Sequence record: OR352945.1 | DNA length: 64,000 nt | From: Escherichia phage AV115 | Direction: 5' to 3' (one strand) | In this document: in pieces, positions 1-64,000 of the stretch | How the letters are laid out: every line of letters begins with the position of its first letter | How positions within the stretch are numbered: the first letter of the stretch is position 1 | The notes under the pieces: generated by a model | What the model saw: only the letters and a program-made list of their open reading frames with translations | What the model was told of the DNA's origin: nothing | The model's database searches: none | Made by a program: the position numbers and the translations under genes

Positions 1-2317
<2,317 letters not shown>

Positions 2318-2344
2318 AAATAAAGCAAATTAAGAGGAATTAAA

Positions 2345-4327
2345 ATGGCACTTCTCTCTCCGGGCGTTGAGCTCAAAGAAACTACCGTACAGAGTACTGT
2401 AGTTAATAACTCCACTGGTACTGCTGCCCTGGCTGGAAAATTCCAATGGGGACCTGCATTCCAGATTAAACAAATCACTGATGAAGTTGCATTGGTTGAT
2501 ATGTTTGGTACTCCTAATACGGATACAGCAGATTATTTCATGTCTGCTATGAACTTCCTTCAATATGGTAATGACCTTCGTGTCGTACGCGCAGTTGATC
2601 GTGATACTGCTAAGAACTCATCTCCTGTGGCAGGCAATATTGAATTCACAATCTCTGCTACTGGTAGTAACTATGCGGTTGGTGATAAAATTATCGTTAA
2701 GTATTTGACCGAAACTGTTGAAGCAGATGGTTATGTCACTTCAGTTGATGTCGATGGTAAAATTCTTAACATTTATATCCCAACCGGTAAAATTATTGCT
2801 CGTGCAAAAGAAATTAATGAATATCCGGCATTGGGTTCTAACTGGACCGCCGAAGTTGCCAGTTCTTCTTCTGGACTTTCTGGCGTTATTACAATTGGTT
2901 CTATCGTAACTGATTCGGGTATTCTGTTAACTGAAGTTGAAACTTCTGAAGAAGCTATTACTTCTCTAACTTTCCAAGAATCTATTAAAAAATATGGTGT
3001 CCCAGGCGTAGTTGCTCTTTATCCTGGTGAACTTGGCGACCAGCTCGAAATTGAAATCGTATCTAAAGCAGACTATGACAAAGGTGCTTCAGCCCAGTTA
3101 AAAATTTATCCTGATGGTGGTACTCGTGCATCTACTGCTAAAGCAATCTTTGGGTATGGCCCACAAACTGATGACCAATATGCAATTATCGTTCGTCGTA
3201 ACGATGCTGTAGTTCAGAGCGTAGTTCTTTCTACTAAACGCGGTGAACGAGATATTTATGGTAGTAATATCTTTATTGATGATTTCTTTGCTAAAGGCGC
3301 AAGCAATTATATTTTCGCTACTGCACAAGGTTGGCCAAAAGGTTTCTCTGGCGTAATCAAACTGGGTGGCGGCTTATCATCTAATGAAACTGTTGACGCT
3401 GGTGATTTAATGGAAGCTTGGGATTTGTTTGCTGACCGCGAATCTGTTAATGCGCAGTTGTTTATTGCCGGTTCTTGTGCAGGTGAATCTTTAGAAGTTG
3501 CTTCTACAGTTCAGAAACATGTTGTAGCAATTGGTGATTCTCGCCAAGATTGCTTGGTTCTTTGCTCACCGCCACGTGCAACTATAGTCGGTATTCCTGT
3601 TAATCGTGCAGTTGATAATCTGGTTGATTGGCGTACTGCGTCAGGAACTTACACTGATAATAACTTTAATGTAAGTTCTACTTATGCCGCTATTGACGGT
3701 AACTATAAATATCAATATGACAAATATAATGATGTGAATCGTTGGGTTCCATTAGCTGCTGATATTGCTGGTCTTTGTGCTCGCACAGACAATATTTCTC
3801 AGCCTTGGATGTCTCCTGCCGGTTATAACCGTGGACAAATTCTTAATGTTATTAAGCTTGCAATTGAAACTCGCCAAGCGCAGCGTGATCGTTTGTACCA
3901 GGAAGCTATTAACCCTGTTACTGGTACCGGTGGTGATGGGTATGTTCTGTACGGTGATAAAACTGCCACTTCTGTTCCTTCACCATTTGACCGTATTAAC
4001 GTTCGTCGTTTGTTCAATATGGTTAAAACGAACATTGGTTCAGCATCTAAATATCGCCTGTTTGAATTGAACAACGCATTTACCCGTTCTTCTTTCCGTA
4101 CAGAGACTTCTCAATATCTACAGGGTATTAAAGCTCTCGGTGGTGTATATAACTTTAAAGTTGTTTGTGATACTACCAATAACACACCAGCAGTTATCGA
4201 CCGTAATGAGTTTGTAGCTACTTTCTACTTACAACCTGCAAGATCGATAAATTATATTACGTTGAACTTTGTAGCAACAGCAACGGGTGCCGATTTCGAC
4301 GAACTAATTGGTGCTGTAGGTGCCTAA
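2345..4327 (+). CDS. 18: contractile tail sheath protein
   Basis: 660 aa, T4 gp18 length and gene order; SD AGAGGA upstream; late promoter at 2310. Confidence 0.95.
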   Translation: MALLSPGVELKETTVQSTVVNNSTGTAALAGKFQWGPAFQIKQITDEVALVDMFGTPNTDTADYFMSAMNFLQYGNDLRVVRAVDRDTAKNSSPVAGNIEFTISATGSNYAVGDKIIVKYLTETVEADGYVTSVDVDGKILNIYIPTGKIIARAKEINEYPALGSNWTAEVASSSSGLSGVITIGSIVTDSGILLTEVETSEEAITSLTFQESIKKYGVPGVVALYPGELGDQLEIEIVSKADYDKGASAQLKIYPDGGTRASTAKAIFGYGPQTDDQYAIIVRRNDAVVQSVVLSTKRGERDIYGSNIFIDDFFAKGASNYIFATAQGWPKGFSGVIKLGGGLSSNETVDAGDLMEAWDLFADRESVNAQLFIAGSCAGESLEVASTVQKHVVAIGDSRQDCLVLCSPPRATIVGIPVNRAVDNLVDWRTASGTYTDNNFNVSSTYAAIDGNYKYQYDKYNDVNRWVPLAADIAGLCARTDNISQPWMSPAGYNRGQILNVIKLAIETRQAQRDRLYQEAINPVTGTGGDGYVLYGDKTATSVPSPFDRINVRRLFNMVKTNIGSASKYRLFELNNAFTRSSFRTETSQYLQGIKALGGVYNFKVVCDTTNNTPAVIDRNEFVATFYLQPARSINYITLNFVATATGADFDELIGAVGA

Positions 4328-4338
4328 TAAGACGCCTG

Positions 4339-4360
4339 ATGGGCTATTTCGGTAGCCCAT
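4339..4360 (+). terminator. stem-loop after gene 18
   Basis: ATGGGCTA-tttcgg-TAGCCCAT, 8-bp stem. Confidence 0.5.
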
Positions 4361-4367
4361 ATAAATA
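4360..4367 (+). promoter_or_regulatory. late promoter TATAAATA (gene 19)
   Basis: Exact TATAAATA directly after gene 18 terminator hairpin. Confidence 0.65.
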
Positions 4368-4439
4368 TACTATATCGTTTAAAAATTAATTCTATGGGCA
4401 TCCGGTTAATCCTAAGCCCATATTACTACAGAGGCTAAT

Positions 4440-4931
4440 ATGTTTGTAGATGACGTAACTCGTGCCTTCGAATCAGGTGATTTCGCTCGCCCTAACCTGT
4501 TCGAAGTAGAAATCTCTTATCTTGGGCAAAACTTTAGCTTCCAGTGTCGTGCTACGGCTCTTCCTGCTGCGATTGTTGAAAAGGTTCCTGTTTCTTATAT
4601 GAACCGTAAAATTAACGTGGCCGGTGATCGTACATTCGATGATTGGACTATTACAGTAATGAACGATGATGCTCATAGCATTCGTCAGAAATTTGTTGAT
4701 TGGCAAGGTATTGCAGCAGGACAAGGTAATGAAATTACCGGTGGTAAACCTGCTGAATATAAAAAGTCTGCTATCGTTCGTCAATTTGCTCGTGATGCTA
4801 AAACGGTCACTAAAGAAGTTGAAATTGTCGGCTTGTGGCCTACTAACGTTGGCGAAGTATCTCTTGACTGGGACAGCAATAACGAGATTGAAACGTTCGA
4901 AGTAACTCTTGCTCTTGATTGGTGGGAATAA
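4440..4931 (+). CDS. 19: tail tube protein
   Basis: 163 aa; MFVDDVTRAFESGDFARPNLF matches T4 gp19. Confidence 0.95.
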   Translation: MFVDDVTRAFESGDFARPNLFEVEISYLGQNFSFQCRATALPAAIVEKVPVSYMNRKINVAGDRTFDDWTITVMNDDAHSIRQKFVDWQGIAAGQGNEITGGKPAEYKKSAIVRQFARDAKTVTKEVEIVGLWPTNVGEVSLDWDSNNEIETFEVTLALDWWE

Positions 4932-4937
4932 TCTGGT

Positions 4938-4953
4938 TGGGGAGAAATCCCCA
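4938..4953 (+). terminator. stem-loop after gene 19
   Basis: TGGGGA-GAAA-TCCCCA, GNRA tetraloop. Confidence 0.45.
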
Positions 4954-4979
4954 GCTTCCCGTGATGACGGAGAAGTCCA

Positions 4980-4987
4980 TATAAATA
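4980..4987 (+). promoter_or_regulatory. late promoter TATAAATA (gene 20)
   Basis: Exact TATAAATA ~29 nt before gene 20 ATG. Confidence 0.7.
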
Positions 4988-5015
4988 TAACTATAATTCC
5001 CATTCGGAGAATACA

Positions 5016-6587
5016 ATGAAATTTAATATCTTAAGTTTGTTTGCTCCATGGGCAAAAATGGACGAACGTGATTACAAAGACCAAGAAAAAGAAAATTTAG
5101 AATCTATCACCGCACCAAAATTAGACGACGGCGCTAAAGAATACGAAGTATCTGAAAATGAAGCACAGCAAACATATAATGCTATGTTTCAGAGAATGTT
5201 CGGTAGTCAAGAACCAGGGCTCAAATCAACCCGTGAATTAATCGATACGTATCGAAATTTGATGACGAACTATGAAGTGGATAATGCAGTCTCTGAAATA
5301 GTTTCCGATGCTATCGTATATGAAGATGATACAGAAGTCGTTTCTATAAATTTAGACAACACAAAATTTAGTCCAAATATCAAATCAATGATGTTGTATG
5401 AATTTAATGAAGTGTTAAATCATTTATCTTTCCAACGTAAAGGTTCAGATCATTTTAGACGTTGGTATGTGGATTCTCGAATTTTCTTCCATAAAATTAT
5501 TGACCCTAAACGCCCTAAAGAAGGTATTAAAGAGCTTCGTCGTTTAGACCCACGTCAAGTTCAATATGTCCGTGAAGTTATTACAACTACTGAAGCAGGT
5601 GTTAAAATAGTCAAGGGTTATAAAGAATATTTCATTTATGACACATCACACGAATCTTATGCTTGTGATGGTCGCATATATGAAGCTGGCACAAAAATAA
5701 AAATCCCTAAAGCCGCGATTGTTTACGCCCATTCTGGTTTAGTTGATTGTTGTGGTAAAAATATCATTGGTTATTTGCATCGGGCTATTAAGCCAGCGAA
5801 CCAATTAAAACTTCTTGAAGATGCCGTCGTAATTTATCGTATTACTCGTGCCCCCGATCGTCGTGTATGGTACGTTGATACAGGTAATATGCCTTCAAGA
5901 AAAGCAGCAGAACATATGCAACATGTTATGAATACGATGAAAAACCGTATTGCGTATGATGCTACTACAGGCAAGATTAAAAACCAGCAGCATATTATGT
6001 CGATGACCGAAGATTATTGGTTACAACGACGTGATGGTAAAGCGGTAACAGAAGTTGACACATTACCAGGTGCAGATAATACTGGAAATATGGAAGATGT
6101 ACGTTGGTTCCGTAATGCGCTTTATATGGCTTTACGTATTCCTATTACCCGTATTCCAAGTGACCAAGGTGGTATACAGTTTGATGCCGGTACTTCTATT
6201 ACACGAGATGAATTGTCATTTGGTAAATTTATTCGTGAGCTGCAACATAAATTTGAAGAGATATTCCTAGACCCGCTTAAAACTAATTTAATTCTTAAAG
6301 GAATTATTACAGAAGATGAGTGGAATGATGAAATAAATAATATTAAGATAAAATTTCATCGGGATAGTTATTTCTCGGAATTAAAGGATGCTGAGATTCT
6401 GGAGCGTCGCATTAATATGCTTCAGATGGCCGAACCATTTATTGGTAAATATATTTCTCACAGAACAGCTATGAAAGATATTCTTCAGATGTCTGACGAG
6501 GAAATTGAACAAGAGGCTAAGCAAATTGAAGAAGAGTCGAAAGAGGCTCGTTTCCAAGACCCCGACCAAGAACAAGAGGATTTTTAA
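5016..6587 (+). CDS. 20: portal vertex protein
   Basis: 523 aa; position and length as T4 gp20; late promoter at 4980. Confidence 0.95.
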
Positions 6588-6823
6588 TGGACGATTTAAT
6601 TCAAGCTATTAAATCAAACGACCTCGTTGCTACTCGAAAGTTTTTTGAAAGTGCAATGGCAGAAAAAACGGTTCGTTTGATTGAAGCACGCAAAGCAGAA
6701 ATCGCTTCTCAATTTTTGATTGAAGGCGAAGAACCTGAAGAAGAAAAGAAAGCTAAAGCTTCGGAAGACGACGCTGATGAAGGCGATGACGACGAAGACG
6801 AAGATGATGAGGACGATGAATAA
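6587..6823 (+). CDS. 67: prohead core protein with acidic C-terminal tail
   Basis: 78 aa, poly-D/E C-terminus; start overlaps gene 20 stop; synteny 20-67-68-21. Confidence 0.8.
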
Positions 6824-7248
6824 TGTATCTTATCCCTGAATCTTATGAATTGGTACTCGAAAATGTCGAAGCACTTATTCCTGAAGCACAGGGCCGAATC
6901 GATGCATTGTCTTCTGCTCTCGATATTGACGATATAAATACTATTATCGAGAACATGCTTGAAACTGAAACGGATTTAGCTGTTGCAATGGCTTCCATTA
7001 TTAATGAAGAACAGTTAAATGAGTTTATCGTTAAACATGTTTCTTCTCGTGGTGAAGTCACTCGCACTAAAGACCGTAAAACTCGTGAACGTAACGCGTT
7101 CCAAACCACTGGTCTTTCTAAAGCAAAACGTAGACAAATCGCTCGTAAGGTCGTTAAAGCTAAAAAAGCTAACCCTTCAGGCCAAGTTAAAGGCTTGCGT
7201 AAGCGTAAAAAAGCTCTTAAACGTCGTAAAGCATTAGGATTAAGCTAA
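6823..7248 (+). CDS. 68: prohead core protein with basic C-terminus
   Basis: 141 aa; K/R-rich tail; synteny. Confidence 0.8.
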
Positions 7249-7889
7249 TGAATAAACCCGAGTTACTTATTGAAACTTGGGGTCAACCCGGTGAGATTAT
7301 TGATGGCGTTCCAATGTTGGAATCTCATGATGGAAAAGATTCTGGCTTAAAACCAGGGCTTTATATAGAAGGTATTTTTCTTCAGGCAGAGGTTGTTAAC
7401 CGAAATAAACGTTTATATCCTAAACGCGTTTTGGAAAAAGCAGTAAGTGACTATATTAAAGAACAAGTCGCAACCAAACAAGCCCTTGGAGAATTAAACC
7501 ATCCACCTCGTGCAAATGTTGACCCTATGCAAGCCGCTATCATTATTGAAGATATGTGGTGGAAAGGAAACGATGTATATGGACGTGCTAGAATTATTGA
7601 AGGCGACCATGGTCCCGGCGATAAATTAGCTGCTAATATACGAGCTGGTTGGATTCCAGGTGTTTCCTCTCGTGGTCTTGGTTCTTTAACCGACACCAAT
7701 AAAGGGTACCGTATCGTGAACGAAGGATTTAAATTAACCGTCGGTGTAGATGCCGTATGGGGACCTTCGGCTCCAGATGCTTGGGTTACTCCTAAACAAA
7801 TATCAGAATCAGAAAATTCGGTGGAAATCACCAAAAACAGTGCTGACGAAGCATTTAAAGCTCTCGCAGAGAGTTTAAAAGCATTATAA
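7248..7889 (+). CDS. 21: prohead core scaffold/protease
   Basis: 213 aa; synteny and length as T4 gp21. Confidence 0.9.
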   Translation: MNKPELLIETWGQPGEIIDGVPMLESHDGKDSGLKPGLYIEGIFLQAEVVNRNKRLYPKRVLEKAVSDYIKEQVATKQALGELNHPPRANVDPMQAAIIIEDMWWKGNDVYGRARIIEGDHGPGDKLAANIRAGWIPGVSSRGLGSLTDTNKGYRIVNEGFKLTVGVDAVWGPSAPDAWVTPKQISESENSVEITKNSADEAFKALAESLKAL

Positions 7890-7892
7890 ATA
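7885..7892 (+). promoter_or_regulatory. late promoter TATAAATA (gene 22)
   Basis: Exact TATAAATA ~31 nt before gene 22 ATG. Confidence 0.7.
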
Positions 7893-7922
7893 ATAATGTA
7901 ATCTAAACCACAGGACACTAAA

Positions 7923-8735
7923 ATGATCAAAGAACAACTTTTGAAAGAAGCTCAGAACATCGAGACTTCAGTTGCTCTTAATAGTGTTTTCGAATCAGTA
8001 GAACTGTCTCCGGACGTTAAAGCTAATTTCAGCACTGTATTCGAAGCCACCGTTAAGCAGGAAGCAGTCAAACTAGCTGAATCTCATATCAAAGCCATCG
8101 CCGAAAAAGCCGAAGAAGAAGTTGAAAAGGCTAAAGAAGATGCTGAAGAGAAAGCTGATAAAAAATTGGCTGAACAAGCTTCTAAATTCCTAGACCATCT
8201 TGCAAAAGAATGGCTCGCAGAAAACCAAATCGCAGTTGATAAAGGCATTAAAGCTGATTTGTTCGAATCCATGCTTGGTGGTCTGAAAGAACTGTTTGTT
8301 GAACATAACGTTGTTGTTCCAGAAGAATCTGTAGATGTTGTAGCAGAAATGGAAGAAGAGCTGGCCGAACATAAAGAAGAAACCGCTCGTTTGTTCGAAG
8401 AAGTTACCAAACGTGATGCATATATCAATTACGTTCAGCGTGAAACCGCTATTAATGAAAGCGTAAAAGACCTGACTGAATCTCAGAAAGAAAAAGTTAT
8501 TGGCCTGGTTGAAGGTATGGATTATTCTGACGCATTTGGTACTAAGTTAACTGCTATTGTAGAAATGGTTAAAGGTTCTACTAAAGAAGAAGCCGCTATT
8601 ACCGAAAGTATAAATACAGTTGACAATGACGCTGCCGGTCTTAATTTTGTTGCCGAAGCAGTTGACACTACCACAACTCAGGTAGAACAGAATTCTAATG
8701 TAAGTTTATATGCGAAAGTCGCATCTCGTTTCTAA
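7923..8735 (+). CDS. 22: prohead core scaffold protein
   Basis: 270 aa, highly acidic coiled-coil-like; late promoter at 7885; immediately upstream of gene 23. Confidence 0.85.
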   Translation: MIKEQLLKEAQNIETSVALNSVFESVELSPDVKANFSTVFEATVKQEAVKLAESHIKAIAEKAEEEVEKAKEDAEEKADKKLAEQASKFLDHLAKEWLAENQIAVDKGIKADLFESMLGGLKELFVEHNVVVPEESVDVVAEMEEELAEHKEETARLFEEVTKRDAYINYVQRETAINESVKDLTESQKEKVIGLVEGMDYSDAFGTKLTAIVEMVKGSTKEEAAITESINTVDNDAAGLNFVAEAVDTTTTQVEQNSNVSLYAKVASRF

Positions 8736-8752
8736 TTTAAAGGTTAACACAA

Positions 8753-10321
8753 ATGACTACTATCAAAACTAAAGCTCAGCTCGTAGACAAATGGAAAGAA
8801 CTGCTGGAAGGTGAAGGCCTGCCGGAAATCGCTAATAGCAAGCAGGCTATTATCGCTAAAATCTTCGAAAACCAGGAAAAAGATTTCGAAGTATCCCCTG
8901 AATATAAAGACGAGAAAATCGCTCAGGCATTTGGTTCTTTCTTGACCGAAGCTGAAATTGGTGGTGACCACGGTTATAATGCTCAGAACATCGCAGCGGG
9001 TCAAACCTCTGGTGCAGTAACCCAAATTGGGCCGGCAGTTATGGGTATGGTTCGTCGTGCTATTCCTAATCTGATCGCTTTTGATATTTGTGGTGTTCAG
9101 CCTATGAACAGCCCGACCGGTCAGGTATTTGCTCTCCGTGCAGTATATGGTAAAGACCCTATCGCTGCTGGCGCTAAAGAAGCTTTCCATCCGATGTATG
9201 CCCCGGACGCGATGTTCTCTGGTCAGGGTGCTGCTAAGAAATTCCCAGCTCTGGCTGCTGACACTACTACTGTTGTAGGTGATATCTATACTCACTTCTT
9301 CCAAGAAACTGGTACTGTATATCTGCAAGCTTCTGCTGTCGTAACACTTGATTCTGGTGCAACTGATGCAGCTAAATTAGATGCAGAAGTTAAGAAACAA
9401 ATGGAAGCTGGTGCACTGGTAGAAATCGCTGAAGGTATGGCTACTTCTATCGCTGAACTCCAGGAAGGTTTCAACGGTTCTACCGATAACCCATGGAATG
9501 AAATGGGCTTCCGTATCGATAAACAAGTTATCGAAGCTAAATCTCGCCAGCTGAAAGCTGCTTACTCTATCGAATTAGCACAAGACCTCCGTGCAGTACA
9601 CGGTATGGATGCTGATGCTGAACTGAGCGGTATTCTGGCTACAGAAATTATGCTAGAAATCAACCGTGAAGTTGTTGATTGGATTAACTACTCAGCACAG
9701 GTTGGTAAATCTGGTATGACCCTGACTCCTGGTTCTAAAGCTGGTGTATTTGACTTCCAGGACCCGATTGATATCCGTGGTGCTCGTTGGGCCGGTGAAA
9801 GCTTTAAATCTCTGTTGTTCCAGATTGATAAAGAAGCAGTTGAAATTGCTCGTCAAACCGGTCGTGGTGAAGGTAACTTCATTATCGCTTCCCGTAACGT
9901 AGTTAACGTACTGGCTTCAGTTGATACTGGTATTTCTTACGCTGCACAGGGTCTGGCTTCCGGTTTTAATACCGACACTACTAAGTCTGTATTTGCCGGT
10001 GTACTTGGTGGTAAATACCGCGTATACATCGACCAGTATGCTAAACAGGATTATTTCACCGTTGGTTACAAAGGCGCTAACGAAATGGATGCAGGTATTT
10101 ACTATGCTCCTTACGTTGCACTTACCCCACTGCGTGGTTCCGATCCTAAGAACTTCCAGCCGGTAATGGGCTTTAAAACTCGTTACGGTATCGGTGTTAA
10201 CCCGTTTGCTGAAAGTTCCCTGCAGGCTCCAGGTGCTCGCATCCAGTCCGGTATGCCGTCTATCCTGAACAGCCTTGGTAAGAACGCTTACTTTAGACGC
10301 GTCTACGTTAAAGGAATTTAA
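8753..10321 (+). CDS. 23: major capsid protein
   Basis: 522 aa; near-identical to T4 gp23 throughout. Confidence 0.97.
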   Translation: MTTIKTKAQLVDKWKELLEGEGLPEIANSKQAIIAKIFENQEKDFEVSPEYKDEKIAQAFGSFLTEAEIGGDHGYNAQNIAAGQTSGAVTQIGPAVMGMVRRAIPNLIAFDICGVQPMNSPTGQVFALRAVYGKDPIAAGAKEAFHPMYAPDAMFSGQGAAKKFPALAADTTTVVGDIYTHFFQETGTVYLQASAVVTLDSGATDAAKLDAEVKKQMEAGALVEIAEGMATSIAELQEGFNGSTDNPWNEMGFRIDKQVIEAKSRQLKAAYSIELAQDLRAVHGMDADAELSGILATEIMLEINREVVDWINYSAQVGKSGMTLTPGSKAGVFDFQDPIDIRGARWAGESFKSLLFQIDKEAVEIARQTGRGEGNFIIASRNVVNVLASVDTGISYAAQGLASGFNTDTTKSVFAGVLGGKYRVYIDQYAKQDYFTVGYKGANEMDAGIYYAPYVALTPLRGSDPKNFQPVMGFKTRYGIGVNPFAESSLQAPGARIQSGMPSILNSLGKNAYFRRVYVKGI

Positions 10322-10350
10322 TGCTTTAACGTTAAAATACATAACCTTAT

Positions 10351-10368
10351 GGGAGACTCCGGTCTCCC
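10351..10368 (+). terminator. intrinsic terminator after gene 23
   Basis: GGGAGAC-tccg-GTCTCCC followed by T-rich tract. Confidence 0.6.
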
Positions 10369-10378
10369 ATTCTTGTTT

Positions 10379-11038
10379 CTATAGCTTAAAACAATCATCG
10401 CGTTCATTAATCCAATTTCTTATAGTTTTTGCGGATACGTTAAAGAATTCGGCAGCGTAATCGTAGTGGTTAAATTCATGGCCTTTAATAGAAATATCCA
10501 CAAATACAAATTTCTTACCTTTATTAGAATTCTTTCTAATTTTTGCTTTATGCTCTTCTGATAGTTTTCTACCTTTAAGATGAGAATCTCTATTTTTATA
10601 AAACTTTTTATTTGCTATAGATTTGTTTTCTCGATGTTCTTTAGATTCTTTAGAACCTAATTTCTTTTTAGATATTTTGGCCCGAACTTCTTCAGTCATA
10701 CCAGCTTTTGTCTTTTCGGATAACATCTCACGATACCCAGGTTCCTGTAAAGCTACTATAACAGGATTACCCTTGCCGCCTAAGGCTGCATTATAAGTAT
10801 CTGTTCTCATGACAAAAGCCTCGTCAACTAGTTCGGCTTCCTTAGCATACATCTCTTCAGATGTTTCGAAATTGAAAAGGATTTCCTTTTTAAAATTCTC
10901 TAAGCCGTATTTCTTTATGGATTTTACTATGTTAACCCCGGAACCCATATAAGAATCGTTAACATCTGTGGTGGCATGGGCTCCAACATAAATCTTGTTA
11001 TTAATGAGATTGGTTATTTTGTAAATTAAATAATTCAT
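10379..11038 (-). CDS. segD: GIY-YIG homing endonuclease (SegD-like)
   Basis: 219 aa; N-terminal IYKITNLINNKIYVG GIY-YIG motif, K-rich C-terminal DNA-binding region; same 23-24 intergenic position as T4 segD. Confidence 0.8.
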   Translation of the reverse strand: MNYLIYKITNLINNKIYVGAHATTDVNDSYMGSGVNIVKSIKKYGLENFKKEILFNFETSEEMYAKEAELVDEAFVMRTDTYNAALGGKGNPVIVALQEPGYREMLSEKTKAGMTEEVRAKISKKKLGSKESKEHRENKSIANKKFYKNRDSHLKGRKLSEEHKAKIRKNSNKGKKFVFVDISIKGHEFNHYDYAAEFFNVSAKTIRNWINERDDCFKL

Positions 11039-11041
11039 ATT

Positions 11042-11308
11042 TTATGCTGCTTTGACACGTCGGTTGATGATATCACGGAAGTCAATACGATTTTCTTGGA
11101 TTTTCAGCCAGTTACCAGATTTGTCTTTGGTATGGGTAGAATATTCACCGTTCCACCAGAAGTCAGTTTCATAAGCCAGGGCTTCGTATTTCTTAACCAA
11201 TGCATTAACTGCATTACCGTTAGGATTGGTACCAAATTTTTCTACCAGAGCTTTGATGTCTTTGTCAAGGTTAGAAAGTGTGGTACGGATAAAGTTTAAT
11301 TTGTTCAT
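11042..11308 (-). CDS. hypothetical early protein
   Basis: ORF track starts at 11323 but SD GAGGAG precedes ATG at 11308 (MNKLN...); early promoter directly upstream. Confidence 0.45.
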   Translation of the reverse strand: MNKLNFIRTTLSNLDKDIKALVEKFGTNPNGNAVNALVKKYEALAYETDFWWNGEYSTHTKDKSGNWLKIQENRIDFRDIINRRVKAA

Positions 11309-11337
11309 TTTTAATCTCCTCATGTTTTGATAGGTCT

Positions 11338-11367
11338 ATAGTAACACGACGCTTTTTGTGTGTAAAC
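11338..11367 (-). promoter_or_regulatory. early sigma70-type promoter (GTTTAC-N18-TACTAT)
   Basis: Minus strand GTTTAC ... TACTATAGAC followed by conserved leader ...CATGAGGAG... and ATG 11308. Confidence 0.6.
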
Positions 11368-11373
11368 CACTTT

Positions 11374-11381
11374 TATAAATA
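11374..11381 (+). promoter_or_regulatory. late promoter TATAAATA (gene 24)
   Basis: Exact TATAAATA ~31 nt before gene 24 ATG. Confidence 0.7.
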
Positions 11382-11411
11382 AAATTATATTCTCAATAAG
11401 GAAAAAATGCA

Positions 11412-12692
11412 ATGAGTAAAATCCAAAAATTATTGCGTGAATCTACAACGTCTACTAGCAACTCAATTGGTCGCCCAAATCTCGTTGCTTTGACTCGCGC
11501 TACGACTAAATTAATATATTCTGACATTGTAGCAACACAAAGAACTAATCAACCTGTTGCTGCTTTTTATGGTATCAAATATCTTAACCCAGATAACGAA
11601 TTCACATTTAAAACCGGTGCTACTTATGCGGGTGAAGTTGGATATGTAGACCGAGAAAAAATTACTGAACTCACAGAAGAATCAAAAGTCACACTAAATA
11701 AAGGTGATTTTTTCAAATATAATAATATCGTCTATAAAGTGTTAGAAGATACACCATTTGCAGATATTCAAGAAAGTGATCTAGAATTAGCTCTTCAGAT
11801 TGCAGTCGTTCATTTAAAGGTACGGTTATTTTCAGATGCAGCGGTAACAAGCAAATTTGAAAGCTCTGGTAGCGAAATTTCTGATGCAAGATTCCAGATT
11901 AATAAATGGCAAACTTCAGTCAAATCTCGTAAACTTAAAACTGGCCTCACAGTTGAATTAGCGCAAGATTTGGAAGCGAATGGATTTGATGCCCCTAACT
12001 TCTTAGAAGATTTGCTTGCAACTGAAATGGCAGATGAAATTAATAAAGATATTCTTCAGTCTTTAATTACTGTATCGAAACGTTATAAAGTTACTGGAAT
12101 TACTGACACTGGATTTATTGACTTGAGCTATGCATCCGCTCCAGAAGCAGGTCGTTCATTATATCGAATGGTGTGTGAAATGGTATCACACATTCAAAAA
12201 GAGTCAACTTATACTGCAACGTTTTGTGTAGCCTCAGCTCGTGCAGCTGCTATTCTTGCTGCTTCTGGTTGGTTAAAACATAAGCCGGAAGATGATAAGT
12301 ATCTTTCACAAAATGCTTATGGATTCTTGGCAAATGGATTACCTCTTTACTGCGATACCAACAGTCCGTTAGATTATGTTATTGTGGGTGTTGTAGAAAA
12401 TATCGGCGAAAAAGAAATTGTAGGGTCCATCTTTTATGCTCCATACACTGAAGGAGTAGATTTAGATGACCCGGAACATGTCGGTGCATTTAAAGTTGTA
12501 GTTGATCCAGAAAGCTTGCAACCGTCTATCGGATTATTGGTTAGATATGCTTTATCAGCAAATCCTTACACAGTAGCAAAAGACGAAAAAGAAGCGAGAA
12601 TAATTGATGGCGGGGACATGGATAAAATGGCAGGACGTTCAGACTTGTCTGTTTTACTCGGTGTTAAATTGCCTAAAATTATTATAGATTAA
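11412..12692 (+). CDS. 24: capsid vertex protein
   Basis: 426 aa; gp23 paralogue at T4 gene 24 position; late promoter at 11374. Confidence 0.93.
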   Translation: MSKIQKLLRESTTSTSNSIGRPNLVALTRATTKLIYSDIVATQRTNQPVAAFYGIKYLNPDNEFTFKTGATYAGEVGYVDREKITELTEESKVTLNKGDFFKYNNIVYKVLEDTPFADIQESDLELALQIAVVHLKVRLFSDAAVTSKFESSGSEISDARFQINKWQTSVKSRKLKTGLTVELAQDLEANGFDAPNFLEDLLATEMADEINKDILQSLITVSKRYKVTGITDTGFIDLSYASAPEAGRSLYRMVCEMVSHIQKESTYTATFCVASARAAAILAASGWLKHKPEDDKYLSQNAYGFLANGLPLYCDTNSPLDYVIVGVVENIGEKEIVGSIFYAPYTEGVDLDDPEHVGAFKVVVDPESLQPSIGLLVRYALSANPYTVAKDEKEARIIDGGDMDKMAGRSDLSVLLGVKLPKIIID

Positions 12693-12693
12693 T

Positions 12694-12719
12694 AAAAAGG
12701 GACCGTAAGGTCCCTTTTT
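12694..12719. terminator. bidirectional terminator between gene 24 and rnlB
   Basis: A5-GGGACC-gtaa-GGTCCC-T5 between convergent genes. Confidence 0.7.
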
Positions 12720-12721
12720 CG

Positions 12722-13720
12722 TTATGATACTAATTCAATCCATGCAGGACGCAGAACATCTTGCACCATTCGGACTAATTCTTTCTTAACAAGATTCGGA
12801 TTATCAGATGATGTTAATACAATACCTTCACGAGAAGTTTCTTCCAGAATATCTTGAACAGTCAATCCCATCACTTTGCCAAAATCTTTTGGAGTTACAG
12901 CCCCAATCTTAGAAATCACATTATTAACACGATTTAATGTAACATAACAAGCTAGAACATCAAGCAAGTTTTTGTCAATTTCGGTTAATGGAACCTGAGT
13001 TTTAATAGGCTTATCAGACTTTTTCTTTTCACTGAATTTAGAGTTCTTGCACTTAATAGCTACACGAGTACCGTTTGGCAGCCATTTAGGGAAACAAGGC
13101 TTCAGAACATAACCTTCCGCCGTATTATCGCCAATAACATTAGCATCAAATACACAATTATTTGCTTCTACAAGGTCTTCTGACGCAGTAGCATTATAAG
13201 CGGCTAAAACGGAATCAAGGTCATTTGGAATCATGATAAGAGAATCAAATGTTCCACGACCAAGCATTGGTGCCATTTTAAAACCGAATTCATTACAGAA
13301 ATCTTGCATTTCATAATCGGTCAAATACGTATTATCACCACTTTCTGTATTGATAAGGATATCGAACACATAAAAATCTTTTTCACCGTAGTCAACACCT
13401 TTCTGGATTCCACCACCAGCGAATTCACCGAATACTTGATATGATACTGCTCGATCTGCATGCATTAATTCCTGAACGGCTTTAATAGCTTTATCATACT
13501 TCTTGAGTACGATTTCATAGCCGTAAAAATCTTCTGCTGGAAGAATAGGGCCTGTGCGCTTGGCGCATGTGACGTTGTCACGTTCAATTATTAACGAGAA
13601 GTTAGTCCCATGGATTTTCTCACGTGCTACCCAAACACCAGTAGTCAAACCATTAGTGTAGAGTTTTTCAATAAACTTAGAGTTGTAGTGGTTTTCAAGA
13701 CTGCTGTATTTCTTAAACAT
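12722..13720 (-). CDS. rnlB: RNA ligase 2
   Basis: 332 aa; nucleotidyltransferase motifs (KIHGTN), T4 RnlB length and position. Confidence 0.88.
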
Positions 13721-13839
13721 AAATCACCATTATAAATAATAATATCAAAATAATTAGCAGAGACTCTATCTCCGACCCGATGTTTAATTTGAATGGATAG
13801 AACCTAGATTCATTATACCATCAAAAAATGTAAAGCATA

Positions 13840-14091
13840 TTAGAACTTGATTTCTATCCAATGTCCGTCACGTTGGTCATGATTAATTTTGTACTGAAAG
13901 CCATTATCACGTAACCACTGCCCGACTTGCTCGGTGATAGTTAAATCATTCTTTGATGGATAGTACGTGAATTGTGTCTGACCTTTGTCAGCGGCTTTCT
14001 CTGCCATCACAGAGAAGTTAGCAATAAAATCTTTCAACAAATTGGCTTTAGTGGCCAGAGCCCTTTCTCTTAATTCCTGTGCAAAACTCAT
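13840..14091 (-). CDS. hypothetical protein
   Basis: 83 aa ORF in rnlB-hoc gap, overlaps next ORF by 4 nt. Confidence 0.4.
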   Translation of the reverse strand: MSFAQELRERALATKANLLKDFIANFSVMAEKAADKGQTQFTYYPSKNDLTITEQVGQWLRDNGFQYKINHDQRDGHWIEIKF

Positions 14092-14294
14092 TTCTTCACC
14101 TTTTTGTTAATCAAACGTTTACGGTATACAACTTTTTCTTTTACTTTAAACTTTGACCGAGCTGTCTCGGCTTTAGTCCATAGTAATCCAACTTCTTTAG
14201 GTTGTAAACCAATTTTTTGAGCAATTTCTACGAATGAAAATCCCGCCTCATGTAATGTATAAACTTCAACTTCAGCTCTCATAATCAATCCCAT
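14088..14294 (-). CDS. hypothetical protein
   Basis: 68 aa ORF, basic C-terminus; co-oriented with rnlB. Confidence 0.4.
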   Translation of the reverse strand: MGLIMRAEVEVYTLHEAGFSFVEIAQKIGLQPKEVGLLWTKAETARSKFKVKEKVVYRKRLINKKVKK

Positions 14295-14363
14295 ATTATT
14301 TGGTTTGTGCCATTATACACATCAATCTCAAGTTGTGTTTTGTATGCTTTAAAAACGAAGAAA

Positions 14364-14377
14364 GGGGCCGAAGCCCC
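14364..14377 (-). terminator. stem-loop after hoc
   Basis: GGGGC-cgaa-GCCCC with T-rich run on minus strand. Confidence 0.55.
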
Positions 14378-14383
14378 TTACGA

Positions 14384-15520
14384 TTATGGATATGTATAGA
14401 TGATACCAGTTTCCAAAGCAGTTTTATGGATGACGTATCCATTACGTGATTCTTGAACATCAACTTCTGGATAGTCTTTCATCATCTTCTGAAGAGTGTA
14501 ACGATGCAGGTAGTATTTACTATCTGGATCGTCAATTTTCCAATCTTTACCTTCTTCAGTCATTTTTTGTATTTCATCCATAACCCACCAACCGCACCAG
14601 ATGTAAGCTGAAGTACGATGTGGAAGAGGATGAACATAAGGTAATTCACCTTCTGGTTCCGGAGCAACTTTATCAGTCACTTGAACTTGACCTTCTGCTG
14701 TAATAGTTTTGCTATCATAGTCATCTGCAGTAACGACGGCAGTCACTTCAATAGTTTGACTTCCAACAGATGAAGTATCAACAGTATATACATTAGTTGA
14801 TCCTTCTACTGGAGAAGAATCTTTCTTCCATGAATAAGTAATTTGTGCCGGTTCCGGTGCACCAGTAACATTAGCTGTAAATGTAGCCGAAGCATCTTGT
14901 TGAACATTAATAGAAGGAGGAGTCAATGTAACCCGTGGATTCATTGTCTTCTTATTAACCGTTAATGATACTTCATTCGAAGTAACTTCCTTTGCATCAT
15001 AATCTGTCGCAGTTACTTGGGCTACACATTTAATTCTTTTTACTCCACTTGTAGTTGGAGTATAGCTAAATGTAGAGTTAGTTTCTCCACCAACCTGTGA
15101 ATCATCTACATACCACTGATACGTAGCAGACGCTCCAACCGGTTGAGAAGCTAAGGCGGCAGTAAATTGAACTGTGGTTCCAATTACTCCGGCTGAAGGA
15201 CTATTGGGAGTTACTGCCAACGTAGTCGTTTGTGTCTTGTTTTGAACTGTGATAGTTGTAGAAGCTTCTGCTGTTTCAGCTTCAGCTTCAGCTTCTGGAA
15301 CTGTATTTGTTGCAACTACTTTAATAGTCTTTTGACCGGCAGGTCCTTTTAGTACATAACTAAAAGTTGCTTCAGCTCCATCTTGCGGAACATCATCTAC
15401 AGTCCAAGCATATGTAATAGTTCCGCCTCCAGTTTCACCACCAGGTGTAGCAGTAAACTGCTGAGTCTGATCTATAACTCCAGTAGGTGTTTTAGGAGTT
15501 ATATCAACTGTAAAAGCCAT
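14384..15520 (-). CDS. hoc: highly immunogenic outer capsid protein (Ig-like domains)
   Basis: 378 aa; repeated Ig-like segments (TxTATDYDAKE..), T4 Hoc length and position. Confidence 0.85.
   Translation of the reverse strand: MAFTVDITPKTPTGVIDQTQQFTATPGGETGGGTITYAWTVDDVPQDGAEATFSYVLKGPAGQKTIKVVATNTVPEAEAEAETAEASTTITVQNKTQTTTLAVTPNSPSAGVIGTTVQFTAALASQPVGASATYQWYVDDSQVGGETNSTFSYTPTTSGVKRIKCVAQVTATDYDAKEVTSNEVSLTVNKKTMNPRVTLTPPSINVQQDASATFTANVTGAPEPAQITYSWKKDSSPVEGSTNVYTVDTSSVGSQTIEVTAVVTADDYDSKTITAEGQVQVTDKVAPEPEGELPYVHPLPHRTSAYIWCGWWVMDEIQKMTEEGKDWKIDDPDSKYYLHRYTLQKMMKDYPEVDVQESRNGYVIHKTALETGIIYTYP
15277..15295 (-). repeat. hexanucleotide tandem repeat inside hoc
   Basis: (AGCTTC)x3+ on plus strand, encoding EAEAEAE in Hoc. 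Confidence 0.5.
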
Positions 15521-15529
15521 AAGTTATCC

Positions 15530-16198
15530 TTATTTTAATGTTACGAAAGAAGAATTACGAGTTTCACGAATTAGAACTGATCCATCGCGATTAATATAAT
15601 AAATTAAGCTAAATAATGTTTGGTGAGCAGAAGCGTGCACAAAACTGGTTGGGCGAGATTTCCAATCTGGAGTTTCGGCTATCCATTGATAAATCCACCA
15701 AGGAACAGTAACATATCCTGGGCCTTTGCCTAATTTAATGAGTGTAGGACTAAAATTTTCAGGCAGAACAAATTTTACTTCTTTATTTACCTCTGTCACA
15801 GGCTCTTTTTCAGATTCAACAACCTGAGTAATTGCTTCTTCGAATTTATCATGGTCGAATTCTTTTTCTTGTTCGACAACTTCTAGTACTTCAACTTGTT
15901 CTGTTGGAGAATCAAACAAAAGAATAGCTTCTTCTTTAACTTCTTCGTTGGTGAAATTAACACCGTCCACATCATCTGCGGCAGTAATTAAATCGGTGAT
16001 AGATAATCCATCAGTTTCAGGTAATGGTTCATCAGCCAGTGCGTTAAGAGCTTCTTCGATATCAATAACAATATTATCGAATGATTTTGTTTTCTTAACA
16101 CTAATGCCAAATTGTTCCGCATATTCAAACAGTTTAGCTTTGGCTTCCTTTTTATCAGAAAGAGCACGTAACTCTTCAATATAGTCTTTATCGATCAT
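15530..16198 (-). CDS. inh: inhibitor of prohead protease
   Basis: 222 aa acidic protein downstream of hoc, as T4 inh. Confidence 0.6.
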   Translation of the reverse strand: MIDKDYIEELRALSDKKEAKAKLFEYAEQFGISVKKTKSFDNIVIDIEEALNALADEPLPETDGLSITDLITAADDVDGVNFTNEEVKEEAILLFDSPTEQVEVLEVVEQEKEFDHDKFEEAITQVVESEKEPVTEVNKEVKFVLPENFSPTLIKLGKGPGYVTVPWWIYQWIAETPDWKSRPTSFVHASAHQTLFSLIYYINRDGSVLIRETRNSSFVTLK

Positions 16199-16211
16199 GA
16201 TATTTCCTCAT

Positions 16212-16219
16212 TATAAATA
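16212..16219 (+). promoter_or_regulatory. late promoter TATAAATA (uvsW)
   Basis: Exact TATAAATA ~30 nt before uvsW ATG. Confidence 0.65.
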
Positions 16220-16248
16220 TAACTATATTTATTACATGGTAATTTGAC

Positions 16249-17763
16249 ATGACTGACATTAAAGTACATTTTCATGATTTTAGTCACGTGCGCATTGAAT
16301 GCGACGAAAGTACGTTTTACGAACTTCGTGACTTTTTTAGCTTTGAAGCTGACGGGTATAAATTTAACCCGCGTTACAAATATGGGAACTGGGATGGTAG
16401 AATTCGACTTTTAGATTACAACCGTTTGTTACCATATGGACTTGTAGGACAAATAAAAAAGTTCTGTAGCAATATGAGTTATTCTGTATGGATTGACCCT
16501 AAAATCTTTGAGACCGAAGACCTTACCAGGGAAGATTTTGACGCATGGCTTTCTAAACAAGAAATTTATTCGGGCAACTCCAAAATCGAACCACATTGGT
16601 ATCAAAAAGATGCAGTATATGAAGGACTAGTTAATCGTCGTCGAATTTTAAACCTTCCGACATCAGCAGGTAAATCACTAATCCAAGCACTTTTAGCTCG
16701 GTATTATCTAGAGAACTATGAAGGTAAAATTCTCATTATCGTCCCTACAACAGCATTGACAACCCAGATGGCTAATGATTTTGTTGATTATCGCTTGTTT
16801 AGTCATTCGATGATTAAGAAAATTGGCGGTGGCGCTGATAAAGCAGACAAATCTAAAAACGACGCTCCAATTATTGTTGGCACATGGCAAACGGTAGTTA
16901 AGCAGCCTAAAGAATGGTTCTCTCAGTTCGGTATGATGATGAACGATGAATGCCACTTAGCAACAGGCAAAAGTATTTCTTCAATCATCTCAGGATTAAA
17001 TAATTGCATGTTTAAATTCGGTTTATCTGGCTCATTAAGAGACGGAAAGGCCAATGTAATGCAGTACGTAGGTATGTTCGGCGAAATCTTCCGTCCTGTT
17101 AGCACGTCTAAATTAATGGAAGATGGACAGGTAACTGAGCTTAAGATTAATAGTATTTTCCTTCGTTATCCAGACGAATTCACTGTTAAATTAAAAGGTA
17201 AAACATACCAAGAAGAAGTTAAAATTATTACCGGACTAAAACGTCGTACAAAGTGGATTGCTCAACTTTCAGTCAAATTGGCTAAGAAAGACGAGAACGC
17301 CTTTGTAATGTTTAAACACGTTACACACGGTAAAGAAATATTTGAAGCTATTAAAGAGCTTGGATACGAAAAAGTTTATTACGTATCAGGTGAAGTTGAT
17401 ACCGAAACACGTAACGCGCTTAAAGTCATGGCAGAAAATGGTAAAGGCATTATTATTGTCGCATCATATGGAGTATTCTCTACCGGTATTTCAGTCAAGA
17501 ATCTTCATCATGTTATTTTTGCCCATGGTGTTAAATCAAAAATTATTGTACTTCAAACCGTAGGTCGTGTGCTTCGTAAGCATGGTTCTAAAGCTGTTGC
17601 TACAGTTTGGGATCTCATCGACGATGCAGGTGTAAAACCTAAATCATTAAATACTAAAAAGAAGTATACTCATCTTAATTACTTGTTAAAACACGGTATT
17701 GATCGTATCCAACGTTACGCTGATGAGAAATTTAACTATGTAATGAAAACAATTAATTTATAA
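16249..17763 (+). CDS. uvsW: UvsW DNA/RNA helicase
   Basis: 504 aa; SF2 helicase motifs (DECH, TSAGKS); late promoter at 16212. Confidence 0.95.
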   Translation: MTDIKVHFHDFSHVRIECDESTFYELRDFFSFEADGYKFNPRYKYGNWDGRIRLLDYNRLLPYGLVGQIKKFCSNMSYSVWIDPKIFETEDLTREDFDAWLSKQEIYSGNSKIEPHWYQKDAVYEGLVNRRRILNLPTSAGKSLIQALLARYYLENYEGKILIIVPTTALTTQMANDFVDYRLFSHSMIKKIGGGADKADKSKNDAPIIVGTWQTVVKQPKEWFSQFGMMMNDECHLATGKSISSIISGLNNCMFKFGLSGSLRDGKANVMQYVGMFGEIFRPVSTSKLMEDGQVTELKINSIFLRYPDEFTVKLKGKTYQEEVKIITGLKRRTKWIAQLSVKLAKKDENAFVMFKHVTHGKEIFEAIKELGYEKVYYVSGEVDTETRNALKVMAENGKGIIIVASYGVFSTGISVKNLHHVIFAHGVKSKIIVLQTVGRVLRKHGSKAVATVWDLIDDAGVKPKSLNTKKKYTHLNYLLKHGIDRIQRYADEKFNYVMKTINL

Positions 17764-17777
17764 GGGCTTCGGCCCTT
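17762..17777 (+). terminator. stem-loop after uvsW (UUCG loop)
   Basis: AAGGGC-ttcg-GCCCTT; no strong T-run, may be stability/processing element. Confidence 0.4.
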
Positions 17778-17788
17778 AGGAGATAAAA

Positions 17789-18022
17789 ATGGTACTTGAA
17801 TTTAAACAATTTTTATACGAAGCATCTATTGACGAATTCATGGGTAAAATTGCTAGTTGTCATACCCTAGAAGGGCTTGAAGAATTGGAAGCTTATTATA
17901 AGAAACGTATAAAAGAAACGGAATTAAAAGATACAGATGATATTTCTGTCAGGGATGCCTTAGCAGGTAAGCGTGCCGAACTTGAAGGCGACGATGATGA
18001 GGATGTGGAAGAAGACTTCTAA
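17789..18022 (+). CDS. uvsW.1: UvsW.1 small acidic protein
   Basis: 77 aa, immediately after uvsW with SD AGGAG. Confidence 0.7.
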   Translation: MVLEFKQFLYEASIDEFMGKIASCHTLEGLEELEAYYKKRIKETELKDTDDISVRDALAGKRAELEGDDDEDVEEDF

Positions 18023-18024
18023 TT

Positions 18025-18056
18025 AAAAAAAGGCCCGACCTTTTTGGAAGGGCCAA
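18025..18056. terminator. imperfect hairpin between convergent uvsW.1 and uvsY.-2
   Basis: A7-GGCCC...GGGCC-A5, flanked by A/T runs. Confidence 0.4.
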
Positions 18057-18081
18057 AAACCATAGGCAAAAAAAGGTAACA

Positions 18082-18249
18082 CTATAGTAAAAGTTGGGTT
18101 TCGTTCAATTGCTCTTCTGAACTTTCTGAAACCGGCAATTGTTGGACATAATTATAACAAGGACCAGGATGTGCTGGACCTTTGTCTGTTTCAACAACCA
18201 ATGCAGAATCGATTGGAGTTTTACAGACAACACAAATCTTATCTGACAT
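18082..18249 (-). CDS. small Cys-containing protein (uvsY.-2-like)
   Basis: 55 aa ORF absent from ORF track (below 60 aa); strong SD AGGAGG 6 nt before ATG; CxxC...C pattern. Confidence 0.5.
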   Translation of the reverse strand: MSDKICVVCKTPIDSALVVETDKGPAHPGPCYNYVQQLPVSESSEEQLNETQLLL

Positions 18250-18281
18250 GATTGCCTCCTAAGTTGAAATTACATATCTAT

Positions 18282-18506
18282 TTATACAACTCTCATATGC
18301 ATATCAATGCCCATATCTTTAGAATAAAAATATTCATCAAGATATCCGGCAAATTTTCCTTTAATATAAAGGACGTCTTCGCCACAAGGATGGTCTGCCA
18401 GGATACGAATATCCTGACGACGTAGACGATACTTTTCCATTAAGAATTTAATTTCAGTTTCAAATTCTTCGTCATTATTAAAGGCATCTTCAATTGAATA
18501 ACGCAT
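18282..18506 (-). CDS. hypothetical protein (uvsY.-1-like)
   Basis: 74 aa ORF directly downstream of uvsY, start overlaps uvsY stop. Confidence 0.55.
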   Translation of the reverse strand: MRYSIEDAFNNDEEFETEIKFLMEKYRLRRQDIRILADHPCGEDVLYIKGKFAGYLDEYFYSKDMGIDMHMRVV

Positions 18507-18919
18507 TATTGCCCCGCTTCAAATTCTCGCATATCCTGGATATGTTTAAGTGCAAAACTACGAGACTTAACTGCGTCAAGTGCACCACTACAGAACTCAA
18601 GTAAAATTCCCCAGTATTGTAAAGTAGTCTCTATTTTAAGCACATCTTTATCTGCAGCCAGGACAGTTTTCATTTCAGATTTCTCGTATCGGTCCATACT
18701 GAATTCATCACCGTCACCTCGTCCCGAGTAGTAGTCTAATCTTGCTTTTAGAGCAGTTTTCTTCTGAGTCTCTATACGCAACATTTCTTTACGAATAAAT
18801 GAGTGCTTACGTAGCCATTTGCTGTATAACTTAACATTATTCGCCGTCTCGTATTGCAACTTTGTCGTATCAATAGCTAAGTCTGCGTCTAACTCTTCCT
18901 GTAAATCTTCCAGCTTCAT
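18506..18919 (-). CDS. uvsY: recombination mediator UvsY
   Basis: 137 aa, T4 UvsY length; MotA-type middle promoter upstream. Confidence 0.9.
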   Translation of the reverse strand: MKLEDLQEELDADLAIDTTKLQYETANNVKLYSKWLRKHSFIRKEMLRIETQKKTALKARLDYYSGRGDGDEFSMDRYEKSEMKTVLAADKDVLKIETTLQYWGILLEFCSGALDAVKSRSFALKHIQDMREFEAGQ

Positions 18920-18974
18920 AATATTCTCTCTTTAACTAATAATCTCCCGGCTGTATCGGAAGGACCTAAAACCA

Positions 18975-18999
18975 TTATACATAGGTCGCCTTGAAGCAT
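18975..18999 (-). promoter_or_regulatory. middle (MotA-dependent) promoter for uvsY
   Basis: Minus strand aaTGCTTCA (MotA-box-like) 12 nt upstream of TATAAT; ~55 nt before uvsY ATG. Confidence 0.5.
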
Positions 19000-19397
19000 T
19001 ACACTCTATTGCTTGACGCTAACTGAAGTTTAATTTGTTCAATATCGTCAGGGTTGTCTACGACCGAAAATCTAATCTCTACTATAACCGTATAGTCATC
19101 ATATACTGGCGTTACACTTACAGAAAGTTTGTCGATGCGTGGCTCATAGTTACGAACAGCTGCCTGGATATTACGCTCAATCGTATCGGCTGTAAGTGGT
19201 GTCATGTTCTCGAAAAGTTCATCAACCAAATCGCAACCAAATTCAGGGTCGAAGGGGCGTGAGCCTTTTCTAGTTGTCACTATGCCAAGAAGACTATTTT
19301 TAATAGAACGAAGTCCTACAGAACGAGCAACGTCCTTGTTCCAATCCATACGCATTTCTGGGTCGATATCTGAATAAAGTTTATTGATATTAGACAT
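18999..19397 (-). CDS. 25: baseplate wedge protein
   Basis: 132 aa; T4 gp25 length and position. Confidence 0.9.
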   Translation of the reverse strand: MSNINKLYSDIDPEMRMDWNKDVARSVGLRSIKNSLLGIVTTRKGSRPFDPEFGCDLVDELFENMTPLTADTIERNIQAAVRNYEPRIDKLSVSVTPVYDDYTVIVEIRFSVVDNPDDIEQIKLQLASSNRV

Positions 19398-20023
19398 TAT
19401 AGTAACTCAAAGAATTCTTTGAGGCCTCGTATTGTGTGAACGTGTGACGCCCCACATTTGGGACATTTAATAGGGGTTGCCAGATAAATTGATGGCGACA
19501 CCAAAAGATTTTTAATATTGATCATATCATCTTCTGTTATAAGGCCGTAAAGGTCGTTTATTTCTGCTTCAGTTAAATCTTCAACAGGGATGGACTCTCC
19601 ATTGACAAAAACGGCCTCAATACATGAAGCAATCATTAATGCGATATTTTTATCGTCAAATAATTTAGGTTGACGGAACTTAATTTTAATACCACTAAAC
19701 GAATACCAGGGATCGGCCTGTTCATCTAATTGAGTGTGCAATAAATTCATATAGACTTGAAATGAATGCCCACAGGAACAATTCCAGGTGTGTTCTTGAT
19801 TCACTTCACCTAATGAATGTGCCCACAGATTTACCAACAATAACTCGGCTTCTTGTTTAGTCAAGTTTTTAGCATTAGAGCAATTAGTGATAATATTGTT
19901 CACTGCGGATTCAATAGTACCGGTAGCCCGCGCACCTATGAGTCCTAAATATTCTTTTAAAGTAAAGGCTCTACAATTCACTTCTTTATCGCCTAAACGT
20001 ACTGTAAACGTATATTTGTACAT
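19397..20023 (-). CDS. 26: baseplate hub protein
   Basis: 208 aa; synteny 26-25; divergent from gene 51. Confidence 0.85.
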   Translation of the reverse strand: MYKYTFTVRLGDKEVNCRAFTLKEYLGLIGARATGTIESAVNNIITNCSNAKNLTKQEAELLLVNLWAHSLGEVNQEHTWNCSCGHSFQVYMNLLHTQLDEQADPWYSFSGIKIKFRQPKLFDDKNIALMIASCIEAVFVNGESIPVEDLTEAEINDLYGLITEDDMINIKNLLVSPSIYLATPIKCPKCGASHVHTIRGLKEFFELL

Positions 20024-20041
20024 GTTAACTCCTTTATTGTG

Positions 20042-20049
20042 TATTTATA
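20042..20049 (-). promoter_or_regulatory. late promoter TATAAATA (genes 26/25)
   Basis: Plus-strand TATTTATA = TATAAATA on minus strand, ~19 nt before gene 26 ATG. Confidence 0.6.
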
Positions 20050-20053
20050 AATA
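20046..20053 (+). promoter_or_regulatory. late promoter TATAAATA (gene 51)
   Basis: TATAAATA ~18 nt before gene 51 ATG; overlaps minus-strand copy. Confidence 0.65.
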
Positions 20054-20070
20054 ATAGAAAAGGAGTAATT

Positions 20071-20823
20071 ATGGCTAATATAATTCGTTGTAAATTACCG
20101 GATGGTGTTCATCGTTTCAAGCCGTTCACCGTAGCGGATTATAGAGACTTTTTACTAGTTAGAAATGATATCGAACATCGTTCGCCACAAGAACAAAAAG
20201 AAATAATTGCCGATCTGATTGATGATTATTTTGGCGAGTACCCTAAAACATGGCAACCATTTATATTCCTGCAAGTTTTTGCAGGCTCTATAGGCAAAAC
20301 AAAAGTTCCCGTTATTTTCACTTGCCCTAAATGCTCTAAAGAAAAAACTGCACCATTTGAGATATATCAAAAAGAACTAGTCGAACCTGAACTTGATGTT
20401 GCTGGTATAAAAATACGTTTTTCTTTCCCTGAAAAGTTTTATGACAACAAGGCATTAATGATAAGTGAAAACATAAAAGAAATATATTATAATGATGAAT
20501 GGTACCCATGGAATGATTTGACTGAAGAGAACCAAATCCAAGTAATAGAAGCAATAGACATTGACTCGCTCGAGAAGGTTATTGCTTCTATGAATCCTAT
20601 TAATTTGACCCTTAGATTAGGTTGTTGTGAACGACATGTTAAAACATATACTGATATCTTAGAGGTTTTTAAATTGTTAGTTAACCCTGATGAGATTTTT
20701 ACATTCTATCAGATAAACCATTCACTAGTAAAGAGCCAATACACATTGGATTCTATTATGCAAATGATTCCTGTTGAACGTGGTATTGCTTTAACATTAG
20801 TAGAAAAGGACCATAAAAAATGA
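20071..20823 (+). CDS. 51: baseplate hub assembly protein
   Basis: 250 aa; synteny; late promoter at 20046. Confidence 0.85.
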
Positions 20824-21992
20824 AAGTATTCCAACGTCCAGGATATCCTAACTTAAGCGTTAAATTATACCAAGATTATTCGGCTTGGCAAGAAAATAGA
20901 TACGTTGAACTCGCGGCAACAATAACAACTTTAACCATGCGAGATTCGCTATATGGAAGAAATGAAGGGATTCTTCAATTTTATGACACTAAAAACATCC
21001 ACACTAAAATGGACGGTAGACAGATAGTTCAAATCTCTGTTTCAAATTCAAACACACCTCTCCAAGTTAGAACTCGAATTTATGGATGTAGACATTATTC
21101 TGTGTCTGTGGACTCAAAAGGTGACAATATTATTGCAATTGAGCTTGGAACAATACATTCTATAGAGAACCTTAAATTTGGGCGTCCATTCTTCCCGGAC
21201 GCAGGCGAATCTATACGTGAAATGTTAGGTGTCATATACAAAGACCGTGCGTTAATTACTCCGCCAATAAACACTATTAATGCTTATGTTCCTGATATCC
21301 CTTGGACAAGCACATTTGATGATTATTTGGCATATGTCAGAGAATTAGGACTTGCTACAGCGAGTGATAAGTTCGTATTCGTATGGCAAGATATTTTAGG
21401 CGTAAACATGATTGACTATGATACTCTTATTGGTCAAGAAGGCGTTAAGATGGTTGTAGGCGAGCCAAATACCGTAGGTCAGTATATTCAAGAGCTTGAG
21501 TATCCATTAGTATGGGATTTCACCTGGATGACTAAAGCTAACCAATTTACAAGAGACCCTATTAAAAACGCCACGATATTCGCTCATTCATTTTTAGATA
21601 CATCTATTCCGGTTATTGTTACAGGCGATGGTGATAATGCTATTCTTGTGTCAAGATCCGGTGGATATTCCGAAATGACCTATCGTAATGGATTTGAAGA
21701 AGCAAGTCGTCTTCAGACAATGGCTCAATATGACGGATATGCTAAATGCACTACTACAGGCAATTTTAACATAACGCCTGCTACTAAAATTATATTTGTT
21801 GACCAAAAGAACCAATTCAAATCCGAATTTTACGTAGATGAAGTTATTCATGAGTTATCAAATAACAACTCACAAACTCATCTGTACATGTTTACCAACT
21901 CAATGGTGTTAGAACCTGTTAACCCAGTTAAGGTTAAAAATGAACTTAAATCTGATTCTACCTCTAAAGAAAATAATTCTACCACAGTCTAA
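20820..21992 (+). CDS. 27: baseplate hub protein
   Basis: 390 aa; T4 gp27 length and position. Confidence 0.9.
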
Positions 21993-22473
21993 TAAAAAGG
22001 TAATGATTCCTAAATTAGGGCTCAAACATTATAATCTTTTAAAGGACGTTAAAGGTCCTGATGAAAACATGAAAATCTTAGCTGATTCTATTTGTAAAAA
22101 TATGAGTCCCGCAGATTTTGATTTTGCATGTCTACACATATTGGAATTTAATAACAAACTTAAGTCTGAAGTTGAAAAAGATGGATTCACTTATAAACTA
22201 GATGACGTCTATGTATGCCAACGAACAGAATTCCAATTCCAAGGTAATACTTTTTATTTTAGACCACCAGGCAAATTTGAACAATTCGCTACAATCAGTG
22301 AAATGCTATCAAATTGCTTAATAAAAGTTAATGACGAAGAGAAAGAAATTTCTTTCCTTGAGATGCCTGCTTTTGTAATCAAATGGGCAGAAGACCTTTC
22401 GACAACTATTGCTATTCCAGGCCCTAATGGTCCTATTAAGGGTATAGCAGAAATTATTGGATTGCTTGAATGA
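21940..22473 (+). CDS. 28: baseplate hub distal subunit
   Basis: 177 aa; ATG with AAGG SD; overlaps 3' end of gene 27 by 53 nt. Confidence 0.8.
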
Positions 22474-24242
22474 AACCTGAAGAAATGAAATCCATGCGTA
22501 GAAATAAGGTCATTGCCGATAATAAACCACAAAAAGTAGCTGCAACAGCAGCTACCGATTCATTAGAAGCATTGAATGATATTTCATCAAAACTAGACGA
22601 TGTCCAAGCTGCGTCTGAACTCACATCACAAAGTGTAGAAGATAAAGGCAATGGAATTATTGAATCAATTGGAGACTTAAAGAATTCGACAGATAATACT
22701 GCTGAAGGCACAGAGCTTATCGCAGAAGTTATTGAAAAACAAACTGAAGTCACTAAAAGTATAAACGAAGTTTCTAGTGCAATAAGCTCTAAGTTAGACC
22801 GATTAGCTACATTATTAGAGCAAAAATTACAAACATCTACCGCTATTCAAAATACAGGAGGCACCTCTCTTGAAGTAATTGAGAACGCAATACCTGTTAA
22901 AGTGGTTGAGAACGAAACTTCCGATGAGTTGTTTAAAGCATTCCCTACACCTGAAAAGATTGATAATAAGCCAGACGAAGATTTCTTCCCAGCCCCGGTT
23001 CAAGAAAGTGCTAATTCTACTTCCGATTCTAAAGGCGGAATTAGCTTTAAATTGAGCGATAAAATTGCAATGCTCACCAAAACAGTTCAAACCGGGTTTA
23101 ATAAATCAATATCAATTTCAGACAGAATTGCTGGAATGCTTTTCAAATACACTATAACGGCTGCTATTGAAGCAGCAAAAATGGCCGCACTTATTCTTGG
23201 TATTGTTATCGGTATTGATTTATTGATAGTCCATTTCAAATATTGGACAGACAAGTTCACTTCTGCCTGGGATTTATTTGATGAAAACTTTACTAAATTC
23301 TCCGATGAAGCTAAAGAGTGGGGTAAATTCTTAAGTGATATATTCACTTCTATTGACTCTATAAAACAATTGTGGGAAGCTGGAGACTGGGGTGGTTTAA
23401 CCGTTGCTATTGTCAAAGGTGTAGGAACAGCATTAATGAACTTAGGTGAACTAATTCAATTAGGAATGGCTAAACTCTCTGCGTCTATATTGCGTGCTAT
23501 AGGTTTTGGCGATACCGCGGACGAAATAGAAGGACGTGCTTTGGAAGGATTCCAAGAAACTACTGGGAACAAATTAAAGAAAGAAGACCAAGAGAAAGTC
23601 GCTAAATATCAAATGAAACGTGACGATGGGGAATTAGGAACCGTTTCTAAAGGTCTTGATATGTTACAACGCGGCAAAACATTCGTTACTAACTGGGTTC
23701 GTGGTAATGACAATAAAGAAGAGTTTAGTACAAGCGATGAGCGTGCTGCGGAATCAGCAAAATTAAAAGAGTTACCTGAAGAGGAACGTAAAGAGGCGTA
23801 CATAAAAGCGAATGAAACTCGTGCTGCACTGGTTAGATTTGAGGATTATATCGATAAAATCGATATGACTAATCCAGAAAATGCTAAAAACGTCGAGAAG
23901 TCTTATGCTGATTTAAGTAAACTTATTAAAGACCCTGAACTTAATAAAACTCCTGTTGTTAAAAAGGAAATAGATGCTAGATTTGAAAAGCTAAATAATA
24001 AAATGGCTGAAGCCAAAAAGGCTCAGACAACAGTTAAGCCTGAATCTTCGTCTAAATCTCCAGAAGCAAAACAAGTTCAGTCAATAGAGAAAGGACGTGC
24101 TTCTGAATCTAAACAACAGCAACCGGTAGCGGCGATTAGTAACACAAATAATGTCGTCAAAAAGAATACCGTAGTCCAGAATATGACCCCTGTAACAAGT
24201 ACAACGGCTCCTGGAATTTTCCATGCCACCGGTGTTAATTAA
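22470..24242 (+). CDS. 29: baseplate hub / tail length determinator
   Basis: 590 aa, T4 gp29 length and position. Confidence 0.9.
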   Translation: MKPEEMKSMRRNKVIADNKPQKVAATAATDSLEALNDISSKLDDVQAASELTSQSVEDKGNGIIESIGDLKNSTDNTAEGTELIAEVIEKQTEVTKSINEVSSAISSKLDRLATLLEQKLQTSTAIQNTGGTSLEVIENAIPVKVVENETSDELFKAFPTPEKIDNKPDEDFFPAPVQESANSTSDSKGGISFKLSDKIAMLTKTVQTGFNKSISISDRIAGMLFKYTITAAIEAAKMAALILGIVIGIDLLIVHFKYWTDKFTSAWDLFDENFTKFSDEAKEWGKFLSDIFTSIDSIKQLWEAGDWGGLTVAIVKGVGTALMNLGELIQLGMAKLSASILRAIGFGDTADEIEGRALEGFQETTGNKLKKEDQEKVAKYQMKRDDGELGTVSKGLDMLQRGKTFVTNWVRGNDNKEEFSTSDERAAESAKLKELPEEERKEAYIKANETRAALVRFEDYIDKIDMTNPENAKNVEKSYADLSKLIKDPELNKTPVVKKEIDARFEKLNNKMAEAKKAQTTVKPESSSKSPEAKQVQSIEKGRASESKQQQPVAAISNTNNVVKKNTVVQNMTPVTSTTAPGIFHATGVN

Positions 24243-24250
24243 GGATTATT

Positions 24251-25360
24251 ATGATTAGTGTAAAAGAAATAGTAGTAGATGCAAAGGATTTAAATAAAGC
24301 AATCCCAGTCTCAGAAAGTGCTGGGCAAAGCACTAAAACCGAAACAACTACTAAAACTTATGTTGCTCAATTTCCTACAGGAAGAGCAGCCGGAAATGAC
24401 TCCACAGGAGACTTCCAGGTAACAGACCTTTATAAGAATGGATTATTATTTACCGCGTACAATATGTCTGCACGCGATTCAGGATCCCTCAGGAATTTAC
24501 GTCCGGCATATGCCGGGACTTCATCTAATGGTATCATATCAGATTTAACTGATAATGTGAAAGATGCAGTGACTAAATTCTCTAATGGGTTGCTTCCTGC
24601 CGGAGCTAATAAATCTACTATAAATAAAACTCCTGTTGCTAATATCCTTTTGCCGCGTTCCAAATCTGACGTTGATACAACTTCACATCGTTTTAATGAT
24701 ATTGGTGATAGCCTTATTACTAAAGGTGGAGGTACTGCTACGGGCGTTTTAAGTAACATTGCTTCTACTGCAGTTTTTGGTGCATTAGATTCTATTACTC
24801 AAGGGCTTATGGCTGATAATAACGAACAGATTTATACGACTTCTCGTAGTATGTACGGCGGTGCTGAGAACCGTACTAAAGTCTTTACATGGGATTTAAC
24901 TCCACGTTCAACTGAAGACCTTATGGCTATTATAAACATTTACCAGTATTTTAACTATTTCTCATATGGTGAGACCGGTAAATCACAGTACGCCCAAGAG
25001 ATTAAAAGTTATTTAGACGAATGGTACCGTTCAACGTTTATTGAGCCTATGACACCAGACGATGCTGTAAAAAATAAGACATTGTTTGAAAAGATTACTG
25101 CGTCATTAACAAACGTATTAGTTGTAAGCAACCCTACGATTTGGATGGTTAAAAACTTTGGACACACATCTAAATTTGACGGGTTAACTGATGTATTTGG
25201 CCCATGTCAAATTCAAAGCGTACGTTTTGATAAAACTCCAAATGGACAATTTAATGGTCTCGCTGTTGCTCCTAACTTACCGTCAACATTTACGTTAGAG
25301 ATAACAATGCGAGAAATTATTACATTAAACCGTTCTTCACTTTATGCGGGGACTTTCTAA
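24251..25360 (+). CDS. 48: baseplate tail tube junction protein
   Basis: 369 aa; synteny 29-48-54. Confidence 0.9.
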   Translation: MISVKEIVVDAKDLNKAIPVSESAGQSTKTETTTKTYVAQFPTGRAAGNDSTGDFQVTDLYKNGLLFTAYNMSARDSGSLRNLRPAYAGTSSNGIISDLTDNVKDAVTKFSNGLLPAGANKSTINKTPVANILLPRSKSDVDTTSHRFNDIGDSLITKGGGTATGVLSNIASTAVFGALDSITQGLMADNNEQIYTTSRSMYGGAENRTKVFTWDLTPRSTEDLMAIINIYQYFNYFSYGETGKSQYAQEIKSYLDEWYRSTFIEPMTPDDAVKNKTLFEKITASLTNVLVVSNPTIWMVKNFGHTSKFDGLTDVFGPCQIQSVRFDKTPNGQFNGLAVAPNLPSTFTLEITMREIITLNRSSLYAGTF

Positions 25361-26322
25361 TGTACTCTTTAGAAGAATTTAATAACCAAGCTATAAATGC
25401 AGATTTCCAACGAAACAATATGTTTAGTTGTGTATTTGCTACTACGCCATCGACCAAATCGTCTTCACTAATTTCGTCAATTGGTAGTTTTGCTTATAAT
25501 AACTTAGGGTTGGATTCAGATTGGCTAGGATTGACTCAAGGTGATATCAATCAGGGCGTAACAACCCTGATTACAGCAGGAACACAGAAATTAATTCGAA
25601 AATCAGGTGTAAGTAAATATCTGATTGGAGCAATGAGTCAACGTACGGTACAAAGCTTGTTAGGTGAGTTCACAGTAGGAGCTTATCTGATAGACTTCTT
25701 CAATATGGCATATAATAATACAGGTTTAATGATTTATTCTGTAAAAATGCCTGAGAACAGATTATCCTATGAAACGGATTTCAACTATAACTCCCCGAAC
25801 ATCCGAATTACCGGTCGAGAAATGGATCCGTTAGTAATAAGCTTTAGAATGGATTCTGAAGCATCTAACTTTAGAGCAATGCAGGACTGGGTAAACTCAG
25901 TCCAAGACCCTGTAACAGGTCTTCGCGCTTTACCACAAGACGTCGAAGCAGATATTCAGGTTAATTTACATGCACGAAATGGTTTACCACATACCGCTGT
26001 CATGTTCACCGGATGTATTCCTGTTAGTGTCTCTTCTCCTGAGTTAACGTATGATGGTGATAATCAGATAACAGTTTTTGATGTAACATTTGCTTATCGC
26101 GTTATGCAATCAGGTGCTGTAAATAGACAGGCTGCTTTAGAATGGCTGGAATCAGGACTTATTAGTAGTGTTTCAGGAATGTTTGGAAATAATCAGAATG
26201 ATTCTGGACTAGGAAGTGCAGTATCAAGACTTTCTAGATTAGGTGGGACTGCTGGTGGTGTGTCTAATATAAACACATTGACAGGCGTGGTGAATTCTGC
26301 ATCAAGAGTTTTAGGACTATAA
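25360..26322 (+). CDS. 54: baseplate tail tube initiator
   Basis: 320 aa; synteny. Confidence 0.9.
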   Translation: MYSLEEFNNQAINADFQRNNMFSCVFATTPSTKSSSLISSIGSFAYNNLGLDSDWLGLTQGDINQGVTTLITAGTQKLIRKSGVSKYLIGAMSQRTVQSLLGEFTVGAYLIDFFNMAYNNTGLMIYSVKMPENRLSYETDFNYNSPNIRITGREMDPLVISFRMDSEASNFRAMQDWVNSVQDPVTGLRALPQDVEADIQVNLHARNGLPHTAVMFTGCIPVSVSSPELTYDGDNQITVFDVTFAYRVMQSGAVNRQAALEWLESGLISSVSGMFGNNQNDSGLGSAVSRLSRLGGTAGGVSNINTLTGVVNSASRVLGL

Positions 26323-26329
26323 GAAAAAA

Positions 26330-26346
26330 GGGAGACGTTGTCTCCC
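26330..26346. terminator. bidirectional terminator between gene 54 and alt-side operon
   Basis: A-run GGGAGAC-gtt-GTCTCCC T-run between convergent genes. Confidence 0.6.
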
Positions 26347-26355
26347 TTTAGGGGT

Positions 26356-26649
26356 TTATTTACGGAATGAAAGGAATGCTGGTGCTCGGAATGGAGTATC
26401 ATCTTTAGAGTATTTAACTAATACGACCATTGGTACCTCTGTTTCTAAATGACCTGTCACTACACCTATAAAAATTTGGTCGGTGTGCTCAGGGTCACGA
26501 AAGTTTTTAAGAGGTTCCATAGCAATATGGAATGCACCTGGGAATACTCGATTCAATTCGTCAATCACAGCTTCATTAAAAACATCATCTGCCGGAATAA
26601 CATTTTCAACTACTAGTTCTTGACCATTAAAGCGAAGCATAGATTTCAT
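26356..26649 (-). CDS. hypothetical early protein (downstream of alt)
   Basis: Track ORF starts 26721, but early promoter lies inside that extension; SD AGGAAA precedes ATG at 26649 (MKSMLRF...). Confidence 0.45.
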   Translation of the reverse strand: MKSMLRFNGQELVVENVIPADDVFNEAVIDELNRVFPGAFHIAMEPLKNFRDPEHTDQIFIGVVTGHLETEVPMVVLVKYSKDDTPFRAPAFLSFRK

Positions 26650-26678
26650 AACGTTTTCCTCATGTTGTTGATGGGATG

Positions 26679-26708
26679 ATAGTATCACACATCCGTGTGC
26701 TTGTAAAC
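26679..26708 (-). promoter_or_regulatory. early sigma70-type promoter
   Basis: GTTTAC-N18-TACTAT on minus strand, conserved leader CAACAACATGAGGAAA before ATG 26649. Confidence 0.6.
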
Positions 26709-28795
26709 TATCCTTGGACAAATTTAAACGGAACTGATTCTAAATCCATTAAAGATGCTAACAATTTCAATCCTTTAGGAGCACTGTTTATTTCTACGAA
26801 TGAGGCAAAAGATACCGGCTCATCTGATTCAATTTCACCCGTCATAGCAACCACCTCGCCTGTTTCCATGAGAACATCACCATCATAAATGACAGCTTCG
26901 TCCAACTGGTCCGAGGACATGACTTCAGCTTGAATAAATTTAAGGTTGGATTCTAAACCTGCACCAGTGTCAGATGACGCATCTGTAATTTTATTTATCT
27001 GCAAGAGAATGCCTCTAGGCAAAATAATTTCTTGCTCATTAGGGTGATTACTCAACTGTCCTGGATAAACCACGTTAACTTTATGGGCGCCATCAATAGC
27101 CCATCCGACGTTAACACGGATTTGTTCTGGCGCATGCATAGCTGTTCTTACTTGACTAGGAGAAATGGTAACACCTTCGTCATTATTGTCAATGTTAAGC
27201 TCTTTGCGAACTTCTTCAGGAGCAAGTCCAAGGGCAACGTTCTCTTTAAACCCACCGAAAATAATAGGAGCTAGTGAAGTGGAAACATAGTTTCTGAAGT
27301 AGAATACCTTATTTTTAACCATTGCTTCGTAAATAGGCATTCTGATAGACTGAGCTCTATATAACGTTAGTCCTTCAGGTAAACGGTCTCCATTTAAAAA
27401 CGCCGAATCAAGACCATCAATAGCGCGTTTAACTTCATCTTCATCCGCAACATCGTAAAAATCTGGTTTATAACGACCTAACAACATATTATTGATATCG
27501 GTATACGCAGAAGAGGCATATTCACGAATAGCTCGTTTTTCAGCAACAGAGTATTGTTTAGGGTCACGATTCATTGTTATATTAAAGGTGCCTCTAGCCG
27601 ATTCTCGTGCATAAGTATACATCACATTAGACAAGAACGCTGATTTACGTTGTTTCCAAGTTTTTTCAGATACTTCAGCTAAAACGTCGTCAGCCAGTTG
27701 GAAATTATCTCGTCTAAAATCTTCAAACCATTCGTCTCTAATAGAGTCTGCAATTTCATTTGCAGCTTCAACAAAAGCAGCTAATGCTTTAACAGATGTT
27801 GTTTTTTCGGTTTTAATTTTCTTAGCAAACTTTTCTAAAGTTGGCTTAATAACACTACCATAAGAAACTTCATCAGCAAATCTAAAGGATTCATCAATAC
27901 GATTATAAATCTTATTTTCGATATCAGCAACTAAAGTGCCTTTTGCTGTGGACGATGCTTGGGCTAGTACGATTTCATATGCTTCAGGAAGTAATTCGGC
28001 CGTAGCCGGGCCACTAACTTCTTTAGCAGAATTTTCGTATTTCTGGAATAACTCACCTTCTTGGCGGTCAGCTTCTAAAGATTGGCTTGCGGCAATAGCA
28101 CGACGAGAAATTTTAGTACGAGCAATAACAGGCTTATCTTTACGTTTTTCTTCTACAGCAGCAATAGAACCAGCGATAGCCGTTTCTTTGGTGACTTTTT
28201 CGCCGGTCTTTTTACTCACATAAACTTCGCCAACATCAGAATCTACTTTCGTGTACAACTCTGTGTTAATGTTAGGGATGCCTTTAATATCTTCAATGTT
28301 GGCATTTTTACGAACCATCATCACATAGGTGTGTTTACCTGTGAATTGATACATTGCCGACAATACTTTAAAACGACCAGCGGTTTTAGTAGAAACTAAA
28401 CGAGCAAGAAGAGTTTGAAGCTGCTGTCCGCGTCCTTTCAATTTCTTGGTAGGGAATCGGAACAGAACTGCATCCATACGAAGAGCTTTAACCTGTTCAT
28501 ATACTGTATTGAAAATAGTGTTGATTGCATCAATAGGAGCAGGACCAAGGCCATTTTTCAATTCAGCGAGATTACCCTTTTCAGACAGACTCATAATAAC
28601 AACATGAGCGTATTTGTCGCCAAGTTTAACTTGTTTTACAGCATCGCCTTCAGAAAGGTAAGAGAATAAGCGAACTACGATGTTTGTATCGATATCACCA
28701 ATTTTCCAGACTTGTGGAACTTTAGCTTTAGGGTTCAAATTGACGACAGGAAGACTGCCTTCAGATTCAAACACTTCGTTTATTTGTTCAGACAT
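26708..28795 (-). CDS. alt: ADP-ribosyltransferase Alt
   Basis: 695 aa; position between gene 54 and gene 30 and size match T4 Alt. Confidence 0.85.
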   Translation of the reverse strand: MSEQINEVFESEGSLPVVNLNPKAKVPQVWKIGDIDTNIVVRLFSYLSEGDAVKQVKLGDKYAHVVIMSLSEKGNLAELKNGLGPAPIDAINTIFNTVYEQVKALRMDAVLFRFPTKKLKGRGQQLQTLLARLVSTKTAGRFKVLSAMYQFTGKHTYVMMVRKNANIEDIKGIPNINTELYTKVDSDVGEVYVSKKTGEKVTKETAIAGSIAAVEEKRKDKPVIARTKISRRAIAASQSLEADRQEGELFQKYENSAKEVSGPATAELLPEAYEIVLAQASSTAKGTLVADIENKIYNRIDESFRFADEVSYGSVIKPTLEKFAKKIKTEKTTSVKALAAFVEAANEIADSIRDEWFEDFRRDNFQLADDVLAEVSEKTWKQRKSAFLSNVMYTYARESARGTFNITMNRDPKQYSVAEKRAIREYASSAYTDINNMLLGRYKPDFYDVADEDEVKRAIDGLDSAFLNGDRLPEGLTLYRAQSIRMPIYEAMVKNKVFYFRNYVSTSLAPIIFGGFKENVALGLAPEEVRKELNIDNNDEGVTISPSQVRTAMHAPEQIRVNVGWAIDGAHKVNVVYPGQLSNHPNEQEIILPRGILLQINKITDASSDTGAGLESNLKFIQAEVMSSDQLDEAVIYDGDVLMETGEVVAMTGEIESDEPVSFASFVEINSAPKGLKLLASLMDLESVPFKFVQG

Positions 28796-28835
28796 AGTGT
28801 TTTCCTTTTAGTAATAATTTATATTTATGCCAAAA

Positions 28836-28851
28836 AGAGCCCGAAGGCTCT
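28836..28851 (-). terminator. stem-loop upstream of alt
   Basis: GAGCC-cgaa-GGCTC with T-run on minus strand. Confidence 0.5.
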
Positions 28852-29039
28852 TAATCCACAATCGGGAGCAAAGTACGATAAACTTCAAAATTAGGGCCTT
28901 TTTCGTACCCATCAACGTTATCTACGAAAACCCGATACGAATTTTCATTAGGAAAATCTAATATAATCTGAGAGCAAGAGGTGGAAACATCTCCACCATC
29001 CTTCTTAGCTACAATAACTGTTTCTAAATAAGCTTTCAT
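28851..29039 (-). CDS. hypothetical protein
   Basis: Track start is GTG at 29060; first ATG (MKAYLET) at 29039 overlaps ligase stop (TAATG). Confidence 0.35.
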   Translation of the reverse strand: MKAYLETVIVAKKDGGDVSTSCSQIILDFPNENSYRVFVDNVDGYEKGPNFEVYRTLLPIVD

Positions 29040-30532
29040 TATAAACCTGTCTGGGACCACGGTCCAAATACGTCTTCAAACGAATCCGCTTCTGTTTTAT
29101 CAAAACGGAACCCTTTAATAATTGGAAGGAAAATACCTACAGTACCTTCACGGCCTTTGGAATGAACCCAACCATTACATTCACAATCAGCGATACGTCC
29201 AATTAATTTACCTTCACGAGCTTCGGTCATTAATCGTTCACGGTCTAAATCATGACGCTCGTCTAAAGGAATAAGAACCTTTACACCGTCAACTGTTTTA
29301 TGAGTTGTATCTTTAAAACCTGAACCACAATCGGTTGTAATACGACGACAACGTGATACGAGTTCGACACCACCTAATTTGTTAGGGTCTTTAGAGTGTT
29401 CATAGTATCCTACAACTTCTAAAGCGATATCAATAACTTCTTTAAATTTAATTAGGTTCTTAGAGCGTTTGTTTTCCCAATATGAATCACGGTTTTTAAG
29501 GATAATACCTTCAAGACCTTGGTCAACATATTTTTTATAAACCACTTTAGCTTCATCAAGATTACGAACTAACTGATTTTCAATTGGTTCAATTCGCTTA
29601 AAGCCTTCAGCCATATTTTCAAGAGCAGCAAAACGAACATCGTATTTCTGACCTTTAATTTTGCCATCAGAATAGACTTCATCTAAAGGAACATAGTCCC
29701 AGGCTTGAAGAACCATACCTTCAGCTTCTTTAGGAGAAATAGTCCCTTGAAGAGATTTATTTGCTAAACCATTTGAAGTGCTACGGTCTGCAACTTGTAC
29801 TTCTTCGGATTCTTCATTATCACCAAATAAGAACGACAGGTCATTTCCTGAGCTCACAGCCTTTTTAATATAAAATGAATGATAAACTAATTCACCGTCG
29901 ATTAAAACCCCATTAGGGTGTCTTTCACGAGCTTCTTTAGTCATTTCCATTAGTTCATCCGCTAATAGAGTAAGACCATGATATTCGTTACCAGCACGAG
30001 AAAAGAATTGAACACCATCATCGCGAACTTCAGCGAAACAACGAGCACCATCTGCCTTTAATTGAGCAAATGCAGGCCATTTAATATTTTTAGTAATCAA
30101 TTTCTCGTCATATGCAGATGCTAACATCTGTGGTTGCAATTGAATAAGTCCAGGCCATACCTTATTCGCGATAGACACTGAAGCACCTACTTCAAGGTCG
30201 CGCATCATTACACGACGAAGGACTTCTACATCATCAGGTTTACCGTCAGCGATATAACCCATGAGCTCTTTAATTGCAGCATTACCAGTGAGTTTACGAG
30301 TGGCTAATGTGAACTCAATAAAATCCAACATGTCATCTAATTCAAGAAGACCATATGCTTGGGACCTTTCACCTGGTCCTGGCCATTTCTTAATATAATA
30401 CTGAATGCCACGTGCATACGTTAAACGATATACACGTTCAAGTAATTTGTTGTCCTTATTTTTCTTAAGGATTTCTTGTTTTGTTTTAGTAGAACCGATC
30501 GCAGCTATTTGGTTTAAAATATCTAAAATCAT
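29039..30532 (-). CDS. 30: ATP-dependent DNA ligase
   Basis: 497 aa; close match to T4 DNA ligase incl. KADGAR adenylation motif. Confidence 0.97.
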   Translation of the reverse strand: MILDILNQIAAIGSTKTKQEILKKNKDNKLLERVYRLTYARGIQYYIKKWPGPGERSQAYGLLELDDMLDFIEFTLATRKLTGNAAIKELMGYIADGKPDDVEVLRRVMMRDLEVGASVSIANKVWPGLIQLQPQMLASAYDEKLITKNIKWPAFAQLKADGARCFAEVRDDGVQFFSRAGNEYHGLTLLADELMEMTKEARERHPNGVLIDGELVYHSFYIKKAVSSGNDLSFLFGDNEESEEVQVADRSTSNGLANKSLQGTISPKEAEGMVLQAWDYVPLDEVYSDGKIKGQKYDVRFAALENMAEGFKRIEPIENQLVRNLDEAKVVYKKYVDQGLEGIILKNRDSYWENKRSKNLIKFKEVIDIALEVVGYYEHSKDPNKLGGVELVSRCRRITTDCGSGFKDTTHKTVDGVKVLIPLDERHDLDRERLMTEAREGKLIGRIADCECNGWVHSKGREGTVGIFLPIIKGFRFDKTEADSFEDVFGPWSQTGL

Positions 30533-30798
30533 TTGATGTCCTCGATTTTGGTTACGGTTCTATTATAAGCAACTTCATCTAGAAGCGATTTCAGCGTTTT
30601 CTGATAAGTGGTAATCCATTTACCGAGCCCTTCAACATAGTATTCTGAAATGTAGATGAACCCTTGTTCAACACACTCTTTAAATATTTCTGCGTCTTTT
30701 ACTGAACGAAACAATGGCCAGTCTCGAAAGAACATGTTAACGTGACCGTAGTCACGCGTTGTGTTTTTGCCATCTGTAATATCATGAACTACAAACAT
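30529..30798 (-). CDS. hypothetical protein (30.x cluster)
   Basis: 89 aa, start overlaps gene 30 upstream region. Confidence 0.5.
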   Translation of the reverse strand: MFVVHDITDGKNTTRDYGHVNMFFRDWPLFRSVKDAEIFKECVEQGFIYISEYYVEGLGKWITTYQKTLKSLLDEVAYNRTVTKIEDIK

Positions 30799-30807
30799 AA
30801 TTATCCC

Positions 30808-31623
30808 TTAACAATTTATAGACCAAGTCCATTTAGACGAATCTAAAGGAAAGTTTTGAATCGTCCACCATGGCTGCATATTGGTTGGTCCTGGGGTTCG
30901 CCAGGTATACGGATTCGACGGACCGCCAATTTGATTAGGCCATGCACCTGGACTTGTTGCACCAGATTCTTTAAGCAAATCCGCCAATCGTTTTAAAAGG
31001 TCTTCACGATCTGAATCTGAATTATGCTCGGGTGGAACCAAACGAGATTCAATATCATCCCACGTGTGTACACGTTGTGCAGTGCGAGGAATATCATCAC
31101 GTTCACCACGAGCCAACCAATAAATCGGTACATTAAGAATTTCTGCCGCATGGTCACAATGATGAGCTAAATCGTCAACGTAACAAATCACGTTATATTT
31201 TGTTTTAGCTAGTTCAAATAATTGTTCCTTTGACGAATCATGACCACACATCATTACTTCAGAAAAAGCGCCTGGGAACAAAGCATTCAAATTAAATTGT
31301 CTATTCAATCGAGCATCAATTGAATCACCTAGCGCCGTCACGGCTACAAAATTATAGTCTTCTTTTAGTTTATTGATAACTCGAAGAGCATCCGAATAAG
31401 GCGCTAAGTAACGAATAAAATCAGAGCGATTATATTTTTCTATTAATTGTTTACCAAGGTTATCGTCGGTATTGAATAGTTTACCAGGAGAAATAAATTT
31501 TTCGTCCTGGATCATTTTTAAAATATGTTCTAATGGAAGATTATATTTTTGGGCAAAATAAGGAAGTCCAGATTGCCAGCTTAAACATACACCATCAATA
31601 TCAGTCAAAATAGTAGGCTTCAT
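30808..31623 (-). CDS. hypothetical protein with N-terminal DxDGV motif (HAD-like?)
   Basis: 271 aa; TDIDGV near N-terminus resembles HAD motif I; 30.2 position. Confidence 0.5.
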   Translation of the reverse strand: MKPTILTDIDGVCLSWQSGLPYFAQKYNLPLEHILKMIQDEKFISPGKLFNTDDNLGKQLIEKYNRSDFIRYLAPYSDALRVINKLKEDYNFVAVTALGDSIDARLNRQFNLNALFPGAFSEVMMCGHDSSKEQLFELAKTKYNVICYVDDLAHHCDHAAEILNVPIYWLARGERDDIPRTAQRVHTWDDIESRLVPPEHNSDSDREDLLKRLADLLKESGATSPGAWPNQIGGPSNPYTWRTPGPTNMQPWWTIQNFPLDSSKWTWSINC

Positions 31624-32087
31624 AAAGAGTCTCTTAATAGGTTTAACACATCAATAAATTCAGCTTCGGTTAGTATTGTATCATCTTTTGTTAGACCACT
31701 AGCCATGCTGTGCTTCAAAATTTTTCCTTTAGAGGCTTGTAAGGCATCACGAAACCCCTTGTTTTGGATCGCTGCTTCAAAATATGCATTTGTATATAAT
31801 TCTTTCCACGCTTCAGAGTATCTTGAAAATGGAACTCCTAACCAGAAGAGAGTCCCATGGTCCTGAGCTCTTGCATAAGACCTTCCAGCTTGCTGTGCAG
31901 CCAGTCCTGACAGCCCAAATATACGTTTTTGTTGTTCAACATTTCTCACCTTACATCCTTGGAGAAATCCTTCAAGACCTCCGAATTGAATATCGTCCAT
32001 AACGAAAGGCCACCGGGCAAAATTACTTAATGCACATGACGGCCACTTAAAATTGCTTCTTATTTCTAATTCAGACATCTTTAACAC
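31620..32087 (-). CDS. YbiA/NADAR (DUF1768)-like protein
   Basis: 155 aa; LSNFARWPF resembles YbiA FSNFAAWPI signature. Confidence 0.55.
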   Translation of the reverse strand: MLKMSELEIRSNFKWPSCALSNFARWPFVMDDIQFGGLEGFLQGCKVRNVEQQKRIFGLSGLAAQQAGRSYARAQDHGTLFWLGVPFSRYSEAWKELYTNAYFEAAIQNKGFRDALQASKGKILKHSMASGLTKDDTILTEAEFIDVLNLLRDSL

Positions 32088-32289
32088 TTATAATTTCAAT
32101 ATCAGCCCAATGACCGTATCCAGGTATACGGTCTTCGATAGATAAATTTCCGTCATTTTTAGGCATTTTAATTGACGTAACGTATGGTTCTAGACGGTTT
32201 TCTGCATAATACGGAAAAACGTCTGTTACACGATAAGTAACTTCGATCATTTCTGTACCCAACAATTTCTGAATTAATTTCTTTAACAT
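32071..32289 (-). CDS. hypothetical protein
   Basis: 72 aa ORF, co-oriented in 30.x cluster. Confidence 0.4.
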   Translation of the reverse strand: MLKKLIQKLLGTEMIEVTYRVTDVFPYYAENRLEPYVTSIKMPKNDGNLSIEDRIPGYGHWADIEIISVKDV

Positions 32290-32290
32290 A

Positions 32291-32485
32291 TTATCCTCGC
32301 TTTAAACATTTGATTACAGACAGTTCACCACCCATGCGAACGTCTTCAGTTCCATCGACCCATAGGACGGTGTAGGCTTCTTTAATAGTAGCATTACCTA
32401 ATTTAAAAGCAGGTAAAACCTTTGAAATCATACCAGGAATACCTATACCTTTTAACTGGACAGTTTGTGATAAGAATAGTTGCAT
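32291..32485 (-). CDS. hypothetical protein
   Basis: 64 aa ORF, tightly packed. Confidence 0.4.
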   Translation of the reverse strand: MQLFLSQTVQLKGIGIPGMISKVLPAFKLGNATIKEAYTVLWVDGTEDVRMGGELSVIKCLKRG

Positions 32486-32772
32486 TAGAACCTCATCTGA
32501 AATCCGTGTGATTTAACATTACCGCCATAAATGTCAGAGGTATTGACTTCACGTGCGGCGCTAGGGTCGATGTTAATATCATGGTTGAGCTTAGTGATTG
32601 CTAAGGTGTCACGACCGTTAACAGTACGGAATTCTACCGGGCACACATCATCAGCATAAGCCTTAATGGATTCATGAGTAGGTTGTTTGTCGACAGGAAC
32701 GTCTTTACCTGCTTTAGAGAAAACAACTTCACAGAAATTTTTACGGGTATCAAAATAAGTGGTCATAAACAT
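32485..32772 (-). CDS. hypothetical protein
   Basis: 95 aa ORF with SD GAGGAA upstream. Confidence 0.45.
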   Translation of the reverse strand: MFMTTYFDTRKNFCEVVFSKAGKDVPVDKQPTHESIKAYADDVCPVEFRTVNGRDTLAITKLNHDINIDPSAAREVNTSDIYGGNVKSHGFQMRF

Positions 32773-32787
32773 AATATTTTCCTCAAA

Positions 32788-32809
32788 GGAGGCCGAAGCC
32801 TCCTTTTTT
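32788..32809 (+). terminator. plus-strand-oriented intrinsic terminator inside minus-strand gene cluster
   Basis: GGAGGC-cgaa-GCCTCC followed by T6 on plus strand. Confidence 0.5.
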
Positions 32810-32813
32810 AAGA

Positions 32814-33179
32814 TTAGATATCGAATTCGTTAAGAACTACATCAAAGATTGCTTCGAGATGTTCAGGTTTAGCTCGGTTACTCAGGATATGACGAATCCA
32901 AGTTTTAACCAGAAGTTTACGATTAACACCGTTCCAGCAAGGATGAGTACCTAAATCACGTTGACGGAAATCATCATCTAATGCAATTTTGAAGTTGGAA
33001 CCTTCCATCATGATTGAAACAGTAATGCCATTTTCAAATCGCATATAAACGTAATTAGGAGTCATATACTGCTCAATTTCACATACTGAACCATTTTTAT
33101 GCTTCCACAAGCAAACCATGTCGATAGAACCAGCGATACCGTTAGAAACATATTTACGTTCGAAGTTGATGTAGTTCAT
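32814..33179 (-). CDS. hypothetical early protein
   Basis: 121 aa; early promoter and hairpin directly upstream. Confidence 0.5.
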   Translation of the reverse strand: MNYINFERKYVSNGIAGSIDMVCLWKHKNGSVCEIEQYMTPNYVYMRFENGITVSIMMEGSNFKIALDDDFRQRDLGTHPCWNGVNRKLLVKTWIRHILSNRAKPEHLEAIFDVVLNEFDI

Positions 33180-33220
33180 TTTATTCTCCGGTTGTTTTAT
33201 TGATTAGGTGGTACAAGTCT

Positions 33221-33249
33221 ATAGTAACACATCCTACAGGAGAGTAAAC
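33221..33249 (-). promoter_or_regulatory. early sigma70-type promoter
   Basis: GTTTAC-N17-TACTATAGAC on minus strand, preceded by hairpin 33286-33303. Confidence 0.6.
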
Positions 33250-33285
33250 ATCTTTTTAAACTTTTTCTGCCCTAAACGCACAAAA

Positions 33286-33303
33286 GGGAGACCGAAGTCT
33301 CCC
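33286..33303 (-). terminator. stem-loop GGGAGACCGAAGTCTCCC (copy 1)
   Basis: Perfect 7-bp stem, CGAA loop, T-run on minus strand; precedes early promoter. Confidence 0.55.
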
Positions 33304-33308
33304 TAAAA

Positions 33309-33488
33309 TTATGCAACAACCTTTCCAAAACGAGAAGCATCATCTCGAAGAACTGCACGTGCTCTGCGCATGATCTTCTCAACGGTTTGATTAATACGAG
33401 AGTTCGACCCACGCTTGTATCCAGCGCGTTTAGAGGTACCATCAACTTTCTTTTCAACTGCTTTCTTTGCTTTAGCTTGTTTTGCCAT
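33309..33488 (-). CDS. small basic protein (59 aa)
   Basis: ORF not in track (59 aa): MAKQAKAKKAVEKK...; followed by hairpin terminator at 33286-33303. Confidence 0.4.
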   Translation of the reverse strand: MAKQAKAKKAVEKKVDGTSKRAGYKRGSNSRINQTVEKIMRRARAVLRDDASRFGKVVA

Positions 33489-33651
33489 TATAAATTCTCT
33501 TTAAATGAAAATGCAGGACTTATTGACATTGCCTGCTCAAGCCCTCAATGGGAACATAGGTTTTGGATATTTAACGACAGGATAACCATAAACCCGTCAT
33601 CATACCTACCATGACTTACACAGCTAACCTTTTGCTGACGCATGATAGCAA

Positions 33652-33900
33652 TTATTTCAAAGTAATAACAAAATGACGTACTGCTTTACGAGCTGCAGAA
33701 GCCAAAGGCTTAGCATATTTCAGTTCATCTTTTGCTTCCAGTTCAGAAGCCAAAGCTGCCTGGACCGGGTTCAGATGTTTGAAATAACGAAGGATTTCAA
33801 GAGCTTCGGCTTCAACATCAATAGATGCGCCATAGTTTTCATGACCATTATTCCATGCGTTTCGTTGCAGTTCAAGAGCGTGTTGTAATTGTTTAATCAT
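33652..33900 (-). CDS. rIII: rIII lysis-inhibition accessory protein
   Basis: 82 aa, T4 rIII length, position between 30.x cluster and gene 31. Confidence 0.7.
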   Translation of the reverse strand: MIKQLQHALELQRNAWNNGHENYGASIDVEAEALEILRYFKHLNPVQAALASELEAKDELKYAKPLASAARKAVRHFVITLK

Positions 33901-34024
33901 TTTAAATTCTCAATTCGAGATAATATTTAGTAGCCACGTTCGTCTGAATTTCACCTTCTTTCGACAAGTCTCTCAGTTGTAGGCTACCGCTTAGAAGAGT
34001 GTTCTCTTCATATAGTTATTTATA

Positions 34025-34357
34025 TCACTTATAAAGACACGGAATAGCTTTATAGTGGCATGTTACGAATTTCTGTTTAATTTCTTTAGGTTGTTTAAGT
34101 CCCAAAGCCACAAATGGATGTGGAACATTTCGAATTTGTCCAACTGGTAGTGGAGTCAAATCACCGACTTCAACAAAACCTTCAGGAACATCAGGACCTA
34201 CAGAATGAACTACACATAGTTCAGGAACTTCACCTTGAACACGTTTACCAATCACAAGTCCTGATTCGGTAACTTCTTCATCACCTGCTTGAGCGGGTTC
34301 AGAAACCAGAATGACATATTCACCAACAGCACGAATTGGGAGTTGTACTTCAGACAT
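34025..34357 (-). CDS. 31: co-chaperonin (GroES analogue)
   Basis: 110 aa; near-identical to T4 gp31. Confidence 0.92.
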
Positions 34358-34414
34358 CTTATTTCCTTGTTGTTTGACGATAGATTAATAATACCATACT
34401 ATTCGTAAAGCATA

Positions 34415-34723
34415 TTACATAAGAAGCAAACGTTCTACCGGAGTACCATCAACCGAAATTACTTTATCAAGGCGGAAAGAACGCCACTGACCTAACTCGG
34501 TATCGAATGCTCGAACTGATTCACGAGGTTCAGAACGAACTTCTGTTGATGGGTTACTATTTTCATATTTGACTTCAAGTTCGTCGCGGGAAGCAAACAT
34601 CGTACGAACATCACCGTTAGCCTTTTCAAATACAACACAATGAACGCCTACAGACAGAATAGTTTTAATACGTTCACGAAGAACCATAGTTTCTTGTTCA
34701 GTTAAAATCATATTATTCACCAC
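34415..34723 (-). CDS. hypothetical protein
   Basis: 102 aa ORF between cd and gene 31. Confidence 0.45.
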   Translation of the reverse strand: MVNNMILTEQETMVLRERIKTILSVGVHCVVFEKANGDVRTMFASRDELEVKYENSNPSTEVRSEPRESVRAFDTELGQWRSFRLDKVISVDGTPVERLLLM

Positions 34724-35294
34724 AAAAGTTTCGAATTTGTTCCCAATTCAGAGAACGAAGATTATTACGAGAGTACTGAATTACTTCAATACCGGCTTTT
34801 TTTAGAATGTCTGCCCAATTTTCAGGAGATCGGTCATATAATTCTGCATATACAACCTTTTTAATACCTGACTGTGTAATAGCTTTAGTGCAATCAGGAC
34901 ATGGAGAAAGCGTCGTATACAACGTAGCACCTTCAATAGAATTACCTTTACGAGCTGCAAACAAAATTGCATTCAATTCCGCATGGATTTCGTTATTAGC
35001 AGACCATGCACTATGAGCGGCCCGATGTTCTTTAGCCAAAACAAAATTATCCACCCGTCCAAATGCTGTAGTGCCTTCTTTATGCCCAGCAACGATGACC
35101 GGGCTTGGTTTATTCTTCAACCAACCATTTTCGGATGCATGTTCGCAACAGTTTGTACCACCTGAAGGAGAGCCATTATAACCTGTAGAAATAATGCGTC
35201 CATCTTTTTCAATGACGGCGCCAACTTTCCATGAACAACATTTTGATTCTTGAGAAATCAGATAAGCAATCTGAAGATATGTGCTAGCTTTCAT
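34713..35294 (-). CDS. cd: dCMP deaminase
   Basis: 193 aa; HAELNAI and PCPDC zinc-binding motifs. Confidence 0.95.
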   Translation of the reverse strand: MKASTYLQIAYLISQESKCCSWKVGAVIEKDGRIISTGYNGSPSGGTNCCEHASENGWLKNKPSPVIVAGHKEGTTAFGRVDNFVLAKEHRAAHSAWSANNEIHAELNAILFAARKGNSIEGATLYTTLSPCPDCTKAITQSGIKKVVYAELYDRSPENWADILKKAGIEVIQYSRNNLRSLNWEQIRNFCGE

Positions 35295-36286
35295 TATTGA
35301 ACCTTATTAATATAAGTTAACAGCTCTTTAGTTTGTTCCCAACTGATGCACGCATCGGTAATGGAAACGCCATAGGACATATTATCAGAAATTTTTTGAT
35401 TTCCTTCATGTAGGAATGATTCTATCATAATTCCTTTGACCAAATCATTAGCTGCTAAATTTTTACCAATACCAATTTGATTGCTATAATGCCCATCAGC
35501 GTTTGCATGGCTACAGTCAACCATTACATAATGATTCAGACCTACTGCCCTTGCTTTGTTAGAAGCTTCTTGAATATCAGAAGAATGATAGTTCGGGCCG
35601 TTGGTCCCGCCACGCAATACGATATGCGTATTCTGATTACCTTCAGCTTCAACAATGCCTACAGTACCATCGACGTCCATACCCATATACCGATGAGGCC
35701 AGGCGGCACTATACATCGCGTCTGTAGCTACTTTAATAGAACCATTGGTTGCGTTCTTGAAGCCTACGCACATCGGTAGACCTGAAGCAATTTCACGATG
35801 TGTCTGACTTTCAGTCGTACGGGCGCCAATAGCAACCCATGAGAAAATACCAGAAAGATACTTAATCGTGAATGGGTCTAATACTTCAGTTGCTAATGGA
35901 AGTCCCATACGTAGAAGTTTACGACACAATGTTCGTGCAACTATAAGACCGTGGTTCATATCAAAACTTCCGTCAAGATATGGATCATTTACAAGACCTT
36001 TCCAACCTACGGTAGTTCGAGGCTTTTCAAAATAAACGCGCATCACTAACAGAACATTAGGAAGACGAGTTTGAAGTTCAGCCAGACGTTTGCCGTATTC
36101 AACAGCAGCAATAGGGTCATGAATTGAACAAGGACCTACAACAATAAGTTTGCGTGGGTCTTCACCGTTCATAATCGAATTAACTTGTTCGCGATGAGAA
36201 GCCACTTGTGATGCGTAAGCTTCCGACAAAGGAATAATCTCAGCCAGTTCTTTTGGAGAAATAAGTTTTCCGACGACAGGTAACAT
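35294..36286 (-). CDS. 3-deoxy-D-arabino-heptulosonate 7-phosphate (DAHP) synthase, class I
   Basis: 330 aa; full-length similarity to AroG/AroF (GPCSIHD, VYFEKPRTTVGWKGL, IGARTTESQ, KPGxxD motifs); stop overlaps cd start. Confidence 0.88.
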   Translation of the reverse strand: MLPVVGKLISPKELAEIIPLSEAYASQVASHREQVNSIMNGEDPRKLIVVGPCSIHDPIAAVEYGKRLAELQTRLPNVLLVMRVYFEKPRTTVGWKGLVNDPYLDGSFDMNHGLIVARTLCRKLLRMGLPLATEVLDPFTIKYLSGIFSWVAIGARTTESQTHREIASGLPMCVGFKNATNGSIKVATDAMYSAAWPHRYMGMDVDGTVGIVEAEGNQNTHIVLRGGTNGPNYHSSDIQEASNKARAVGLNHYVMVDCSHANADGHYSNQIGIGKNLAANDLVKGIMIESFLHEGNQKISDNMSYGVSITDACISWEQTKELLTYINKVQ

Positions 36287-36406
36287 AACAATCCTTAGGA
36301 GATATAAACAGATTCTGATTCAACAATACCTTTAACCGGATTAGACAGGCTAAGTTGGTAGTGCTCAGATTTATGACCATTCTCGATAGTAATGAGATAG
36401 CTCTCA

Positions 36407-36643
36407 TTATAGTGTTCCATATACTCGAGTTGCTTCAACAAGACCATCACTGCCTAATTTAAGATTAGTAATTTGGTCACCATCTTTAGGATTAACGATT
36501 ATGAGAAAAGAACGTGGAGATTCTTGAATAACTCGTAATGTTGCATCTTGGAAACGTTCAGACACTTTATTGATGAGTGCTTGAGCAAATTCTTTTACTT
36601 TAATCTGAAATTCGTGTACTGTAATTGGGTTTTCACTTAGCAT
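36407..36643 (-). CDS. hypothetical early protein
   Basis: 78 aa; ATG with SD GAGGAA; early promoter at 36672-36701. Confidence 0.45.
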   Translation of the reverse strand: MLSENPITVHEFQIKVKEFAQALINKVSERFQDATLRVIQESPRSFLIIVNPKDGDQITNLKLGSDGLVEATRVYGTL

Positions 36644-36671
36644 TTCTATTTCCTCATTTGTTGGTAGAGTT

Positions 36672-36701
36672 ATAGTATCACAACTCCACCATGTTGTAAA
36701 C
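36672..36701 (-). promoter_or_regulatory. early sigma70-type promoter (operon containing DAHP synthase and cd)
   Basis: GTTTAC-N18-TACTAT(AAC) on minus strand; leader CAACAAATGAGGAAA before ATG 36643. Confidence 0.55.
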
Positions 36702-36703
36702 CA

Positions 36704-36979
36704 TTAAATTGCTTTGCATTCAATTTTTTGTGTACCGAAATTGATATCACATTGGATAACTAAATCGCCGTCAAGATCAAATACCACTATGACGTGTGCA
36801 GACCCAGGGAGAAGAGTAATAGCAATAGAATCTACTTGGTCTGGGAGCAAAGCATTGAGTACATGAGTTAGTTGAGCATGAACTCTGAGTTCGGCTGCAA
36901 TATCAAGCACTTCAAACATATTATTAGCAATAATCTGACTGAAGACTACCTTTACAATTTCAGAATATTTAGGGAACAT
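36704..36979 (-). CDS. hypothetical protein
   Basis: 91 aa ORF. Confidence 0.4.
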   Translation of the reverse strand: MFPKYSEIVKVVFSQIIANNMFEVLDIAAELRVHAQLTHVLNALLPDQVDSIAITLLPGSAHVIVVFDLDGDLVIQCDINFGTQKIECKAI

Positions 36980-36986
36980 AATTACC

Positions 36987-37211
36987 TCAGTGCACAGTAT
37001 TTACTTTAACTCGAACAACAAATCGCTCGGTTGGTTCACCGACGGGAACAAACTCTACATGATATTCACCTTTGTAACGAGTATTCAGATCATTACGAAT
37101 TCCTGCGAGTTTGTTGATTAATGTAGGACTCATATTAAGTCCCACTAGTTTACGAAGCATTTTGTATGCTTCATCTTCGATTTCATGATGTTTATCGTAC
37201 ATAGTTTTCAT
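36987..37211 (-). CDS. hypothetical protein
   Basis: 74 aa ORF. Confidence 0.4.
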   Translation of the reverse strand: MKTMYDKHHEIEDEAYKMLRKLVGLNMSPTLINKLAGIRNDLNTRYKGEYHVEFVPVGEPTERFVVRVKVNTVH

Positions 37212-37382
37212 TTAACCATTCAATTGCCTGGTCGACGTTATCAAATATACCGCCGTCCAAACGTTCTTCACGCTCATAGTCCATCACATCAATACCGAAC
37301 TGTCCATTTACTAAAGGCCAGGCTACAAACAAATATTCTTTATGATGTTCGATGGCCTCAATCACTTCATATAATCGTTTCA

Positions 37383-37383
<1 letters not shown>
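37192..37383 (-). CDS. hypothetical protein
   Basis: 63 aa ORF directly downstream of pseT. Confidence 0.4.
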
Positions 37384-38469
<1,086 letters not shown>

Positions 38470-38470
<1 letters not shown>

Positions 38471-38769
38471 TATTTTATTCCTAAGAAAGTTTCAAGAATA
38501 CGAATGTTATGCTCGCGCCGGTCTTTATTAATTTCAGCAACGTTTTTATTGATTGACGTACTTCTAACGTTTGAAGAAATAAATTTAATCATATGACTTT
38601 TGAGTTGTTGCAAATCCAACCCTTTTTCTTTAGCAGCTTTACGAAGAGCTTTACCTGCTTCATCTAGTGCCTTTGCTGCATCTTTGTCATAATCGACAAG
38701 TGACATTCCACGGCAGATATCAATATACTCATCAGACCGTTTGATGTAATTCTCTAGTAATGTTTTCAT
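38470..38769 (-). CDS. hypothetical protein
   Basis: 99 aa ORF. Confidence 0.4.
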
Positions 38770-38826
38770 TTAGATTTCCTCAATTATCCATAGGAGCATT
38801 ATACTCTGCTCCCGAGAGTTTGTAAA

Positions 38827-39051
38827 CTATTTTACTAAAGATTCAATATACTCATGAAGAGCTTTAGTAGCTACTGCCCACTTATTCTGATATTCATTTT
38901 TCAGATTAGCACGAGACTGAACTAACAAGCGGTCATTAGTCGGAGGCAAAGATTCTAATCGTTGAATCTGGCGCCCATAAATCATAGCCGCCATTTCAGA
39001 TTCATAGATAAGCCCTTTAATGTATTCATGCTGTTCTTTAGTCATTGGCAT
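38827..39051 (-). CDS. hypothetical protein
   Basis: 74 aa ORF. Confidence 0.4.
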   Translation of the reverse strand: MPMTKEQHEYIKGLIYESEMAAMIYGRQIQRLESLPPTNDRLLVQSRANLKNEYQNKWAVATKALHEYIESLVK

Positions 39052-39332
39052 TTTTCCTCTTTTAAACCACTACGATAATAACATAACATAGTCTTCTGGT
39101 CATGTACATATCTTTTTATGTCGTTTAACCAGATACGAAATTCTTGAGAGTCTTCAAATGGCATTCCAACCCATGGATTACCATCAATAACCTTTACTTG
39201 CCATTTCTGGTTATATTCAGCAATAGATTCAGGCCATGGCGGATGTAAAGTTTCTTTAGGGCTTAAGGGCACATCCTGGGCACATCCAGCCAAAATGCCA
39301 ATAGATAATACAACTGCGGTTAATTTAATCAT
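39042..39332 (-). CDS. pseT.2: outer-membrane spanin (lipoprotein)
   Basis: 96 aa; signal peptide with lipobox ILAGC, Pro-rich; overlaps upstream partner. Confidence 0.65.
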   Translation of the reverse strand: MIKLTAVVLSIGILAGCAQDVPLSPKETLHPPWPESIAEYNQKWQVKVIDGNPWVGMPFEDSQEFRIWLNDIKRYVHDQKTMLCYYRSGLKEEKCQ

Positions 39333-39685
39333 TCTGAGAGCTTCCTGAGGTCTTCTGCAAAGGAATCGAAGGACCTGTTGATTTGTTTTTCGACCAATCC
39401 TGGCTTACTTGCCACCACGTTCTTCTTCTTCGAATCCTGACGGAGCTTTTCATTTTCGGCCTTAAGTTGGTCAACTAAAACACGGTTCTTATAAGTCATT
39501 TCTTCGATTGACTGATATTGAACCTTGAAGTCGTCTAATACTTTAGCATTGTTTTTAGCGGTCTCTTTGACAGAAGCTAATTCAGTATTCAACGAATCAA
39601 CTTTGTTGTTTAAGACCACTATTGTTACCGTAGAAACTAGAGCAAAAGCTGCTACTATAGCATAAATCGGATTTACTTTAAGCAT
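39329..39685 (-). CDS. pseT.3: inner-membrane spanin
   Basis: 118 aa; N-terminal TM helix (IYAIVAAFALVSTVTIVVL) then coiled-coil. Confidence 0.65.
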   Translation of the reverse strand: MLKVNPIYAIVAAFALVSTVTIVVLNNKVDSLNTELASVKETAKNNAKVLDDFKVQYQSIEEMTYKNRVLVDQLKAENEKLRQDSKKKNVVASKPGLVEKQINRSFDSFAEDLRKLSE

Positions 39686-40173
39686 GTTTTAATAATCTCA
39701 ATGATTTCATCTCGGGATAAACCATTAATAAGAACGGTTTTCAAACCATCACACTGGACTTTGTATGATTCAAACAATACACACAACTCTTCTGCTGTAT
39801 GATATGGACTTGAAATTCCAAGGCGGTTGAATTTGTCGGTAAGAGGGTCGCAAATGATGTAGAATTTTATACCTGCGATATGTACGTTTGGTTGACTAAT
39901 ATTAATGAACACATTAGCGTCGTATTTAGTCAAATTGTTTTGAAGAAATTCTACCATGGCATTAACTGCTTCCGGCATCGCTTCGCGTTTCTCTTCAGCG
40001 TATCGGGTGGAATACTCTTTTTGTTTTACTTTCTTTTTAAGATTTTTGGCCAGTGTAACACGTAGGTCAGTAAGATAACCAACTGGACGTCCTTTCTTAA
40101 AGACCCGGATTCCGTCAGTTGTATCTCCAAAAGCGGTTACGACCATATCGTTAGTAATCAATTGCATATTCAT
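39673..40173 (-). CDS. alc: Alc-like protein (host transcription elongation inhibitor)
   Basis: Position between rnlA and spanins as T4 alc; start moved from 40236 to ATG 40173 (SD GAGGAG, 166 aa) because early promoter lies inside the longer ORF. Confidence 0.5.
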   Translation of the reverse strand: MNMQLITNDMVVTAFGDTTDGIRVFKKGRPVGYLTDLRVTLAKNLKKKVKQKEYSTRYAEEKREAMPEAVNAMVEFLQNNLTKYDANVFINISQPNVHIAGIKFYIICDPLTDKFNRLGISSPYHTAEELCVLFESYKVQCDGLKTVLINGLSRDEIIEIIKTCLK

Positions 40174-40203
40174 AATTTTCTCCTCTGGTTGTTGATAAAA
40201 GCC

Positions 40204-40233
40204 ATAGTAACACCTTCCTTGGTGTTTGTAAAC
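40204..40233 (-). promoter_or_regulatory. early sigma70-type promoter (alc)
   Basis: GTTTAC-N18-TACTATGGC on minus strand upstream of SD GAGGAG / ATG 40173. Confidence 0.55.
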
Positions 40234-40235
40234 CA

Positions 40236-41369
<1,134 letters not shown>

Positions 41370-41386
41370 TCAGTTAGTTTTTTTAA

Positions 41387-41416
41387 ATTGTACCACAATC
41401 CTTGTGGTGTGTAAAC
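41387..41416 (-). promoter_or_regulatory. putative early promoter (rnlA)
   Basis: GTTTAC -35 with TACAAT 18 nt downstream, ~27 nt before rnlA ATG; overlaps denA 3' end. Confidence 0.4.
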
Positions 41417-41826
41417 TACTTTTTCTTATGTTGGATATTCCAAGGCGGGTTGAACTTTTTGATAAAAAGTGGTTCTTCAAGGTCCATTGTTGCGATGGTC
41501 ATTGAACCAAGTTCGTTGGTGACTGAAAGGTCAAAACATTGGCGGGCCCAGAATTCAACCTTTTTGCCTTGCATTAAGGCATCCAAAATCATAAGTGATT
41601 TTCTTGAATCTGAAGTCTGGTCTTTTCGATTTATGGCTGTTCGATAATAGTTAATGCGTTTCTTTAAATTCTTGGTTTTACCAATATACACAAGTTCGTC
41701 ATCTATAGCAATAGCATATATAACATTTTTCTTATTAGGGGCATCAATGGTTTTAATTGTTGCATCTTCTAATAGCTCCAATTCTATATATTTAATAAAG
41801 GAATATTCGGCGGCAATATCTTTCAT
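41416..41826 (-). CDS. denA: endonuclease II (GIY-YIG)
   Basis: 136 aa, GIY-YIG-like motif (VIYAIAIDDELVYIGKTKNL); T4 denA length and position. Confidence 0.85.
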   Translation of the reverse strand: MKDIAAEYSFIKYIELELLEDATIKTIDAPNKKNVIYAIAIDDELVYIGKTKNLKKRINYYRTAINRKDQTSDSRKSLMILDALMQGKKVEFWARQCFDLSVTNELGSMTIATMDLEEPLFIKKFNPPWNIQHKKK

Positions 41827-41834
41827 AATAAAGT

Positions 41835-41848
41835 GGGACCGAAGTCCC
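41835..41848 (-). terminator. stem-loop between nrdB and denA
   Basis: GGGAC-cgaa-GTCCC immediately upstream of denA start. Confidence 0.4.
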
Positions 41849-41852
41849 GTCC

Positions 41853-42355
41853 TTAGAAATATTTTTTGTATGAATTGATTACATTTTGGTCTACATCATT
41901 ATCAATTTGTGCGACAAGATAAGAACTGATTTCAACTTCCTGAGGAGCTGCTTGAACTAAATCAGAGTTCAGATATTCACGAATCCAAGGATAAGGATGT
42001 TTGGTCGGAGCATCAGTAATTGGACACGGCAAACCACACTGTTTCATACGAGACACAGTCAAGTAATCAACAAAAGCACACATACTCTGTGTATTGATAC
42101 CTGGACATGTACCGTCTTTAAAGAGGTGTGCAGCCCATTCCTTCTCTTGACTATTTACTTCCATAAAAATGTCAACTGCTTCTTGTTCACATTCTTTAGC
42201 AATTTGAACCCACTCATCACCATCAGTACCGGATTGAAGTTGACGGATAATGTACTGAGTACCCTTGAGATGGAGTTGTTCGTCACGAGCAATGAACTTC
42301 ATAATCTTTGCATTGCCTTCCATAATTTCCATATTCTTATGGAAATTAAATGTAC
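41853..42355 (-). CDS. nrdB: ribonucleotide reductase small subunit, exon 2
   Basis: C-terminal NrdB (MEGNAKI..., ARDE..H iron ligands); exon start inferred at 42355 to restore conserved FAC(T)F junction. Confidence 0.8.
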
Positions 42356-42947
42356 CGTTATGTTCGATTGAGCTCGCTAATTCTCAACCCGTTCTCTTAT
42401 GAACTGCTGCATATTACTATGCAGACCAGACTATATCACAATCCCGGAGGGATTCTCCCCATTTCGAGTCGCTTGACCCTACGTCCGAAGACTAGTCGTT
42501 GAACCTTGCTTTGCAATTGTCGCCGTGCCATCGTTTATATGTCGATGGTGATAAATCTTTCTTTTCACAATATGGACAATTCAATTGAATTCTATTTGGA
42601 TTTAATTTGCATCTGTCATTATGTTTTAGATAAAACCCAGGACCTTTACCAATGTGACCGCAGAAATCACATGTGATTTCTTTTTGTGCAGGATGGGTTC
42701 CGTTCTTAACCATTTCTAATGTTTTTGCTGATGTTCTTCCATCAGAATCTTTAGGTATAGGCCCGTTAGCATCCATCCAAATTTTTCTATAATTCAATTG
42801 TGCATCCTCTTAAAAGTATAATCATATTTATTTTATAATATACTAATTAAAGGTGCAAGCAAAACCTTGGCTGCTAGTTTTCCTATAAAGGACTTTCCAG
42901 CAATTAAAGGAGTTTTCGATAAACGTTACCGTTTAAAGGCGCATTTT
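42356..42947 (-). mobile_element. group I self-splicing intron in nrdB
   Basis: ~592 nt interrupting conserved NrdB sequence between YVSFA and MEGNAKI; 5' exon ends in U, intron ends in G; boundaries approximate. Confidence 0.75.
42492..42797 (-). pseudogene. I-TevIII-like homing endonuclease remnant (intron ORF)
   Basis: 101 aa ORF inside intron with TTG start; CxxC...CxxC zinc-finger-like region but no HNH catalytic motif. Confidence 0.5.
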
Positions 42948-43623
42948 ACGCAAAAGATACATAAAAACGAATAGCTTCCAATGCATTGATGACATGCAAA
43001 CAAAGATAAAGAGATTTCATTAGGTCTCGTTTAGCTTCGGTCTCTTGTTTAATAGCTCGGTTTAAACGAAGGTCGGCATCAGGAGATTCTTTAGCTTGTT
43101 CTACAAATTCTTTAGCATTTTCCCAATTACGAGTCTTGACTAGAACATCATCATAATATTTACCTATTGATTCAGCTCGTTTCATGATTGCTTCGTCTAA
43201 TACAATCTCATCAAATACTTTGGATGGATCGGTATAAAGATTTCGCATAATATGAGTATACGAACGAGAGTGAATAGTTTCACTGAATGTCCATGTTGCA
43301 ACCCACGTATCTAATGAAGGGTCGGAAAGCAGTGCCATAAGTACCGCAGATGGGGCCCTGCCTTGGATAGAATCTAATAATGATTGATACTTAAGGTTGT
43401 TTGTAAAGATGTCCTGTTGGAACTGAGGAAGCTTATTGAACTGGGCCGAATCCAGCATCAGGTTTACTTCTTCTGGTCGCCAGAAAAACGACAATTGCTT
43501 TTCAATAAGTTCTTCAAAAACTTTATGTCGCTGAATATCATAACGTGCGAGGCCAAGACCAGAACCAAAGAACATTGGTTCATTCAAAACATCGACTTGT
43601 TGTGTGTTAAAAACTGTACTCAT
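42948..43623 (-). CDS. nrdB: ribonucleotide reductase small subunit, exon 1
   Basis: N-terminal NrdB (...EAIRFYVSFA); in-frame stop lies within intron. Confidence 0.85.
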
Positions 43624-43678
43624 TATATTTTCTCACTTAGTTATTAACTCATCCATGAGTAAATTATAATCAAAAGTC

Positions 43679-45943
43679 TTAAAGCTTACAAGCAGAACAA
43701 TCTTCAGCTTTAGGTGTTTCTAATTCATAGTCATCTGTACCTGACCCATCACGAGTGTTATGATAGTAGAGGTTTTTTCCGCCAAAGTACCAGAAGTAAA
43801 GCAGATCGTCAAGCATTACTGACATTGGCACTTTACCTTTCTCAAATACTGCAGGGTCATAGTAAGTATTAGCAGAAGCAGATTGGCACACCCATTTCAA
43901 CATGATAGCAACTTGGGTCAAATAAGGTTTATTACCTTTCTTAGCAAGTTTCCACGCGTAGTCGTAAAGACTCATGTTATGTTCTATATTAGGAACAACC
44001 TGTCGGAAGTTGCCTTCTTTAGATTCTTTAATACTTACAGGTCCACGAGGTGGTTCTATACCATTTGTGCTATTTGAGACTTGACTGCTTGACTCACAAG
44101 GCATGAGTGCAGACAACGTTGAGTTACGAATTCCATGTTCTTTGAGTTCAGCTCGAAGTTCTTCCCAGTCACAGACATAGTTCGGGGCTGCGATTTGGTC
44201 AATCTTTTTATTGTACCAGTCGATAGGTAATTCGCCTCTAGACCATTTAGTGTCTGAATAATACTCACAAGGTCCTTTTTCTTTGGCGAGTTTGATTGAT
44301 GCTTTGATAAGGCCATATTGCAATCTCTCGAACAATTCATGGGTCAAATCGTTAGCGTCTTCATATGAAGCAAAGTTAGAAGCTAACCATGCAGCATAGT
44401 TCGTCACACCAACACCGAGATTTCGACGCTTTTTAGCTTTTAAAGCTTCTGGAACCGGATAATCTTGATAGTCTAACAGGTTATCAAGTGCACGTACTTG
44501 TACTTCAGCAAGTTCATTAATTTTATCTTGGTCTTGCCAATCAAATTTATCTAATACAAAAGCAGATAATGTGCATAAACCAATTTCAGCATCAGGACCA
44601 TTCACATCATTAGTTGGAATAGCGATTTCACAACATAAGTTACTCTGACGAATTGGAGCTTTTTCACGAATAAACGGAGTGTAGTTATTCGTGTTATCAA
44701 CAAACTGTGGATAAATTCGAGCAGTGCCAGAACGTTCAGTCATGAACAATTCAAAGAGTTCTAGTGCTTTGATTCTTTTCTTTCTGATTGTTGGGTCTTT
44801 TTCAGCTTTCTCATAAAGCTCACGGAATTTATCTTGATCTTCAAAGAACGAGTAGTATAGTTCACCTGACATTTCGTGAGGGCTAAATAAAGTAATATAA
44901 TCATTTTTACCAAGGCGTTCCATCATAAGGTCATTAATCTGAATTCCGTAGTCCATATGTCGAATACGGTTTTCATCCACGCCTTTGTTATTTTTCAGAA
45001 CTAATAGGTTCTCTACTTCTAAGTGCCACATCGGATAATACGCTGTAGCAGCACCACCACGAATACCACCTTGAGAACAAGATTTTACTGCAGTTTGGAA
45101 ATGTTTCCAGAATGGAATAACACCTGTATGTCGAACTTCACCCGTACCGATCTTAGAACCTTCTGCACGAAGCATACCAACGTTGATACCGATACCAGCT
45201 CGTTTAGAAATATATTCAATAATTGATGCTGAAGTTTTGTTAATAGATTTTAACGAATCACCTGCTTCAATAACTACACAACTAGAGAACTGGCGAGTTG
45301 GAGTACGAGCACCTGCCATAATTGGGGTTGGCAATGAAACTTGATGAGTAGAAACGGCATCATAAAAACGAATAATATGTTTCAAACGGTCATGAGTTTC
45401 GTCTTGGTGTAAGGCCATGCCAATAGCCATGATAGCAAACTGGGGAGTTTCATAAATCTTCCCAGTTGTTTTATCTTTAACTAGATATTTTTCTTTAAGC
45501 TGCATAGCACCAGCATAAGTCAGGTCAAAGTCTCGTTCATGTTTAATCTGTGAATCGAGATAAATGATTTCTTCTGCTGAATATTGAGACAACAGCTCAG
45601 GGTCATATTTGCCTTCATTAACACAGTAAGAAATATGGTCTATAAAAGCAGGCGGTTCAAACTGCCCATATACATCTTTACGAAGTGCAAACATTAGCCC
45701 TTTGGCGGCGACATACTGATAATCAGGTTCTTCGACAGAAATCAAGTTAGCTGCAACTTTAATACAAATCTTCTGAATATCTTTGGTGCTCATCCCGTCG
45801 ACAAGATGGGTCTTAATTTCTTCATACAATTCGTATGGGTCGATTTGTGTTCCTTCACACTGCCAAGTTAATACTTGAATAATTTTCTGTGCATCAAAAT
45901 TTTGGGATACACCTGAATTTTTCACTACTTTAAAATTATACAT
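43679..45943 (-). CDS. nrdA: ribonucleotide reductase large subunit
   Basis: 754 aa; close to T4 NrdA; C-terminal CxxC. Confidence 0.97.
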   Translation of the reverse strand: MYNFKVVKNSGVSQNFDAQKIIQVLTWQCEGTQIDPYELYEEIKTHLVDGMSTKDIQKICIKVAANLISVEEPDYQYVAAKGLMFALRKDVYGQFEPPAFIDHISYCVNEGKYDPELLSQYSAEEIIYLDSQIKHERDFDLTYAGAMQLKEKYLVKDKTTGKIYETPQFAIMAIGMALHQDETHDRLKHIIRFYDAVSTHQVSLPTPIMAGARTPTRQFSSCVVIEAGDSLKSINKTSASIIEYISKRAGIGINVGMLRAEGSKIGTGEVRHTGVIPFWKHFQTAVKSCSQGGIRGGAATAYYPMWHLEVENLLVLKNNKGVDENRIRHMDYGIQINDLMMERLGKNDYITLFSPHEMSGELYYSFFEDQDKFRELYEKAEKDPTIRKKRIKALELFELFMTERSGTARIYPQFVDNTNNYTPFIREKAPIRQSNLCCEIAIPTNDVNGPDAEIGLCTLSAFVLDKFDWQDQDKINELAEVQVRALDNLLDYQDYPVPEALKAKKRRNLGVGVTNYAAWLASNFASYEDANDLTHELFERLQYGLIKASIKLAKEKGPCEYYSDTKWSRGELPIDWYNKKIDQIAAPNYVCDWEELRAELKEHGIRNSTLSALMPCESSSQVSNSTNGIEPPRGPVSIKESKEGNFRQVVPNIEHNMSLYDYAWKLAKKGNKPYLTQVAIMLKWVCQSASANTYYDPAVFEKGKVPMSVMLDDLLYFWYFGGKNLYYHNTRDGSGTDDYELETPKAEDCSACKL

Positions 45944-46571
45944 AATAATTCCATGTTGGATAATTTGATGATTTTAGACGGCGTCTAACCGTTTGGGTGC
46001 TCATAGATAAAATTATTGACGCTTCATTTAATGTATCATATATTACGTCGTTTATAATTACTTTCTTTGCAAATGGATTCTTAGCTCCTATCATAGCGTT
46101 AGAAATAGCTTGCTTAGTTGATTCTTTTAATGGGACTCCTTTAGAAATTTTTGTTTTAATTTTTATATTGTATTGTCCGCGTTTTTTACCTAATAAAGAA
46201 TTTCGTATCTTTTCTTTAGTCTCTTCAGATTTAACATGTCCTAGTTTGGAACGAGATATTTTATCTTTTGTTTTTTGGTCTAATTTTCGCCCTTTAAGCA
46301 AATCAACCATTTTTGCTCTAGCCCATCCAAATTCTTTATTATTTCTAGAACTCATTAAATTAACCGCGGTTGCTAAACCTAAATTGTTCGGATATATTTT
46401 TAATAAAAGAAGATGAGCCAAATAATGTTCTGAATATGTTAATTTAACTAGATTGTATGACTCATTGGTGCCACCTAAACATTTTGGGATTATATGATGC
46501 CATTCACCATCGATATCTTCAAAATTTCTTTCTTTATTTACTAAGTTTTTATATATTTTTAAATAATCCAT
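45936..46571 (-). CDS. HNH homing endonuclease (MobE-like)
   Basis: HNH motif EWHHIIPKCLGG...NLV; repeated K-rich NUMOD-like segments; track start GTG 46583, ATG at 46571; 3' end overlaps nrdA start. Confidence 0.8.
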   Translation of the reverse strand: MDYLKIYKNLVNKERNFEDIDGEWHHIIPKCLGGTNESYNLVKLTYSEHYLAHLLLLKIYPNNLGLATAVNLMSSRNNKEFGWARAKMVDLLKGRKLDQKTKDKISRSKLGHVKSEETKEKIRNSLLGKKRGQYNIKIKTKISKGVPLKESTKQAISNAMIGAKNPFAKKVIINDVIYDTLNEASIILSMSTQTVRRRLKSSNYPTWNYYV

Positions 46572-46646
46572 AGTATAATCCACTTTGTAGTATCAACGGG
46601 ATAGTATTTATCCCGTTAATTTATTATACACTTTTAAACTGAAGCG

Positions 46647-46901
46647 TTAATTATCCTCAGCAATAATTTCTTCGTATTCTTTAGGTGTCAAGACCGTGAT
46701 ATTGAAATAAACCAACGGTTCTTTTTCCACACCGTAACCACCACAGAATTCACGATATTCATAAATTCGTTCATGTGAATAACAAATGAATCGTTCACCT
46801 TTAACTATGATTTCACTATTCGGTGAAGGGATATCTAGTTCGGTAGGATTTTTCATTTCAAAAATTGTGGTGCCATATGAATTAATAAAACGTAAAATCA
46901 T
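46647..46901 (-). CDS. hypothetical protein
   Basis: 84 aa; ATG 1 nt after td stop. Confidence 0.4.
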   Translation of the reverse strand: MILRFINSYGTTIFEMKNPTELDIPSPNSEIIVKGERFICYSHERIYEYREFCGGYGVEKEPLVYFNITVLTPKEYEEIIAEDN

Positions 46902-46902
46902 T

Positions 46903-47214
46903 TTATACCGCCATTTTAGCTTTGATAGCTGGATGTGATTCGTAATTTTTAAGAACGAAATCAGAATGTGTCATCGTTCCGGTAACCCAGTCCATTTGGA
47001 TTTTTGTAGGCCAATTCTCAAAATTACTAGGCCAATTAATTTCAAGAGAACATAACTCTTTAGGTTCATGACGAAGAACTTCTTTGCATTGTTCTACATG
47101 ATTGCTGTAGATATGCGTGTTGCCGCCTGAGAACACTAAATCACCTGGGATAAGGTTACACATCTTCGCTACAATATGTGTCAAGGCAGCGTACGAGGCG
47201 ATGTTGAACGGTAG
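46903..47214 (-). CDS. td: thymidylate synthase, exon 2
   Basis: C-terminal TS (LPFNIASYA...); track ATG at 47215-47217 is the last 3 nt of the intron (cataATG|CTACCG). Confidence 0.93.
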   Translation of the reverse strand, partial: LPFNIASYAALTHIVAKMCNLIPGDLVFSGGNTHIYSNHVEQCKEVLRHEPKELCSLEINWPSNFENWPTKIQMDWVTGTMTHSDFVLKNYESHPAIKAKMAV

Positions 47215-48230
47215 CATTATGTTCAGATAAGGTCGTTAATCTTATCCCGGAATTATATCCAGCTGCATGTCACCATGCAGAGCAGACTATATCTCCAACT
47301 TGTTAAAGCAAGTTGTCTATCGTTTCGAGTCACTTGACCCTACTCCCTAAAGGGATAGTCGTTAGGCATTTATGTAGAACCAATTCCACTTATCAGATTT
47401 TACACGGTAAGTAACTAATCCTGATGAAATTTCAAAATGTCTAGCCGCATCGGCTGCACATTCAAAAATAATCCCATCGCATGAAATCTTTTTGATGTTA
47501 GCTGGCTTTTTGCCTTTCATCTTTTCAGATAGTTTAGTTTTAGTTTTTTCTGAATGTTTGTGATTAAAGAACGGGTTATTTTCACCTGAACGTTTTCGGC
47601 ACTTTCCACAAGTATCGGCCGAAGATGGTATGCGAACACCGCATTTACAAAACTTGTGGTTTTCTGGATTCCATCGGCCATTTTTACTTCCGTGTTTACC
47701 ATAAAGAGCTTTCCGACCATCAGGACCAAGCTTAAGCATCTTAGCTTTAACAGTTTCAGCTCGTTTCTTAGCAATTTCTTCTTTTAATGGATGATTTGAA
47801 AGCACATCGCCAAAAGACGCATCAGCAATATTATATCCATTAATTTTAGAATTTAGCTCTTTAATCCAAAAATTTTCTCGTTCAATAATCAAATCTTTCT
47901 CATATGGAATTTCTTCCAGTATAGAGCATTCAAAAACATTACCATGTTTATTAAAAGACCTTTGAAATTTTATAGAAGAGTGAACACCGTTTTCAAGGTC
48001 TTTAAAATGTCTCTTCCATCTTTTCTCAAAATCTTTAGCACTTCCAACATACACTTTACCGTTTAAAGTGTTTTTAATCTGATAAATTCCGCTTTTCATA
48101 AACACCTCTTTTTATATAGAAGTATTTATTAAAGGGTAGTCCTACAATTTAGCACGGGATTGTCTACTAGAGAGGTCCCCCGTTTAGATAGATTACAAGT
48201 ATAAGTCACCTTATACCTAGGCCTAAATTA
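47215..48230 (-). mobile_element. group I self-splicing intron in td
   Basis: 1016 nt; 5' and 3' intron sequences as I recall the T4 td intron; exon 1 ends ...GGT. Confidence 0.93.
47362..48099 (-). CDS. I-TevI: intron-encoded GIY-YIG homing endonuclease I-TevI
   Basis: 245 aa from ATG 48099 (track GTG start at 48105); MKSGIYQIKNT...; GIY-YIG plus zinc finger. Confidence 0.97.
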   Translation of the reverse strand: MKSGIYQIKNTLNGKVYVGSAKDFEKRWKRHFKDLENGVHSSIKFQRSFNKHGNVFECSILEEIPYEKDLIIERENFWIKELNSKINGYNIADASFGDVLSNHPLKEEIAKKRAETVKAKMLKLGPDGRKALYGKHGSKNGRWNPENHKFCKCGVRIPSSADTCGKCRKRSGENNPFFNHKHSEKTKTKLSEKMKGKKPANIKKISCDGIIFECAADAARHFEISSGLVTYRVKSDKWNWFYINA

Positions 48231-48779
48231 ACCTAAGAAAACATCTACACTGCGTTGATACCATTGTAAATCAAGATGACCATTACGCACATTGAACTGA
48301 TAGAACATATGGCAAGGAGGAAGAGCCATTTGATTTATTTCAGCCGGATTCCAGGCAGAAACAATTTGACGACGATCAGTTGGTAATTTTTTAATACGGT
48401 CGATTGTTTCAACTAATTGGTCTACACCACCAAAATCACGCCATTGCTTACCATAAATAGGACCAAGTTCGCCGCTATGATATCCAAGGTCTTTTGCCTG
48501 ATTTTCATAGTTGTCGTCCCAAATAGTTTTACCTTGAATAAGACTACCATGAGTACGAATACGCAAATCATTAACATTGGTAGAACCAGACATGAACCAC
48601 AGTAACTCGGCAATACAAGCTTTCCATGCTAATTTCTTAGTTGTTACTGCAGGAAATCCTTTAGTAAGGTCCCAACGTAATTTAGTTCCGAACAGGGCAA
48701 TAGTGCCGGTACCTGTACGGTCGTCTGTTTCGTAGCCATTTTCTAAGATATCTTTAATCAGGTATTGGTATTGTTTCAT
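48231..48779 (-). CDS. td: thymidylate synthase, exon 1
   Basis: N-terminal TS with active-site region PPCH; 183 codons. Confidence 0.95.
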
Positions 48780-49363
48780 TTATATACGCTCTCAGTAATT
48801 TCGGTGAGTTCATCGATTCTGTAGTAATGAGATTCTACCATAGAACGTTGAAGCATAATATCTTGGACGAAATCTTTATCAAGTTGAACATCGGAATTAA
48901 CACGACATTTCTTAATGATTTTAGTCATCACGATTTCATCGGCATAAGGCAGTGCTTGTTTTAATAGAGCAGGGCCACCAATAATAGATACATCAACATG
49001 TTCAGTAGAAAGTTTAAACGGTACGTCAGTTGCAGGGCTAAACAGGTTAATTTCACCACCCGTTACCAAGGTAATAAATTCTGCTTGGGTGATATAGAAC
49101 CGTGCAAGTTCGTTGGTTTTGGTCCTAGGCAGTTTTCTGGCCATATCAGTGACAACCACATGAGTACGATCCTGGAGTAGACGAGGTAATGATGCAAAAG
49201 TCTTAGCACCCATAACCATTACAGTGTTTTTAGTGCGAGCAACAAAGTTACTCATATCTTGTTTGATATGCTTCCATGGAAGTCCATCACCTAATCCAAA
49301 AGCATATTCCAGTTTATCATCAACTGTTTTAGTCGGAGCGCATGCGAATACTAATTTAAGCAT
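48776..49363 (-). CDS. frd: dihydrofolate reductase
   Basis: 195 aa; stop overlaps td start; T4 Frd length and position. Confidence 0.9.
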   Translation of the reverse strand: MLKLVFACAPTKTVDDKLEYAFGLGDGLPWKHIKQDMSNFVARTKNTVMVMGAKTFASLPRLLQDRTHVVVTDMARKLPRTKTNELARFYITQAEFITLVTGGEINLFSPATDVPFKLSTEHVDVSIIGGPALLKQALPYADEIVMTKIIKKCRVNSDVQLDKDFVQDIMLQRSMVESHYYRIDELTEITESVYK

Positions 49364-49366
49364 TTT

Positions 49367-49615
49367 TTATTTCCTCAGATTTTTCTTAACAACTTTCCAA
49401 TCAGCTTTAAACGATTCAACATCAGAGTGGTGAATCCAGAATCCTGCACTTTCACCATCTTCGTAGAGTGGACATCCATCGCATTCTTCGTTCCAACCCA
49501 TTTCACGTAAAGCTTCTTCAGCTTGTTCAAGGAGTTCAGCGTCTTTACCAACGATGTTGAAGTACCATTTACCTCTAACTTCAGAATCTTTGATGCTCTG
49601 GCGTTGCAATCTCAT
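49367..49615 (-). CDS. hypothetical protein
   Basis: Track ORF starts with a non-ATG codon at 49678; first ATG (MRLQRQ...) at 49615. Confidence 0.4.
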   Translation of the reverse strand: MRLQRQSIKDSEVRGKWYFNIVGKDAELLEQAEEALREMGWNEECDGCPLYEDGESAGFWIHHSDVESFKADWKVVKKNLRK

Positions 49616-49677
49616 TTTATTCTCCTTCACTTTTGATTTGATAGGGCTACTATAACATAACCCTATCTGATTATACA

Positions 49678-50070
49678 CTACTTTTTAAAAGTTTTTTGCA
49701 AAAGTTTGATGATTTCGTCGACGTTGGTTTCATCTACGATACAATGGATTTTTGTTACACCTAAAGTTATACCTTCGTTAGTAGGTTGAGGCTTTACTAA
49801 ATCTACTTCAATAAAGTATTTGAACTCGTCAGGATAAATCTCGAAATAAGTTTCAATTTCACCACCGGCAGAACATACAGTACCGTCTTCCATAGTTACA
49901 CTTACTACGTTTGACGTATCGCTATCATAATCAGGTTCCATTCCGTTTACAACAAAACTAGGCCCATGGAGTTCAATCAATTTTAACATCTTAGCGTTAT
50001 TGTGTGGTGCTTCTTGAACAAAGTCGTCTTTAAATAAAGGGTTAATGATATAAGATTTTCCGATTTCCAT
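49678..50070 (-). CDS. hypothetical early protein
   Basis: 130 aa; SD GAGGAA and early promoter upstream. Confidence 0.5.
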   Translation of the reverse strand: MEIGKSYIINPLFKDDFVQEAPHNNAKMLKLIELHGPSFVVNGMEPDYDSDTSNVVSVTMEDGTVCSAGGEIETYFEIYPDEFKYFIEVDLVKPQPTNEGITLGVTKIHCIVDETNVDEIIKLLQKTFKK

Positions 50071-50099
50071 TTTGATTTCCTCATGTTGTTGATAGGTCT

Positions 50100-50128
50100 A
50101 TACTAACACATCCAGGTAAGAAGTAAAC
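50100..50128 (-). promoter_or_regulatory. early sigma70-type promoter
   Basis: GTTTAC-N17-TAGTATAGAC on minus strand, preceded by hairpin 50160-50177; leader CAACAACATGAGGAAA. Confidence 0.6.
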
Positions 50129-50159
50129 AACTTTTTCGGCAATTTACAGATACTCAAAA

Positions 50160-50177
50160 GGGAGACCGAAGTCTCCC
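50160..50177 (-). terminator. stem-loop GGGAGACCGAAGTCTCCC (copy 2), after gene 32
   Basis: Identical 18-nt hairpin, T-run on minus strand, followed by early promoter. Confidence 0.6.
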
Positions 50178-50183
50178 AATTTA

Positions 50184-51083
50184 TTATAGACCAGCTAACA
50201 GGTCATCGAGGTCACCATCGTCAGAAGACGAGGAACTCATGAAGTCATCTTCAGTTTTTGCAGAACCAAAGGCTTCCATGTCTTTATCAAAATCGTCAAG
50301 GTCAGAAGCAACTTTATCTGCAACAGAAGCTGCTGCGGCTGCTGCACCACCAAGAGCGGCAGTACCAAGAACTTGATTAAATTTAGTATTCAATTCTTCA
50401 AACGATTTGAACTTATCTTTAGAAGTCATTTCAGAAAGGTCGACCATTTGTTCGAACAATTCTTTCTGGAAAGATTCATCATCAATGTTTGGAATCGCAG
50501 ATTGATTCAGGAATTTAGATTCGTCGTAGTTACTGAAACCAGAAACCTGTTTAACTTTCAGCACAAAGTTAGCACCTTCCCACGGGCAAGTTACATCAAC
50601 AGGAGTTTCACCCATTTCAGTATCGACTGCAATCATTGCATTGATTTTGTCCCAAATCTTTTTACCGAAACGATATTTGAATACTTTACCTTCATTATCT
50701 GGAGCTTGAGGGTCTTTAACAACCAGAATATTAGCCCAATAAGAAGTTTTACGTTTCAGTTGAGAATATTCAGTTTTGTTGGTATTGTACAGGTCATTTT
50801 TACTAATGTACTGACATACAGGACAAGAGTCATAATCGCCGTGTGTAGATGAACAGGTTTCAATATACCATTTACCATTTTTCTTGAACCCGTGGTTAAC
50901 AAGAATTGTAAACGGAAGTGCGTCATCTGTTTTTGCCGGCAGGAAACGAATTACCGCTTGACCATTACCGGATGCATCGAGTTTCAGCTTCCATTCACCT
51001 TTATCTTCTGAAGAGAAACCTTTGTTACCATTCAGTTTAGCCATCTGAGCTGCGAGGTCTGCGGTACTTTTACGTTTAAACAT
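50184..51083 (-). CDS. 32: single-stranded DNA-binding protein
   Basis: 299 aa; near-identical to T4 gp32 (zinc site, acidic C-terminal tail). Confidence 0.97.
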
Positions 51084-51160
51084 TTTATTTGCCTTTATTT
51101 AGATTATTAATTAAATTTTACAGTTGGTTGCTACGACACTTATACCTCGTAGCTGGTATG
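51084..51160 (-). promoter_or_regulatory. gene 32 5' leader (putative autoregulatory translational operator)
   Basis: Long A/U-rich leader with repeated UUAAA/UAAA elements upstream of weak SD AAAGG. Confidence 0.45.
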
Positions 51161-51163
51161 ATT

Positions 51164-51171
51164 TATTTATA
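51164..51171 (-). promoter_or_regulatory. late promoter TATAAATA (gene 32)
   Basis: Plus TATTTATA ~80 nt upstream of gene 32 start. Confidence 0.55.
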
Positions 51172-51200
51172 AAGTAATTTTAACACACAAGAAATAAAGC

Positions 51201-51854
51201 TTAATACTTACATGATTTGATTGTTTCTATGAACAATTTCTTAGCAGCATTTCTATCGATTTGAAGTATTTTTCGATATGCCTTTAATTTGGTAGAATAA
51301 TTTTGCCAGACTAAGTTATCGGTGAGTTCGTCGTGCTTATCTATAATATTCAAAAACGAGTCCAACAATAAGAAAGTTTCAAATGAAATTATATTGCTTT
51401 GTAGCAATTTAAATATGTAGCTCGACTGAACGTTGTTATTATAATCAAATATCTCTTGAAGCGCACTAACTTCAACTTTCTTACTGAAATAGTAGATGTT
51501 ACGTACGTCTTCAGCAAACGTCTCCTTGGCTTGTTTGAGACGTCCAATATATTCCCTATAGAAAACTAATGCATCAGCGTCTGATATCTCACCAATCCAT
51601 GCGTCTTGGTTAGCAACTAAGTTGCTTATGAATATCAAGGTGAGTTCCTTCAATTTATATTTCTCTGCTAGTTTTTCAAAGAAATATTTATCTCGGCGTT
51701 TTTGATACGCATTATCCGAAACACGCATGCACCAGTTATATTTGATTACGTCATACCGACCACCAAAGTGGTTTTTGCACATCAAGTATAGTTTATATAC
51801 TGATTTTCCATTAATATAACGTTCTCCGTCAGGAGGCATGCGTATTTTAATCAT
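51201..51854 (-). CDS. 59: helicase loader
   Basis: 217 aa; close to T4 gp59. Confidence 0.95.
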   Translation of the reverse strand: MIKIRMPPDGERYINGKSVYKLYLMCKNHFGGRYDVIKYNWCMRVSDNAYQKRRDKYFFEKLAEKYKLKELTLIFISNLVANQDAWIGEISDADALVFYREYIGRLKQAKETFAEDVRNIYYFSKKVEVSALQEIFDYNNNVQSSYIFKLLQSNIISFETFLLLDSFLNIIDKHDELTDNLVWQNYSTKLKAYRKILQIDRNAAKKLFIETIKSCKY

Positions 51855-52530
51855 AGTTCCATCCAGGCCATTTTGAAGATTTAAGTCTATATGTAACTAA
51901 AGACGCAGAAATATTAAAAACATTTGAAACTTCTTTACACGAGGCGTATTTTACACCATCAATAATTATAGGTTTTTGTTTTTTAATAGTTCTTTCTTTA
52001 GAATGCGGCTTTGAATTTGCTATTCTAAGAGCTTCTTTGGTTGAATCAGGCATCGGCTTATTCGTTTTTCGCCCTTTTCGGACTTTACTCAAGGCCAATT
52101 TGTGAGCTTCAGATAGTTTCTTACCCTTATTAGGTGACGGTATTTTTCTTTCTAGTCTTGTTTTAGATACTTTAGCCTTAGTCTCTTCAGATCTAGGTTT
52201 ACCTAATTTAGAAAGTGAAATAGACCTTTTAGCTTCATCACTTTGTTTTTTACCAGGACCACCTTTACCACCGGGAACTAAGTTATAAGTATCATCTCGC
52301 AAAACAAAATCTTCATTAACCAATTCTGCTTCTTTTTTATAGGCGTCCTTGTCATTATCATATTCATAAAGAATTTCGGTATAAAAATTTTTTAGTCCAT
52401 ATTTAGCTTTGGCCGCTAATATAGCGCGGCCTGATCCAATATACCAATCTTTCTCTTTATGTTTTTTGTGTACGCCTATATAAATTTTACCATTTATTTT
52501 ATTGGTAGTTTTATACACAACGTATTTCAT
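51847..52530 (-). CDS. GIY-YIG homing endonuclease (Seg-like)
   Basis: 227 aa; VYKTTNKINGKIYIG motif, K-rich C-terminal half; ATG overlaps gene 33 stop (ATGA), 3' end overlaps gene 59 start. Confidence 0.8.
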   Translation of the reverse strand: MKYVVYKTTNKINGKIYIGVHKKHKEKDWYIGSGRAILAAKAKYGLKNFYTEILYEYDNDKDAYKKEAELVNEDFVLRDDTYNLVPGGKGGPGKKQSDEAKRSISLSKLGKPRSEETKAKVSKTRLERKIPSPNKGKKLSEAHKLALSKVRKGRKTNKPMPDSTKEALRIANSKPHSKERTIKKQKPIIIDGVKYASCKEVSNVFNISASLVTYRLKSSKWPGWNYD

Positions 52531-52865
52531 AATAAGAAATCTAGCGTATTAGTTTTTTCACCACGAGCAACTGATGGGCGAAGCATGTTTTCGTCAATTG
52601 CTTCGCTTGTAATTTTTTCAACAATTCCTGTAGGAATAAATTTAGCAAATTGTGTTTCTGGAATAGAATTTTCTTCCAAGAAAGCAGTTGTTGCTTCTAA
52701 ATAAGACATACCAAATTGTTCAACCATGGATTCGATAATGAATCCGTTTTCTTGACGGTCAAGCAATTTAGCGATATCATCTTTATCGTGTTTTACTGCT
52801 AATTCTTGTTCAGATAAACCGGCCTCATCAACCGGTTTAATATCACTTAGTGAAAACTGTGTCAT
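52527..52865 (-). CDS. 33: late transcription accessory protein
   Basis: 112 aa; T4 gp33 length and position. Confidence 0.9.
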   Translation of the reverse strand: MTQFSLSDIKPVDEAGLSEQELAVKHDKDDIAKLLDRQENGFIIESMVEQFGMSYLEATTAFLEENSIPETQFAKFIPTGIVEKITSEAIDENMLRPSVARGEKTNTLDFLL

Positions 52866-53130
52866 AAAGCTCGACTACCTCTTCGTTTTCAGCTTCAAAT
52901 TGGTCACGAGCGTCTTTATGATAAAGAGCTAACAAACGATTAAACATTTTTCCATCGACACCAAGCTCTTCTTTAGCACGAGTACGAATGTCTTTAATCA
53001 GTTCATTATAACCAGAAATTTTAAGTTTGTTATCGGAAGCTTCCTTGACTAGTTTAGCCAGTTCTTCACCATGCACATCTTGATTAAATTCAACTGCTTC
53101 TTTCTTAGCCATGTTTACCTCAGAATTCAT
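52843..53130 (-). CDS. dsbA: double-stranded DNA-binding protein
   Basis: 95 aa ORF (possibly 89 aa from second Met at ~53112); position between rnh and gene 33. Confidence 0.8.
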   Translation of the reverse strand: MNSEVNMAKKEAVEFNQDVHGEELAKLVKEASDNKLKISGYNELIKDIRTRAKEELGVDGKMFNRLLALYHKDARDQFEAENEEVVELYDTVFTK

Positions 53131-54037
53131 TAATTACACTTGTCAATTTAGAAAGACCAGATTTTACAAAGTATGAATAAATCTTGCCTTTAGGTTGTGG
53201 TTTATATGAGTTATAATACTCTATAATGGTTGAAGCAATATTATCAGGGATATAATCAAAATCAATGAGAACCAAATTTTCTTGATACCGTTTATATTCT
53301 TCTGCACTTAATAATACTTCAGCTTGAGAGCGGTCATTGGCAATTGCTTCAATAATCGTTGTTTTCATGCTTGGAGTTCGTTCACCATCAACTCTGGTAA
53401 ACCAGAAGTCACCACGAACTCGAACCGATGCAACACCGTCTTTACGGTCACCTTTAAGAATTTTAGTCATGCAATCAATTTCAGCAGAACCGTTCTTAAT
53501 TTTAACCCATTTTTTCTGTGGTGGCGACCACTGTTTAACGTTAGGATATTTGTGTAATTGTGTAAAGTCACCATCTGATGCAACAATACATACTTTATGT
53601 CCAGCTAATGACAAATATTTAGTTAATACACCGATATGGTCATCCGCTTCATACTTGTCAATATCCATTACAACGTATGGCATGTATTTCTTAATCTCAT
53701 CAACAACTTGATGGAGTGCAGTAAAATATCCTTCCCAATCCCACTTTGAAGCTTCACGATCGGTTTTACGATTTTTCTTGTAATAGTAAGCAAAGTCACG
53801 TCGCCAATAACCTGAAGTAGCATTATCCATACACAATACAAATTTTGTATAGCCTTGCTTACGGAACATCACTACGTTTTTACGAATTGAATTCAAGATT
53901 ACATGGCGAACCATCGGAACAGTAATTTTATCGCCGTCTTCAAAGTTGTTTAATGCGGCTGCCAATGCAATGTTACTAAAGTCGGCAAGTGCAATACCTT
54001 CTTTGTAATCTTCATCCAACATCATTTCTAAATCCAT
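53120..54037 (-). CDS. rnh: RNase H / 5'-3' exonuclease
   Basis: 305 aa; close to T4 RNase H. Confidence 0.95.
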   Translation of the reverse strand: MDLEMMLDEDYKEGIALADFSNIALAAALNNFEDGDKITVPMVRHVILNSIRKNVVMFRKQGYTKFVLCMDNATSGYWRRDFAYYYKKNRKTDREASKWDWEGYFTALHQVVDEIKKYMPYVVMDIDKYEADDHIGVLTKYLSLAGHKVCIVASDGDFTQLHKYPNVKQWSPPQKKWVKIKNGSAEIDCMTKILKGDRKDGVASVRVRGDFWFTRVDGERTPSMKTTIIEAIANDRSQAEVLLSAEEYKRYQENLVLIDFDYIPDNIASTIIEYYNSYKPQPKGKIYSYFVKSGLSKLTSVINEF

Positions 54038-54069
54038 ATGAACCTCTTGTTCAGTTAGTCAACTTGTCT

Positions 54070-54099
54070 ATAGTAACACACTCATTTGAAAGCGTAAAC
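54070..54099 (-). promoter_or_regulatory. early sigma70-type promoter (rnh)
   Basis: GTTTAC-N18-TACTATAGAC on minus strand ~33 nt before rnh ATG; 4 nt from gene 34 late promoter on opposite strand. Confidence 0.55.
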
Positions 54100-54102
54100 T
54101 GG

Positions 54103-54110
54103 TATAAATA
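54103..54110 (+). promoter_or_regulatory. late promoter TATAAATA (gene 34)
   Basis: Exact TATAAATA ~30 nt before gene 34 ATG. Confidence 0.7.
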
Positions 54111-54140
54111 AGTATTATTGAAACAATAAAGGAAAAACGA

Positions 54141-57100
54141 ATGGCCGACATCAAACGTAAGTTCAGAGCCGAAGACGGTCTGGACGCCGGTGGCGACAAG
54201 ATTGTTAACGTAGCATTAGCCGACCGTACAGTAGGTACTGATGGCGTAAACGTTGACTTCCTGGTACAAGAAAACACCGTTCAAGTATATGATTCTACGC
54301 GTGGATATAACAGAGGATTTGTTGTTCTTTATGACAACCGCTTATATCAAGCAATAAATGATATCGTGTCTCCTTCCGGGGCATTTAACCTTTTACAATG
54401 GCGTGCAGTTCGTACTGATGCACAATGGATAACCGTCGCTTCTGGGACTTATCAACTTTCTTCAGGCGAATCGATTTCTGTTAACACTGGTGCCGGCAAT
54501 GATATGGTTTTCACGTTGCCAAATACTCCGGTTGATGGTGATACTGTTGTTTTGGCTGATATTGGTGGAAGAACCGGGACAGTTAAAGTACAGATTAACG
54601 CGTCTGTGCAGAGTATTTTAAACTTTAGAGGTGAACAAGTTCGTACAGTTTTAATGACGCGCCCACGTTCACAACTATTGTTTGTGTTTAGTAATCGTTT
54701 GTGGCAGATGTATATTATCGATTATGGTAAAGAATCAATCACTGTTACACCTGCGACACCATATCAAGCACAAGCAAATGATTTTATCGTTCGTCGTTTT
54801 ACTAGTGCAGCACCAATCAACATTACACTTCCACGTAATGCTAACAATGGTGATATAATCAGCCTAGTCGATTTAGATAGATTAAACCCACTGTATCATA
54901 CAATTGTTAAAACATTTGATGATACAACGTCTATTGGTGAAGTCGGGACTCATATTGCCGAAGGCAGAAATGACTCTGACGCGTTTTTTGTTTTTGATGC
55001 CGCAAATAGTTTATGGCGTATATGGGAAGGCGACCAGAAATCGCGTCTTCGTATTATCCGTGCGGATTCAAATATTCGTCCAAATGAAGAAGTTCTTATT
55101 TTTGGCACAAATAACGCTACAGCCGGAACTATTAATCTTACGCTGCCTTCCGGAATTTTGAGTGGTGACACTGTTAAAATTTCAATGAACTACATGCGTA
55201 AAGGCCAAACAGTAAAAATTAAAGCTGCCGAAGGTGATACAATTGCTTCTTCTGTCGCATTACTTCAGTTCCCTAAACGTTCTGAATATCCACCTGATGC
55301 TCAATGGGTTTCTGTTACTGAACTAGAATTCAATGGCACTACTTCATATGTTCCTGTGTTAGAATTAGCGTATATCGAAGACACTGTTGCTGGTACACGT
55401 TATTGGGTTGTTCAACAAAACGTCCCTACAGTAGAACGTGTTGATGCTGGAACTGATGCTACACGAGCTCGTTTAGGTGTTATTGCTCTTGCTACTCAAG
55501 CGCAAGCAAATGTTGATTTAGAGAATACTCCAGCTAAAGAAGTGGCTATTACTCCGGAAACATTGGCAAATCGTACAGCAACTGAAGCTCGACGTGGTAT
55601 CGCTAAAATTGCTACAACAGCACAAGTTAACCAGAATTCCACAGCATCATTTGTGGACGATACTATTGTTACGCCTAAAAAACTAAATGAGCGTACAGCA
55701 ACTGAAACTCGTCGCGGTCTTGCTGAAATTGCTACTCAGACCGAAACCGATGCTGGTCTTGATGACACAACGATTATTACACCTAAGAAATTGCAGGCAC
55801 GTCAGGGTTCTGAAACACTATCGGGTATAGTTAAATATGTATCAACTACTTCTGCTACTCCTGCTGAAACTCGTGGGGCTGCAGGCACTAACGTTTATAA
55901 TAAAGACACAACTACGTTAACTATTTCGCCTAAAGCTCTCGATCAGTATAAAGCGACTTCTACTCAACAGGGTGCTACTATTCTGGCTCTTGAAAGTGAA
56001 GTAATTGCTGGTCAATCCCAAGCAGGTTATTCTCATGCTGTAGTAACTCCTGAAACACTACATAAGAAAACTTCTACTGATGGACGTATTGGTTTAATTG
56101 AAATTGCTACGCAAGCAGAAACTAATGCTGGGACTGATTATACACGTGCAGTAACGCCTAAGACGTTAAATGATAGGAAAGCTACGGAAGGATTATCCGG
56201 CATAGCCGAACTTGCTACGCAAGTTGAATTTGATACTGGAACTGATGATACTCGTATCTCGACTCCACTGAAAATTAAAACTCATTTTGATTCTTCTGAC
56301 CGTACCAGTGTTAATTCTGATTCCGGACTTATTGAAGAAGGAACCTTGTGGAACCATTATACTCTTGATATTTCTAAAGCAAATGAAACACAACGTGGTA
56401 CACTTCGCGTAGCGACCCAGGCAGAATCTAATGCAGGAACTTTAGATGATGTTCTTATTACTCCTAAAAAGCTTTTAGGGACTAAGTCCACTGAAACGTC
56501 TGAAGGCGTAATTAAGGTTGCTACTCAGGCTGAAACTGTAACAGGAACTTCTGCTAATACTGCTGTATCTCCTAAGAATTTAAAATGGATTGTCCAGAAA
56601 GAACCAACATGGGCTGCTACTACAGCAATTCGCGGATTCGTTAAAACTTCATCCGGTTCTATTACATTCGTTGGTAATGATACAGTCGGTTCTACCCAAG
56701 ATTTAGAACTGTATGAGAAAAATAGCTATGCAGTATCACCATATGAATTAAACCGTGTATTGGCAAATTATTTGCCGTTAAAAGCAAAAGCCGTAGATAG
56801 TAATTTATTGGATGGTCTAGATTCATCTCAGTTCATTCGTAGGGACATCGCCCAGTCAGTTAATGGTTCACTAACCTTAACCCAACAAACGAATCTGAGT
56901 GCCCCTCTTGTATCATCTAGTACTGCTACGTTTGGTGGTTCAGTTTCGGCAAATAGTACATTAACTATTTCTAACTCTGGAACAGCTACTCGTCTGATTT
57001 TTGAAAAAGGACCTCAGTCCGGAACAAATCCTGCTCAAACGATGACTATCAGAGTTTGGGGAAATGAATTTGGTGGTGGTTCAGATACAACACGTTCTAC

Positions 57101-58016
57101 TGTATTTGAAGTTGGTGATGAAACATCTAATCACTTTTATTCTCAACGTAATAAAGCTGGGAATATAACGTTTAGCATTAATGGTACTGTGATGCCAATA
57201 AATGTTAACGCTTCAGGCACGTTAAATGCGAATGGTGTAGCAACATTTGGTCGTTCAGTTACAGCCAATGGTGAATTCATTAGCAAGTCTGCAAATGCTT
57301 TTAGAGCAATAAACGGTGATTATGGATTCTTTATTCGTAATGATGCCTCTAATACCTATTTTTTGCTCACTGCAGCCGGTGATCAGACTGGTGGTTTTAA
57401 TGGATTACGCCCATTATTAATTAATAATCAATCCGGTCAGATTACAATTGGTGAAGGCTTAATCATCGCCAAAGGTGTTACTATAAATTCAGGCGGTTTG
57501 ACTGTTAACTCGAGAATTCGTTCTCAGGGTATTAAAACATCTGATTTATATACTCGTGCGCCAACATCTGATACTGTAGGATTCTGGTCAATCGATATTA
57601 ACGATTCAGCCACTTATAACCAGTTCCCAGGTTATTTTAAAATGGTTGAAAAAACTAATGAAGTGACTGGGCTTCCATACTTAGAACGCGGCGAAGAAGT
57701 TAAATCTCCTGGTACATTGACTCAGTTTGGTAATACACTTGATTCACTTTACCAAGATTGGATTACTTATCCAACAACTCCAGAAGCACGTACCACTCGC
57801 TGGACACGTACATGGCAGAAAACTAAAAATTCTTGGTCAAGTTTTGTTCAGGTATTTGATGGAGGTAACCCTCCTCAACCATCTGATATTGGTGCTTTAC
57901 CATCTGATAATGCTACAATGGGGAATCTTACTATTCGTGATTTCTTAAGGATTGGTAATGTCCGCATTATTCCAGACCCTGTGAATAAATCTGTTAAATT
58001 CGAGTGGATTGAATAA
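54141..58016 (+). CDS. 34: long tail fibre proximal subunit
   Basis: 1291 aa; repeated TPKxL..R.ATE..G.A.IAT fibre motifs; late promoter at 54103. Confidence 0.95.
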   Translation: MADIKRKFRAEDGLDAGGDKIVNVALADRTVGTDGVNVDFLVQENTVQVYDSTRGYNRGFVVLYDNRLYQAINDIVSPSGAFNLLQWRAVRTDAQWITVASGTYQLSSGESISVNTGAGNDMVFTLPNTPVDGDTVVLADIGGRTGTVKVQINASVQSILNFRGEQVRTVLMTRPRSQLLFVFSNRLWQMYIIDYGKESITVTPATPYQAQANDFIVRRFTSAAPINITLPRNANNGDIISLVDLDRLNPLYHTIVKTFDDTTSIGEVGTHIAEGRNDSDAFFVFDAANSLWRIWEGDQKSRLRIIRADSNIRPNEEVLIFGTNNATAGTINLTLPSGILSGDTVKISMNYMRKGQTVKIKAAEGDTIASSVALLQFPKRSEYPPDAQWVSVTELEFNGTTSYVPVLELAYIEDTVAGTRYWVVQQNVPTVERVDAGTDATRARLGVIALATQAQANVDLENTPAKEVAITPETLANRTATEARRGIAKIATTAQVNQNSTASFVDDTIVTPKKLNERTATETRRGLAEIATQTETDAGLDDTTIITPKKLQARQGSETLSGIVKYVSTTSATPAETRGAAGTNVYNKDTTTLTISPKALDQYKATSTQQGATILALESEVIAGQSQAGYSHAVVTPETLHKKTSTDGRIGLIEIATQAETNAGTDYTRAVTPKTLNDRKATEGLSGIAELATQVEFDTGTDDTRISTPLKIKTHFDSSDRTSVNSDSGLIEEGTLWNHYTLDISKANETQRGTLRVATQAESNAGTLDDVLITPKKLLGTKSTETSEGVIKVATQAETVTGTSANTAVSPKNLKWIVQKEPTWAATTAIRGFVKTSSGSITFVGNDTVGSTQDLELYEKNSYAVSPYELNRVLANYLPLKAKAVDSNLLDGLDSSQFIRRDIAQSVNGSLTLTQQTNLSAPLVSSSTATFGGSVSANSTLTISNSGTATRLIFEKGPQSGTNPAQTMTIRVWGNEFGGGSDTTRSTVFEVGDETSNHFYSQRNKAGNITFSINGTVMPINVNASGTLNANGVATFGRSVTANGEFISKSANAFRAINGDYGFFIRNDASNTYFLLTAAGDQTGGFNGLRPLLINNQSGQITIGEGLIIAKGVTINSGGLTVNSRIRSQGIKTSDLYTRAPTSDTVGFWSIDINDSATYNQFPGYFKMVEKTNEVTGLPYLERGEEVKSPGTLTQFGNTLDSLYQDWITYPTTPEARTTRWTRTWQKTKNSWSSFVQVFDGGNPPQPSDIGALPSDNATMGNLTIRDFLRIGNVRIIPDPVNKSVKFEWIE

Positions 58017-58024
58017 GAGGTATT

Positions 58025-59152
58025 ATGGAAAAATTTATGGCTAAGTTTGGACAAGGATACGTCCAAACGCCATTTTTATCGGAAAGCAATTCAGTACGAT
58101 TTAAATTAAGCATAGCGGGCTCTTGCCCGCTATCAACATCTCCTGCTTATATTAAGTTCCAGGATAATCCACTTGGTTCCCAGGTTTTTTCCGTTGGATT
58201 AAACGTTCGTGTAATAAATCCTACAACAGGTGCAGTAGTTGAATCTAAGTCATATAATTTCTCTACTGAAAACGACGCCACGTCAAGTGCATTTGTTACT
58301 TACATGGATACATATGCTTCAAATTTTATATTTGCTCTTGTTACTAACGCTAAAACAAACTTTCCTCCTGAAGTTCTCGCATGGTTTACCAAAGCTGGGA
58401 GTTCTGCTATTCCATTAGCTCAACAAGTTTTAAATATAGTGGACATTTCTTATTCTGCATTTTATATTTCTGGTAAGAACGCTATAGCACTAGAACATAT
58501 TAAGTATAGTAATAAGAAAACTTCAACCGACTATAGTACACCACTTGATGTTGTGTACGACACTATCGATGATATTGGTGCTACCGGCTTCCCTAGTCGT
58601 ACGTACGAATCGACAGACACATTTTTATCTGCTGTTGGAGGTACTAATAACGAAATTAAAAGGATGCCTACAACATCCCTTATTACACCTCTCGCTGGGT
58701 ATAAATTGAAGCCTGGAGATTTCCTTTATATGAAATTCCAACTAATGGCCGATGCTGATTTGTTAGCACAAGGGACGACACGACTCTCTATTCGTTTCTT
58801 TAAATCTCCTTCTACTTCACCTATTTCATTTAAGGATATAAACTTTGATGGGGCTGCAGGTGAATGGAAGATATATGAAGACTACATAGAAATTCCTGCT
58901 GGTGCTGACGGGTTCACGATTTATTGTTATCGTACAGCTCCAGTCGGGCAAGGTGGATTAAGAAACGTTATATTCACTGAAGTATCATGTAATGGAAGCG
59001 TTTCAAAACCTGCTGAGTTTGGTATAAATGGTATTCGTGTAAATTATGTTTCAGAATCTTTAAGTGCCCCAGACATAATGACATTACCTACTCAATCTTC
59101 AACTGATACCGGTAAGGTATTTGGACAAGAATTTAAAGAAGCATCAGAATAA
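58025..59152 (+). CDS. 35: long tail fibre hinge protein
   Basis: 375 aa; synteny 34-35-36-37. Confidence 0.9.
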   Translation: MEKFMAKFGQGYVQTPFLSESNSVRFKLSIAGSCPLSTSPAYIKFQDNPLGSQVFSVGLNVRVINPTTGAVVESKSYNFSTENDATSSAFVTYMDTYASNFIFALVTNAKTNFPPEVLAWFTKAGSSAIPLAQQVLNIVDISYSAFYISGKNAIALEHIKYSNKKTSTDYSTPLDVVYDTIDDIGATGFPSRTYESTDTFLSAVGGTNNEIKRMPTTSLITPLAGYKLKPGDFLYMKFQLMADADLLAQGTTRLSIRFFKSPSTSPISFKDINFDGAAGEWKIYEDYIEIPAGADGFTIYCYRTAPVGQGGLRNVIFTEVSCNGSVSKPAEFGINGIRVNYVSESLSAPDIMTLPTQSSTDTGKVFGQEFKEASE

Positions 59153-59157
59153 ATTTA

Positions 59158-59175
59158 GGGAGACCGAAGTCTCCC
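59158..59175 (+). terminator. stem-loop GGGAGACCGAAGTCTCCC (copy 3), after gene 35
   Basis: Identical 18-nt hairpin followed by ATTTTTG, then late promoter. Confidence 0.6.
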
Positions 59176-59182
59176 ATTTTTG

Positions 59183-59190
59183 TATAAATA
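59183..59190 (+). promoter_or_regulatory. late promoter TATAAATA (gene 36)
   Basis: Exact TATAAATA ~25 nt before gene 36 ATG, after gene 35 terminator. Confidence 0.7.
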
Positions 59191-59214
59191 TGGTATACAT
59201 ATAAGGAGACAACT

Positions 59215-59877
59215 ATGGCCGATTTAAAAGCTGGTAGTACAACTGGCGGTGCCGTTATATGGCATCAAGGTAATTTCCCTTTAATGCCAGCAGGTGATGA
59301 CGTCCTGTATAAAACGTTTAAACTCTATTCAGAATATAATAAACCACAAGCTGCTGATAATGATTTCGTTTCTAAAGCTAATGGTGGTACTTACGCTGCA
59401 ACTGTTCGATTTAACGGAGGCGTACATGTTCCTACTGTAGGTAGTAGTCAACAGTGTGGTGTTTATCCAGGTAACGGTGATGCAGCTACTTTTGATATGG
59501 CAAATATTGACATCGTTTCGTGGAATGGTATTGGTTTTAAGTCATCACAAGGTTCAGCAGACCGAACTGTTGTTATTAACGCTCGTAATGGTGATATTAG
59601 TACAAAAGGCGTTGTGACAGCAGTAGGTCAAGTAAGAAGCGATGCGACTTCTCCTATAGCAGCGAATGATCTCACAAGAAAAGATTATGTTGATGGACGA
59701 ATAAATATTGTTACGGATAACGCAAATTCCCGTGTATTGCGTAAAGGCGATACCATGATTGGTACTTTAACAGCACCAAACTTTTTCTCACAGAATCCGG
59801 CGTCTGAGGCTAATCATGTTCCTCGTTTCGACCAGATTGTAATTAAAGATTCTGTTCAAGATTTCGGCTATTATTAA
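59215..59877 (+). CDS. 36: long tail fibre proximal-distal connector
   Basis: 220 aa; late promoter at 59183. Confidence 0.9.
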   Translation: MADLKAGSTTGGAVIWHQGNFPLMPAGDDVLYKTFKLYSEYNKPQAADNDFVSKANGGTYAATVRFNGGVHVPTVGSSQQCGVYPGNGDAATFDMANIDIVSWNGIGFKSSQGSADRTVVINARNGDISTKGVVTAVGQVRSDATSPIAANDLTRKDYVDGRINIVTDNANSRVLRKGDTMIGTLTAPNFFSQNPASEANHVPRFDQIVIKDSVQDFGYY

Positions 59878-59885
59878 GAGGACTT

Positions 59886-62800
59886 ATGGCTACATTAAAA
59901 CAGATACAATTTAAAAGAAGCAAAGTAGCAGGAGTTAATCCTACTGCAGCACAATTAGCCGAAGGCGAATTAGCGATAAACTTAAAAGATCGAACTCTTT
60001 TTACTAAAGATGACCTCGGTAATATTATTAGCCTAGGCTTTGCTAAGGGTGGGGATATTAACGGTAATGTAACTCAAACTGGCGATTATTTACAAAACGG
60101 CACGTATAATCTCAATGGAAATCAGTTTGTTTACGCAGGAAAATACATTGAATTTTTACCTAAAACCACTGGAAATGGCGCTTGGGCTAACCAACATTCG
60201 AATAAAGCCCCTATCTTTACAGATTTAAGTTCAACTACTTCTGTTTCAGAATACCATCCACTGATTAAACAACGTTATAAAGATGGAACTTTTTCTGCTG
60301 GTACATTAGTAAACGAAGGTAGTTTTAAATTCCATTATATTGATGAAACCGGGACTTCAAAATACTGGACTTTTAATCGAAACGGTAATTTTCAAGTTGA
60401 TTCCGGAAGTTTATTAGTATCTAATGGATATTTAGTTACTCAAAGTAATATTGAAACTAAAGCTGGTTCTTTAATTGGTCCTAAAGTTATTACCAAAAAT
60501 ATCAATGTGAGTACTAAATCTTGGGACACTAATATTGATACTGCATATGATTTAGTTTCATTACCGACTTGGCACTATACTCCAACCGAAACAGATTTGG
60601 ATACTAATGGTATAAACTACCTTCGTAAATTCCGCGGACATGTTTCTTCTGCTATTTTCCATGAAGTTGCTGATGCTCGTTCAGGTAAACCACAGAATAT
60701 TTCGTATTGGACGGGACGTAATGCTGAAGTTTATCAATGGTCTTATACCACAGACGGGCGTATGTCTGTTGCTAATTCGATAGGTATAGGTCTTGCTGAT
60801 GTTGGTGACCAAGGACGTTATCCATTGGTTTCGTTTGGTAAAGGTATTGCAATTGGTGACAATGATACTGGTATTAAATGGGTTCGTGACGGCGTTATTG
60901 ATTTGATTGCTAACGGTGTTTCGACCGGTACAATAAACAGTACTGGTGTTAATAGTACAAAGAAATTAACAGTTGGGTATAGCCGTGATTCTGGATCTAC
61001 TTGGGATTATCCGAATACCAACCAGGCAATGTTCAGCGCTAGAACAGAAGTTGATGGTAATAATAACGGTGATGGTCAAACTCACATTGGTTATAGTTCT
61101 AATGCTAAGATGTATCATTATTTCCGTGGCGCTGGCCGCATGGCCATCAGCATGGGTGAAGGTCTTATTGTCGAACCAGGAATTCTTGATATTAAAACCG
61201 GTTCAAATTCGTTAAATTTGCGTGCTGATGGTACCATCGCTTCTGTTCAAACGTTAAAACTTAATAATGGATTATATTTTAATGGTGATGGAACTAATGC
61301 TTCTCTAATTTTTAAAGCAGCTTCAGGTATTGATGGTACTAAGCAAATTTTGTGGGAAGGCGGTACTCGTGCAGGTCAGAACAAAAGTTATGTGACCGTG
61401 AAAGCATGGGGTAACTCATTTAATGCTACTGGTGATAAAGCTCGAGAAACCGTATTTGAGGTTTCTGATGGCCAAGGTTATTATTTCTATTCTCAACGCG
61501 TAGCTCCGACCGGTTCTGAAACTACAGGCCCTGTTGTAACTCAGTTCAATGGACAGGTTAATGCTAGAGGAAGCTTAATAACCGACGGAAGTCTTAGAGT
61601 TAACGGATTAAGCACTCTAGTTGGCAACGTTACAATGAATAATGGATTGTTTGTTCAAGGCGGTTCTTCTATTACTGGACAAGTTAAAATTGGTGGAACA
61701 GCTGATGCATTAAGAATTTGGAATGCTGAATACGGTGCTATTTTCCGTCGTTCTGAAGATAAGCTTTATATTATTCCAACTCCGCAGAATGCTGGTGAAT
61801 CAGGTGGTATTTCTAATTTACGTCCGTTCTATATTGCATTAAGTAATGGTAAAGTTTCTATGGATCATGATGTAGATATCGGCGGCGGCAGATTTAAAGT
61901 AGAAGCTGCTGGAACTACGGCTGGTCAACGCATAACAGTAAATATGGCATCAGATGCTATTAGAATAAATGCTCCAACACAAGAGTCTTCTAACTTCATT
62001 CAAGGACGTAAAGCAGATGTTCCGAAATGGTATTTAGGTATTGGCGACGGCGGCAACGTCGTTCGTATGCACAGTTACACATATTCACATGGTATTGCAT
62101 TAAACTCTGATTCTGTCGATATTACTAAACCTCTTAAAGTCGGAAATGCCCAACTAGGAACCGATGGCAATATCACGGGCGGTTCAGGAAACTTTGCTAA
62201 CTTGAATACAACTTTAAACCGTAAAGTGAATTCTGGTTTTATTACTTATGGAGCAACTGCAGGTTGGTACAAGTTTGCAACAGTAACAATGCCTCAAGCT
62301 ACATCAACCGTTTCAATTACAGTCACTGGCGGAAATGGATCTAATTCTGGATCATTTAATCAGTGCGCAATTTCTGAAATTGTTCTTCGTACAGGAAACA
62401 ATACTCCTAAAGGATTAAATGCTGTTCTATATAGAAGAGGACTAAATTCATTTAGAGATATTGCTTGGGTTAATACATCTGGCGATACATATGACATTTA
62501 TGTCAATATGGGAACATATGCTAATCAGTTAATATTCAATTACAGTTCTGTTGATAATGCAACAGTTCAAATAATTGGCGCATTTAGCTCAGCTCAAAGT
62601 CCTGTTGATACATTACCGGAAACAAATGTTAAAGGACAGGTAGCAGATGTATTGACTAACTTAGTTGATTCAGGAAAAACAAAGCGTTTTGTTGCTGAAT
62701 CTGAAATAGCTGTTAATAATCAAACTGGATTACGTATTACGAGTAATGGTGATAAATCTGGTTCAAATTCAGTATTATTTAGAAATGACGGTGGAAGCTT

Positions 62801-63779
62801 CTATATTTTACTGACCGACAAAAACTCTTCAGACGGCGATAATAAAGCAACTGAAGGTGGTTGGAATGGAAAACGACCATTTTCAATTGATATGACTGCT
62901 GGTACTGTTCGTCTTGGCGAAAATACTTCTTTTGGTAAAGATGTTACTATTGATGGAAGCATTAATTCACGAGTTAAAGTTGTCGGACAGTGGAGTGTTA
63001 GCTTTTCTGATATTTCAGATGTGACTCGTGACCGTTCTGCATTTTTAGTGAATACGGGTGGCATTTCCAAGACAAGTCAATCTTATTACCCGCTATTTTC
63101 TGGATACAGTTTTTTAACTGACGCAGGTTATCGCCAATCGTTTGAATTTGGATGGTTAGGTGTTTCTGGTACTTGGCGTCAAGGCATTATTCGCATGCGT
63201 GGTGACAACCCATCGGGGCAACAGGCTCGTTGGACTTTTGATATGGACGGAACATTTTATGCTCCTATACTATCATGCGGATCTGCGAGAGCATTCGGTG
63301 TCAATACAACAAATGGATGGGGTGGTAACTCAATTGCGATAGGTGATAGTGATACTGGTTTTAGACAAGTAGGCGATGGGCTTTTAGAAACATGGGCAAA
63401 CAACGTTAAGGTCGTTCGTTATACTTCAAGTGAAGTTTATTCCGAGAAAAACGTCAACGCTCCTAACGTTTATATTCGTTCTGATATTCGTTTGAAATCT
63501 AATTTCAAGCCTATTGAAAACGCGCTCGAAAAGGTTGAACAACTTGATGGTTTAATCTATGACAAAGCTGAATATATAGGCGGTGAACCTGTCCAAACAG
63601 AAGCGGGTATTGTGGCTCAAACACTGCAAGATGTTTTACCAGAAGCAGTTCGTGAAGTTGAAGATATTAAGGGTAATAAAATACTCACTGTTTCTTCTCA
63701 ATCCCAGATTGCTCTTCTGGTTGAAGCTGTGAAAACACTTTCTTCTCGTGTAAAAGAACTTGAATCTAAACTTATGTAA
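59886..63779 (+). CDS. 37: long tail fibre distal subunit with C-terminal intramolecular chaperone
   Basis: 1297 aa; C-terminal ~100 aa (from ...YIRSDIRLKSNF to end) resembles self-cleaving chaperone domain. Confidence 0.93.
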   Translation: MATLKQIQFKRSKVAGVNPTAAQLAEGELAINLKDRTLFTKDDLGNIISLGFAKGGDINGNVTQTGDYLQNGTYNLNGNQFVYAGKYIEFLPKTTGNGAWANQHSNKAPIFTDLSSTTSVSEYHPLIKQRYKDGTFSAGTLVNEGSFKFHYIDETGTSKYWTFNRNGNFQVDSGSLLVSNGYLVTQSNIETKAGSLIGPKVITKNINVSTKSWDTNIDTAYDLVSLPTWHYTPTETDLDTNGINYLRKFRGHVSSAIFHEVADARSGKPQNISYWTGRNAEVYQWSYTTDGRMSVANSIGIGLADVGDQGRYPLVSFGKGIAIGDNDTGIKWVRDGVIDLIANGVSTGTINSTGVNSTKKLTVGYSRDSGSTWDYPNTNQAMFSARTEVDGNNNGDGQTHIGYSSNAKMYHYFRGAGRMAISMGEGLIVEPGILDIKTGSNSLNLRADGTIASVQTLKLNNGLYFNGDGTNASLIFKAASGIDGTKQILWEGGTRAGQNKSYVTVKAWGNSFNATGDKARETVFEVSDGQGYYFYSQRVAPTGSETTGPVVTQFNGQVNARGSLITDGSLRVNGLSTLVGNVTMNNGLFVQGGSSITGQVKIGGTADALRIWNAEYGAIFRRSEDKLYIIPTPQNAGESGGISNLRPFYIALSNGKVSMDHDVDIGGGRFKVEAAGTTAGQRITVNMASDAIRINAPTQESSNFIQGRKADVPKWYLGIGDGGNVVRMHSYTYSHGIALNSDSVDITKPLKVGNAQLGTDGNITGGSGNFANLNTTLNRKVNSGFITYGATAGWYKFATVTMPQATSTVSITVTGGNGSNSGSFNQCAISEIVLRTGNNTPKGLNAVLYRRGLNSFRDIAWVNTSGDTYDIYVNMGTYANQLIFNYSSVDNATVQIIGAFSSAQSPVDTLPETNVKGQVADVLTNLVDSGKTKRFVAESEIAVNNQTGLRITSNGDKSGSNSVLFRNDGGSFYILLTDKNSSDGDNKATEGGWNGKRPFSIDMTAGTVRLGENTSFGKDVTIDGSINSRVKVVGQWSVSFSDISDVTRDRSAFLVNTGGISKTSQSYYPLFSGYSFLTDAGYRQSFEFGWLGVSGTWRQGIIRMRGDNPSGQQARWTFDMDGTFYAPILSCGSARAFGVNTTNGWGGNSIAIGDSDTGFRQVGDGLLETWANNVKVVRYTSSEVYSEKNVNAPNVYIRSDIRLKSNFKPIENALEKVEQLDGLIYDKAEYIGGEPVQTEAGIVAQTLQDVLPEAVREVEDIKGNKILTVSSQSQIALLVEAVKTLSSRVKELESKLM

Positions 63780-63780
63780 A

Positions 63781-63798
63781 AGAGGGCTTCGGCCCTCT
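63781..63798 (+). terminator. stem-loop between genes 37 and 38
   Basis: AGAGGGC-ttcg-GCCCTCT immediately after gene 37 stop, before gene 38 SD. Confidence 0.45.
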
Positions 63799-63809
63799 AA
63801 GGATTTTTA

Positions 63810-64000
63810 ATGGCAATTGTAGGTGTTCCTGGCTGGATTGGTGAATCTGCCGTGAATGAAACTGGACAACGTTGGATGGATGCTGCAATGAAAGCAGTTC
63901 GTGTTTCAGTTCCTGGTTGGATGAGTTCAATGGCTGGGCAATCTAAAGAGATTCATTATAGCATTGGTGCTAGCAATTCTTACAATAAAGACACACTAAT
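63810..64000 (+). CDS. 38: T2-type tail fibre adhesin, N-terminal fragment (partial)
   Basis: MAIVGVPGWIGESAVNETGQRWM resembles the gp37-binding N-terminus of T2-type gp38; runs off window end. Confidence 0.8.
   Translation, partial: MAIVGVPGWIGESAVNETGQRWMDAAMKAVRVSVPGWMSSMAGQSKEIHYSIGASNSYNKDTL

Follow-up and report, generated by a model that had tools for sequence, protein, structure and literature searches.

Identical copies of an 18-nt hairpin, GGGAGACCGAAGTCTCCC, lie at widely separated gene ends in the DNA of Escherichia phage AV115 (sequence record OR352945.1), and they raise two questions: what such a hairpin does, and how its copies came to be identical. An earlier note on this DNA had suggested that the hairpins could be terminators, RNA stability elements or recombination sites, and had read their identity as a sign of copying by recombination rather than of convergence. 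We analysed the whole 64,000-nt stretch, here called the window. We conclude, with a probability of about 0.85, that the 18-mer is a Rho-independent terminator combined with a 3'-end-protecting hairpin of the cUUCGg type, placed at several gene ends of an RB69-like phage. The identity of the copies is addressed further below.

Five hairpins with one stem

By its gene content and similarity, the window reads as the first 64 kb of a Mosigvirus, an RB69-like relative of T4. The 2.5-kb stretch around the second copy (50160) is 99.8% identical to Escherichia phage AV116, a Mosigvirus (Straboviridae, Tevenvirinae), with hundreds of further T4-family hits, and the coordinates of the AV116 record and of the window run almost in register from base 1, the small terminase gene. 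The gene order is 16-17-18-19-20...23, 24, uvsW, baseplate genes, alt, 30, 30.x, rIII and 31, followed by cd, pseT, nrd, td, frd, 32, 59, 33, dsbA, rnh and 34-37. Thymidylate synthase (46903-48779) and nrdB (41853-43623) each appear to be split by an endonuclease ORF (47362-48105 and 42492-42797, respectively), reminiscent of the T4 group I introns. Despite these apparent splits, an Rfam gathering search of the window reported no group I intron; it matched no family anywhere in the window.

An exact-match search recovered three copies of GGGAGACCGAAGTCTCCC on the plus strand, at 33286-33303, 50160-50177 and 59158-59175, as the earlier note had listed them, and its gene contexts (50160 after gene 32, 59158 after gene 35, 33286 in a minus-strand setting) are right as well. 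Chance as the source of the three copies can be ruled out, with 0 matches in 100 dinucleotide-preserving shuffles and 0 expected. Upon allowing mismatches we found a fourth site with the same stem at 10351-10368, where a single loop mismatch gives UCCG on the plus strand, and a scan for perfect stems added a fifth at 26330-26346, with the 7-bp stem and a 3-base loop, GTT. GGGAGAC and GTCTCCC each occur five times as 7-mers in the window, always inside these five hairpins, and a search of the complete 168-kb AV116 genome returned the same five sites and no others. The sites, referred to as A to E, and their adjoining features are:

33286..33303, minus strand: hairpin A, GGGAGAC-UUCG-GUCUCCC, in both MFE and centroid fold, in 147 phage records
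33281..33285, minus strand: U-tract UUUUG directly 3' of hairpin A
33221..33249, minus strand: T4-type early promoter after hairpin A (-35 GTTTAC 33249-33244, -10 TACTAT 33226-33221)
50160..50177, minus strand: hairpin B, GGGAGAC-UUCG-GUCUCCC, in both MFE and centroid fold, in 152 phage records
50155..50159, minus strand: U-tract UUUUG directly 3' of hairpin B
50100..50128, minus strand: T4-type early promoter after hairpin B (-35 GTTTAC 50128-50123, -10 TAGTAT 50105-50100)
50184-51083, minus strand: gp32
58025-59152, plus strand: gp35
59158..59175, plus strand: hairpin C, sense RNA GGGAGAC-CGAA-GUCUCCC, between the gene 35 stop (59150-59152) and the gene 36 start (59215)
59176..59182, plus strand: U-tract AUUUUUG 3' of hairpin C
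59183..59190, plus strand: T4 late promoter motif TATAAATA ahead of gene 36, conserved in orthologues
59215-59877, plus strand: gp36
10349..10370, plus strand: hairpin D, AUGGGAGAC-UCCG-GUCUCCCAU followed by UCUUGUUUCU, fold z = -4.35
26327..26349, no strand assigned: hairpin E, AAAGGGAGAC-GUU-GUCUCCCUUU, predicted bidirectional terminator

The copies are identical as plus-strand DNA, and in that sense the claim of identity stands; as RNA it does not, the loop being UUCG at 33286 and 50160 and CGAA at 59158. The genes at 33286 and 50160 are on the minus strand, and the RNA at both is therefore GGGAGAC-UUCG-GUCUCCC followed by UUUUG.

Sites A and B share one layout, in which the hairpin is followed after ~30 nt by an early promoter (GTTTAC, 17 nt, TACTAT/TAGTAT), a Shine-Dalgarno sequence and the next start codon. 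Hairpin A begins 5 nt past the stop codon (33309-33311) of a gp30.9-like ORF (33309-33488), and the promoter beyond it drives a gene 30.7 homologue (32814-33179); hairpin B begins 6 nt past the gene 32 stop codon (50184-50186), and its promoter drives a Frd2-like ORF (49678-50070). The 51-nt context of hairpin A occurs in 147 phage records, RB69 among them. Previous annotators had already marked such places: the 2004 GenBank record of phage TuIa gives a stem_loop, -35, -10 and RBS at the equivalent of 33286, and the record of phage G2469 labels the gene 32 hairpin 'putative transcriptional terminator, -16.10'. The combination of stem-loop, sigma-70-like early promoter, Shine-Dalgarno sequence and start codon that is known as PeSL was found at A and B only; C adjoins a late promoter, and D and E have no early promoter next to them. 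An extended early-promoter consensus running into the leader, TACTAT AGACCTATCAACAACATGAGGAAA, is shared on the minus strand by 11338-11366, 26679-26707 and 50100-50128, and several loci thus repeat a unit of promoter, 5' UTR and Shine-Dalgarno sequence.

The remaining same-stem sites lie at meeting points of opposed genes. Hairpin D follows gene 23, which encodes the major capsid protein (stop codon 10319-10321), with segD converging from the other side, and the corresponding position in relatives has a UUCG loop. The segD-like gene (10379-11038) is one of further homing-endonuclease genes in the AV116 annotation, another being 45936-46583 beside nrdA; as it sits beside the gene 23 terminator, hairpin D therefore marks a junction between a core gene and a mobile gene. 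Hairpin E lies between the convergent gene 54 (25360-26322, plus strand) and an ORF at 26356-26721 on the minus strand.

The same stem is used by five of the ~14 hairpins of the window. The others, which the earlier note had put at about ten in intergenic places, are the nine below, and its count is reached when the same-stem sites 10351 and 26330 are added to them:

4339..4360, plus strand: AUGGGCUA-UUUCGG-UAGCCCAU, between genes 18 and 19
4938..4953, plus strand: GAAA-loop hairpin after gene 19, without a T-run
12694..12719, no strand assigned: AAAAAGGGACC-GUAA-GGUCCCUUUUU, bidirectional GNRA loop between convergent gene 24 and RNA ligase gene (12722-13720)
14362..14379, minus strand: AAGGGGC-UUCG-GCCCCUU, after ORF 14384-15520
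17761..17778, plus strand: UAAGGGC-UUCG-GCCCUUA, end of uvsW
28835..28852, minus strand: AAGAGCC-UUCG-GGCUCUU, upstream of alt
32785..32806, minus strand: AAAGGAGGC-UUCG-GCCUCCUUU, a different stem, after the gene 30.7 homologue; stem_loop at the equivalent place in TuIa
41835..41848, minus strand: GGGAC-UUCG-GUCCC
63781..63798, plus strand: AGAGGGC-UUCG-GCCCUCU, after gene 37, without a T-run

ORF 14384-15520, which by its position we take to be the counterpart of T4 hoc, is annotated in AV116 as 'capsid and scaffold protein'. The hairpin at 4339-4360 overlaps the late-promoter motif TATAAATA and has no T-run; its layout, hairpin and then late promoter, is that seen at genes 35/36. A conserved terminator 'upstream of alt' is among those given for T4-like phages in PMC1524935.

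Anatomy, conservation and proposed function

The 18-mer forms a perfect 7-bp stem with 5 G-C pairs and a 4-nt loop, with a predicted RNA folding energy of -12.0 kcal/mol for the UUCG form and -11.1 kcal/mol for the CGAA form, within a span of -11.1 to -13.0 kcal/mol for the tetraloop forms. In native context, the hairpin is the dominant local structure and appears in both the MFE and the centroid fold at all sites; the in-context fold z-scores are modest at A (-2.3) and B (-1.1). The features expected of an intrinsic terminator are present, namely a G+C-rich stem with a short loop, a 3' U-tract, and a place past the stop codon in the sense orientation. A UUCG loop closed by C-G in the RNA, the mark of the cUUCGg class, is found at A and B and is replaced at C (CGAA) and D (UCCG), and A and B are accordingly classed here as predicted classic cUUCGg intrinsic terminators. 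The U-tracts are short, at 4-5 U, and a consensus terminator scanner flagged B and C and missed A. Generic terminator-like hits between 26 and 45 kb were not enriched (11 vs 12.3 +/- 3.6 in shuffles), and we set the generic scan aside as evidence, since it missed site A and does not discriminate in an A+T-rich genome.

The hairpins are strongly oriented with respect to transcription. Among window hairpins with a UUCG or CGAA loop, 9/10 carry UUCG in the mRNA sense, the exception being 59158; where genes converge, runs of A and of T flank the hairpin on either side. Beyond the window, the exact 18-mer was seen in 104 distinct IMG/VR contexts among the matches listed, of which 90 carried five or more T within the 8 nt that follow the UUCG orientation; a T-run confined to the CGAA side was seen in 2.

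T4-like phages keep the position of these hairpins and vary the stem sequence. A strong hairpin with a T-run was found after gene 23, after gene 32 and upstream of gene 36 in all T4-like loci listed except one (L130, without a hairpin after gene 32). After gene 32 the stems are GGGAGAC, GGAGCC, GGGACC, GGAACC or GGCUACUC, with a 5-base-loop form, GGGGACC-CUAGA, in the closest T4-type contigs; before gene 36 they are GGGAGCC, GGAACC, GGACC, GGGCC-GAAA or GGGAGAC; and a dozen variants occur after gene 23, the stems across these conserved sites including GGGAACC and GGGCC. Among 30 different sequences taken from the sites after gene 23 and gene 32, both partners vary in 6/7 stem pairs, the C-G pair that closes the loop never changes, and the covariation score is 0.717 vs 0.221 +/- 0.026 for shuffles, in a set whose hairpins were chosen as the best stem per site, which inflates the percentage paired. 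With that same choice of best stems, structure is conserved over sequence, as is expected of an intrinsic terminator. These results agree with PMC1524935, in which terminators are predicted after gene 23 and between genes 35/36 in 6/6 T4-like genomes and after gene 32 in 5/6 of the genomes compared.

The suggestion that the hairpins are terminators or RNA stability elements is thus upheld, by the U-tract after the stop codon, by the conserved position with a covarying stem and by the GenBank annotation. A terminator after T4 gene 32 and the unusual stability of the gene 32 mRNA were described in the 1980s. From the observed anatomy, strand bias, positional conservation with covarying stems and recurrence in unrelated phages, we infer actual termination and RNA stabilisation at these hairpins. 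Following the established mechanism, the 7-bp stem, with the very stable C(UUCG)G loop as its cap, would fold in the exit channel of E. coli RNA polymerase, the weak rU:dA hybrid at the U-tract would then release the transcript, and 3'-to-5' exonucleases should be slowed by the hairpin that now ends the RNA. The hairpins at 33286 and 50160, which follow gene 30.9 and gene 32 respectively, would each end an early or middle transcription unit, and the early promoter ~30 nt beyond would restart transcription, as in the PeSL layout; the gene 23 site (10351) and the convergent-gene site 26330 would put the same stem to use. In a lacZ reporter, a PeSL stem-loop terminated as well as rrnB T1 (PMC2839356). 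Neither a Term-seq study of T4-like phages nor a paper devoted to the gene 32 terminator turned up in the literature searched.

Loop inversions and the role of site C

Hairpin C differs from A and B in its loop and in its setting. It begins 5 nt past the gene 35 stop codon, and in the record of phage SA79RD the gene 35/36 site carries two features, a rho-independent terminator and, after it, a T4 late promoter. One IMG/VR contig (L207) has the same flanks as the window around 59158 with the loop TTCG instead. Upon counting the loop at this site in 137 phage records, with 49-nt queries that match only when the loop matches, we obtained TTCG in 131 and CGAA in 6, the latter being AV109, AV114, AV116, AV118 and G2285, together with Klebsiella phage EI from a different phage group. 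In most relatives all three sites (33286, 50160 and 59158) give the same RNA. As judged from these comparisons, the plus-strand identity of the third copy is the product of a 4-base loop inversion in this phage.

Loop inversion is not confined to site C. At site A the loop (33293-33296) is UUCG in the sense orientation in 147/150 records and inverted in 3 (TH58, AlbertHofmann and JM10), and at site B it is UUCG in 152/152 records, with no inversion among them. TH58 is inverted at the gene 30.9 site and not at the gene 35/36 site, and inversions therefore look recurrent and independent for each site. At hairpin E the loop (26337-26339) is GTT in the window and its reverse complement, AAC, in the near-identical AV116; phage records with the same left flank divide into 13 GTT and 15 AAC. 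Hairpin E thus carries a roughly balanced inversion polymorphism at what we predict to be a bidirectional terminator. Inversion of the loop at perfect hairpins is a documented result of template switching during replication (PMC8794818; PMC8604942).

The hairpins could instead be mainly RNA processing or stability elements, that is, barriers to 3' exonucleases or folding insulators between cistrons, with little termination, especially at C and in the members that have no U-tract. This would fit the hairpins at 4938 and 63781, which lack a T-run, the location of site C within the co-expressed tail-fibre cluster directly ahead of a promoter, and the occurrence of the CGAA loop in five Escherichia phages and in Klebsiella phage EI, six records that represent two phage groups. 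A pure stability element, however, has no need of the T-run that follows the UUCG side in 90/104 of the listed 18-mer contexts, and the A-runs and T-runs on either side of convergent-gene sites also count against the stability reading; as an account of the whole family we consider this reading unlikely. For parts of the family it is the likely one: site C, given its co-expressed cluster and its tolerance of the inverted loop, is likely to act mainly in RNA stabilisation or attenuation, and a similar role is likely for the members without a T-run. At site C the hairpin directly ahead of the late promoter would probably attenuate late transcription without stopping it fully, because genes 34-38 need to be co-expressed.

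The inversions also show that the DNA, or a replication intermediate, forms the hairpin. Together with the stem being a perfect inverted repeat, this might speak for a palindrome that works as DNA, whether by binding a dimeric protein, by forming a cruciform or by signalling recombination or replication. A symmetric DNA site, however, needs neither a loop orientation nor a T-run, both of which are strongly strand-biased with respect to transcription, and the stems covary freely at orthologous sites, so that no fixed sequence can be what is recognised. Because orientation matters and stem sequence varies freely, we hold a role at the DNA level to be highly improbable, and termination combined with 3'-end protection remains our reading of the 18-mer.

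Origin of the shared stem and likeness to known elements

The proposal that the copies arose by recombination rather than by convergence finds no support in the window, where the copies share no flanks, occupy fixed sites, consist of an 18-mer that is common elsewhere and owe the plus-strand match of the third copy to a loop inversion. Comparing +/-110 nt around the sites in both orientations, we found only the 4-5 base T-run in common beyond the hairpin, and not the extended flank similarity expected of copies. The A and B promoters are not unusually alike: with the -10 element as anchor, their identity over 100 nt is 47%, all pairs of the ten early promoters averaging 41.5 +/- 5%, and the A-B pair ranks 5/45; the promoter and leader of site B are nearer those at 26679 and 11338 than those of site A. 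An extended repeat or cassette around the 18-mer was rejected on these grounds. A dispersed mobile repeat of REP or MITE type was likewise not seen, with no flank similarity around the copies and the same five sites in AV116. Recent copying is ruled out by the fixation of each site in ~150 Mosigvirus genomes.

The 18-mer is also widespread. The exact sequence occurs in at least 120 IMG/VR viral contigs from many environments, mostly in unrelated contexts, with 104 distinct flanks among the matches listed. Since it turns up in so many, mostly unrelated contigs, nearly always followed by a T-run, identity alone is no proof of copying. A control stem with permuted purines, GGAGAGC-UUCG, likewise gave at least 120 IMG/VR matches, and uniqueness of this particular 18-mer is thereby ruled out; a control that breaks the purine run, GGCAGAC-UUCG, was rarer, with 23 matches. 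The counts thus point to a favoured class, with an all-purine 5' arm, G-C pairs beside the U-tract and a C-G pair closing the UUCG loop. We attribute the identity of the copies mainly to a narrow optimum, in which a GGG/CCC base abuts the U-tract, the 5' arm is all purine and the UUCG loop is closed by C-G, with occasional short-patch copying between terminators as a likely secondary contributor.

The rival to this view is a paralogous origin. In that account one hairpin, or a hairpin-plus-promoter cassette (PeSL), spread by recombination, gene conversion or template switching, and the repeats would be points of cassette shuffling. Such an account bears on where the copies came from and on a secondary role, and does not conflict with a function as terminators. 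Several observations lean towards it. One stem recurs at five of the window's hairpins though orthologous sites elsewhere tolerate many stems, and A and B have the layout of PeSLs, which recombine in RB49/phi1 (PMC2839356). In three T4-like IMG/VR genomes a stretch of 34 bases, AAGGAGCCTTCGGGCTCCTTTTGTTGTTTCTGGA, is identical between the terminator of gene 23 and that of gene 32, which suggests copying between terminators in that T4-like lineage. The stretch reaches 14 nt beyond the hairpin (loci L239/L136, L238/L138 and L278/L137; contigs 2706796299, 2974573174 and 2974556567). Furthermore, stem cores were common to sites of one genome in 10/26 cases vs 3.8 +/- 1.8 upon permutation (P ~0.004), in a test on 14 distinct genome types with hand-read cores in which shared ancestry was only partly removed, a weakness that counts against the account. 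Against it stand also the absence of flank similarity in the window beyond the T-run, the ordinary likeness of the A and B promoters, the fixation of each junction in ~150 Mosigvirus genomes, the distance of ~800 bp from site B to the nearest indel relative to G2469 (at 49367), and the abundance of the 18-mer and its purine-permuted version, each in at least 120 viral contigs, so that independent origin is common. We regard paralogy of the window's copies as a possibility of less than even odds, and give much the same or slightly less weight to an occasional homogenisation of terminators in T4-like phages, which is plausible.

A broader version, which we put forward tentatively and with a little more doubt than either, is that terminators of T4-family phages evolve in concert: short-patch conversion or template switching during replication would carry one stem to several terminators of the same genome and flip loops where they stand, with selection keeping the sense UUCG at one-way sites (147:3, 152:0 and 131:6) and being indifferent at the bidirectional one (13:15). 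If this were true, the ~150 sequenced Mosigvirus genomes would form a natural experiment on the share of the cUUCGg loop in termination and RNA stability. The loop inversions and the signs of stem homogenisation could also serve to gauge how much the UUCG loop is worth in fitness and how fast template-switch mutations arise in phage genomes. For annotation, the hairpins are of use in delimiting the transcription units of gene 23, gene 32, genes 35/36 and genes 30.9/30.7.

Overall, these hairpins are a known kind of element in a known place, at sites that public records already mark as terminators or stem-loops; the polymorphic loop inversions and the hints that terminators evolve in concert may be the sole new parts, and modest ones. 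Hairpins of the cUUCGg type at gene ends were first described in T4; PMC3972237, citing Tuerk et al. 1988, gives UUCG hairpins as a feature of T4 mRNA and of rho-independent terminators. Nolan et al. 2006 (PMC1524935) analysed RB69, the reference Mosigvirus, which carries the site A sequence; the consulted portion of that paper gives positions only, with no mention of a shared sequence or of loop inversion. Like the T4 C(UUCG)G hairpins (Tuerk et al. 1988 PNAS 85:1364; d'Aubenton Carafa et al. 1990), as far as PMC3972237 relays them, those of the window have a C-G-closed UUCG loop on a short G+C-rich stem, are intercistronic in a T4-family phage and are followed by a U-tract; unlike them, the window mRNA has CGAA at 59158 and UCCG at 10351.

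Sites A and B resemble PeSLs (Arbiol et al. 2010, PMC2839356; Comeau et al. 2014, PMC4122927) in their succession of stem-loop, TTTAC, 17 nt, TAYWAT, Shine-Dalgarno sequence and start, with the stem upstream of the promoter as in the PST/T4-type PeSL, the stem being GGGAGAC and not AGNA...TCNT. Copies of a PeSL are conserved over ~100 bp, which lets them recombine with one another, whereas A and B are no more alike than any two early promoters may be; and PeSLs lie beside indels or replacements, whereas the A and B junctions are stable across ~150 genomes, with their 50-nt junctions conserved in 147-152 phage records, and C, D and E have no early promoter. Finally, sites A, C and E resemble spacer inversion by template switching (PMC8794818; PMC8604942), in that a 3-4 base loop is reverse-complemented while the flanks are unchanged in close relatives; unlike the cases described there, the inversions lie in phage terminators, with few at the one-way UUCG sites and a ratio of ~1:1 at the bidirectional one.

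What the first reader, a model, noticed from the sequence alone, without database searches (positions are those of the whole stretch)
33309..33488. Unlisted 59-aa highly basic ORF with its own terminator
The frame translates to MAKQAKAKKAVEKKVDGTSKRAGYKRGSNSRINQTVEKIMRRARAVLRDDASRFGKVVA, which is about 30% K/R. A perfect hairpin terminator follows it (33286-33303). The ORF track reports a different, overlapping frame (33272..33457) that looks spurious. The product is a candidate small nucleic-acid-binding protein.
Basis: seen in the sequence. Interest (0 to 1): 0.4.

Follow-up and report, generated by a model that had tools for sequence, protein, structure and literature searches.

The report
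Known phage gene 30.9, rediscovered
The 59-codon basic ORF is a real gene, but it is the already-annotated gene 30.9 of RB69/T4-type coliphages, a dispensable early gene of still unknown function that ends in a conserved terminator hairpin, so the finding is correct but ordinary.

Summary
ORF 33309..33488 (-) encodes the stated 59-aa peptide (30.5% K+R, pI 11.4). A perfect 7-bp/UUCG hairpin at 33286-33303 starts 5 nt after its stop codon. The window is a Mosigvirus (RB69-like, T4-type) coliphage. The peptide is 100% identical to deposited RB69 Gp30.9 (363 contigs) and 93% identical to T4 gp30.9 (phrog_1427, E=2e-31). It sits in the conserved order rIII - 30.9 - 30.7. It was "unlisted" only because the ORF list cuts off at 60 aa. 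The 59-aa frame is the coding one: pN/pS is 0.41 against 1.1-1.2 in the other frames, and codon usage is +0.46 against -0.41 bits/codon. The rival frame also acquires stop codons in distant relatives. The terminator is conserved with compensatory stem changes and is followed by an early promoter (GTTTAC-17-TACTAT), which is the published "PeSL" cassette. In T4 the 30.9 transcript is early, the protein is undetected by MS, and knock-down has no fitness effect. Nucleic-acid binding remains an untested guess; no homology or fold match supports it. In passing I found a covarying stem-loop plus invariant GUUAAAUAUCCAAAAC motif in the 30.9 leader (33560-33598), function unknown.

The parts
33309..33488 (-). 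CDS, orthologue of RB69/T4 gene 30.9 (59 aa plus TAA stop). It has a disordered Lys/Ala-rich N-terminal tail (1-19), a near-invariant core SKRAGYKRGSNxRI (19-32) and an Arg-rich amphipathic helix (30-54).
   Evidence: Translation. phrog_1427 E=2.4e-31. Exact identity to RB69 Gp30.9. 93% identity to T4 gp30.9. pN/pS 0.41 in this frame only. Codon-usage score +0.46 bits/codon. Conserved columns. AF2 model.
33496..33501 (-). Weak Shine-Dalgarno-like AAGAGA, with the GAG 8 nt upstream of the ATG. An in-frame TAA 5 codons upstream of the ATG (4 sense codons between) excludes any N-terminal extension.
   Evidence: Sequence. The MAKQ start is conserved in all homologues while the upstream in-frame sequence diverges.
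33274..33304 (-). Intrinsic-terminator-type hairpin (A)GGGAGAC-UUCG-GUCUCCC(U) followed by an interrupted U-tract UUUUGUGCGUUU. The stem starts 5 nt after the stop codon.
   Evidence: Fold -20.3 kcal/mol, z -3.3. 14 distinct homologous versions all have perfect 8-10 bp stems plus a T-run. RNAalifold finds 4 of 7 pairs with compensatory double changes. Annotated as a terminator in MK327933.
33221..33249 (-). T4-early-type promoter GTTTAC-N17-TACTAT for the next gene (30.7 homologue, 32814..33179). Together with the hairpin it forms a PeSL (promoter-early stem-loop) cassette.
   Evidence: Sequence. The same arrangement follows 30.9 in most homologues. Published PeSL consensus TTTACW-N17-TAYWAT: PMC4122927.
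33560..33598 (-). Conserved non-coding stem-loop in the 30.9 leader (rIII 3' region): GACGGG / 11-nt loop / CCUGUC plus an invariant tail GUUAAAUAUCCAAAAC, 72 nt upstream of the ATG. Its function is unknown, and assigning it to the 30.9 unit is an inference.
   Evidence: 98% of cells paired versus 84+-3% in shuffles (0/500); 3 of 6 pairs have changes on both sides; slid controls collapse. Single copy in the window. Found only upstream of 30.9 in T4-like contigs. No Rfam family.

Best explanation
The feature is the RB69-type orthologue of bacteriophage T4 gene 30.9, a genuine small protein-coding gene in the variable 'gene 30 - rIII' region of a Mosigvirus genome. SHOWN: the 59-aa frame is under purifying selection. 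It has the phage's codon usage and a conserved MAKQ start. It belongs to phrog_1427 and is flanked by rIII upstream and a 30.7 homologue downstream. Its transcript unit is closed by a conserved UUCG-tetraloop hairpin with a U-tract. That hairpin, with the following GTTTAC-17-TACTAT early promoter, forms a PeSL cassette, the kind of element at which T4-type phages gain and lose genes; gene 30.8 is missing here relative to T4. FROM PUBLISHED T4 DATA: the 30.9 transcript is of the early class, the protein has not been seen by tryptic MS, and knock-down gives no fitness defect in the laboratory, so this is an accessory early gene. INFERRED (about 0.4): the product is a disordered Lys/Ala-rich tail, an invariant SKRAGYKRxSN motif and an Arg-rich amphipathic helix (net charge +13). 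It most likely acts by binding a polyanion in the freshly infected cell, either RNA/ribosome or DNA, as a host-takeover or counter-defence accessory factor rather than as an enzyme or virion part.
For: Identity: megablast 99.3% to Escherichia phage AV118 (Mosigvirus), where the same 59-aa CDS is annotated. The exact peptide is deposited as RB69 Gp30.9, UniRef Q8SBJ9, on 363 contigs. T4 gene 30.9 (NP_049823) lies in the same place and is 93% identical. phrog_1427 E=2.4e-31. tblastn finds matches in 1006 phage records. Neighbours are rIII (phrog_1457), 30.7 (phrog_1582) and gp31 (phrog_931). Coding frame: third-position changes are about 2x those at positions 1 and 2. pN/pS is 0.41 versus 1.14 and 1.21. 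Codon score is +0.46 versus -0.41 bits/codon, against reference values of 0.37+-0.15 in frame and -0.32+-0.13 off frame. The rival frame has stops in L015, L016 and L023-L029 and no family hit. Terminator/PeSL. Expression and dispensability in T4: transcript 'early', protein NA (PMC9697503 Table S2); CRISPRi-ART log2FC 0.04, 'Not Fit' (PMC11879866 supplement). Shape: AF2 shows residues 1-19 disordered, helix 20-27 and helix 30-54. Distant members keep the SKRAGYKR core and helix, and some add further KA-rich tails.
Against: No evidence of any kind contradicts the identity. For the functional part there is no homology or fold link to any nucleic-acid-binding family. The model is only moderately confident (mean pLDDT 66). 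The protein has never been detected by proteomics in T4, although only one tryptic peptide of >=7 aa exists. The U-tract of this particular terminator is interrupted after 4 U, and the consensus scanner did not call it, so termination may be partial. Its own promoter was not identified.
Confidence: 0.9

Rival explanations
1. The real gene is the overlapping 61-aa TTG ORF (33272..33457, -) shown by the ORF track, and the 59-aa frame is an accident.
For: It is 2 codons longer, passes the 60-aa threshold, and stays open in the closest relatives.
Against: It has no PHROG or Pfam hit. pN/pS is 1.14 in that frame. Its codon score of -0.41 bits/codon is typical of off-frame sequence. It has internal stops in L015, L016 and L023-L029. 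It would run through the terminator hairpin. Every annotated relative calls the 59-aa frame.
Confidence: 0.01
2. gp30.9 does not bind nucleic acid. Instead it docks through its basic tail and helix onto an acidic host protein, for example a defence-system component, ribosomal protein S1, or another factor of the translation or transcription apparatus, acting as an inhibitor or anti-defence peptide.
For: It is an early, dispensable, small gene in a region that holds counter-defence genes; 30.3/AdfN is anti-DarTG according to the HIDEN-SEQ preprint. The neighbour RIII binds ribosomal protein S1 (PMC9409239). The near-invariant SKRAGYKRxSN motif looks like a specific interaction motif rather than generic charge. 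The family moves between unrelated phages, for example 7-11 of Grimontviridae, where it lies in a region of small genes that includes an Srd homologue about 1.3 kb downstream.
Against: No partner is known and no anti-defence annotation exists. Net charge +13 with KA-rich tails, extended further in some homologues, is more typical of nucleic-acid binders. Nothing here discriminates between the two ideas.
Confidence: 0.3
3. The hairpin is not primarily a transcription terminator but an mRNA 3'-end stabiliser or a recombination hotspot (the stem-loop half of a PeSL), and transcription largely reads through into 30.7.
For: The U-tract is interrupted (UUUUGUGCGUUU) and the scanner did not call it. 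UUCG-tetraloop hairpins are exceptionally stable RNA structures (own knowledge: Tuerk et al. 1988, T4 intercistronic hairpins). PeSLs are proposed to mediate modular shuffling (PMC4122927). Gene 30.8 is absent exactly at this junction.
Against: In nearly all homologues the stem is followed by a long clean T-run (TTTTTTATTTT and similar), as in canonical intrinsic terminators. The roles are not mutually exclusive.
Confidence: 0.25

Closest known systems
Gp30.9 of phage RB69 (UniRef Q8SBJ9; AAP76119) and gp30.9 of phage T4 (NP_049823, gene T4p212; UniProt P17310)
   Same: It is 100% identical to the RB69 protein and 93% to T4's. Gene order (rIII - 30.9 - 30.x), length, MAKQ start and terminator hairpin after the stop are all the same.
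   Different: Nothing of substance differs. The window lacks gene 30.8, which T4 has between 30.9 and 30.7, and its terminator stem is GGGAGAC rather than T4's GGACTCC.
PeSL (promoter-early stem-loop) composite terminator/promoter cassettes of T4-type phages (Arbiol et al. 2010; Comeau et al. 2014, PMC4122927)
   Same: A stem-loop is followed by an early promoter fitting TTTACW-N17-TAYWAT, in a hyperplastic region, at a junction where relatives differ by a gene indel.
   Different: The spacing is 17 if the -35 is read as GTTTAC and 16 if read as TTTACT. I did not check whether this particular site was catalogued in those papers.
CUUCGG-tetraloop hairpins of T4 intercistronic regions and Rho-independent terminators (own knowledge: Tuerk et al. 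1988)
   Same: It has a C(UUCG)G-closed tetraloop on a GC-rich 7-8 bp stem, directly after a stop codon and followed by U residues.
   Different: The U-tract here is interrupted after four U, which is weaker than in the T4 orthologous site.
Small basic Lys/Ala-rich nucleic-acid-binding tails (histone H1-like or ribosomal-protein-like extensions)
   Same: It shares the composition (AKxAKAKKA repeats, net +13, predicted disorder). Some distant homologues carry additional KA-rich C-terminal tails.
   Different: No sequence or structural homology was detected to any such family. This is a resemblance of composition only.

Membership tests
T4-type gp30.9 family (phrog_1427) | Significant match to the family profile over its full length | tested here: met
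   phrog_1427 E=2.4e-31, residues 1-57. T4 30.9 is assigned to the same PHROG in the PMC11879866 supplement.
T4-type gp30.9 family (phrog_1427) | Identity or near-identity to named members | tested here: met
   Exact sequence equals RB69 Gp30.9. 93% identical to T4 gp30.9.
T4-type gp30.9 family (phrog_1427) | Conserved position immediately downstream of rIII, same strand | tested here: met
   rIII homologue at 33652..33900 (-). An 81-84-aa rIII-like ORF precedes 30.9 in all 26 T4-like loci examined.
T4-type gp30.9 family (phrog_1427) | Conserved core SKRAGYKRxSNxR[IV][ND] followed by a basic helix | tested here: met
   Alignment A1 and the distant members.
Intrinsic (Rho-independent) terminator | GC-rich stem-loop directly downstream of the stop codon | tested here: met
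   7-8 bp stem, 5 G-C pairs, UUCG loop, -20.3 kcal/mol, z -3.3.
Intrinsic (Rho-independent) terminator | Uninterrupted U-tract immediately 3' of the stem | tested here: inconclusive
   The tail is UUUUGUGCGUUU and the consensus scan did not call it. Orthologous sites have 5-8 consecutive T.
Intrinsic (Rho-independent) terminator | Structure conserved by compensatory change | tested here: met
   14 distinct perfect stems. 4 of 7 pairs have double changes.
Intrinsic (Rho-independent) terminator | RNA 3' ends generated at the site | not testable with these tools
   This needs Term-seq or in vitro transcription.
PeSL cassette | Stem-loop followed within a few tens of nt by an early promoter TTTACW-N17-TAYWAT | tested here: met
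   GTTTAC (33249-33244), 17 nt, TACTAT (33226-33221).
PeSL cassette | Lies at a gene-content breakpoint between related phages | tested here: met
   Gene 30.8 is present in T4 and Mizar but absent here and in AV118.
Known nucleic-acid-binding protein families | Sequence or fold homology to a characterised DNA/RNA-binding domain | tested here: not met
   Pfam best E=0.14. NCBIfam has nothing significant. PDB profile search best E=0.25. Foldseek PDB gives 0 matches. Only 17 representatives, 15 of them small uncharacterised proteins, one a spurious 617-aa repeat protein and one carrying a Pfam PF00122 hit (P0035), match among 1.84 billion.
Known nucleic-acid-binding protein families | Demonstrated binding to DNA or RNA | not testable with these tools
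   This needs EMSA or filter binding with the peptide.

The most novel reading that the evidence does not exclude
gp30.9 is a phage-encoded RNA- or ribosome-binding peptide that works in the same pathway as its invariable upstream neighbour RIII, which binds ribosomal protein S1. The covarying stem-loop plus GUUAAAUAUCCAAAAC motif in its own leader (33560-33598) would then be a cis-acting operator or processing site through which expression of 30.9 is controlled. That would be a small autoregulated translation-takeover module conserved in T-even phages.
Probability: 0.06. Interest if true: 0.55.

Novelty: already known. Interest (0 to 1): 0.1.

Why it matters
As a finding it matters little, because the gene, its frame and even its terminator are already in public annotation. 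The residual value is twofold. First, gp30.9 is one of the many conserved but uncharacterised early genes of T-even phages. It is present in about 1000 sequenced phages, including therapy candidates, has a strikingly invariant 14-residue core, and has no known function, so it is a cheap target for peptide-level biochemistry. Second, the leader carries a previously unannotated structured motif with compensatory changes; it has no Rfam family. The case also shows that a 60-aa ORF threshold hides real T4-type genes while displaying spurious overlapping frames.

Tried and rejected
(1) Rival 61-aa frame and the antisense 75-aa ORF (33387..33614 +): no family hits, and for the 61-aa frame wrong codon usage, neutral pN/pS and stops in relatives. 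Rejected. (2) Remote homology for function: Pfam, NCBIfam on all 39 family members, PDB profile search (only an insignificant SlmA helix, E=0.25), an exhaustive HMM search of 1.84 billion representatives and Foldseek against PDB. Nothing informative came back; a 617-aa hit (P0068) is a spurious repeat protein. (3) The 'glycogen branching enzyme GH-13' label on this peptide in several GenBank records is a mis-annotation, since a 59-aa peptide has no such domain. (4) Rfam for the hairpin and leader: only sub-threshold similarity of the terminator hairpin to sRNA terminators. (5) Proximal leader hairpins (CCCAUUGAGGG at 33544-33554; GCAGG...CCUGC around 33510-33535): these are no better than dinucleotide shuffles, the whole-leader fold gives z=-1.2, RNAalifold finds no compensatory pairs, and my drawn stem has only one. 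Not claimed. (6) A late promoter reading of GTTAAATA in the leader does not match TATAAATA (own knowledge of the consensus). A sigma-70 or early promoter for 30.9 itself could not be identified convincingly. (7) Small conserved upstream ORF ('YPVVKYPK'): the motif is read in different frames in different phages because of indels, so conservation is at nucleotide level. (8) Literature: only one mention of 'gp30.9' in the searchable library. Driukas & Nivinskas 2003 (Biologija), Truncaite et al. 2006 (Virology) and Miller et al. 2003 are not held.

Full report
WHAT IS THERE. The minus strand of window 33309..33488 is an ATG-to-TAA ORF. It has 10 K and 8 R in 59 residues (30.5%), pI 11.35 and net charge +13. 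Five nucleotides after the TAA stop, the minus strand reads GGGAGAC-UUCG-GUCUCCC (+ strand 33286-33303). This is a perfect 7-bp stem, or 8 bp with the flanking A-U, on a UUCG tetraloop, followed by UUUUGUGCGUUU. The fold energy is -20.3 kcal/mol, z = -3.3 against dinucleotide shuffles. With the default 60-aa threshold, the ORF tool lists only the overlapping 61-aa TTG ORF 33272..33457 (-) and an antisense 75-aa ORF. The 59-aa ORF appears as soon as the threshold is lowered. 'Unlisted' therefore means 'one codon too short', nothing more.

WHERE THE WINDOW COMES FROM. An 801-bp query around the ORF matches 752 phage records. The best is Escherichia phage AV118 (Mosigvirus, the RB69 group of T4-type Straboviridae) at 99.3% identity. 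In AV118, G2285 and Mizar the same 59-aa CDS is annotated. Mizar's annotators link it to T4 gp30.9, and G2285's annotators even mark the hairpin as a 'putative transcriptional terminator'. In T4 itself (NC_000866) gene 30.9 (NP_049823, 58 aa) lies between rIII and 30.8, and its product is 93% identical to the window peptide. An exact-sequence look-up shows that the window peptide is already deposited as 'Gp30.9 protein, n=27, Mosigvirus' (UniRef Q8SBJ9, phage RB69; AAP76119) and has been seen on 363 contigs. The neighbours confirm the synteny. 33652..33900 (-) is rIII (phrog_1457, E=4e-43). 32814..33179 (-) is the 30.7 homologue (phrog_1582, E=8e-65). 34025..34357 (-) is gp31 (phrog_931). 34713..35294 (-) is dCMP deaminase. 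Gene 30.8 of T4 and Mizar is absent here.

WHICH FRAME IS REAL. Four independent tests agree.
- Family: the 59-aa product matches phrog_1427 at E=2.4e-31, while the 61-aa product matches nothing in PHROGs or Pfam.
- Substitution pattern: in a codon alignment of 24 distinct homologous CDSs from public phages and IMG/VR contigs, third positions of the 59-aa frame carry about twice as many differences as first or second positions (4847 versus 2730 and 2240 pairwise differences). Pooled pN/pS is 0.41 in this frame and 1.14 and 1.21 in the other two.
- Openness: the rival frame acquires internal stop codons in the more distant relatives (L015, L016, L023-L029), and its TTG start is not conserved. 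The MAKQ start of the 59-aa frame is present in every homologue even though the in-frame upstream sequence diverges. In the window an in-frame TAA lies five codons upstream of the ATG (four sense codons between), so no longer version is possible.
- Codon usage: trained on 36 long ORFs of the window, the score is +0.46 bits/codon for the 59-aa frame and -0.41 for the 61-aa frame. Reference distributions are 0.37+-0.15 for in-frame and -0.32+-0.13 for off-frame 60-codon windows.

THE TERMINATOR. In all 14 distinct versions of the downstream sequence, a perfect 8-10-bp GC-rich stem with a 4-5-nt loop starts 3-11 nt after the stop codon and is followed by a T-run. The arms differ between clades: GGGAGAC here, GGACTCC in T4, GGGACTCC, GGGAACC and GGGGCTCC elsewhere. 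RNAalifold on 12 of them recovers the 7-bp stem, with compensatory double changes in 4 of 7 pairs. In most homologues the T-run is followed by GTTTAC[AT]-N16-18-TAnnnT. In the window this is GTTTAC (33249-33244), 17 nt, TACTAT (33226-33221). This is the composite 'promoter-early stem-loop' (PeSL) described for T4-type phages, with the consensus TTTACW-N17-TAYWAT for the T4/PST group. PeSLs are proposed to mediate gene gain and loss in hyperplastic regions (PMC4122927). The missing 30.8 at exactly this junction fits that picture. A caveat applies: the U-tract of this particular copy is interrupted after four U, and the simple scanner did not call it, so termination may be partial. Only 3'-end mapping can tell.

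WHAT THE PROTEIN IS LIKE. An alignment of 39 family members shows a variable Lys/Ala-rich N-terminus, a nearly invariant core S19-K-R-A-G-Y-K-R-x-S-N-x-R-I, and a conserved basic helix with R42 and V46 invariant. AlphaFold2 with this alignment predicts residues 1-19 as disordered, a short helix at 20-27 and a long helix at 30-54 (pLDDT 81-89 for the helix, mean 66). It is therefore a tail-plus-helix peptide, not a globular domain. The family is narrow: an exhaustive profile search of 1.84 billion cluster representatives finds 17 at E<=1e-3. Most are 46-97-aa proteins keeping the same core, and some have extra KA-rich C-terminal tails. Besides T4-type phages of Escherichia, Klebsiella, Serratia, Erwinia, Citrobacter and others, a member occurs in Salmonella phage 7-11 (Grimontviridae). 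There it is not next to rIII but among small genes, with an Srd anti-sigma homologue about 1.3 kb downstream. No Pfam, NCBIfam, PDB-sequence or Foldseek match links it to any characterised family.

WHAT IS KNOWN EXPERIMENTALLY (T4 ORTHOLOGUE). In the time-resolved omics study of T4, the 30.9 transcript is classed 'early' and the protein is 'NA', meaning not detected (PMC9697503, Table S2). The non-detection is unsurprising, because trypsin leaves a single peptide of >=7 residues. In the CRISPRi-ART screen, knock-down of 30.9 gave log2FC 0.04 (p=0.26, 'Not Fit'), and the gene is listed as phrog_1427, function unknown (PMC11879866 supplements). [quoted passage not shown] The same paper states that rIII is served by early, middle and late promoters (PMC9409239). 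I found no paper assigning a function to gp30.9.

MOST LIKELY MECHANISM. Shown: this is a real, conserved, early-transcribed, laboratory-dispensable accessory gene with its own terminator/PeSL. Inferred: a +13 peptide with a disordered KA-rich tail and an Arg-rich amphipathic helix most plausibly binds a polyanion, meaning RNA/ribosome or DNA, soon after infection. I put this at about 0.4. The main rival, at about 0.3, is docking onto an acidic host protein as an inhibitor or counter-defence factor. That rival is suggested by the invariant motif, by the counter-defence gene 30.3/adfN in the same region, by the S1-binding neighbour RIII, and by the gene's mobility between phage families. Nothing available here discriminates between the two.

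SIDE OBSERVATION IN THE LEADER. The rIII-30.9 spacer (163 nt here, 120-416 nt in relatives) is modular. One module is well supported: GACGGG (33598-33593) / 11-nt loop / CCUGUC (33581-33576), followed by an invariant GUUAAAUAUCCAAAAC (33575-33560). On 10 distinct versions, 98.2% of cells pair (shuffles 84.1+-3.1, 0/500), and 3 of 6 pairs change on both sides (A-U to U-A, C-G to U-A, A-U to U-A/U-G). The covariation score is 0.259 versus 0.078 (0/500), and all slid controls are <=0.078. The sample is small and the structure was hand-drawn, so this is suggestive rather than proven. Indels put the motif in different reading frames in different phages, so it is not a peptide. It is single-copy in the window. 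In IMG/VR it accompanies the stem only upstream of 30.9 in T4-like contigs. It has no Rfam family. It lacks a U-run, so it is not a terminator, and TTAAATAT does not match the T4 late promoter TATAAATA (own knowledge). By contrast, the hairpins closer to the ATG that first caught my eye are not better than shuffles and show at most one compensatory pair. I do not claim them.

VERDICT. The gene call and the terminator are right. The functional label is an untested guess. The feature is already known and annotated as gene 30.9 of RB69/T4, so novelty is 'already known' and interest is low.

Noticed in passing
window 33560-33598 (-): Unannotated conserved stem-loop (GACGGG / 11-nt loop / CCUGUC) plus invariant tail GUUAAAUAUCCAAAAC in the rIII-30.9 spacer. 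It shows compensatory changes in 3 of 6 pairs across 10 distinct T4-like versions, is read in different frames in different phages, and has no Rfam family. Function is unknown; a processing site, an operator or a stabiliser are possibilities.
   Followed up: partly
window 33489-33555 (-): Further hairpins lie between that element and the 30.9 start: CCCAUUGAGGG, then CUUGAG, then GCAGG...CCUGC, then a possible SD-containing mini-hairpin. Relatives carry different stems at the same place. However, shuffles reach the same score about 20% of the time, and only one in-register compensatory pair was found.
   Followed up: yes
window 33180-33308 (-) compared with T4 L004 2354-2864: Gene 30.8 (phrog_1507), which lies between 30.9 and 30.7 in T4 and phage Mizar, is absent in this window and in AV118. 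The breakpoint coincides with the terminator/early-promoter (PeSL) cassette.
   Followed up: partly
public records OR352948 (AV118), OR352946 (AV116), PV390659 (vB_EcoM_P8), UniRef entry for Klebsiella phage PMBT63: The 59-68-aa gp30.9 peptide is annotated there as '1,4-alpha-glucan (glycogen) branching enzyme, GH-13-type'. This is a clearly erroneous label that is propagating between phage records.
   Followed up: partly
T4 locus L004 2865-3041 and protein P0005: UniProt's T4 entry ('Uncharacterized 11.1 kDa protein in Gp30-rIII intergenic region', 97 aa) is N-terminally extended relative to RefSeq's 58 aa. The extension is not conserved in relatives and is impossible in this window, where an in-frame stop lies 5 codons upstream of the ATG (4 sense codons between).
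   Followed up: partly
L004 (T4) about 3150-3260 (-) and L002 (G2285) about 1950-2060 (-): T4 and G2285 carry an extra module of about 100 nt in the rIII-30.9 spacer, with nested inverted repeats (GAGG..CCGU..AACUGUC..AAUGAUU-UGCG-AAUCAUU..GACAGUU..ACGG..CCUC). The whole-leader fold is only marginally better than shuffles (z -1.83). In G2285 part of it is annotated as a 55-aa ORF with no family hit tested.
   Followed up: partly
L030 (Salmonella phage 7-11, HM997019) 1733-2443: A 710-nt unannotated gap lies directly upstream of the 7-11 gp30.9 homologue. It contains tRNA-like T-arm motifs (GGTTCGAATCC, GGTTCGACTCC ... GCCCGCTCCA) and a sub-threshold Rfam hit to permuted tmRNA (29.6 bits versus gathering score 47, E 5e-4). 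ARAGORN calls only the tRNA-Cys downstream. This may be a tmRNA-like or tRNA-like gene.
   Followed up: partly
window 35294-36286 (-): A 330-aa ORF with a full DAHP synthetase I domain (PF00793, E=4e-75) sits immediately upstream of dCMP deaminase, where T4 has cd.1. It is an auxiliary aromatic-amino-acid-pathway gene that is annotated in AV118 and Mizar.
   Followed up: partly
window 33387-33614 (+): A 75-aa TTG ORF antisense to 30.9 is shown by the default ORF list. It has no PHROG hit and is presumably spurious.
   Followed up: partly

Follow-up and report, generated by a model that had tools for sequence, protein, structure and literature searches.

An AroF-like DAHP synthase with predicted feedback resistance, encoded ahead of dCMP deaminase in T4-like enterobacterial phages

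Why would a phage encode DAHP synthase, the enzyme that opens the shikimate pathway, next to its dCMP deaminase gene, and does the enzyme still obey the end products that control its bacterial homologues? The question arises from a stretch of 64,000 nucleotides of Escherichia phage AV115 (OR352945.1; hereafter the window). The genome belongs to Mosigvirus (RB69 group), and its first gene is that of the small terminase. An original prediction, made from the sequence alone, had described a 330-residue DAHP synthase at this place. Its coordinates and anatomy are correct, and the strand, which had been left unstated, is the minus strand (Table 1). The locus presents a virus that keeps the enzyme at the gate of a long biosynthetic route and, as its residues suggest, drops the off-switch.

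Table 1. Features of the DAHP synthase locus in the window, with coordinates counted from the first nucleotide of the window.
Feature	Coordinates	Strand	Remarks
DAHP synthase CDS, type I-alpha, AroF-like, PHROG 5045 phage clade	35294..36286	(-)	330 aa + stop
cd, dCMP deaminase, 193 aa, immediately downstream	34713..35294	(-)	Pfam PF00383 1.7e-26; PHROG 174 1.2e-74
Shine-Dalgarno sequence AAGGA, 5 nt (TTGTT) before the DAHP synthase ATG	36292..36296	(-)	sequence inspection
TAATG stop/start overlap, DAHP synthase/cd	35292..35296	(-)	couples both genes
Spacer, 120 nt, from cd.2 to the DAHP synthase gene	36287..36406	(-)	begins with a vestigial copy of the cd start, ATGAGAGCTA
cd.2 homologue, 78 aa, DUF7320	36407..36643	(-)	at the head of the transcription unit
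Sigma-70-type early promoter, TTTACA-17-TACTAT with TG, between cd.3 and cd.2	36672..36700	(-)	
Direct repeat ATAATGA(A/G)AGCTA, proximal copy, at the cd start	35279..35297	(-)	RB69 joined here
Direct repeat ATAATGA(A/G)AGCTA, distal copy, at the cd.2 stop	36392..36410	(-)	

After the preceding in-frame stop, the ATG of the DAHP synthase gene (36286..36284) is the earliest start available, and there is no in-frame start upstream of it. The ribosome-binding site and the overlap with cd that had been predicted are both present: the minus-strand sequence at the end of the gene reads CAATAATGAAAGC, where the TAA stop (35296..35294) and the ATG of cd (35294..35292) have one base in common. This arrangement supports translational coupling of the DAHP synthase to cd. 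The description of the surroundings stood in part, since the gene does adjoin cd but the small ORFs between it and pseT are homologues of cd.2, cd.3, RB69 ORF227c and cd.4, and not of pseT.x. The statement that T4 has small cd.x ORFs here was accurate, with cd.1 occupying the equivalent position. The 120-nt spacer is no remnant of that gene, as it is without similarity to T4 cd.1, and its RNA structure is not significant (fold z = -0.69).

Upstream of the gene, the coding strand has no strong promoter-like site other than the promoter in Table 1. The sequence around it, GGTTTAC...GAGTTGTGATA.TATA.CTCTACC, has a clear homologue in T4, where the annotation gives early promoter Pe133.3, and we saw no terminator-like site between this promoter and cd on the coding strand. 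By homology to the T4 promoter, we infer that cd.2, the DAHP synthase gene and cd are co-transcribed early, in agreement with the early operon that had been proposed.

Profile, structure and alignment searches confirmed the ORF as a type I-alpha, AroF-like DAHP synthase, with the end-to-end similarity that had been claimed. The Pfam profile PF00793 (DAHP_synth_1), which had been put forward as a check, matched at 4.3e-75 (252.6 bits, cutoff 25.5); NCBIfam TIGR00034 (aroFGH) scored 427.9 bits (cutoff 173.2) and NF009395 scored 455.3 (cutoff 343). The scores did not reach the cutoffs of the AroG equivalog NF006723 (363.4, cutoff 568) or of the AroH equivalog NF009396 (386.9, cutoff 463). Among solved structures the best match was E. 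coli AroF (6agm, 7e-105, residues 8-327 aligned), and the phage protein is 51% identical to AroF, 48% to AroG and 44% to AroH. An AlphaFold2 model from a 45-sequence alignment (pLDDT 93.7, pTM 0.92) is a (beta/alpha)8 barrel, which Foldseek superimposed on the DAH7PS structures 4hso, 1kfl and 1qr7 from N. meningitidis and E. coli with a TM score of 0.96 and an rmsd of 1.4-1.5 A.

We then compared residues in an alignment of 123 sequences (25 phage-clade members and 98 bacterial homologues). The metal- and PEP-binding residues, singled out in the original prediction as those to inspect, are intact. The metal ligands C61, H268, E302 and D326 of AroG correspond to C53, H260, E289 and D311 of the window protein and are present in 25/25 members of the phage clade, as are R92, K97, P98, R99, T100, G163, A164, R165, K186 and R234 (AroG numbering). 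The residues binding PEP and erythrose-4-phosphate (E4P), including the KPRT(T/S) motif, R92, R165, K186 and R234, are invariant in the 98 bacterial homologues too, and the window protein has the motif as KPRTT. The phage enzyme shares with AroF, AroG and AroH the type I-alpha barrel, and its residues for metal, PEP and E4P are identical to theirs.

The gene is a catalogued and widely annotated accessory gene of T4-like enterobacterial phages. The window protein and that of PhAPEC2 are 100% identical, many records carry the DAHP synthase annotation, and PHROG 5045 ("phospho-2-dehydro-3-deoxyheptonate aldolase") matches at 2.8e-182, with residues 1-330 on positions 8-337 of the 341 of the profile. 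It was listed as ORF 64 in the phiC120 genome paper, and a Klebsiella phage paper proposed, as speculation, a role in aromatic amino-acid supply. The searchable literature gave passing mentions only, and we found in it no functional study, enzyme assay or infection phenotype for the phage enzyme. A tblastn search of 50,697 phage records, which addressed how widespread the gene is among T4-like phages, found it in 212, all with at least 80% coverage and an intact reading frame: 139 at identities of at least 95%, 47 at 60-80% and 26 below 60%.

These phage proteins form a group of their own. In a search of 5.8 billion proteins, the phage group comprised 24 proteins of 319-343 aa with 56-98% identity; all other matches were bacterial, with at most 55% identity (best about 53-55%) and 341-385 aa. 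The window protein and the 24 phage proteins form, in a neighbour-joining tree of the 123 sequences, a clade without any bacterial member. Mosigvirus, Kanagawavirus PEi20 and Marfavirus F48 have the same gene order, pseT–cd.x–DAHPS–cd–31. So does Gualtarvirus PSTRCR_121, where a homing endonuclease is inserted between the DAHP synthase gene and cd, and so does Bragavirus SdyM_006, which has one ORF more. Set against the PHROG 5045 phages (Mosigvirus, Kanagawavirus, Marfavirus, Bragavirus, Gualtarvirus and related), which have the same family in the same locus beside cd, the window gene is an ordinary member and shows no difference. The monophyly of the phage clade and the occurrence of the cd.2–DAHPS–cd locus in at least five T4-like genera support the view, already taken in the original prediction, that the gene has been resident for long and is no recent host fragment.

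Composition and substitution rates point the same way. The gene has a GC content of 41.2% (37.9% in the window) and a GC3 of 29.6%, within the 15-36% of its neighbours, so that the AT-rich codon usage noticed earlier is real; E. coli aroF, aroG and aroH have 52-53% GC and 51-57% GC3. The dN/dS ratios relative to the genes of Enterobacter phage CIP9, Edwardsiella phage PEi20 and Klebsiella phage Marfa are 0.14-0.18, and by this measure the gene is under purifying selection. Within the genus there are few differences in all (about 5 non-synonymous and 1 synonymous). The high nucleotide identity to phage 348Ecol098PP is no sign of a sweep: the neighbours cd.2 and gp31 are equally close, as in ordinary mosaicism.

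The gene is not present in all close relatives. RB69 is without it and has cd directly after cd.2. The difference between RB69 and the window is bounded by the two copies of ATAATGA(A/G)AGCTA, and 19 nt are common to both blastn segments of this comparison. Searching with a probe of 301 nt across the RB69 junction, we found the empty junction in 20 records. Within Mosigvirus these are RB69, ECO111 5-P, mar005P1, JK36, JK42 and moha; the remaining records, about 78% identical, are of the Dhakavirus group (WG01, QL01 and others). This pattern indicates that the DAHP synthase gene is a cassette gained or lost by recombination. Because RB69 and its relatives are viable without it, the gene is dispensable, and any benefit that it brings is conditional. 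For measuring what an auxiliary metabolic gene contributes to fitness, RB69 and some six further isolates of Mosigvirus can serve as natural nulls. One could take the natural deletion alleles and the short flanking repeats as signs that the gene is a functionless passenger, either a recent host-derived fragment or a decaying one. We consider this extremely improbable given a GC3 of 30% against 51-57% in the host genes, bacterial identities that do not exceed about 55%, and a frame that is intact in every one of the 212 records, with low dN/dS and invariant catalytic residues. Recent capture from a host was rejected on composition, phylogeny and dN/dS.

If the catalytic machinery is that of the host enzymes, the regulatory site is not. 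In type I-alpha enzymes the inhibitor site is built from the N-terminal extension together with a beta-hairpin, at the tight-dimer interface (PMC4735112). None of the 98 bacterial homologues begins later than residue 4, and all have a D/N-D/N motif (D6-D7 in AroG, N7-N8 in AroF), whereas 24 of the 25 phage-clade members start at AroF residue 10-12, the window protein at 10. The phage protein is 9-11 residues shorter at this end than AroF, AroG and AroH, and lacks the segment with AroF N8 or AroG D6-D7. We defined signature columns as those with one residue in at least 85% of the bacteria and a different residue in at least 90% of the phages. Only 6 of the 329 shared columns scanned qualify, and they are, in AroG numbering, P150 to I, Q151 to K, D155 to G, S180 to P, F209 to Y and T223 to A. 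The window protein thus has I141, K142, G146, P171, Y200 and A214 against P, Q, D, S, F and T in bacteria. Five of these positions (P150, Q151, S180, F209 and T223) belong to the canonical inhibitor pocket, and 24-25 of the 25 clade members have I, K, P, Y and A there. F209 and T223 line the Phe pocket in the AroG-Phe structure 1KFL. The position that discriminates Tyr from Phe, AroF G212, is Gly in the phage protein, as it is in AroF.

Several of these positions are familiar from feedback-resistant mutants. Those described include the classical AroG P150L and S180F and AroF Q152I and N8K (PMC11843938, a review; PMC7044121), and yeast Aro4 Q166K (PMC7513737). Three of the six signature substitutions are at such sites (AroG P150, AroG S180, and the site of AroF Q152 and Aro4 Q166K), and the comparison with this set of resistant enzymes, Aro4 K229L included, finds the phage enzyme substituted at the same positions and lacking the N-terminal segment. 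The change in Aro4 may even be the same, from Q to K, if Q166 is equivalent to K142 of the window protein, an equivalence taken from alignment offsets and not from direct alignment. Compared with engineered or selected enzymes, the phage changes are natural, multiple and fixed across the clade, and their effect is predicted. We infer that the phage DAHP synthase is probably insensitive to Tyr, Phe and Trp: its activity is predicted to be unregulated because the N-terminal segment is lost and the inhibitor pocket rewritten. The earlier guess that the phage bypasses feedback inhibition thereby gains specific support at the sequence level, from the N-terminal loss and the replaced resistance positions. 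This prediction of natural feedback resistance is the only addition made here to a gene that was otherwise already known.

Among 76 DAHP synthases from IMG/VR viral contigs, the six residues were found only in the ten T4-like ones. The others, mostly on giant-virus MAG contigs, keep P-Q-D-S-F-T and the full N-terminus, with the exception of one lineage (L025/L026) that has P-N-H-P-Y-S.

The replacements in the pocket are fixed in the clade and not variable, which could mean a new function of the pocket rather than none. An active DAHP synthase could answer not to Tyr, Phe or Trp but to a different effector, such as another metabolite of the shikimate pathway or one specific to the phage. The signature is fixed in 24-25 of 25 members although their pairwise identity goes down to 53%, which is more than a relaxed site should show, and the model keeps the beta6a/beta6b hairpin of which the site is made, with strands at 198-203 and 209-214 aligned without a gap. 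Such a re-tuned site would nevertheless lack the N-terminal segment that closes it from the neighbouring subunit, and no candidate ligand is known. The same positions lie in the tight-dimer interface (PMC4735112), so that structural constraint can explain their conservation more simply. We regard a new effector as unlikely.

The changes could in principle concern the substrate instead. The enzyme would then condense PEP with another sugar phosphate in place of E4P, e.g., with arabinose-5-phosphate to give KDO8P. The phage does make arabinose-5-phosphate, and five-carbon phosphates are weak substrates of the DAHP synthase of E. coli. Against this, the KPRTT motif and every checked residue in contact with E4P or PEP are invariant, none of the 6 signature columns coincides with the catalytic or substrate-binding residues checked, and the NCBIfam matches are of the aroFGH type only, with none to the KdsA-specific model. 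An altered substrate is very unlikely on these grounds.

The reading that we favour, and hold to be probable, is that of an early-expressed, catalytically competent and feedback-insensitive DAHP synthase, derived from AroF, that feeds the shikimate pathway for phage production. Early transcription would start at the promoter that precedes cd.2, and the protein would be made right before dCMP deaminase, together with enzymes of nucleotide metabolism. It would condense PEP and E4P to DAHP, and Tyr, Phe and Trp would not switch it off. In infection the host's own synthesis is shut down, and its AroF, AroG and AroH stay feedback-inhibited and are not renewed, so that it would be the phage enzyme that maintains the entry of carbon into the pathway. 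The output would be aromatic amino acids and possibly other chorismate products, e.g., the pABA moiety of folate. Should the insensitivity be true, T4-like phages of enterobacteria override the end-product control of aromatic biosynthesis in their hosts, and they offer metabolic engineering a naturally evolved, multiply substituted, feedback-resistant DAHP synthase.

The composition of the phage proteome is weak evidence for a higher aromatic demand. The proteins encoded in the window contain 3.86% Tyr and 4.19% Phe, above the averages of about 2.8% and 3.9% in the E. coli proteome. Aromatic demand alone does not explain the gene, because T4 is equally AT-rich and lacks it.

A different use of the same reaction would be to drain E4P (and PEP): the irreversible removal of E4P would pull the transketolase flux (F6P + G3P -> Xu5P + E4P) and raise the supply of pentose phosphates. 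These would serve for nucleotides and for the UDP-arabinose of DNA arabinosylation, with aromatics as a by-product. Mosigvirus DNA contains arabinosylated 5-hydroxycytosine, made from ribulose-5-phosphate (PMC13326640), and the gene sits among genes of nucleotide metabolism; on an unrelated viral contig of 261 kb, a DAHP synthase adjoins thymidylate kinase. We therefore searched for co-occurrence with a chimeric tblastn query combining the DAHP synthase and the phage arabinose-5-phosphate isomerase, which matched 308 records at 471 places. About 163 records have both, including Kanagawavirus, EcS1 and Kosakonia phage Kc304, but these co-occurrences come mostly from a single genus. Among the matches listed, Marfavirus Klebsiella phages and Proteus phage Pm5461 have the DAHP synthase without an isomerase match, while most Acinetobacter and many Serratia and Enterobacter phages have the isomerase without the DAHP synthase. 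RB69 and its relatives also have the isomerase without the DAHP synthase, and RB69 DNA is arabinosylated (PMC13326640). The scheme would moreover waste one PEP per pentose. We consider such a drain quite unlikely. An obligatory link of the DAHP synthase to the arabinosyl-5-hydroxycytosine pathway was rejected, given the pathway without the gene in RB69 and the gene without the isomerase in Marfavirus.

A more far-reaching view would see in the phage enzymes a distinct natural subclass of type I-alpha, with an allosteric site converted to a constitutive state or to a non-aromatic effector, and with a role in rewiring PEP, E4P and pentose-phosphate flux together with nucleotide synthesis and DNA arabinosylation. 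We hold it to be improbable.

Redirection of host carbon by T4-like phages has precedents. T4-like cyanophages carry host-derived talC, zwf, gnd and CP12, which redirect carbon during infection; the enzymes and the hosts are different from those considered here, and we know of no demonstrated shikimate-pathway role for any of the four. Another precedent, for a special-purpose DAHP synthase without its allosteric elements, is PhzC of P. aeruginosa. This type IIB enzyme has lost the elements that form the allosteric sites for aromatic amino acids, is insensitive to them and serves a dedicated pathway (PMC6435475), but it is a bacterial type II enzyme encoded in a phenazine gene cluster, whereas the phage enzyme is of type I-alpha.

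The DAHP synthase cassette is bounded on both sides by a direct repeat of roughly 14-19 nt, ATAATGA(A/G)AGCTA, which is a duplicated cd start. The corresponding junction is empty, i.e., without the cassette, in RB69, JK36, JK42, moha, mar005P1 and ECO111 5-P, and also in Dhakavirus (WG01, QL01 and others). Upstream of the DAHP synthase gene lies a 55-aa ORF, unannotated in relatives, whose N-terminus (MRAIS...) is similar to the start of cd (MKAST...); the duplication of the cd start has probably left this ORF behind as a vestige.

Positions of the features in and around the DAHP synthase cassette and in other genomes
Feature	Sequence	Coordinates	Strand	Remark
Direct repeat copies	window	35279-35297 and 36392-36410		RB69 counterpart: NC_004928.1 134251 (L007, RB69 segment, about 5237-5255)
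55-aa ORF	window	36240-36407	minus	begins at cd.2 TAATG, extends into DAHP synthase start
cd.2 and spacer	window	36287-36643
pseT	window	37383-38282
cd	window	34713-35294	minus	582 nt
Gene 31.1 homologue	window	34415-34723	minus	adjoins cd; PHROG 1086, function unknown
cd of RB69	NC_004928.1	133742-134251		L007 4743-5252
Homing endonuclease gene	L010 (Providencia phage PSTRCR_121)	3490-4056
349-aa DAHP synthase	L025 (IMGVR_UViG_3300028829_003504, 261,788 bp)	2956-4005		also in L026

Identity to phage 348Ecol098PP varies along the region, from 85.7% in pseT and 96.2% in cd to 99.4% in the DAHP synthase gene and 100% over cd.2 and the spacer. A recombinational patchwork of this kind is usual in T4-like genomes. 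The translational coupling of DAHP synthase and cd seen in Mosigvirus is interrupted in PSTRCR_121, where a homing endonuclease gene stands exactly between the two genes.

The cd product has 193 aa (gene of 582 nt) in the window and in T4, whereas in the RB69 record it ends early (...ILKPSWY*), at 169 aa. The short version is probably due to a frameshift or a sequencing error in that record, as with the split ORFs reported for RB69 (PMC13326640). On the other side of cd, the labels of the gene 31.1 homologue disagree across records ('tail fiber protein', 'WYL domain protein', 'SH3 beta-barrel fold protein').

Among IMG/VR contigs, L025 is a large, unrelated viral contig on which a 49% identical DAHP synthase is encoded between a topoisomerase-IB-like ORF and a thymidylate kinase. 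The L025 and L026 proteins have a full-length N-terminus and their pocket carries Q151N, D155H, S180P, F209Y and T223S (AroG numbering), changes that are partly convergent. Type I-alpha DAHP synthase genes also occur on dozens of giant-virus metagenome-assembled contigs (GVMAG, L029-L092; host-DNA contamination is possible). Their products are 40-48% identical, with canonical allosteric residues, and about 13 of the ORFs reach 479-682 aa, which may reflect fusions or an artefact of the ORF extension method.

Follow-up and report, generated by a model that had tools for sequence, protein, structure and literature searches.

In the model for lambda Rz and Rz1, complexes that span the periplasm accumulate within the murein mesh, are freed by endolysin, and fuse the inner membrane (IM) with the outer membrane (OM) (PMC6139136). 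A lambda Rz-am Rz1-am lysogen regains lysis when supplied with the T4 genes pseT.3 and pseT.2 (Kongari et al. 2018, PMC6139136), and lambda Rz/Rz1 and their T4 homologues are interchangeable in function (PMC6139136). An alpha1/short linker/alpha2 layout has been published for T4 PseT.3, and both C87 and C98 of T4 PseT.2 are essential for lysis, which is abolished in cysteine point mutants (PMC6139136). In T4, these genes lie away from t and e. Of the two T4 families, that of the i-spanin has 40 members and that of the o-spanin 47; RB69 appears in each, in the "separated" class (PMC6139136). The u-spanin gp11 of phage T1 likewise carries an outer-membrane lipoprotein signal and links both membranes, but there one chain carries both the lipobox, at its N terminus, and the transmembrane segment, at its C terminus.

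Here, we analyze a stretch of 64,000 nucleotides from Escherichia phage AV115 (OR352945.1; "the window") and describe two adjacent genes that almost certainly encode the two-component spanin of an RB69-like (Mosigvirus) T4-type phage. Nothing of kind sets the pair apart from PseT.3/PseT.2 of T4. T4-type spanin pairs are already known from the literature and from database annotation, and this one is ordinary.

Organization of the spanin locus

The features of the locus, all on the minus strand, are as follows.

39329-39685 (-): pseT.3 homologue, i-spanin, 118 aa, ATG start (ORF; PHROG 739; identity to T4 and RB69 PseT.3)
39042-39332 (-): pseT.2 homologue, o-spanin, 96-aa precursor, ATG start (ORF; PHROG 812; identity to T4 and RB69 PseT.2)
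39329-39350 (-): pseT.3/pseT.2 junction, with Shine-Dalgarno-like AGGAAG and ATGA overlap (sequence)
39673-39685 (-): 13-nt overlap of the alc end and the pseT.3 start (ORF coordinates)
40204-40232 (-): sigma-70-like match TTTACA-17-TACTAT in the rnlA-alc spacer (consensus scan, 9/12)

The upstream neighbor of the i-spanin gene is alc (Pfam PF17527, 2.5e-42), and rnlA (RNA ligase 1, 374 aa) lies beyond it. The spanin genes follow alc directly in a single co-oriented block, an arrangement common to RB69, AV118, and T4. Downstream of pseT.2 are the 74-aa ORF pseT.1 (PHROG 2347), ORFs of 99 and 63 aa, and then pseT (299 aa). The initial annotation had put the pair between pseT and alc, and that position is correct, but the pair abuts alc and not pseT, from which it is separated by three small ORFs (pseT.1 and two more). 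The order rnlA-alc-pseT.3-pseT.2-pseT.1 is the same in T4, where pseT.1 alone fills the interval before pseT.

The stop codon of pseT.3 and the start codon of pseT.2 have 4 nt in common, ATGA (39329-39332), as they do in T4, and the AGGAAG motif lies 8 nt upstream of the pseT.2 ATG, within the end of pseT.3. The ATGA overlap suggests that translation of pseT.2 may be coupled to that of pseT.3. The encoded proteins, 118 and 96 aa, compare with 117 and 99 aa in T4. Both ORFs exist as initially described, but the 96-aa ORF, then called overlapping, shares just those 4 nt with its neighbor. The two genes are adjacent on one strand, as expected of a two-component spanin, and their class is "separated," as in T4 (PMC6139136), not embedded or overlapped.

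We note that the mechanical alc ORF (39673-40236, minus strand) is 187 aa long, while its Pfam and PHROG matches begin at residue 22 and alc is annotated as 164 to 166 aa in RB69 and AV118. The true alc start is probably the ATG at about 40173, which has GAGGAG before it, and a start there would separate alc from rnlA by about 63 nt.

The i-spanin

Transmembrane segments and lipoprotein signals were called by hydropathy and by the published lipobox consensus (PMC6139136). The 118-aa protein has one hydrophobic stretch, residues 7 to 25 (IYAIVAAFALVSTVTIVVL), with a Kyte-Doolittle 19-residue mean of 2.56, and a Kyte-Doolittle scan of all 118 aa found no second hydrophobic segment. The remaining 92 residues are hydrophilic and charged (18 K+R, 16 D+E). 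By hydropathy, then, the protein has the single N-terminal transmembrane segment of an i-spanin, and we infer an orientation in which the bulk of the chain is periplasmic, that is, a type II inner-membrane protein.

Heptad a/d positions in residues 27 to 92 are 68% hydrophobic, a value reached in 24 of 5000 shuffles of the same residues. An AlphaFold2 single-sequence model (mean pLDDT, 84.9) consists of a helix at residues 6 to 88, a break at 89 to 95 (VVASKPG), and a helix at 96 to 117, in agreement with the alpha1/linker/alpha2 layout of T4 PseT.3 (PMC6139136). The heptad test and the model thus both predict the helical, coiled-coil-prone periplasmic domain of an i-spanin, and the earlier description of this ORF as an N-terminal transmembrane helix followed by a coiled coil is borne out by residues 7 to 25, by the heptads, and by the modeled helices. 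The protein contains no cysteine.

The o-spanin

The N terminus of the 96-aa protein, MIKLTAVVLSIGILAGC, has K3 in the n-region and a hydrophobic, uncharged h-region, followed by the lipobox LAGC with Cys17 and with Ala at +2. The published consensus is [LVI][ASTVI][GAS]C, without Asp, an inner-membrane retention residue, at +2 (PMC6139136). The signal peptidase II signal expected of an o-spanin is therefore present in the sequence, as proposed initially (a signal peptide with lipobox ILAGC). Cys17 is predicted to be lipidated, and Ala at +2 would be compatible with sorting to the outer membrane.

We then asked how often such a signal occurs in the window. To pass the filter, a frame had to have a consensus lipobox within residues 1 to 35, a hydrophobic stretch free of charge ahead of its Cys, and a basic residue among residues 1 to 8. 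Both strands of the whole 64-kb window were screened, with 1245 start-to-stop frames (40 aa or longer), and the o-spanin was the sole frame to pass. We conclude that its lipoprotein signal is not a chance match, because it is unique among so many frames. The same filter on the same 1245 frames found no second o-spanin or lipoprotein candidate and no u-spanin candidate in the window, and no lambda-like lipobox frame embedded in the i-spanin gene.

The mature form would be 80 aa long and would include a linker that contains prolines and a conserved core; its other two cysteines are Cys84 and Cys95. Its 80 residues include 7 prolines (8.7% overall), 5 of which fall within the first 20 mature residues. 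Thus, the mature region was rightly called Pro rich for its first 20 or so residues but not over its whole length. The AlphaFold2 single-sequence model was poor (pLDDT, 50.8) and was read for the order of secondary structure only, which is predicted strands and a helix.

Family membership

Both genes belong to the spanin families defined by T4. A 1.5-kb stretch of DNA spanning the locus matches Escherichia phage AV118 at 100% identity and RB69 (Mosigvirus) at 98.3%, and 150 phage records cover at least 80% of this stretch. The RB69 counterparts are pseT.3 and pseT.2, both labeled "Rz-like spanin" in RefSeq, and AV118 is annotated with "spanin Rz" and "outer membrane lipoprotein Rz1." The i-spanin matches PHROG 739 over residues 1 to 117 (5.4e-34) and the o-spanin matches PHROG 812 (6.3e-43), both families being "Rz-like spanin" in the lysis category. 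The i-spanin is 43 to 49% identical to T4 PseT.3 (full length) and 99% identical to RB69 PseT.3, and the o-spanin is 70% identical to T4 PseT.2 (full length) and 97% identical to its RB69 counterpart. Tblastn of the i-spanin against T4-group phages gave E values of 1e-22 to 2e-24, and homologues of the i-spanin are present in 980 phage records. The i-spanin is accordingly homologous to the T4 PseT.3 family (PHROG 739) over its full length, and the o-spanin falls in the T4 PseT.2 family (PHROG 812) with its two C-terminal cysteines, since Cys84 and Cys95 align with Cys87 and Cys98 of T4. The match to T4 pseT.3/pseT.2 that was first proposed is upheld by the PHROG matches, the end-to-end T4 alignments, the annotation of the RB69-like locus, and the published T4 complementation.

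Searches of both proteins against Pfam and NCBIfam returned nothing for the o-spanin and, with the i-spanin, only coiled-coil noise below threshold, and a PDB sequence search with both found no relative and no solved structure. Family membership therefore rests on the PHROGs and on the published spanin families.

The comparison with T4 extends to architecture. The N-terminal transmembrane segment with alpha1/alpha2, the lipobox Cys17, the two C-terminal cysteines, and an i-spanin free of cysteine are the same in both phages; the i-spanin transmembrane segment and alpha1 are strongly diverged, and the o-spanin linker is 3 residues shorter here. Lambda Rz/Rz1 have the same design, in which a type II inner-membrane protein whose periplasmic helices form coiled coils is paired with a small outer-membrane lipoprotein, but sequence similarity to the lambda family is undetectable save for a weak match of the i-spanin to PHROG 214 (5.5e-07). 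The lambda genes are embedded, whereas those here are adjacent and stand outside a lysis cassette with holin and endolysin. The o-spanin is twice the length of Rz1, with predicted strands and a helix where Rz1 is an unstructured penta-proline peptide, and in contrast to lambda, the disulfide-forming cysteines are all in the o-spanin. With no Pfam spanin match, a weak PHROG 214 match, no embedded frame, and 8.7% Pro, the proteins fall outside the lambda Rz/Rz1 family. By analogy, the pair would work like Rz/Rz1, yet it is not a member of the Rz/Rz1 sequence family. Finally, unlike T1 gp11, the 96-aa protein has no C-terminal hydrophobic segment and is accompanied by a separate i-spanin.

Conservation across Tevenvirinae

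Phages of six further genera were compared: Dhakavirus JS10, Gaprivervirus VR26, Jiaodavirus (Klebsiella), Moonvirus (Citrobacter), Karamvirus (Enterobacter), and Winklervirus CHI14 (Serratia). The order rnlA-alc-i-spanin-o-spanin was found in all 8 Tevenvirinae genera compared, and the 4-nt ATGA/GTGA junction, with an AGGAG-type motif before it, in 8/8 phages. In all 8 genera, the lipobox cysteine of the o-spanin is Cys17 and is followed by a small residue at +2. Two further cysteines stand at matching positions toward its C terminus, so that all three are invariant, and cysteine is absent from the i-spanin. The o-spanin core is highly conserved (WVGMPF..SQEFRIWLND..RY..D....CYYR..L.E..C). 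The i-spanin is variable in its transmembrane segment and alpha1 and invariant in its C-terminal KPxLVEKQxNxSF. Moreover, pairwise dN/dS between the window genes and those of the seven other genera was 0.29 to 0.58 for the i-spanin and 0.13 to 0.33 for the o-spanin. Both spanin genes are real and under purifying selection.

Expression and position relative to other lysis genes

The T4 late-promoter motif TATAAATA is enriched in the whole window (18 found versus 7.3 expected), but the minus strand has no copy from 34017 to 51164, which leaves the pair with none within 11 kb upstream. Lacking a late promoter is unusual for lysis genes; T4 has the same arrangement. The sigma-70-like match at 40204-40232 is a weak candidate for an early promoter of alc-pseT.3-pseT.2-pseT.1. 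Sigma-70 sites in the region are no commoner than in shuffled sequence (14 versus 15.6 expected), so the one before alc is no more than a candidate. Terminator-like matches in the region were at chance level. The spanin genes are probably carried on early or middle transcripts together with alc, and transcription at that time fits a complex that does no harm before the wall is gone.

The initial annotation also held that the holin and endolysin lie outside the window, far from the spanins, and the searches agree: the best E value in the window was 0.21 by tblastn with RB69 T and 0.51 with T4 lysozyme (the query having been confirmed against the PDB), and the window stops 190 nt into gene 38 (63811-64000). 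The gene order in RB69 is 37-38-t, which would put the holin gene t about 1 kb past the window end, some 25 kb away from the spanin pair. One other lysis-related gene, the lysis-inhibition accessory gene rIII, does fall within the window (33652-33900, minus strand; 82 aa; PHROG 1457, 3.8e-43), at a distance of about 5 kb from the pair.

A second, near-consensus sigma-70 match (TTTACA-17-TATAAT, 11/12) lies at 38798-38826 on the minus strand, just past the end of pseT.1 and ahead of the 99-aa ORF, and may serve the pseT-proximal genes as an early promoter.

Proposed function

We take the AV115 pair to act as the T4 and lambda spanins do because all of the sequence features needed by the model are present and conserved; the transfer of function from T4 is made at 43 to 49% i-spanin identity. 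By this analogy with its T4 orthologues, the pair would disrupt the outer membrane and complement lambda Rz/Rz1. The 118-aa protein would insert in the inner membrane via its N-terminal helix, with its long coiled-coil-prone helix and short C-terminal helix projecting into the periplasm. There, the periplasmic domains of the two proteins would bind to one another; the probable contacts are the invariant C-terminal segment on the i-spanin side and the conserved core on the o-spanin side. The complexes would thread through the peptidoglycan. The two C-terminal cysteines of the o-spanin would, as in T4, be expected to form the intermolecular disulfides needed by the complex. The complexes would stay inert while the murein mesh keeps them apart. 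Once holin T releases endolysin E and the wall is degraded, they would cluster, undergo a conformational change, and fuse the inner membrane with the outer, and the last barrier to virion release would be gone.

Could one or both ORFs instead be chance frames or decayed genes, with the transmembrane segment and lipobox a coincidence? They are small (96 and 118 aa), and neither has an above-threshold match in Pfam or NCBIfam. Chance frames, however, would not be expected to give PHROG E values of 5e-34 and 6e-43 or i-spanin homologues in 980 phage records, nor decayed genes a dN/dS well below 1 with three cysteines and a C-terminal motif invariant, and the lipoprotein signal is unique in the window. 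We regard such a coincidence as next to impossible, and the conservation of the sequences already refutes it.

What the pair chiefly does in T4-type phages is a different matter. Its main role might be that of an early envelope-spanning complex, in superinfection exclusion, in stabilizing the envelope during lysis inhibition, or in sensing superinfecting phage, and lambda complementation might be a side effect. The genes sit in an early/middle minus-strand block beside alc, rnlA, and pseT, far from t and e, with a sigma-70-like site upstream of alc and with no TATAAATA on the minus strand from 34017 to 51164, all of which would suit such a role. Early synthesis, however, fits the spanin model because the complexes are inert until the wall is degraded. 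Moreover, the T4 pair fully replaces lambda Rz/Rz1 and its cysteine mutants abolish lysis (PMC6139136), every feature needed for a spanin is conserved in 8 genera, and we found no evidence for another role. We therefore consider a main role other than lysis very improbable and favor the two-component spanin. A milder form, in which the spanin acts in lysis but its complexes are assembled minutes after infection and have a second, prelysis role besides, is suggested by the missing late promoter and the early/middle unit behind alc, and we give it a slim chance. If true, the complexes might brace or mark the envelope during lysis inhibition or affect the entry of superinfecting phage DNA.

The locus is a standard T4-type spanin pair in an RB69-like phage, placed away from holin and endolysin as in T4, and its importance hardly extends past correct annotation. 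Because several close deposited genomes still label both genes "hypothetical protein," the assignment is of use when annotation is transferred. Given that no T4-type spanin structure has been solved, the family is a reasonable structural target, although that is not specific to the window.

Other features of the window

Several genes outside the spanin locus deserve mention. A class I DAHP synthase of the AroF/G/H type (330 aa; 35294-36286, minus strand) is inserted between cd (34713-35294) and cd.2, with matches to Pfam PF00793 (252 bits), TIGR00034 (428 bits), and PHROG 5045. RB69 has no gene at that place, and homologues occur in 212 phage records. Many Mosigvirus and other T4-type phages are known to carry this auxiliary metabolic gene.

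The nrdB gene is split (41853-43623, minus strand) into an N-terminal part at 42946-43623 and a C-terminal part at 41853-42332. Between the parts are a 101-aa endonuclease-like ORF (42492-42797; PHROG 12324) and a sub-threshold group I intron match (42407-42644; RF00028; 35.9 bits versus 50; E, 2.4e-7); at gathering thresholds, an Rfam scan of the whole window returned nothing. RB69 nrdB is uninterrupted, and AV118 is annotated with a homing endonuclease at the nrdB split. In the nrdA/td region, an I-TevI-like GIY-YIG homing endonuclease is present in full (47362-48105, minus strand), with GIY-YIG, zinc-finger, NUMOD3, and DNA-binding domains, and a second ORF (45936-46583, minus strand) has just the NUMOD3 and I-TevI DNA-binding domains.

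Finally, the distal tail-fiber gene 37 (1297 aa) and the start of gene 38 (59886-64000, plus strand) have no close full-length match in the phage collection. Their best matches are 82 to 91% identical with partial cover, compared with a spanin region 100% identical to AV118, and from these sequences the host-range module looks mosaic.

Follow-up and report, generated by a model that had tools for sequence, protein, structure and literature searches.

The window analysed here is a 64,000-nucleotide stretch of DNA from Escherichia phage AV115 (OR352945.1), an RB69-like coliphage (Mosigvirus) in which a gene for an HNH protein is located immediately upstream of nrdA. The features of the locus, all on the minus strand, are as follows:

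43624..43678, minus strand: nrdA-nrdB spacer, the empty mobE site (55 nt, without an ORF).
43679..45943, minus strand: nrdA (754 aa; ATG at 45943).
45914..45943, minus strand: recoded 5' end of nrdA, provided by the cassette (10 codons, MYNFKVVKNS instead of MQVTKSS).
45914..46594, minus strand: HNH cassette (681 nt), found in HNH-positive alleles only.
45936..46571, minus strand: HNH homing endonuclease ORF (211 aa from the ATG at 46571).
45939..46094, minus strand: C-terminal I-TevI/Seg-type helix-turn-helix DNA-binding domain (approximately aa 160-211).
46092..46277, minus strand: lysine-rich NUMOD3-type helical repeats (approximately aa 99-160; Pfam NUMOD3 and AF2 model).
46296..46571, minus strand: N-terminal HNH (beta-beta-alpha-metal) nuclease domain (approximately aa 1-92).
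46595..46617, minus strand: hairpin with a 10-bp stem abutting the left cassette boundary, conserved and common to HNH-positive and empty alleles.
46623..46650, minus strand: promoter-like site (TTAACG, 16 nt, TATAAT) from a consensus scan, present in empty alleles too.
46647..46901, minus strand: nrdA.2-like gene, the upstream neighbour (DUF5496, Pfam E 7.7e-12; phrog_2458, E 5.6e-35).

The HNH gene is free-standing, i.e., outside any intron or intein, and resides between nrdA.2 and nrdA. Read from an upstream GTG at 46583, the ORF would be longer (45936..46583, minus strand, 215 aa), but translation likely starts at the ATG at 46571, as in the GenBank annotation, where the ORF is already named "homing endonuclease". 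The stop of the ORF overlaps the nrdA ATG by 8 nt (ATGTATAA), exactly as described in an earlier note on this DNA, and NrdA encoded by the empty alleles has 751 aa. A plus-strand ORF (45997..46416, 139 aa) was set aside as an antisense shadow of the HNH ORF, because all homology, like every neighbouring gene, is on the minus strand. The same note had described the nrdA-nrdB junction as endonuclease-free and placed the HNH gene mobE of T4 at that very position. Both statements hold: the 55-nt gap, also present in phage AV110, contains no ORF, and true mobE genes are present in the nrdA-nrdB spacer of T4, ECO4 and Mosigvirus LF82-33. The view that the nucleotide-metabolism block is rich in mobile nucleases, with an nrdB intron remnant and td/I-TevI, also agrees with the td-nrdB block, as the intervening sequences are 94% (nrdB, defective I-TevIII) and 90% (td, I-TevI) identical to the corresponding T4 introns. 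Rfam searches at gathering thresholds revealed no group I intron in region 41000-53000, and the support for the two introns is therefore their 90-94% identity to those of T4.

The ORF product of approximately 211 aa has the HNH motif that had been noticed earlier (EWHHIIPKCLGG, residues 23-34) and matches phrog_655 ("homing endonuclease") with an E value of 7e-46. The lysine-rich NUMOD-like repeats, also noticed from the letters of the DNA, were recovered as Pfam NUMOD3 (PF07460), which passes the gathering threshold (25.4 bits vs. cut-off 20.4). Two more Pfam families, HNH_5 (E 0.037) and I-TevI_DNA-bd (PF20987; 24.9 bits vs. cut-off 27), are by themselves under the cut-off. At the sequence level the matches to NUMOD3 and phrog_655 are far above chance. 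Residues H25, H26, N40, H49 and H53 do not vary among 56-58 homologues, and the catalytic residues are all kept. In the AF2 model (mean pLDDT 88) the N-terminal domain has the beta-beta-alpha-metal fold, and the repeat region comprises helices 99-108, 116-126, 136-143 and 150-160. A PDB sequence search with the protein gave nothing significant, the best relevant match being the DNA-binding domain of I-TevI (E 0.28). Given such weak matches, folds were compared instead; structures 1i3j and 1t2t were the best matches to the C-terminal domain, a helix-turn-helix homologous to the I-TevI DNA-binding domain (PF20987). The protein was shown to be a modular chimera of an HNH nuclease, NUMOD3 repeats and an I-TevI/Seg-type helix-turn-helix, and the gene is a predicted HNH homing endonuclease of the T-even Mob type, a familiar phage class. 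The ORF is intact in all five alleles examined, with a dN/dS of approximately 0.22 (binomial p 0.014), which shows apparent purifying selection and points to a retained function.

The boundaries of the cassette, mapped with BLASTN and MAFFT in five HNH-positive and six HNH-negative Mosigvirus loci, are the same in all five HNH-positive ones. Where the cassette stands, the empty allele has 56 nt that include the ribosome-binding site and first seven codons of nrdA, and the recoded NrdA N-terminus provided by the cassette is of the same length as that of T4 (MQLINVIKSS). In tblastn searches the 22-aa recoded N-terminus matched only the 11 HNH-positive records. A degenerate DNA pattern for MYNFKVVKNSG had no match in viral_contigs, the HNH protein had no relative in IMG/VR, and no donor lineage for the cassette or the recoded nrdA start was found in IMG/VR, viral_contigs, 5.8 billion proteins or by tblastn. 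The GC percentage of the cassette is 28.5%, compared to 37.9% for the window, and falls within the lowest 0.2% of 681-nt windows.

The cassette is found in 11 records of the phage collection, at the same site in all 11 and with at least 98.7% identity, which corresponds to about one in 14 related phages (11 of approximately 150 Mosigvirus records). The site is empty in 116 records, RB69 among them, and all 116 have one common junction with a proper nrdA ribosome-binding site. The presence/absence polymorphism on which the earlier note made its reading depend is therefore real. In roughly 25 records, a number estimated from the rows of a tblastn search with the NrdA N-terminus, nrdA.1 occupies the site as a third allele. 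Among the HNH-positive phages, segregating sites amount to 1.8% in the cassette and 5.6% in the flanks (Fisher p 7e-6), i.e., the cassette has about one third of the flank diversity. No SNP is fixed between HNH-positive and HNH-negative alleles from -316 to +2313 nt, and therefore the replaced segment is the sole sequence separating them. Presence of the cassette is independent of that of the td intron, located approximately 0.6 kb upstream, of the nrdB intron, approximately 3 kb downstream, and of mobE. A literature search yielded no description of this HNH element between nrdA.2 and nrdA.

The promoter-like site upstream of the cassette probably drives both the HNH gene and nrdA. The sequence CGCTTCA, 11 nt before its -10 element, resembles a MotA box and may act as one, and the 121-nt region with the hairpin has a fold z-score of -3.75. 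No exact late promoter sequence TATAAATA was found close to the HNH gene; GATAAATA, located in the hairpin loop, has one mismatch and was not counted as a late promoter. Nor did the scan detect a terminator within the gene on its coding strand. Transcription of the cassette, which would have no promoter of its own, would depend on the resident promoter-like site and on read-through in the region upstream of nrdA, with the HNH gene as first cistron of the nrdA mRNA. In the empty allele nrdA has a strong ribosome-binding site, GAGGA; in the HNH-positive allele its place is taken by a weak GGA inside the HNH gene. Because of this change and the 8-nt start/stop overlap, translation of nrdA is probably coupled in part to that of the HNH gene.

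As a mobile element the cassette is real, though of an ordinary type. We consider it likely, with a probability of roughly three in four, that it is a free-standing homing endonuclease cassette of the Mob kind which a minority of RB69-like phages (Mosigvirus) carry as an insertion in the nrdA 5' leader. When HNH-positive and HNH-less phages infect the same cell, the enzyme would nick or cut the HNH-less genome within or beside the 56-nt segment, where the comparison of alleles places the putative target site, and the cassette would then be copied into that genome by recombinational repair off the HNH-positive one. An HNH-positive phage would itself be immune, as it lacks the 56-nt segment and has recoded initial nrdA codons. 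Indirect signs consistent with homing are the low diversity of the cassette, its mosaic flanks and its low GC. A stronger version is tentative and rather doubtful: that removal of the native ribosome-binding site and first codons, with the recoded start overlapping the HNH stop, has made nrdA translation dependent on that of the endonuclease gene and loss of the cassette difficult, the same recoding destroying the recognition site and rendering the carrier immune. If true, this would be a homing endonuclease that targets the translation-initiation region of an RNR gene and has an addiction-like coupling to it.

Several other explanations have to be weighed against homing. A single old insertion, after which ordinary homologous recombination took place among Mosigvirus phages, could likewise account for the low diversity of the cassette and the mosaic flanks. 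The gene may also be stagnant, the protein no longer cutting and the cassette hitch-hiking with the help of nrdA expression that relies on it. This is unlikely, even if many T-even endonuclease genes are defunct, such as I-TevIII in T4 (PMC2790892), the cassette is restricted to 11 of approximately 150 Mosigvirus records, and the nrdA ribosome-binding site and start are within the cassette, so that a clean deletion would harm nrdA expression. The preserved catalytic residues and the intact ORF with its low dN/dS argue against inactivity, and low cassette diversity on diverged backgrounds suggests recent spread. Still less probable is an HNH gene ancestral to Mosigvirus and deleted in most lineages, in which case the polymorphism would reflect loss and not homing. 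The presence/absence pattern by itself gives no direction, and the junction is variable anyway, as the third allele demonstrates. However, a cassette approximately three times less diverse than its flanks, its GC percentage, extreme for the genome, and a foreign-looking nrdA start absent from every HNH-negative phage all speak against loss, as do the single junction with a proper ribosome-binding site in 116 of 116 empty sites and the outgroup T4, which has nrdA.1 and no HNH gene at the corresponding position.

The earlier note had called the gene MobE-like. This is justified as far as HNH/Mob relatedness is concerned, since BLASTP searches against MobE and other Mob proteins did reveal HNH-family homology, with 33% identity to T4 MobE (E 7e-27), but not in the sense of a relocated MobE. 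The alignments to T4 and LF82-33 MobE end at residue 167 and cover only the HNH domain and the NUMOD3-type repeats, and that to ECO4 MobE extends to residue 209 at 29% identity. The C-terminal region of MobE (…YPPCPHCGKKVNKGNALRWHYDKCK), a CPHC...C zinc-finger-like module, is absent from the HNH protein. Mob-type genes at other sites are equally similar (KpV477 at gp53/gp4, 38%; PST inside uvsW, 33%); the closest protein relatives, those of P0003, KpV477 and PST, all occupy such other genomic sites (gp53/gp4, inside uvsW) and are uninformative on the origin of the insertion in the nrdA leader. A T4 MobE orthologue that kept its specificity and moved out of the nrdA-nrdB spacer to the opposite end of nrdA is very improbable: the E value, the shared gene neighbourhood and a mobE site that is empty in all HNH-positive genomes examined would fit, but the identity of 33-37% is limited to residues 1-167, no intermediate of 50-90% identity exists among 5.8 billion proteins, and DNA specificity should differ with the C-terminal module. 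An orthologue of MobE is ruled out by the insertion site upstream of nrdA and the different C-terminus. The HNH gene is a lineage separate from MobE with its own insertion site, and the protein presumably has a target of its own.

The HNH gene and T4 mobE nevertheless share many features as free-standing homing endonuclease genes. Both proteins have an HNH catalytic core and NUMOD3-type repeats, and both genes are free-standing and apparently promoterless, overlap tightly with an RNR gene, are located at the 5' side of a conserved gene that is the likely target, and have a fixed site at which close relatives either carry or lack them. T4 MobE, which is promoterless and inherited at high frequency (Wilson and Edgell, 2009, PMC2790892), nicks nrdB, the gene that follows its insertion site, within the 5' region at nt 122-126 (PMC2790892), and seven free-standing T4 endonucleases are promoterless cassettes (PMC2988022). 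The two differ in site (nrdA.2/nrdA vs. nrdA/nrdB), in the C-terminal module (I-TevI/Seg-type helix-turn-helix vs. CPHC...C) and in position, as the HNH gene precedes the gene it overlaps and provides the nrdA start, whereas mobE follows nrdA; the scan result for internal terminators on the coding strand is a further difference. I-HmuI, the HNH intron endonuclease of Bacillus phage SPO1 (PDB 1u3e), is also among the closest known systems. With the GIY-YIG enzymes I-TevI and Seg of T-even phages the protein has in common the C-terminal helix-turn-helix (PF20987) and the NUMOD3 linkers, and it is 37% identical over approximately 110 residues to a Seg-like ORF of the same genome. The zinc finger of I-TevI was not detected in it by Pfam search. 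Since its catalytic domain is HNH instead of GIY-YIG, the protein is a domain-shuffled relative of I-TevI/Seg.

The HNH cassette does not alter current understanding; it is a further documented example of how RNR genes of T-even phages attract selfish nucleases. It is relevant to HNH nickase-driven homing, the mechanism of which was considered open in a 2010 review (PMC2988022), to swaps of DNA-binding modules between endonucleases of the HNH and GIY-YIG types, and to insertions that capture the translation start of a host gene. One phage collection contains both AV116 (HNH-positive) and AV110 (empty), whose alleles differ only in the 681-nt vs. 56-nt segment, a pair which constitutes a clean natural test system.

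A free-standing gene for a 211-aa homing endonuclease, hereafter the HNH ORF, lies directly upstream of nrdA. Escherichia phage AV116 (OR352946.1; Straboviridae, Mosigvirus, the RB69-like genus) is 100% identical to the 2.5-kb stretch around this locus, and window coordinates equal those of the AV116 record plus 3. All genes of this region are on the minus strand, in the order frd, td exon 1, I-TevI, td exon 2, an nrdA.2-like gene (DUF5496), the HNH ORF, nrdA, nrdB exon 1, truncated I-TevIII, nrdB exon 2, a denA-like endonuclease gene and rnlA. The features are:

42324..42945, minus strand: nrdB intervening sequence, matching the nrdB intron of T4 (defective I-TevIII) at 94% identity
42492..42797, minus strand: truncated I-TevIII-like ORF in the nrdB intron, 101 aa
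45914..46594, minus strand: HNH cassette, 681 nt in place of 56 nt of the empty allele
45936..46583, minus strand: HNH ORF, 215 aa counted from GTG
46650..46623, minus strand: promoter-like site, TTAACG and TATAAT spaced by 16 nt, plus a sequence resembling a MotA box (CGCTTCA) 11 nt ahead of the -10

The HNH ORF most likely starts at the ATG at 46571 (211 aa), as also annotated in GenBank. The factual points of the earlier note were all correct: the HNH motif EWHHIIPKCLGG occupies residues 23-34, the HNH stop overlaps the nrdA ATG (45943) by 8 nt (ATGTATAA), nrdA and nrdB are separated by 55 nt free of ORFs (43624..43678), and an HNH gene, mobE, occupies this spacer in T4. The analysis placed mobE there in ECO4 and Mosigvirus LF82-33 as well. 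The td/I-TevI and nrdB introns that the earlier note had recognized were likewise recovered, the td intervening sequence being 90% identical to the T4 td intron (I-TevI). No group I intron was reported by Rfam at gathering thresholds in 41000..53000, despite the clear interruption of td and nrdB by T4-like introns, probably because the loops of these introns carry large inserted ORFs.

The HNH protein matches phrog_655 'homing endonuclease' in PHROGs (E 7e-46). In Pfam, NUMOD3 exceeds its cut-off (25.4 vs 20.4 bits), I-TevI_DNA-bd falls slightly under it (24.9 vs 27 bits) and HNH_5 is a weak match (E 0.037). The catalytic set H25, H26, N40, H49 and H53 is invariant in alignments with 55-57 homologues, and in the AlphaFold2 model (mean pLDDT 88) the HNH region contains two strands and a helix, the lysine-rich middle has four helices, and the C-terminus folds into a small beta/helix-turn-helix domain. 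The protein is therefore a chimera of HNH, NUMOD3 and I-TevI-type helix-turn-helix modules. That HNH and GIY-YIG endonucleases share modules through NUMOD-type domains is well established. The last ~110 residues are 37% identical (E 5e-14) to a Seg-like GIY-YIG ORF in the window (51847..52530, minus strand) and 30% identical to I-TevI. The Seg-like ORF is intact (227 aa; SegE_GIY-YIG, NUMOD3, I-TevI_DNA-bd) and overlaps the gene 59 homologue at the latter's start; in the GenBank record of AV116 only the C-terminal 138 codons of the Seg-like ORF are annotated, as a 'hypothetical protein'.

The earlier note had called the gene MobE-like. Homology within the HNH family was found by BLASTP, T4 MobE being 33% identical over residues 1-167 (E 7e-27), LF82-33 MobE and a KpV477 gene at the gp53/gp4 junction 37-38%, and a PST gene inside uvsW 33%. 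Orthology to MobE was rejected: the alignments to T4 and LF82-33 MobE both end at residue 167, and while MobE of T4, ECO4 and LF82-33 has a C-terminal cysteine-rich …CPHCGKKVNKGNALRWHYDKCK module, the HNH protein has a Seg/I-TevI-like C-terminus instead. It belongs to the Mob kind, and the name MobE-like is right at the family level only and otherwise too specific. Among 5.8 billion clustered proteins its only 90% cluster is P0001, whose 10 members share the genomic site and beyond which relatives reach at most ~47% identity over partial length.

Cassette boundaries are identical across all five HNH+ (AV116, SSE1, WFL6982, a20, ECO111 5-P) and six HNH- Mosigvirus loci compared (AV110, 348Ecol098PP, APCEc01, LF82-4, phi25-307, LF82-33). 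The right boundary lies within nrdA, where the empty allele reads …GAGGAATAT ATG CAA GTA ACT AAG AGC AGT GGT… (MQVTKSSG) and the HNH+ allele …GGAATTATT ATG TAT AAT TTT AAA GTA GTG AAA AAT TCA GGT… (MYNFKVVKNSG). Because of this swap NrdA has 754 aa in the window vs 751 aa in empty alleles. The recoded N-terminus equals T4's MQLINVIKSS in length and was not found in any phage record outside the 11 HNH+ ones; we infer that the nrdA start of an unsampled donor came in along with the cassette. The left boundary adjoins exactly a conserved hairpin (46595..46617, minus strand; 10-bp stem) just downstream of the promoter-like site. The hairpin loop (GATAAATA) differs by one mismatch from the late-promoter motif of T4. 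The hairpin was rejected as a canonical terminator for these genes because the coding strand has no U-tract after it.

The cassette (at least 98.7% nucleotide identity) was found in 11 of 50,697 phage records, always at the same site, and the empty junction in 116, RB69 among them, a presence/absence polymorphism. A third, T4-like allele carries nrdA.1 (DUF4326) in roughly 25 records, estimated from the rows listed in the NrdA N-terminus search. In Mosigvirus mar005P1 and SA79RD (comparison loci L016 and L017, 1567..1872 in each, equivalent to about 45944..46594 of the window) it comes without the hairpin or promoter segment. The nrdA.2/nrdA junction is therefore a three-state variable site in Mosigvirus. 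Among six phages, cassette presence is independent of both introns and mobE:

Mobile elements in six phages (HNH cassette; td intron; nrdB intron; mobE)
SSE1: present; absent; absent; absent
WFL6982: present; absent; present (810-nt intron ORF); absent
a20: present; present; present (810-nt intron ORF); absent
AV116: present; present; present (truncated intron ORF); absent
AV110: absent; present; absent; absent
LF82-33: absent; absent; absent; present

The intron ORF is thus longer in HNH+ a20 and WFL6982. In T4, MobE acts in trans to mobilise the defunct nrdB intron (PMC2790892); AV116 has the intron without mobE.

The five HNH+ phages diverge pairwise by 0.8% on average in the cassette vs 2.4-3.7% in the flanks, with 12/681 vs 143/2543 segregating sites (Fisher p 7e-6). 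Cassette GC is 28.5% (window 37.9%), within the lowest 0.2% of 681-nt windows. Between -316 and +2313 nt, no fixed SNP separates the HNH+ from the HNH- alleles, and mosaicism in the flanks extends as far as the junctions. These patterns fit a young element that has spread over diverged backgrounds through homing in which co-conversion tracts are short; a single insertion followed by frequent recombination would yield the identical pattern and fits equally well. All five alleles keep the ORF intact, and the changes in it, 6 synonymous and 5 non-synonymous, give a dN/dS of about 0.22 (binomial p 0.014), which speaks for a functional protein.

T4 MobE has no promoter of its own, makes a nick in the 5' part of the gene that adjoins the site where it is inserted (nrdB nt 122-126 of T2), and depends on its HNH motif for its high-frequency inheritance (PMC2790892). 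For the HNH gene, the analysis established domain architecture, catalytic residues, insertion anatomy and polymorphism; by analogy with MobE, and from the sequence, a scheme of transcription, target, repair and nrdA coupling can be proposed for homing. The resident promoter-like site would drive cassette transcription, supplemented by td read-through, with the HNH gene as first cistron on the nrdA message. Since the replaced 56 nt are the sole sequence separating HNH+ from HNH- alleles, one would expect the recognition site, or failing that whatever underlies self-immunity, to overlap codons 1-7 of nrdA and its ribosome-binding site. Repair off an HNH+ genome would then copy the cassette into the cut genome. 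The nrdA ribosome-binding site is GAGGA in the empty allele vs a weak GGA inside the HNH ORF in HNH+ which, together with the stop/start overlap, makes it plausible that nrdA translation is coupled to HNH translation. If so, loss of the cassette would be penalised too.

T-even phages are known to carry free-standing endonuclease genes of the HNH (mob) and GIY-YIG (seg) families in great number, RNR genes being favoured targets (PMC2988022; PMC3045599), and the HNH gene itself is unsurprising to a specialist. No paper describing it was found in a literature search. GenBank names it 'homing endonuclease', 'HNH homing endonuclease' or, wrongly, 'group I intron endonuclease'; the last, used in WFL6982 and WFK (MK373774.1, MK373775.1; 4001..4636 of locus L007), is a mislabel because the site has no intron. 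With its recoded nrdA start, three alleles at one site and matched HNH+/HNH- isolates available, the locus is a convenient, though not pressing, experimental system.
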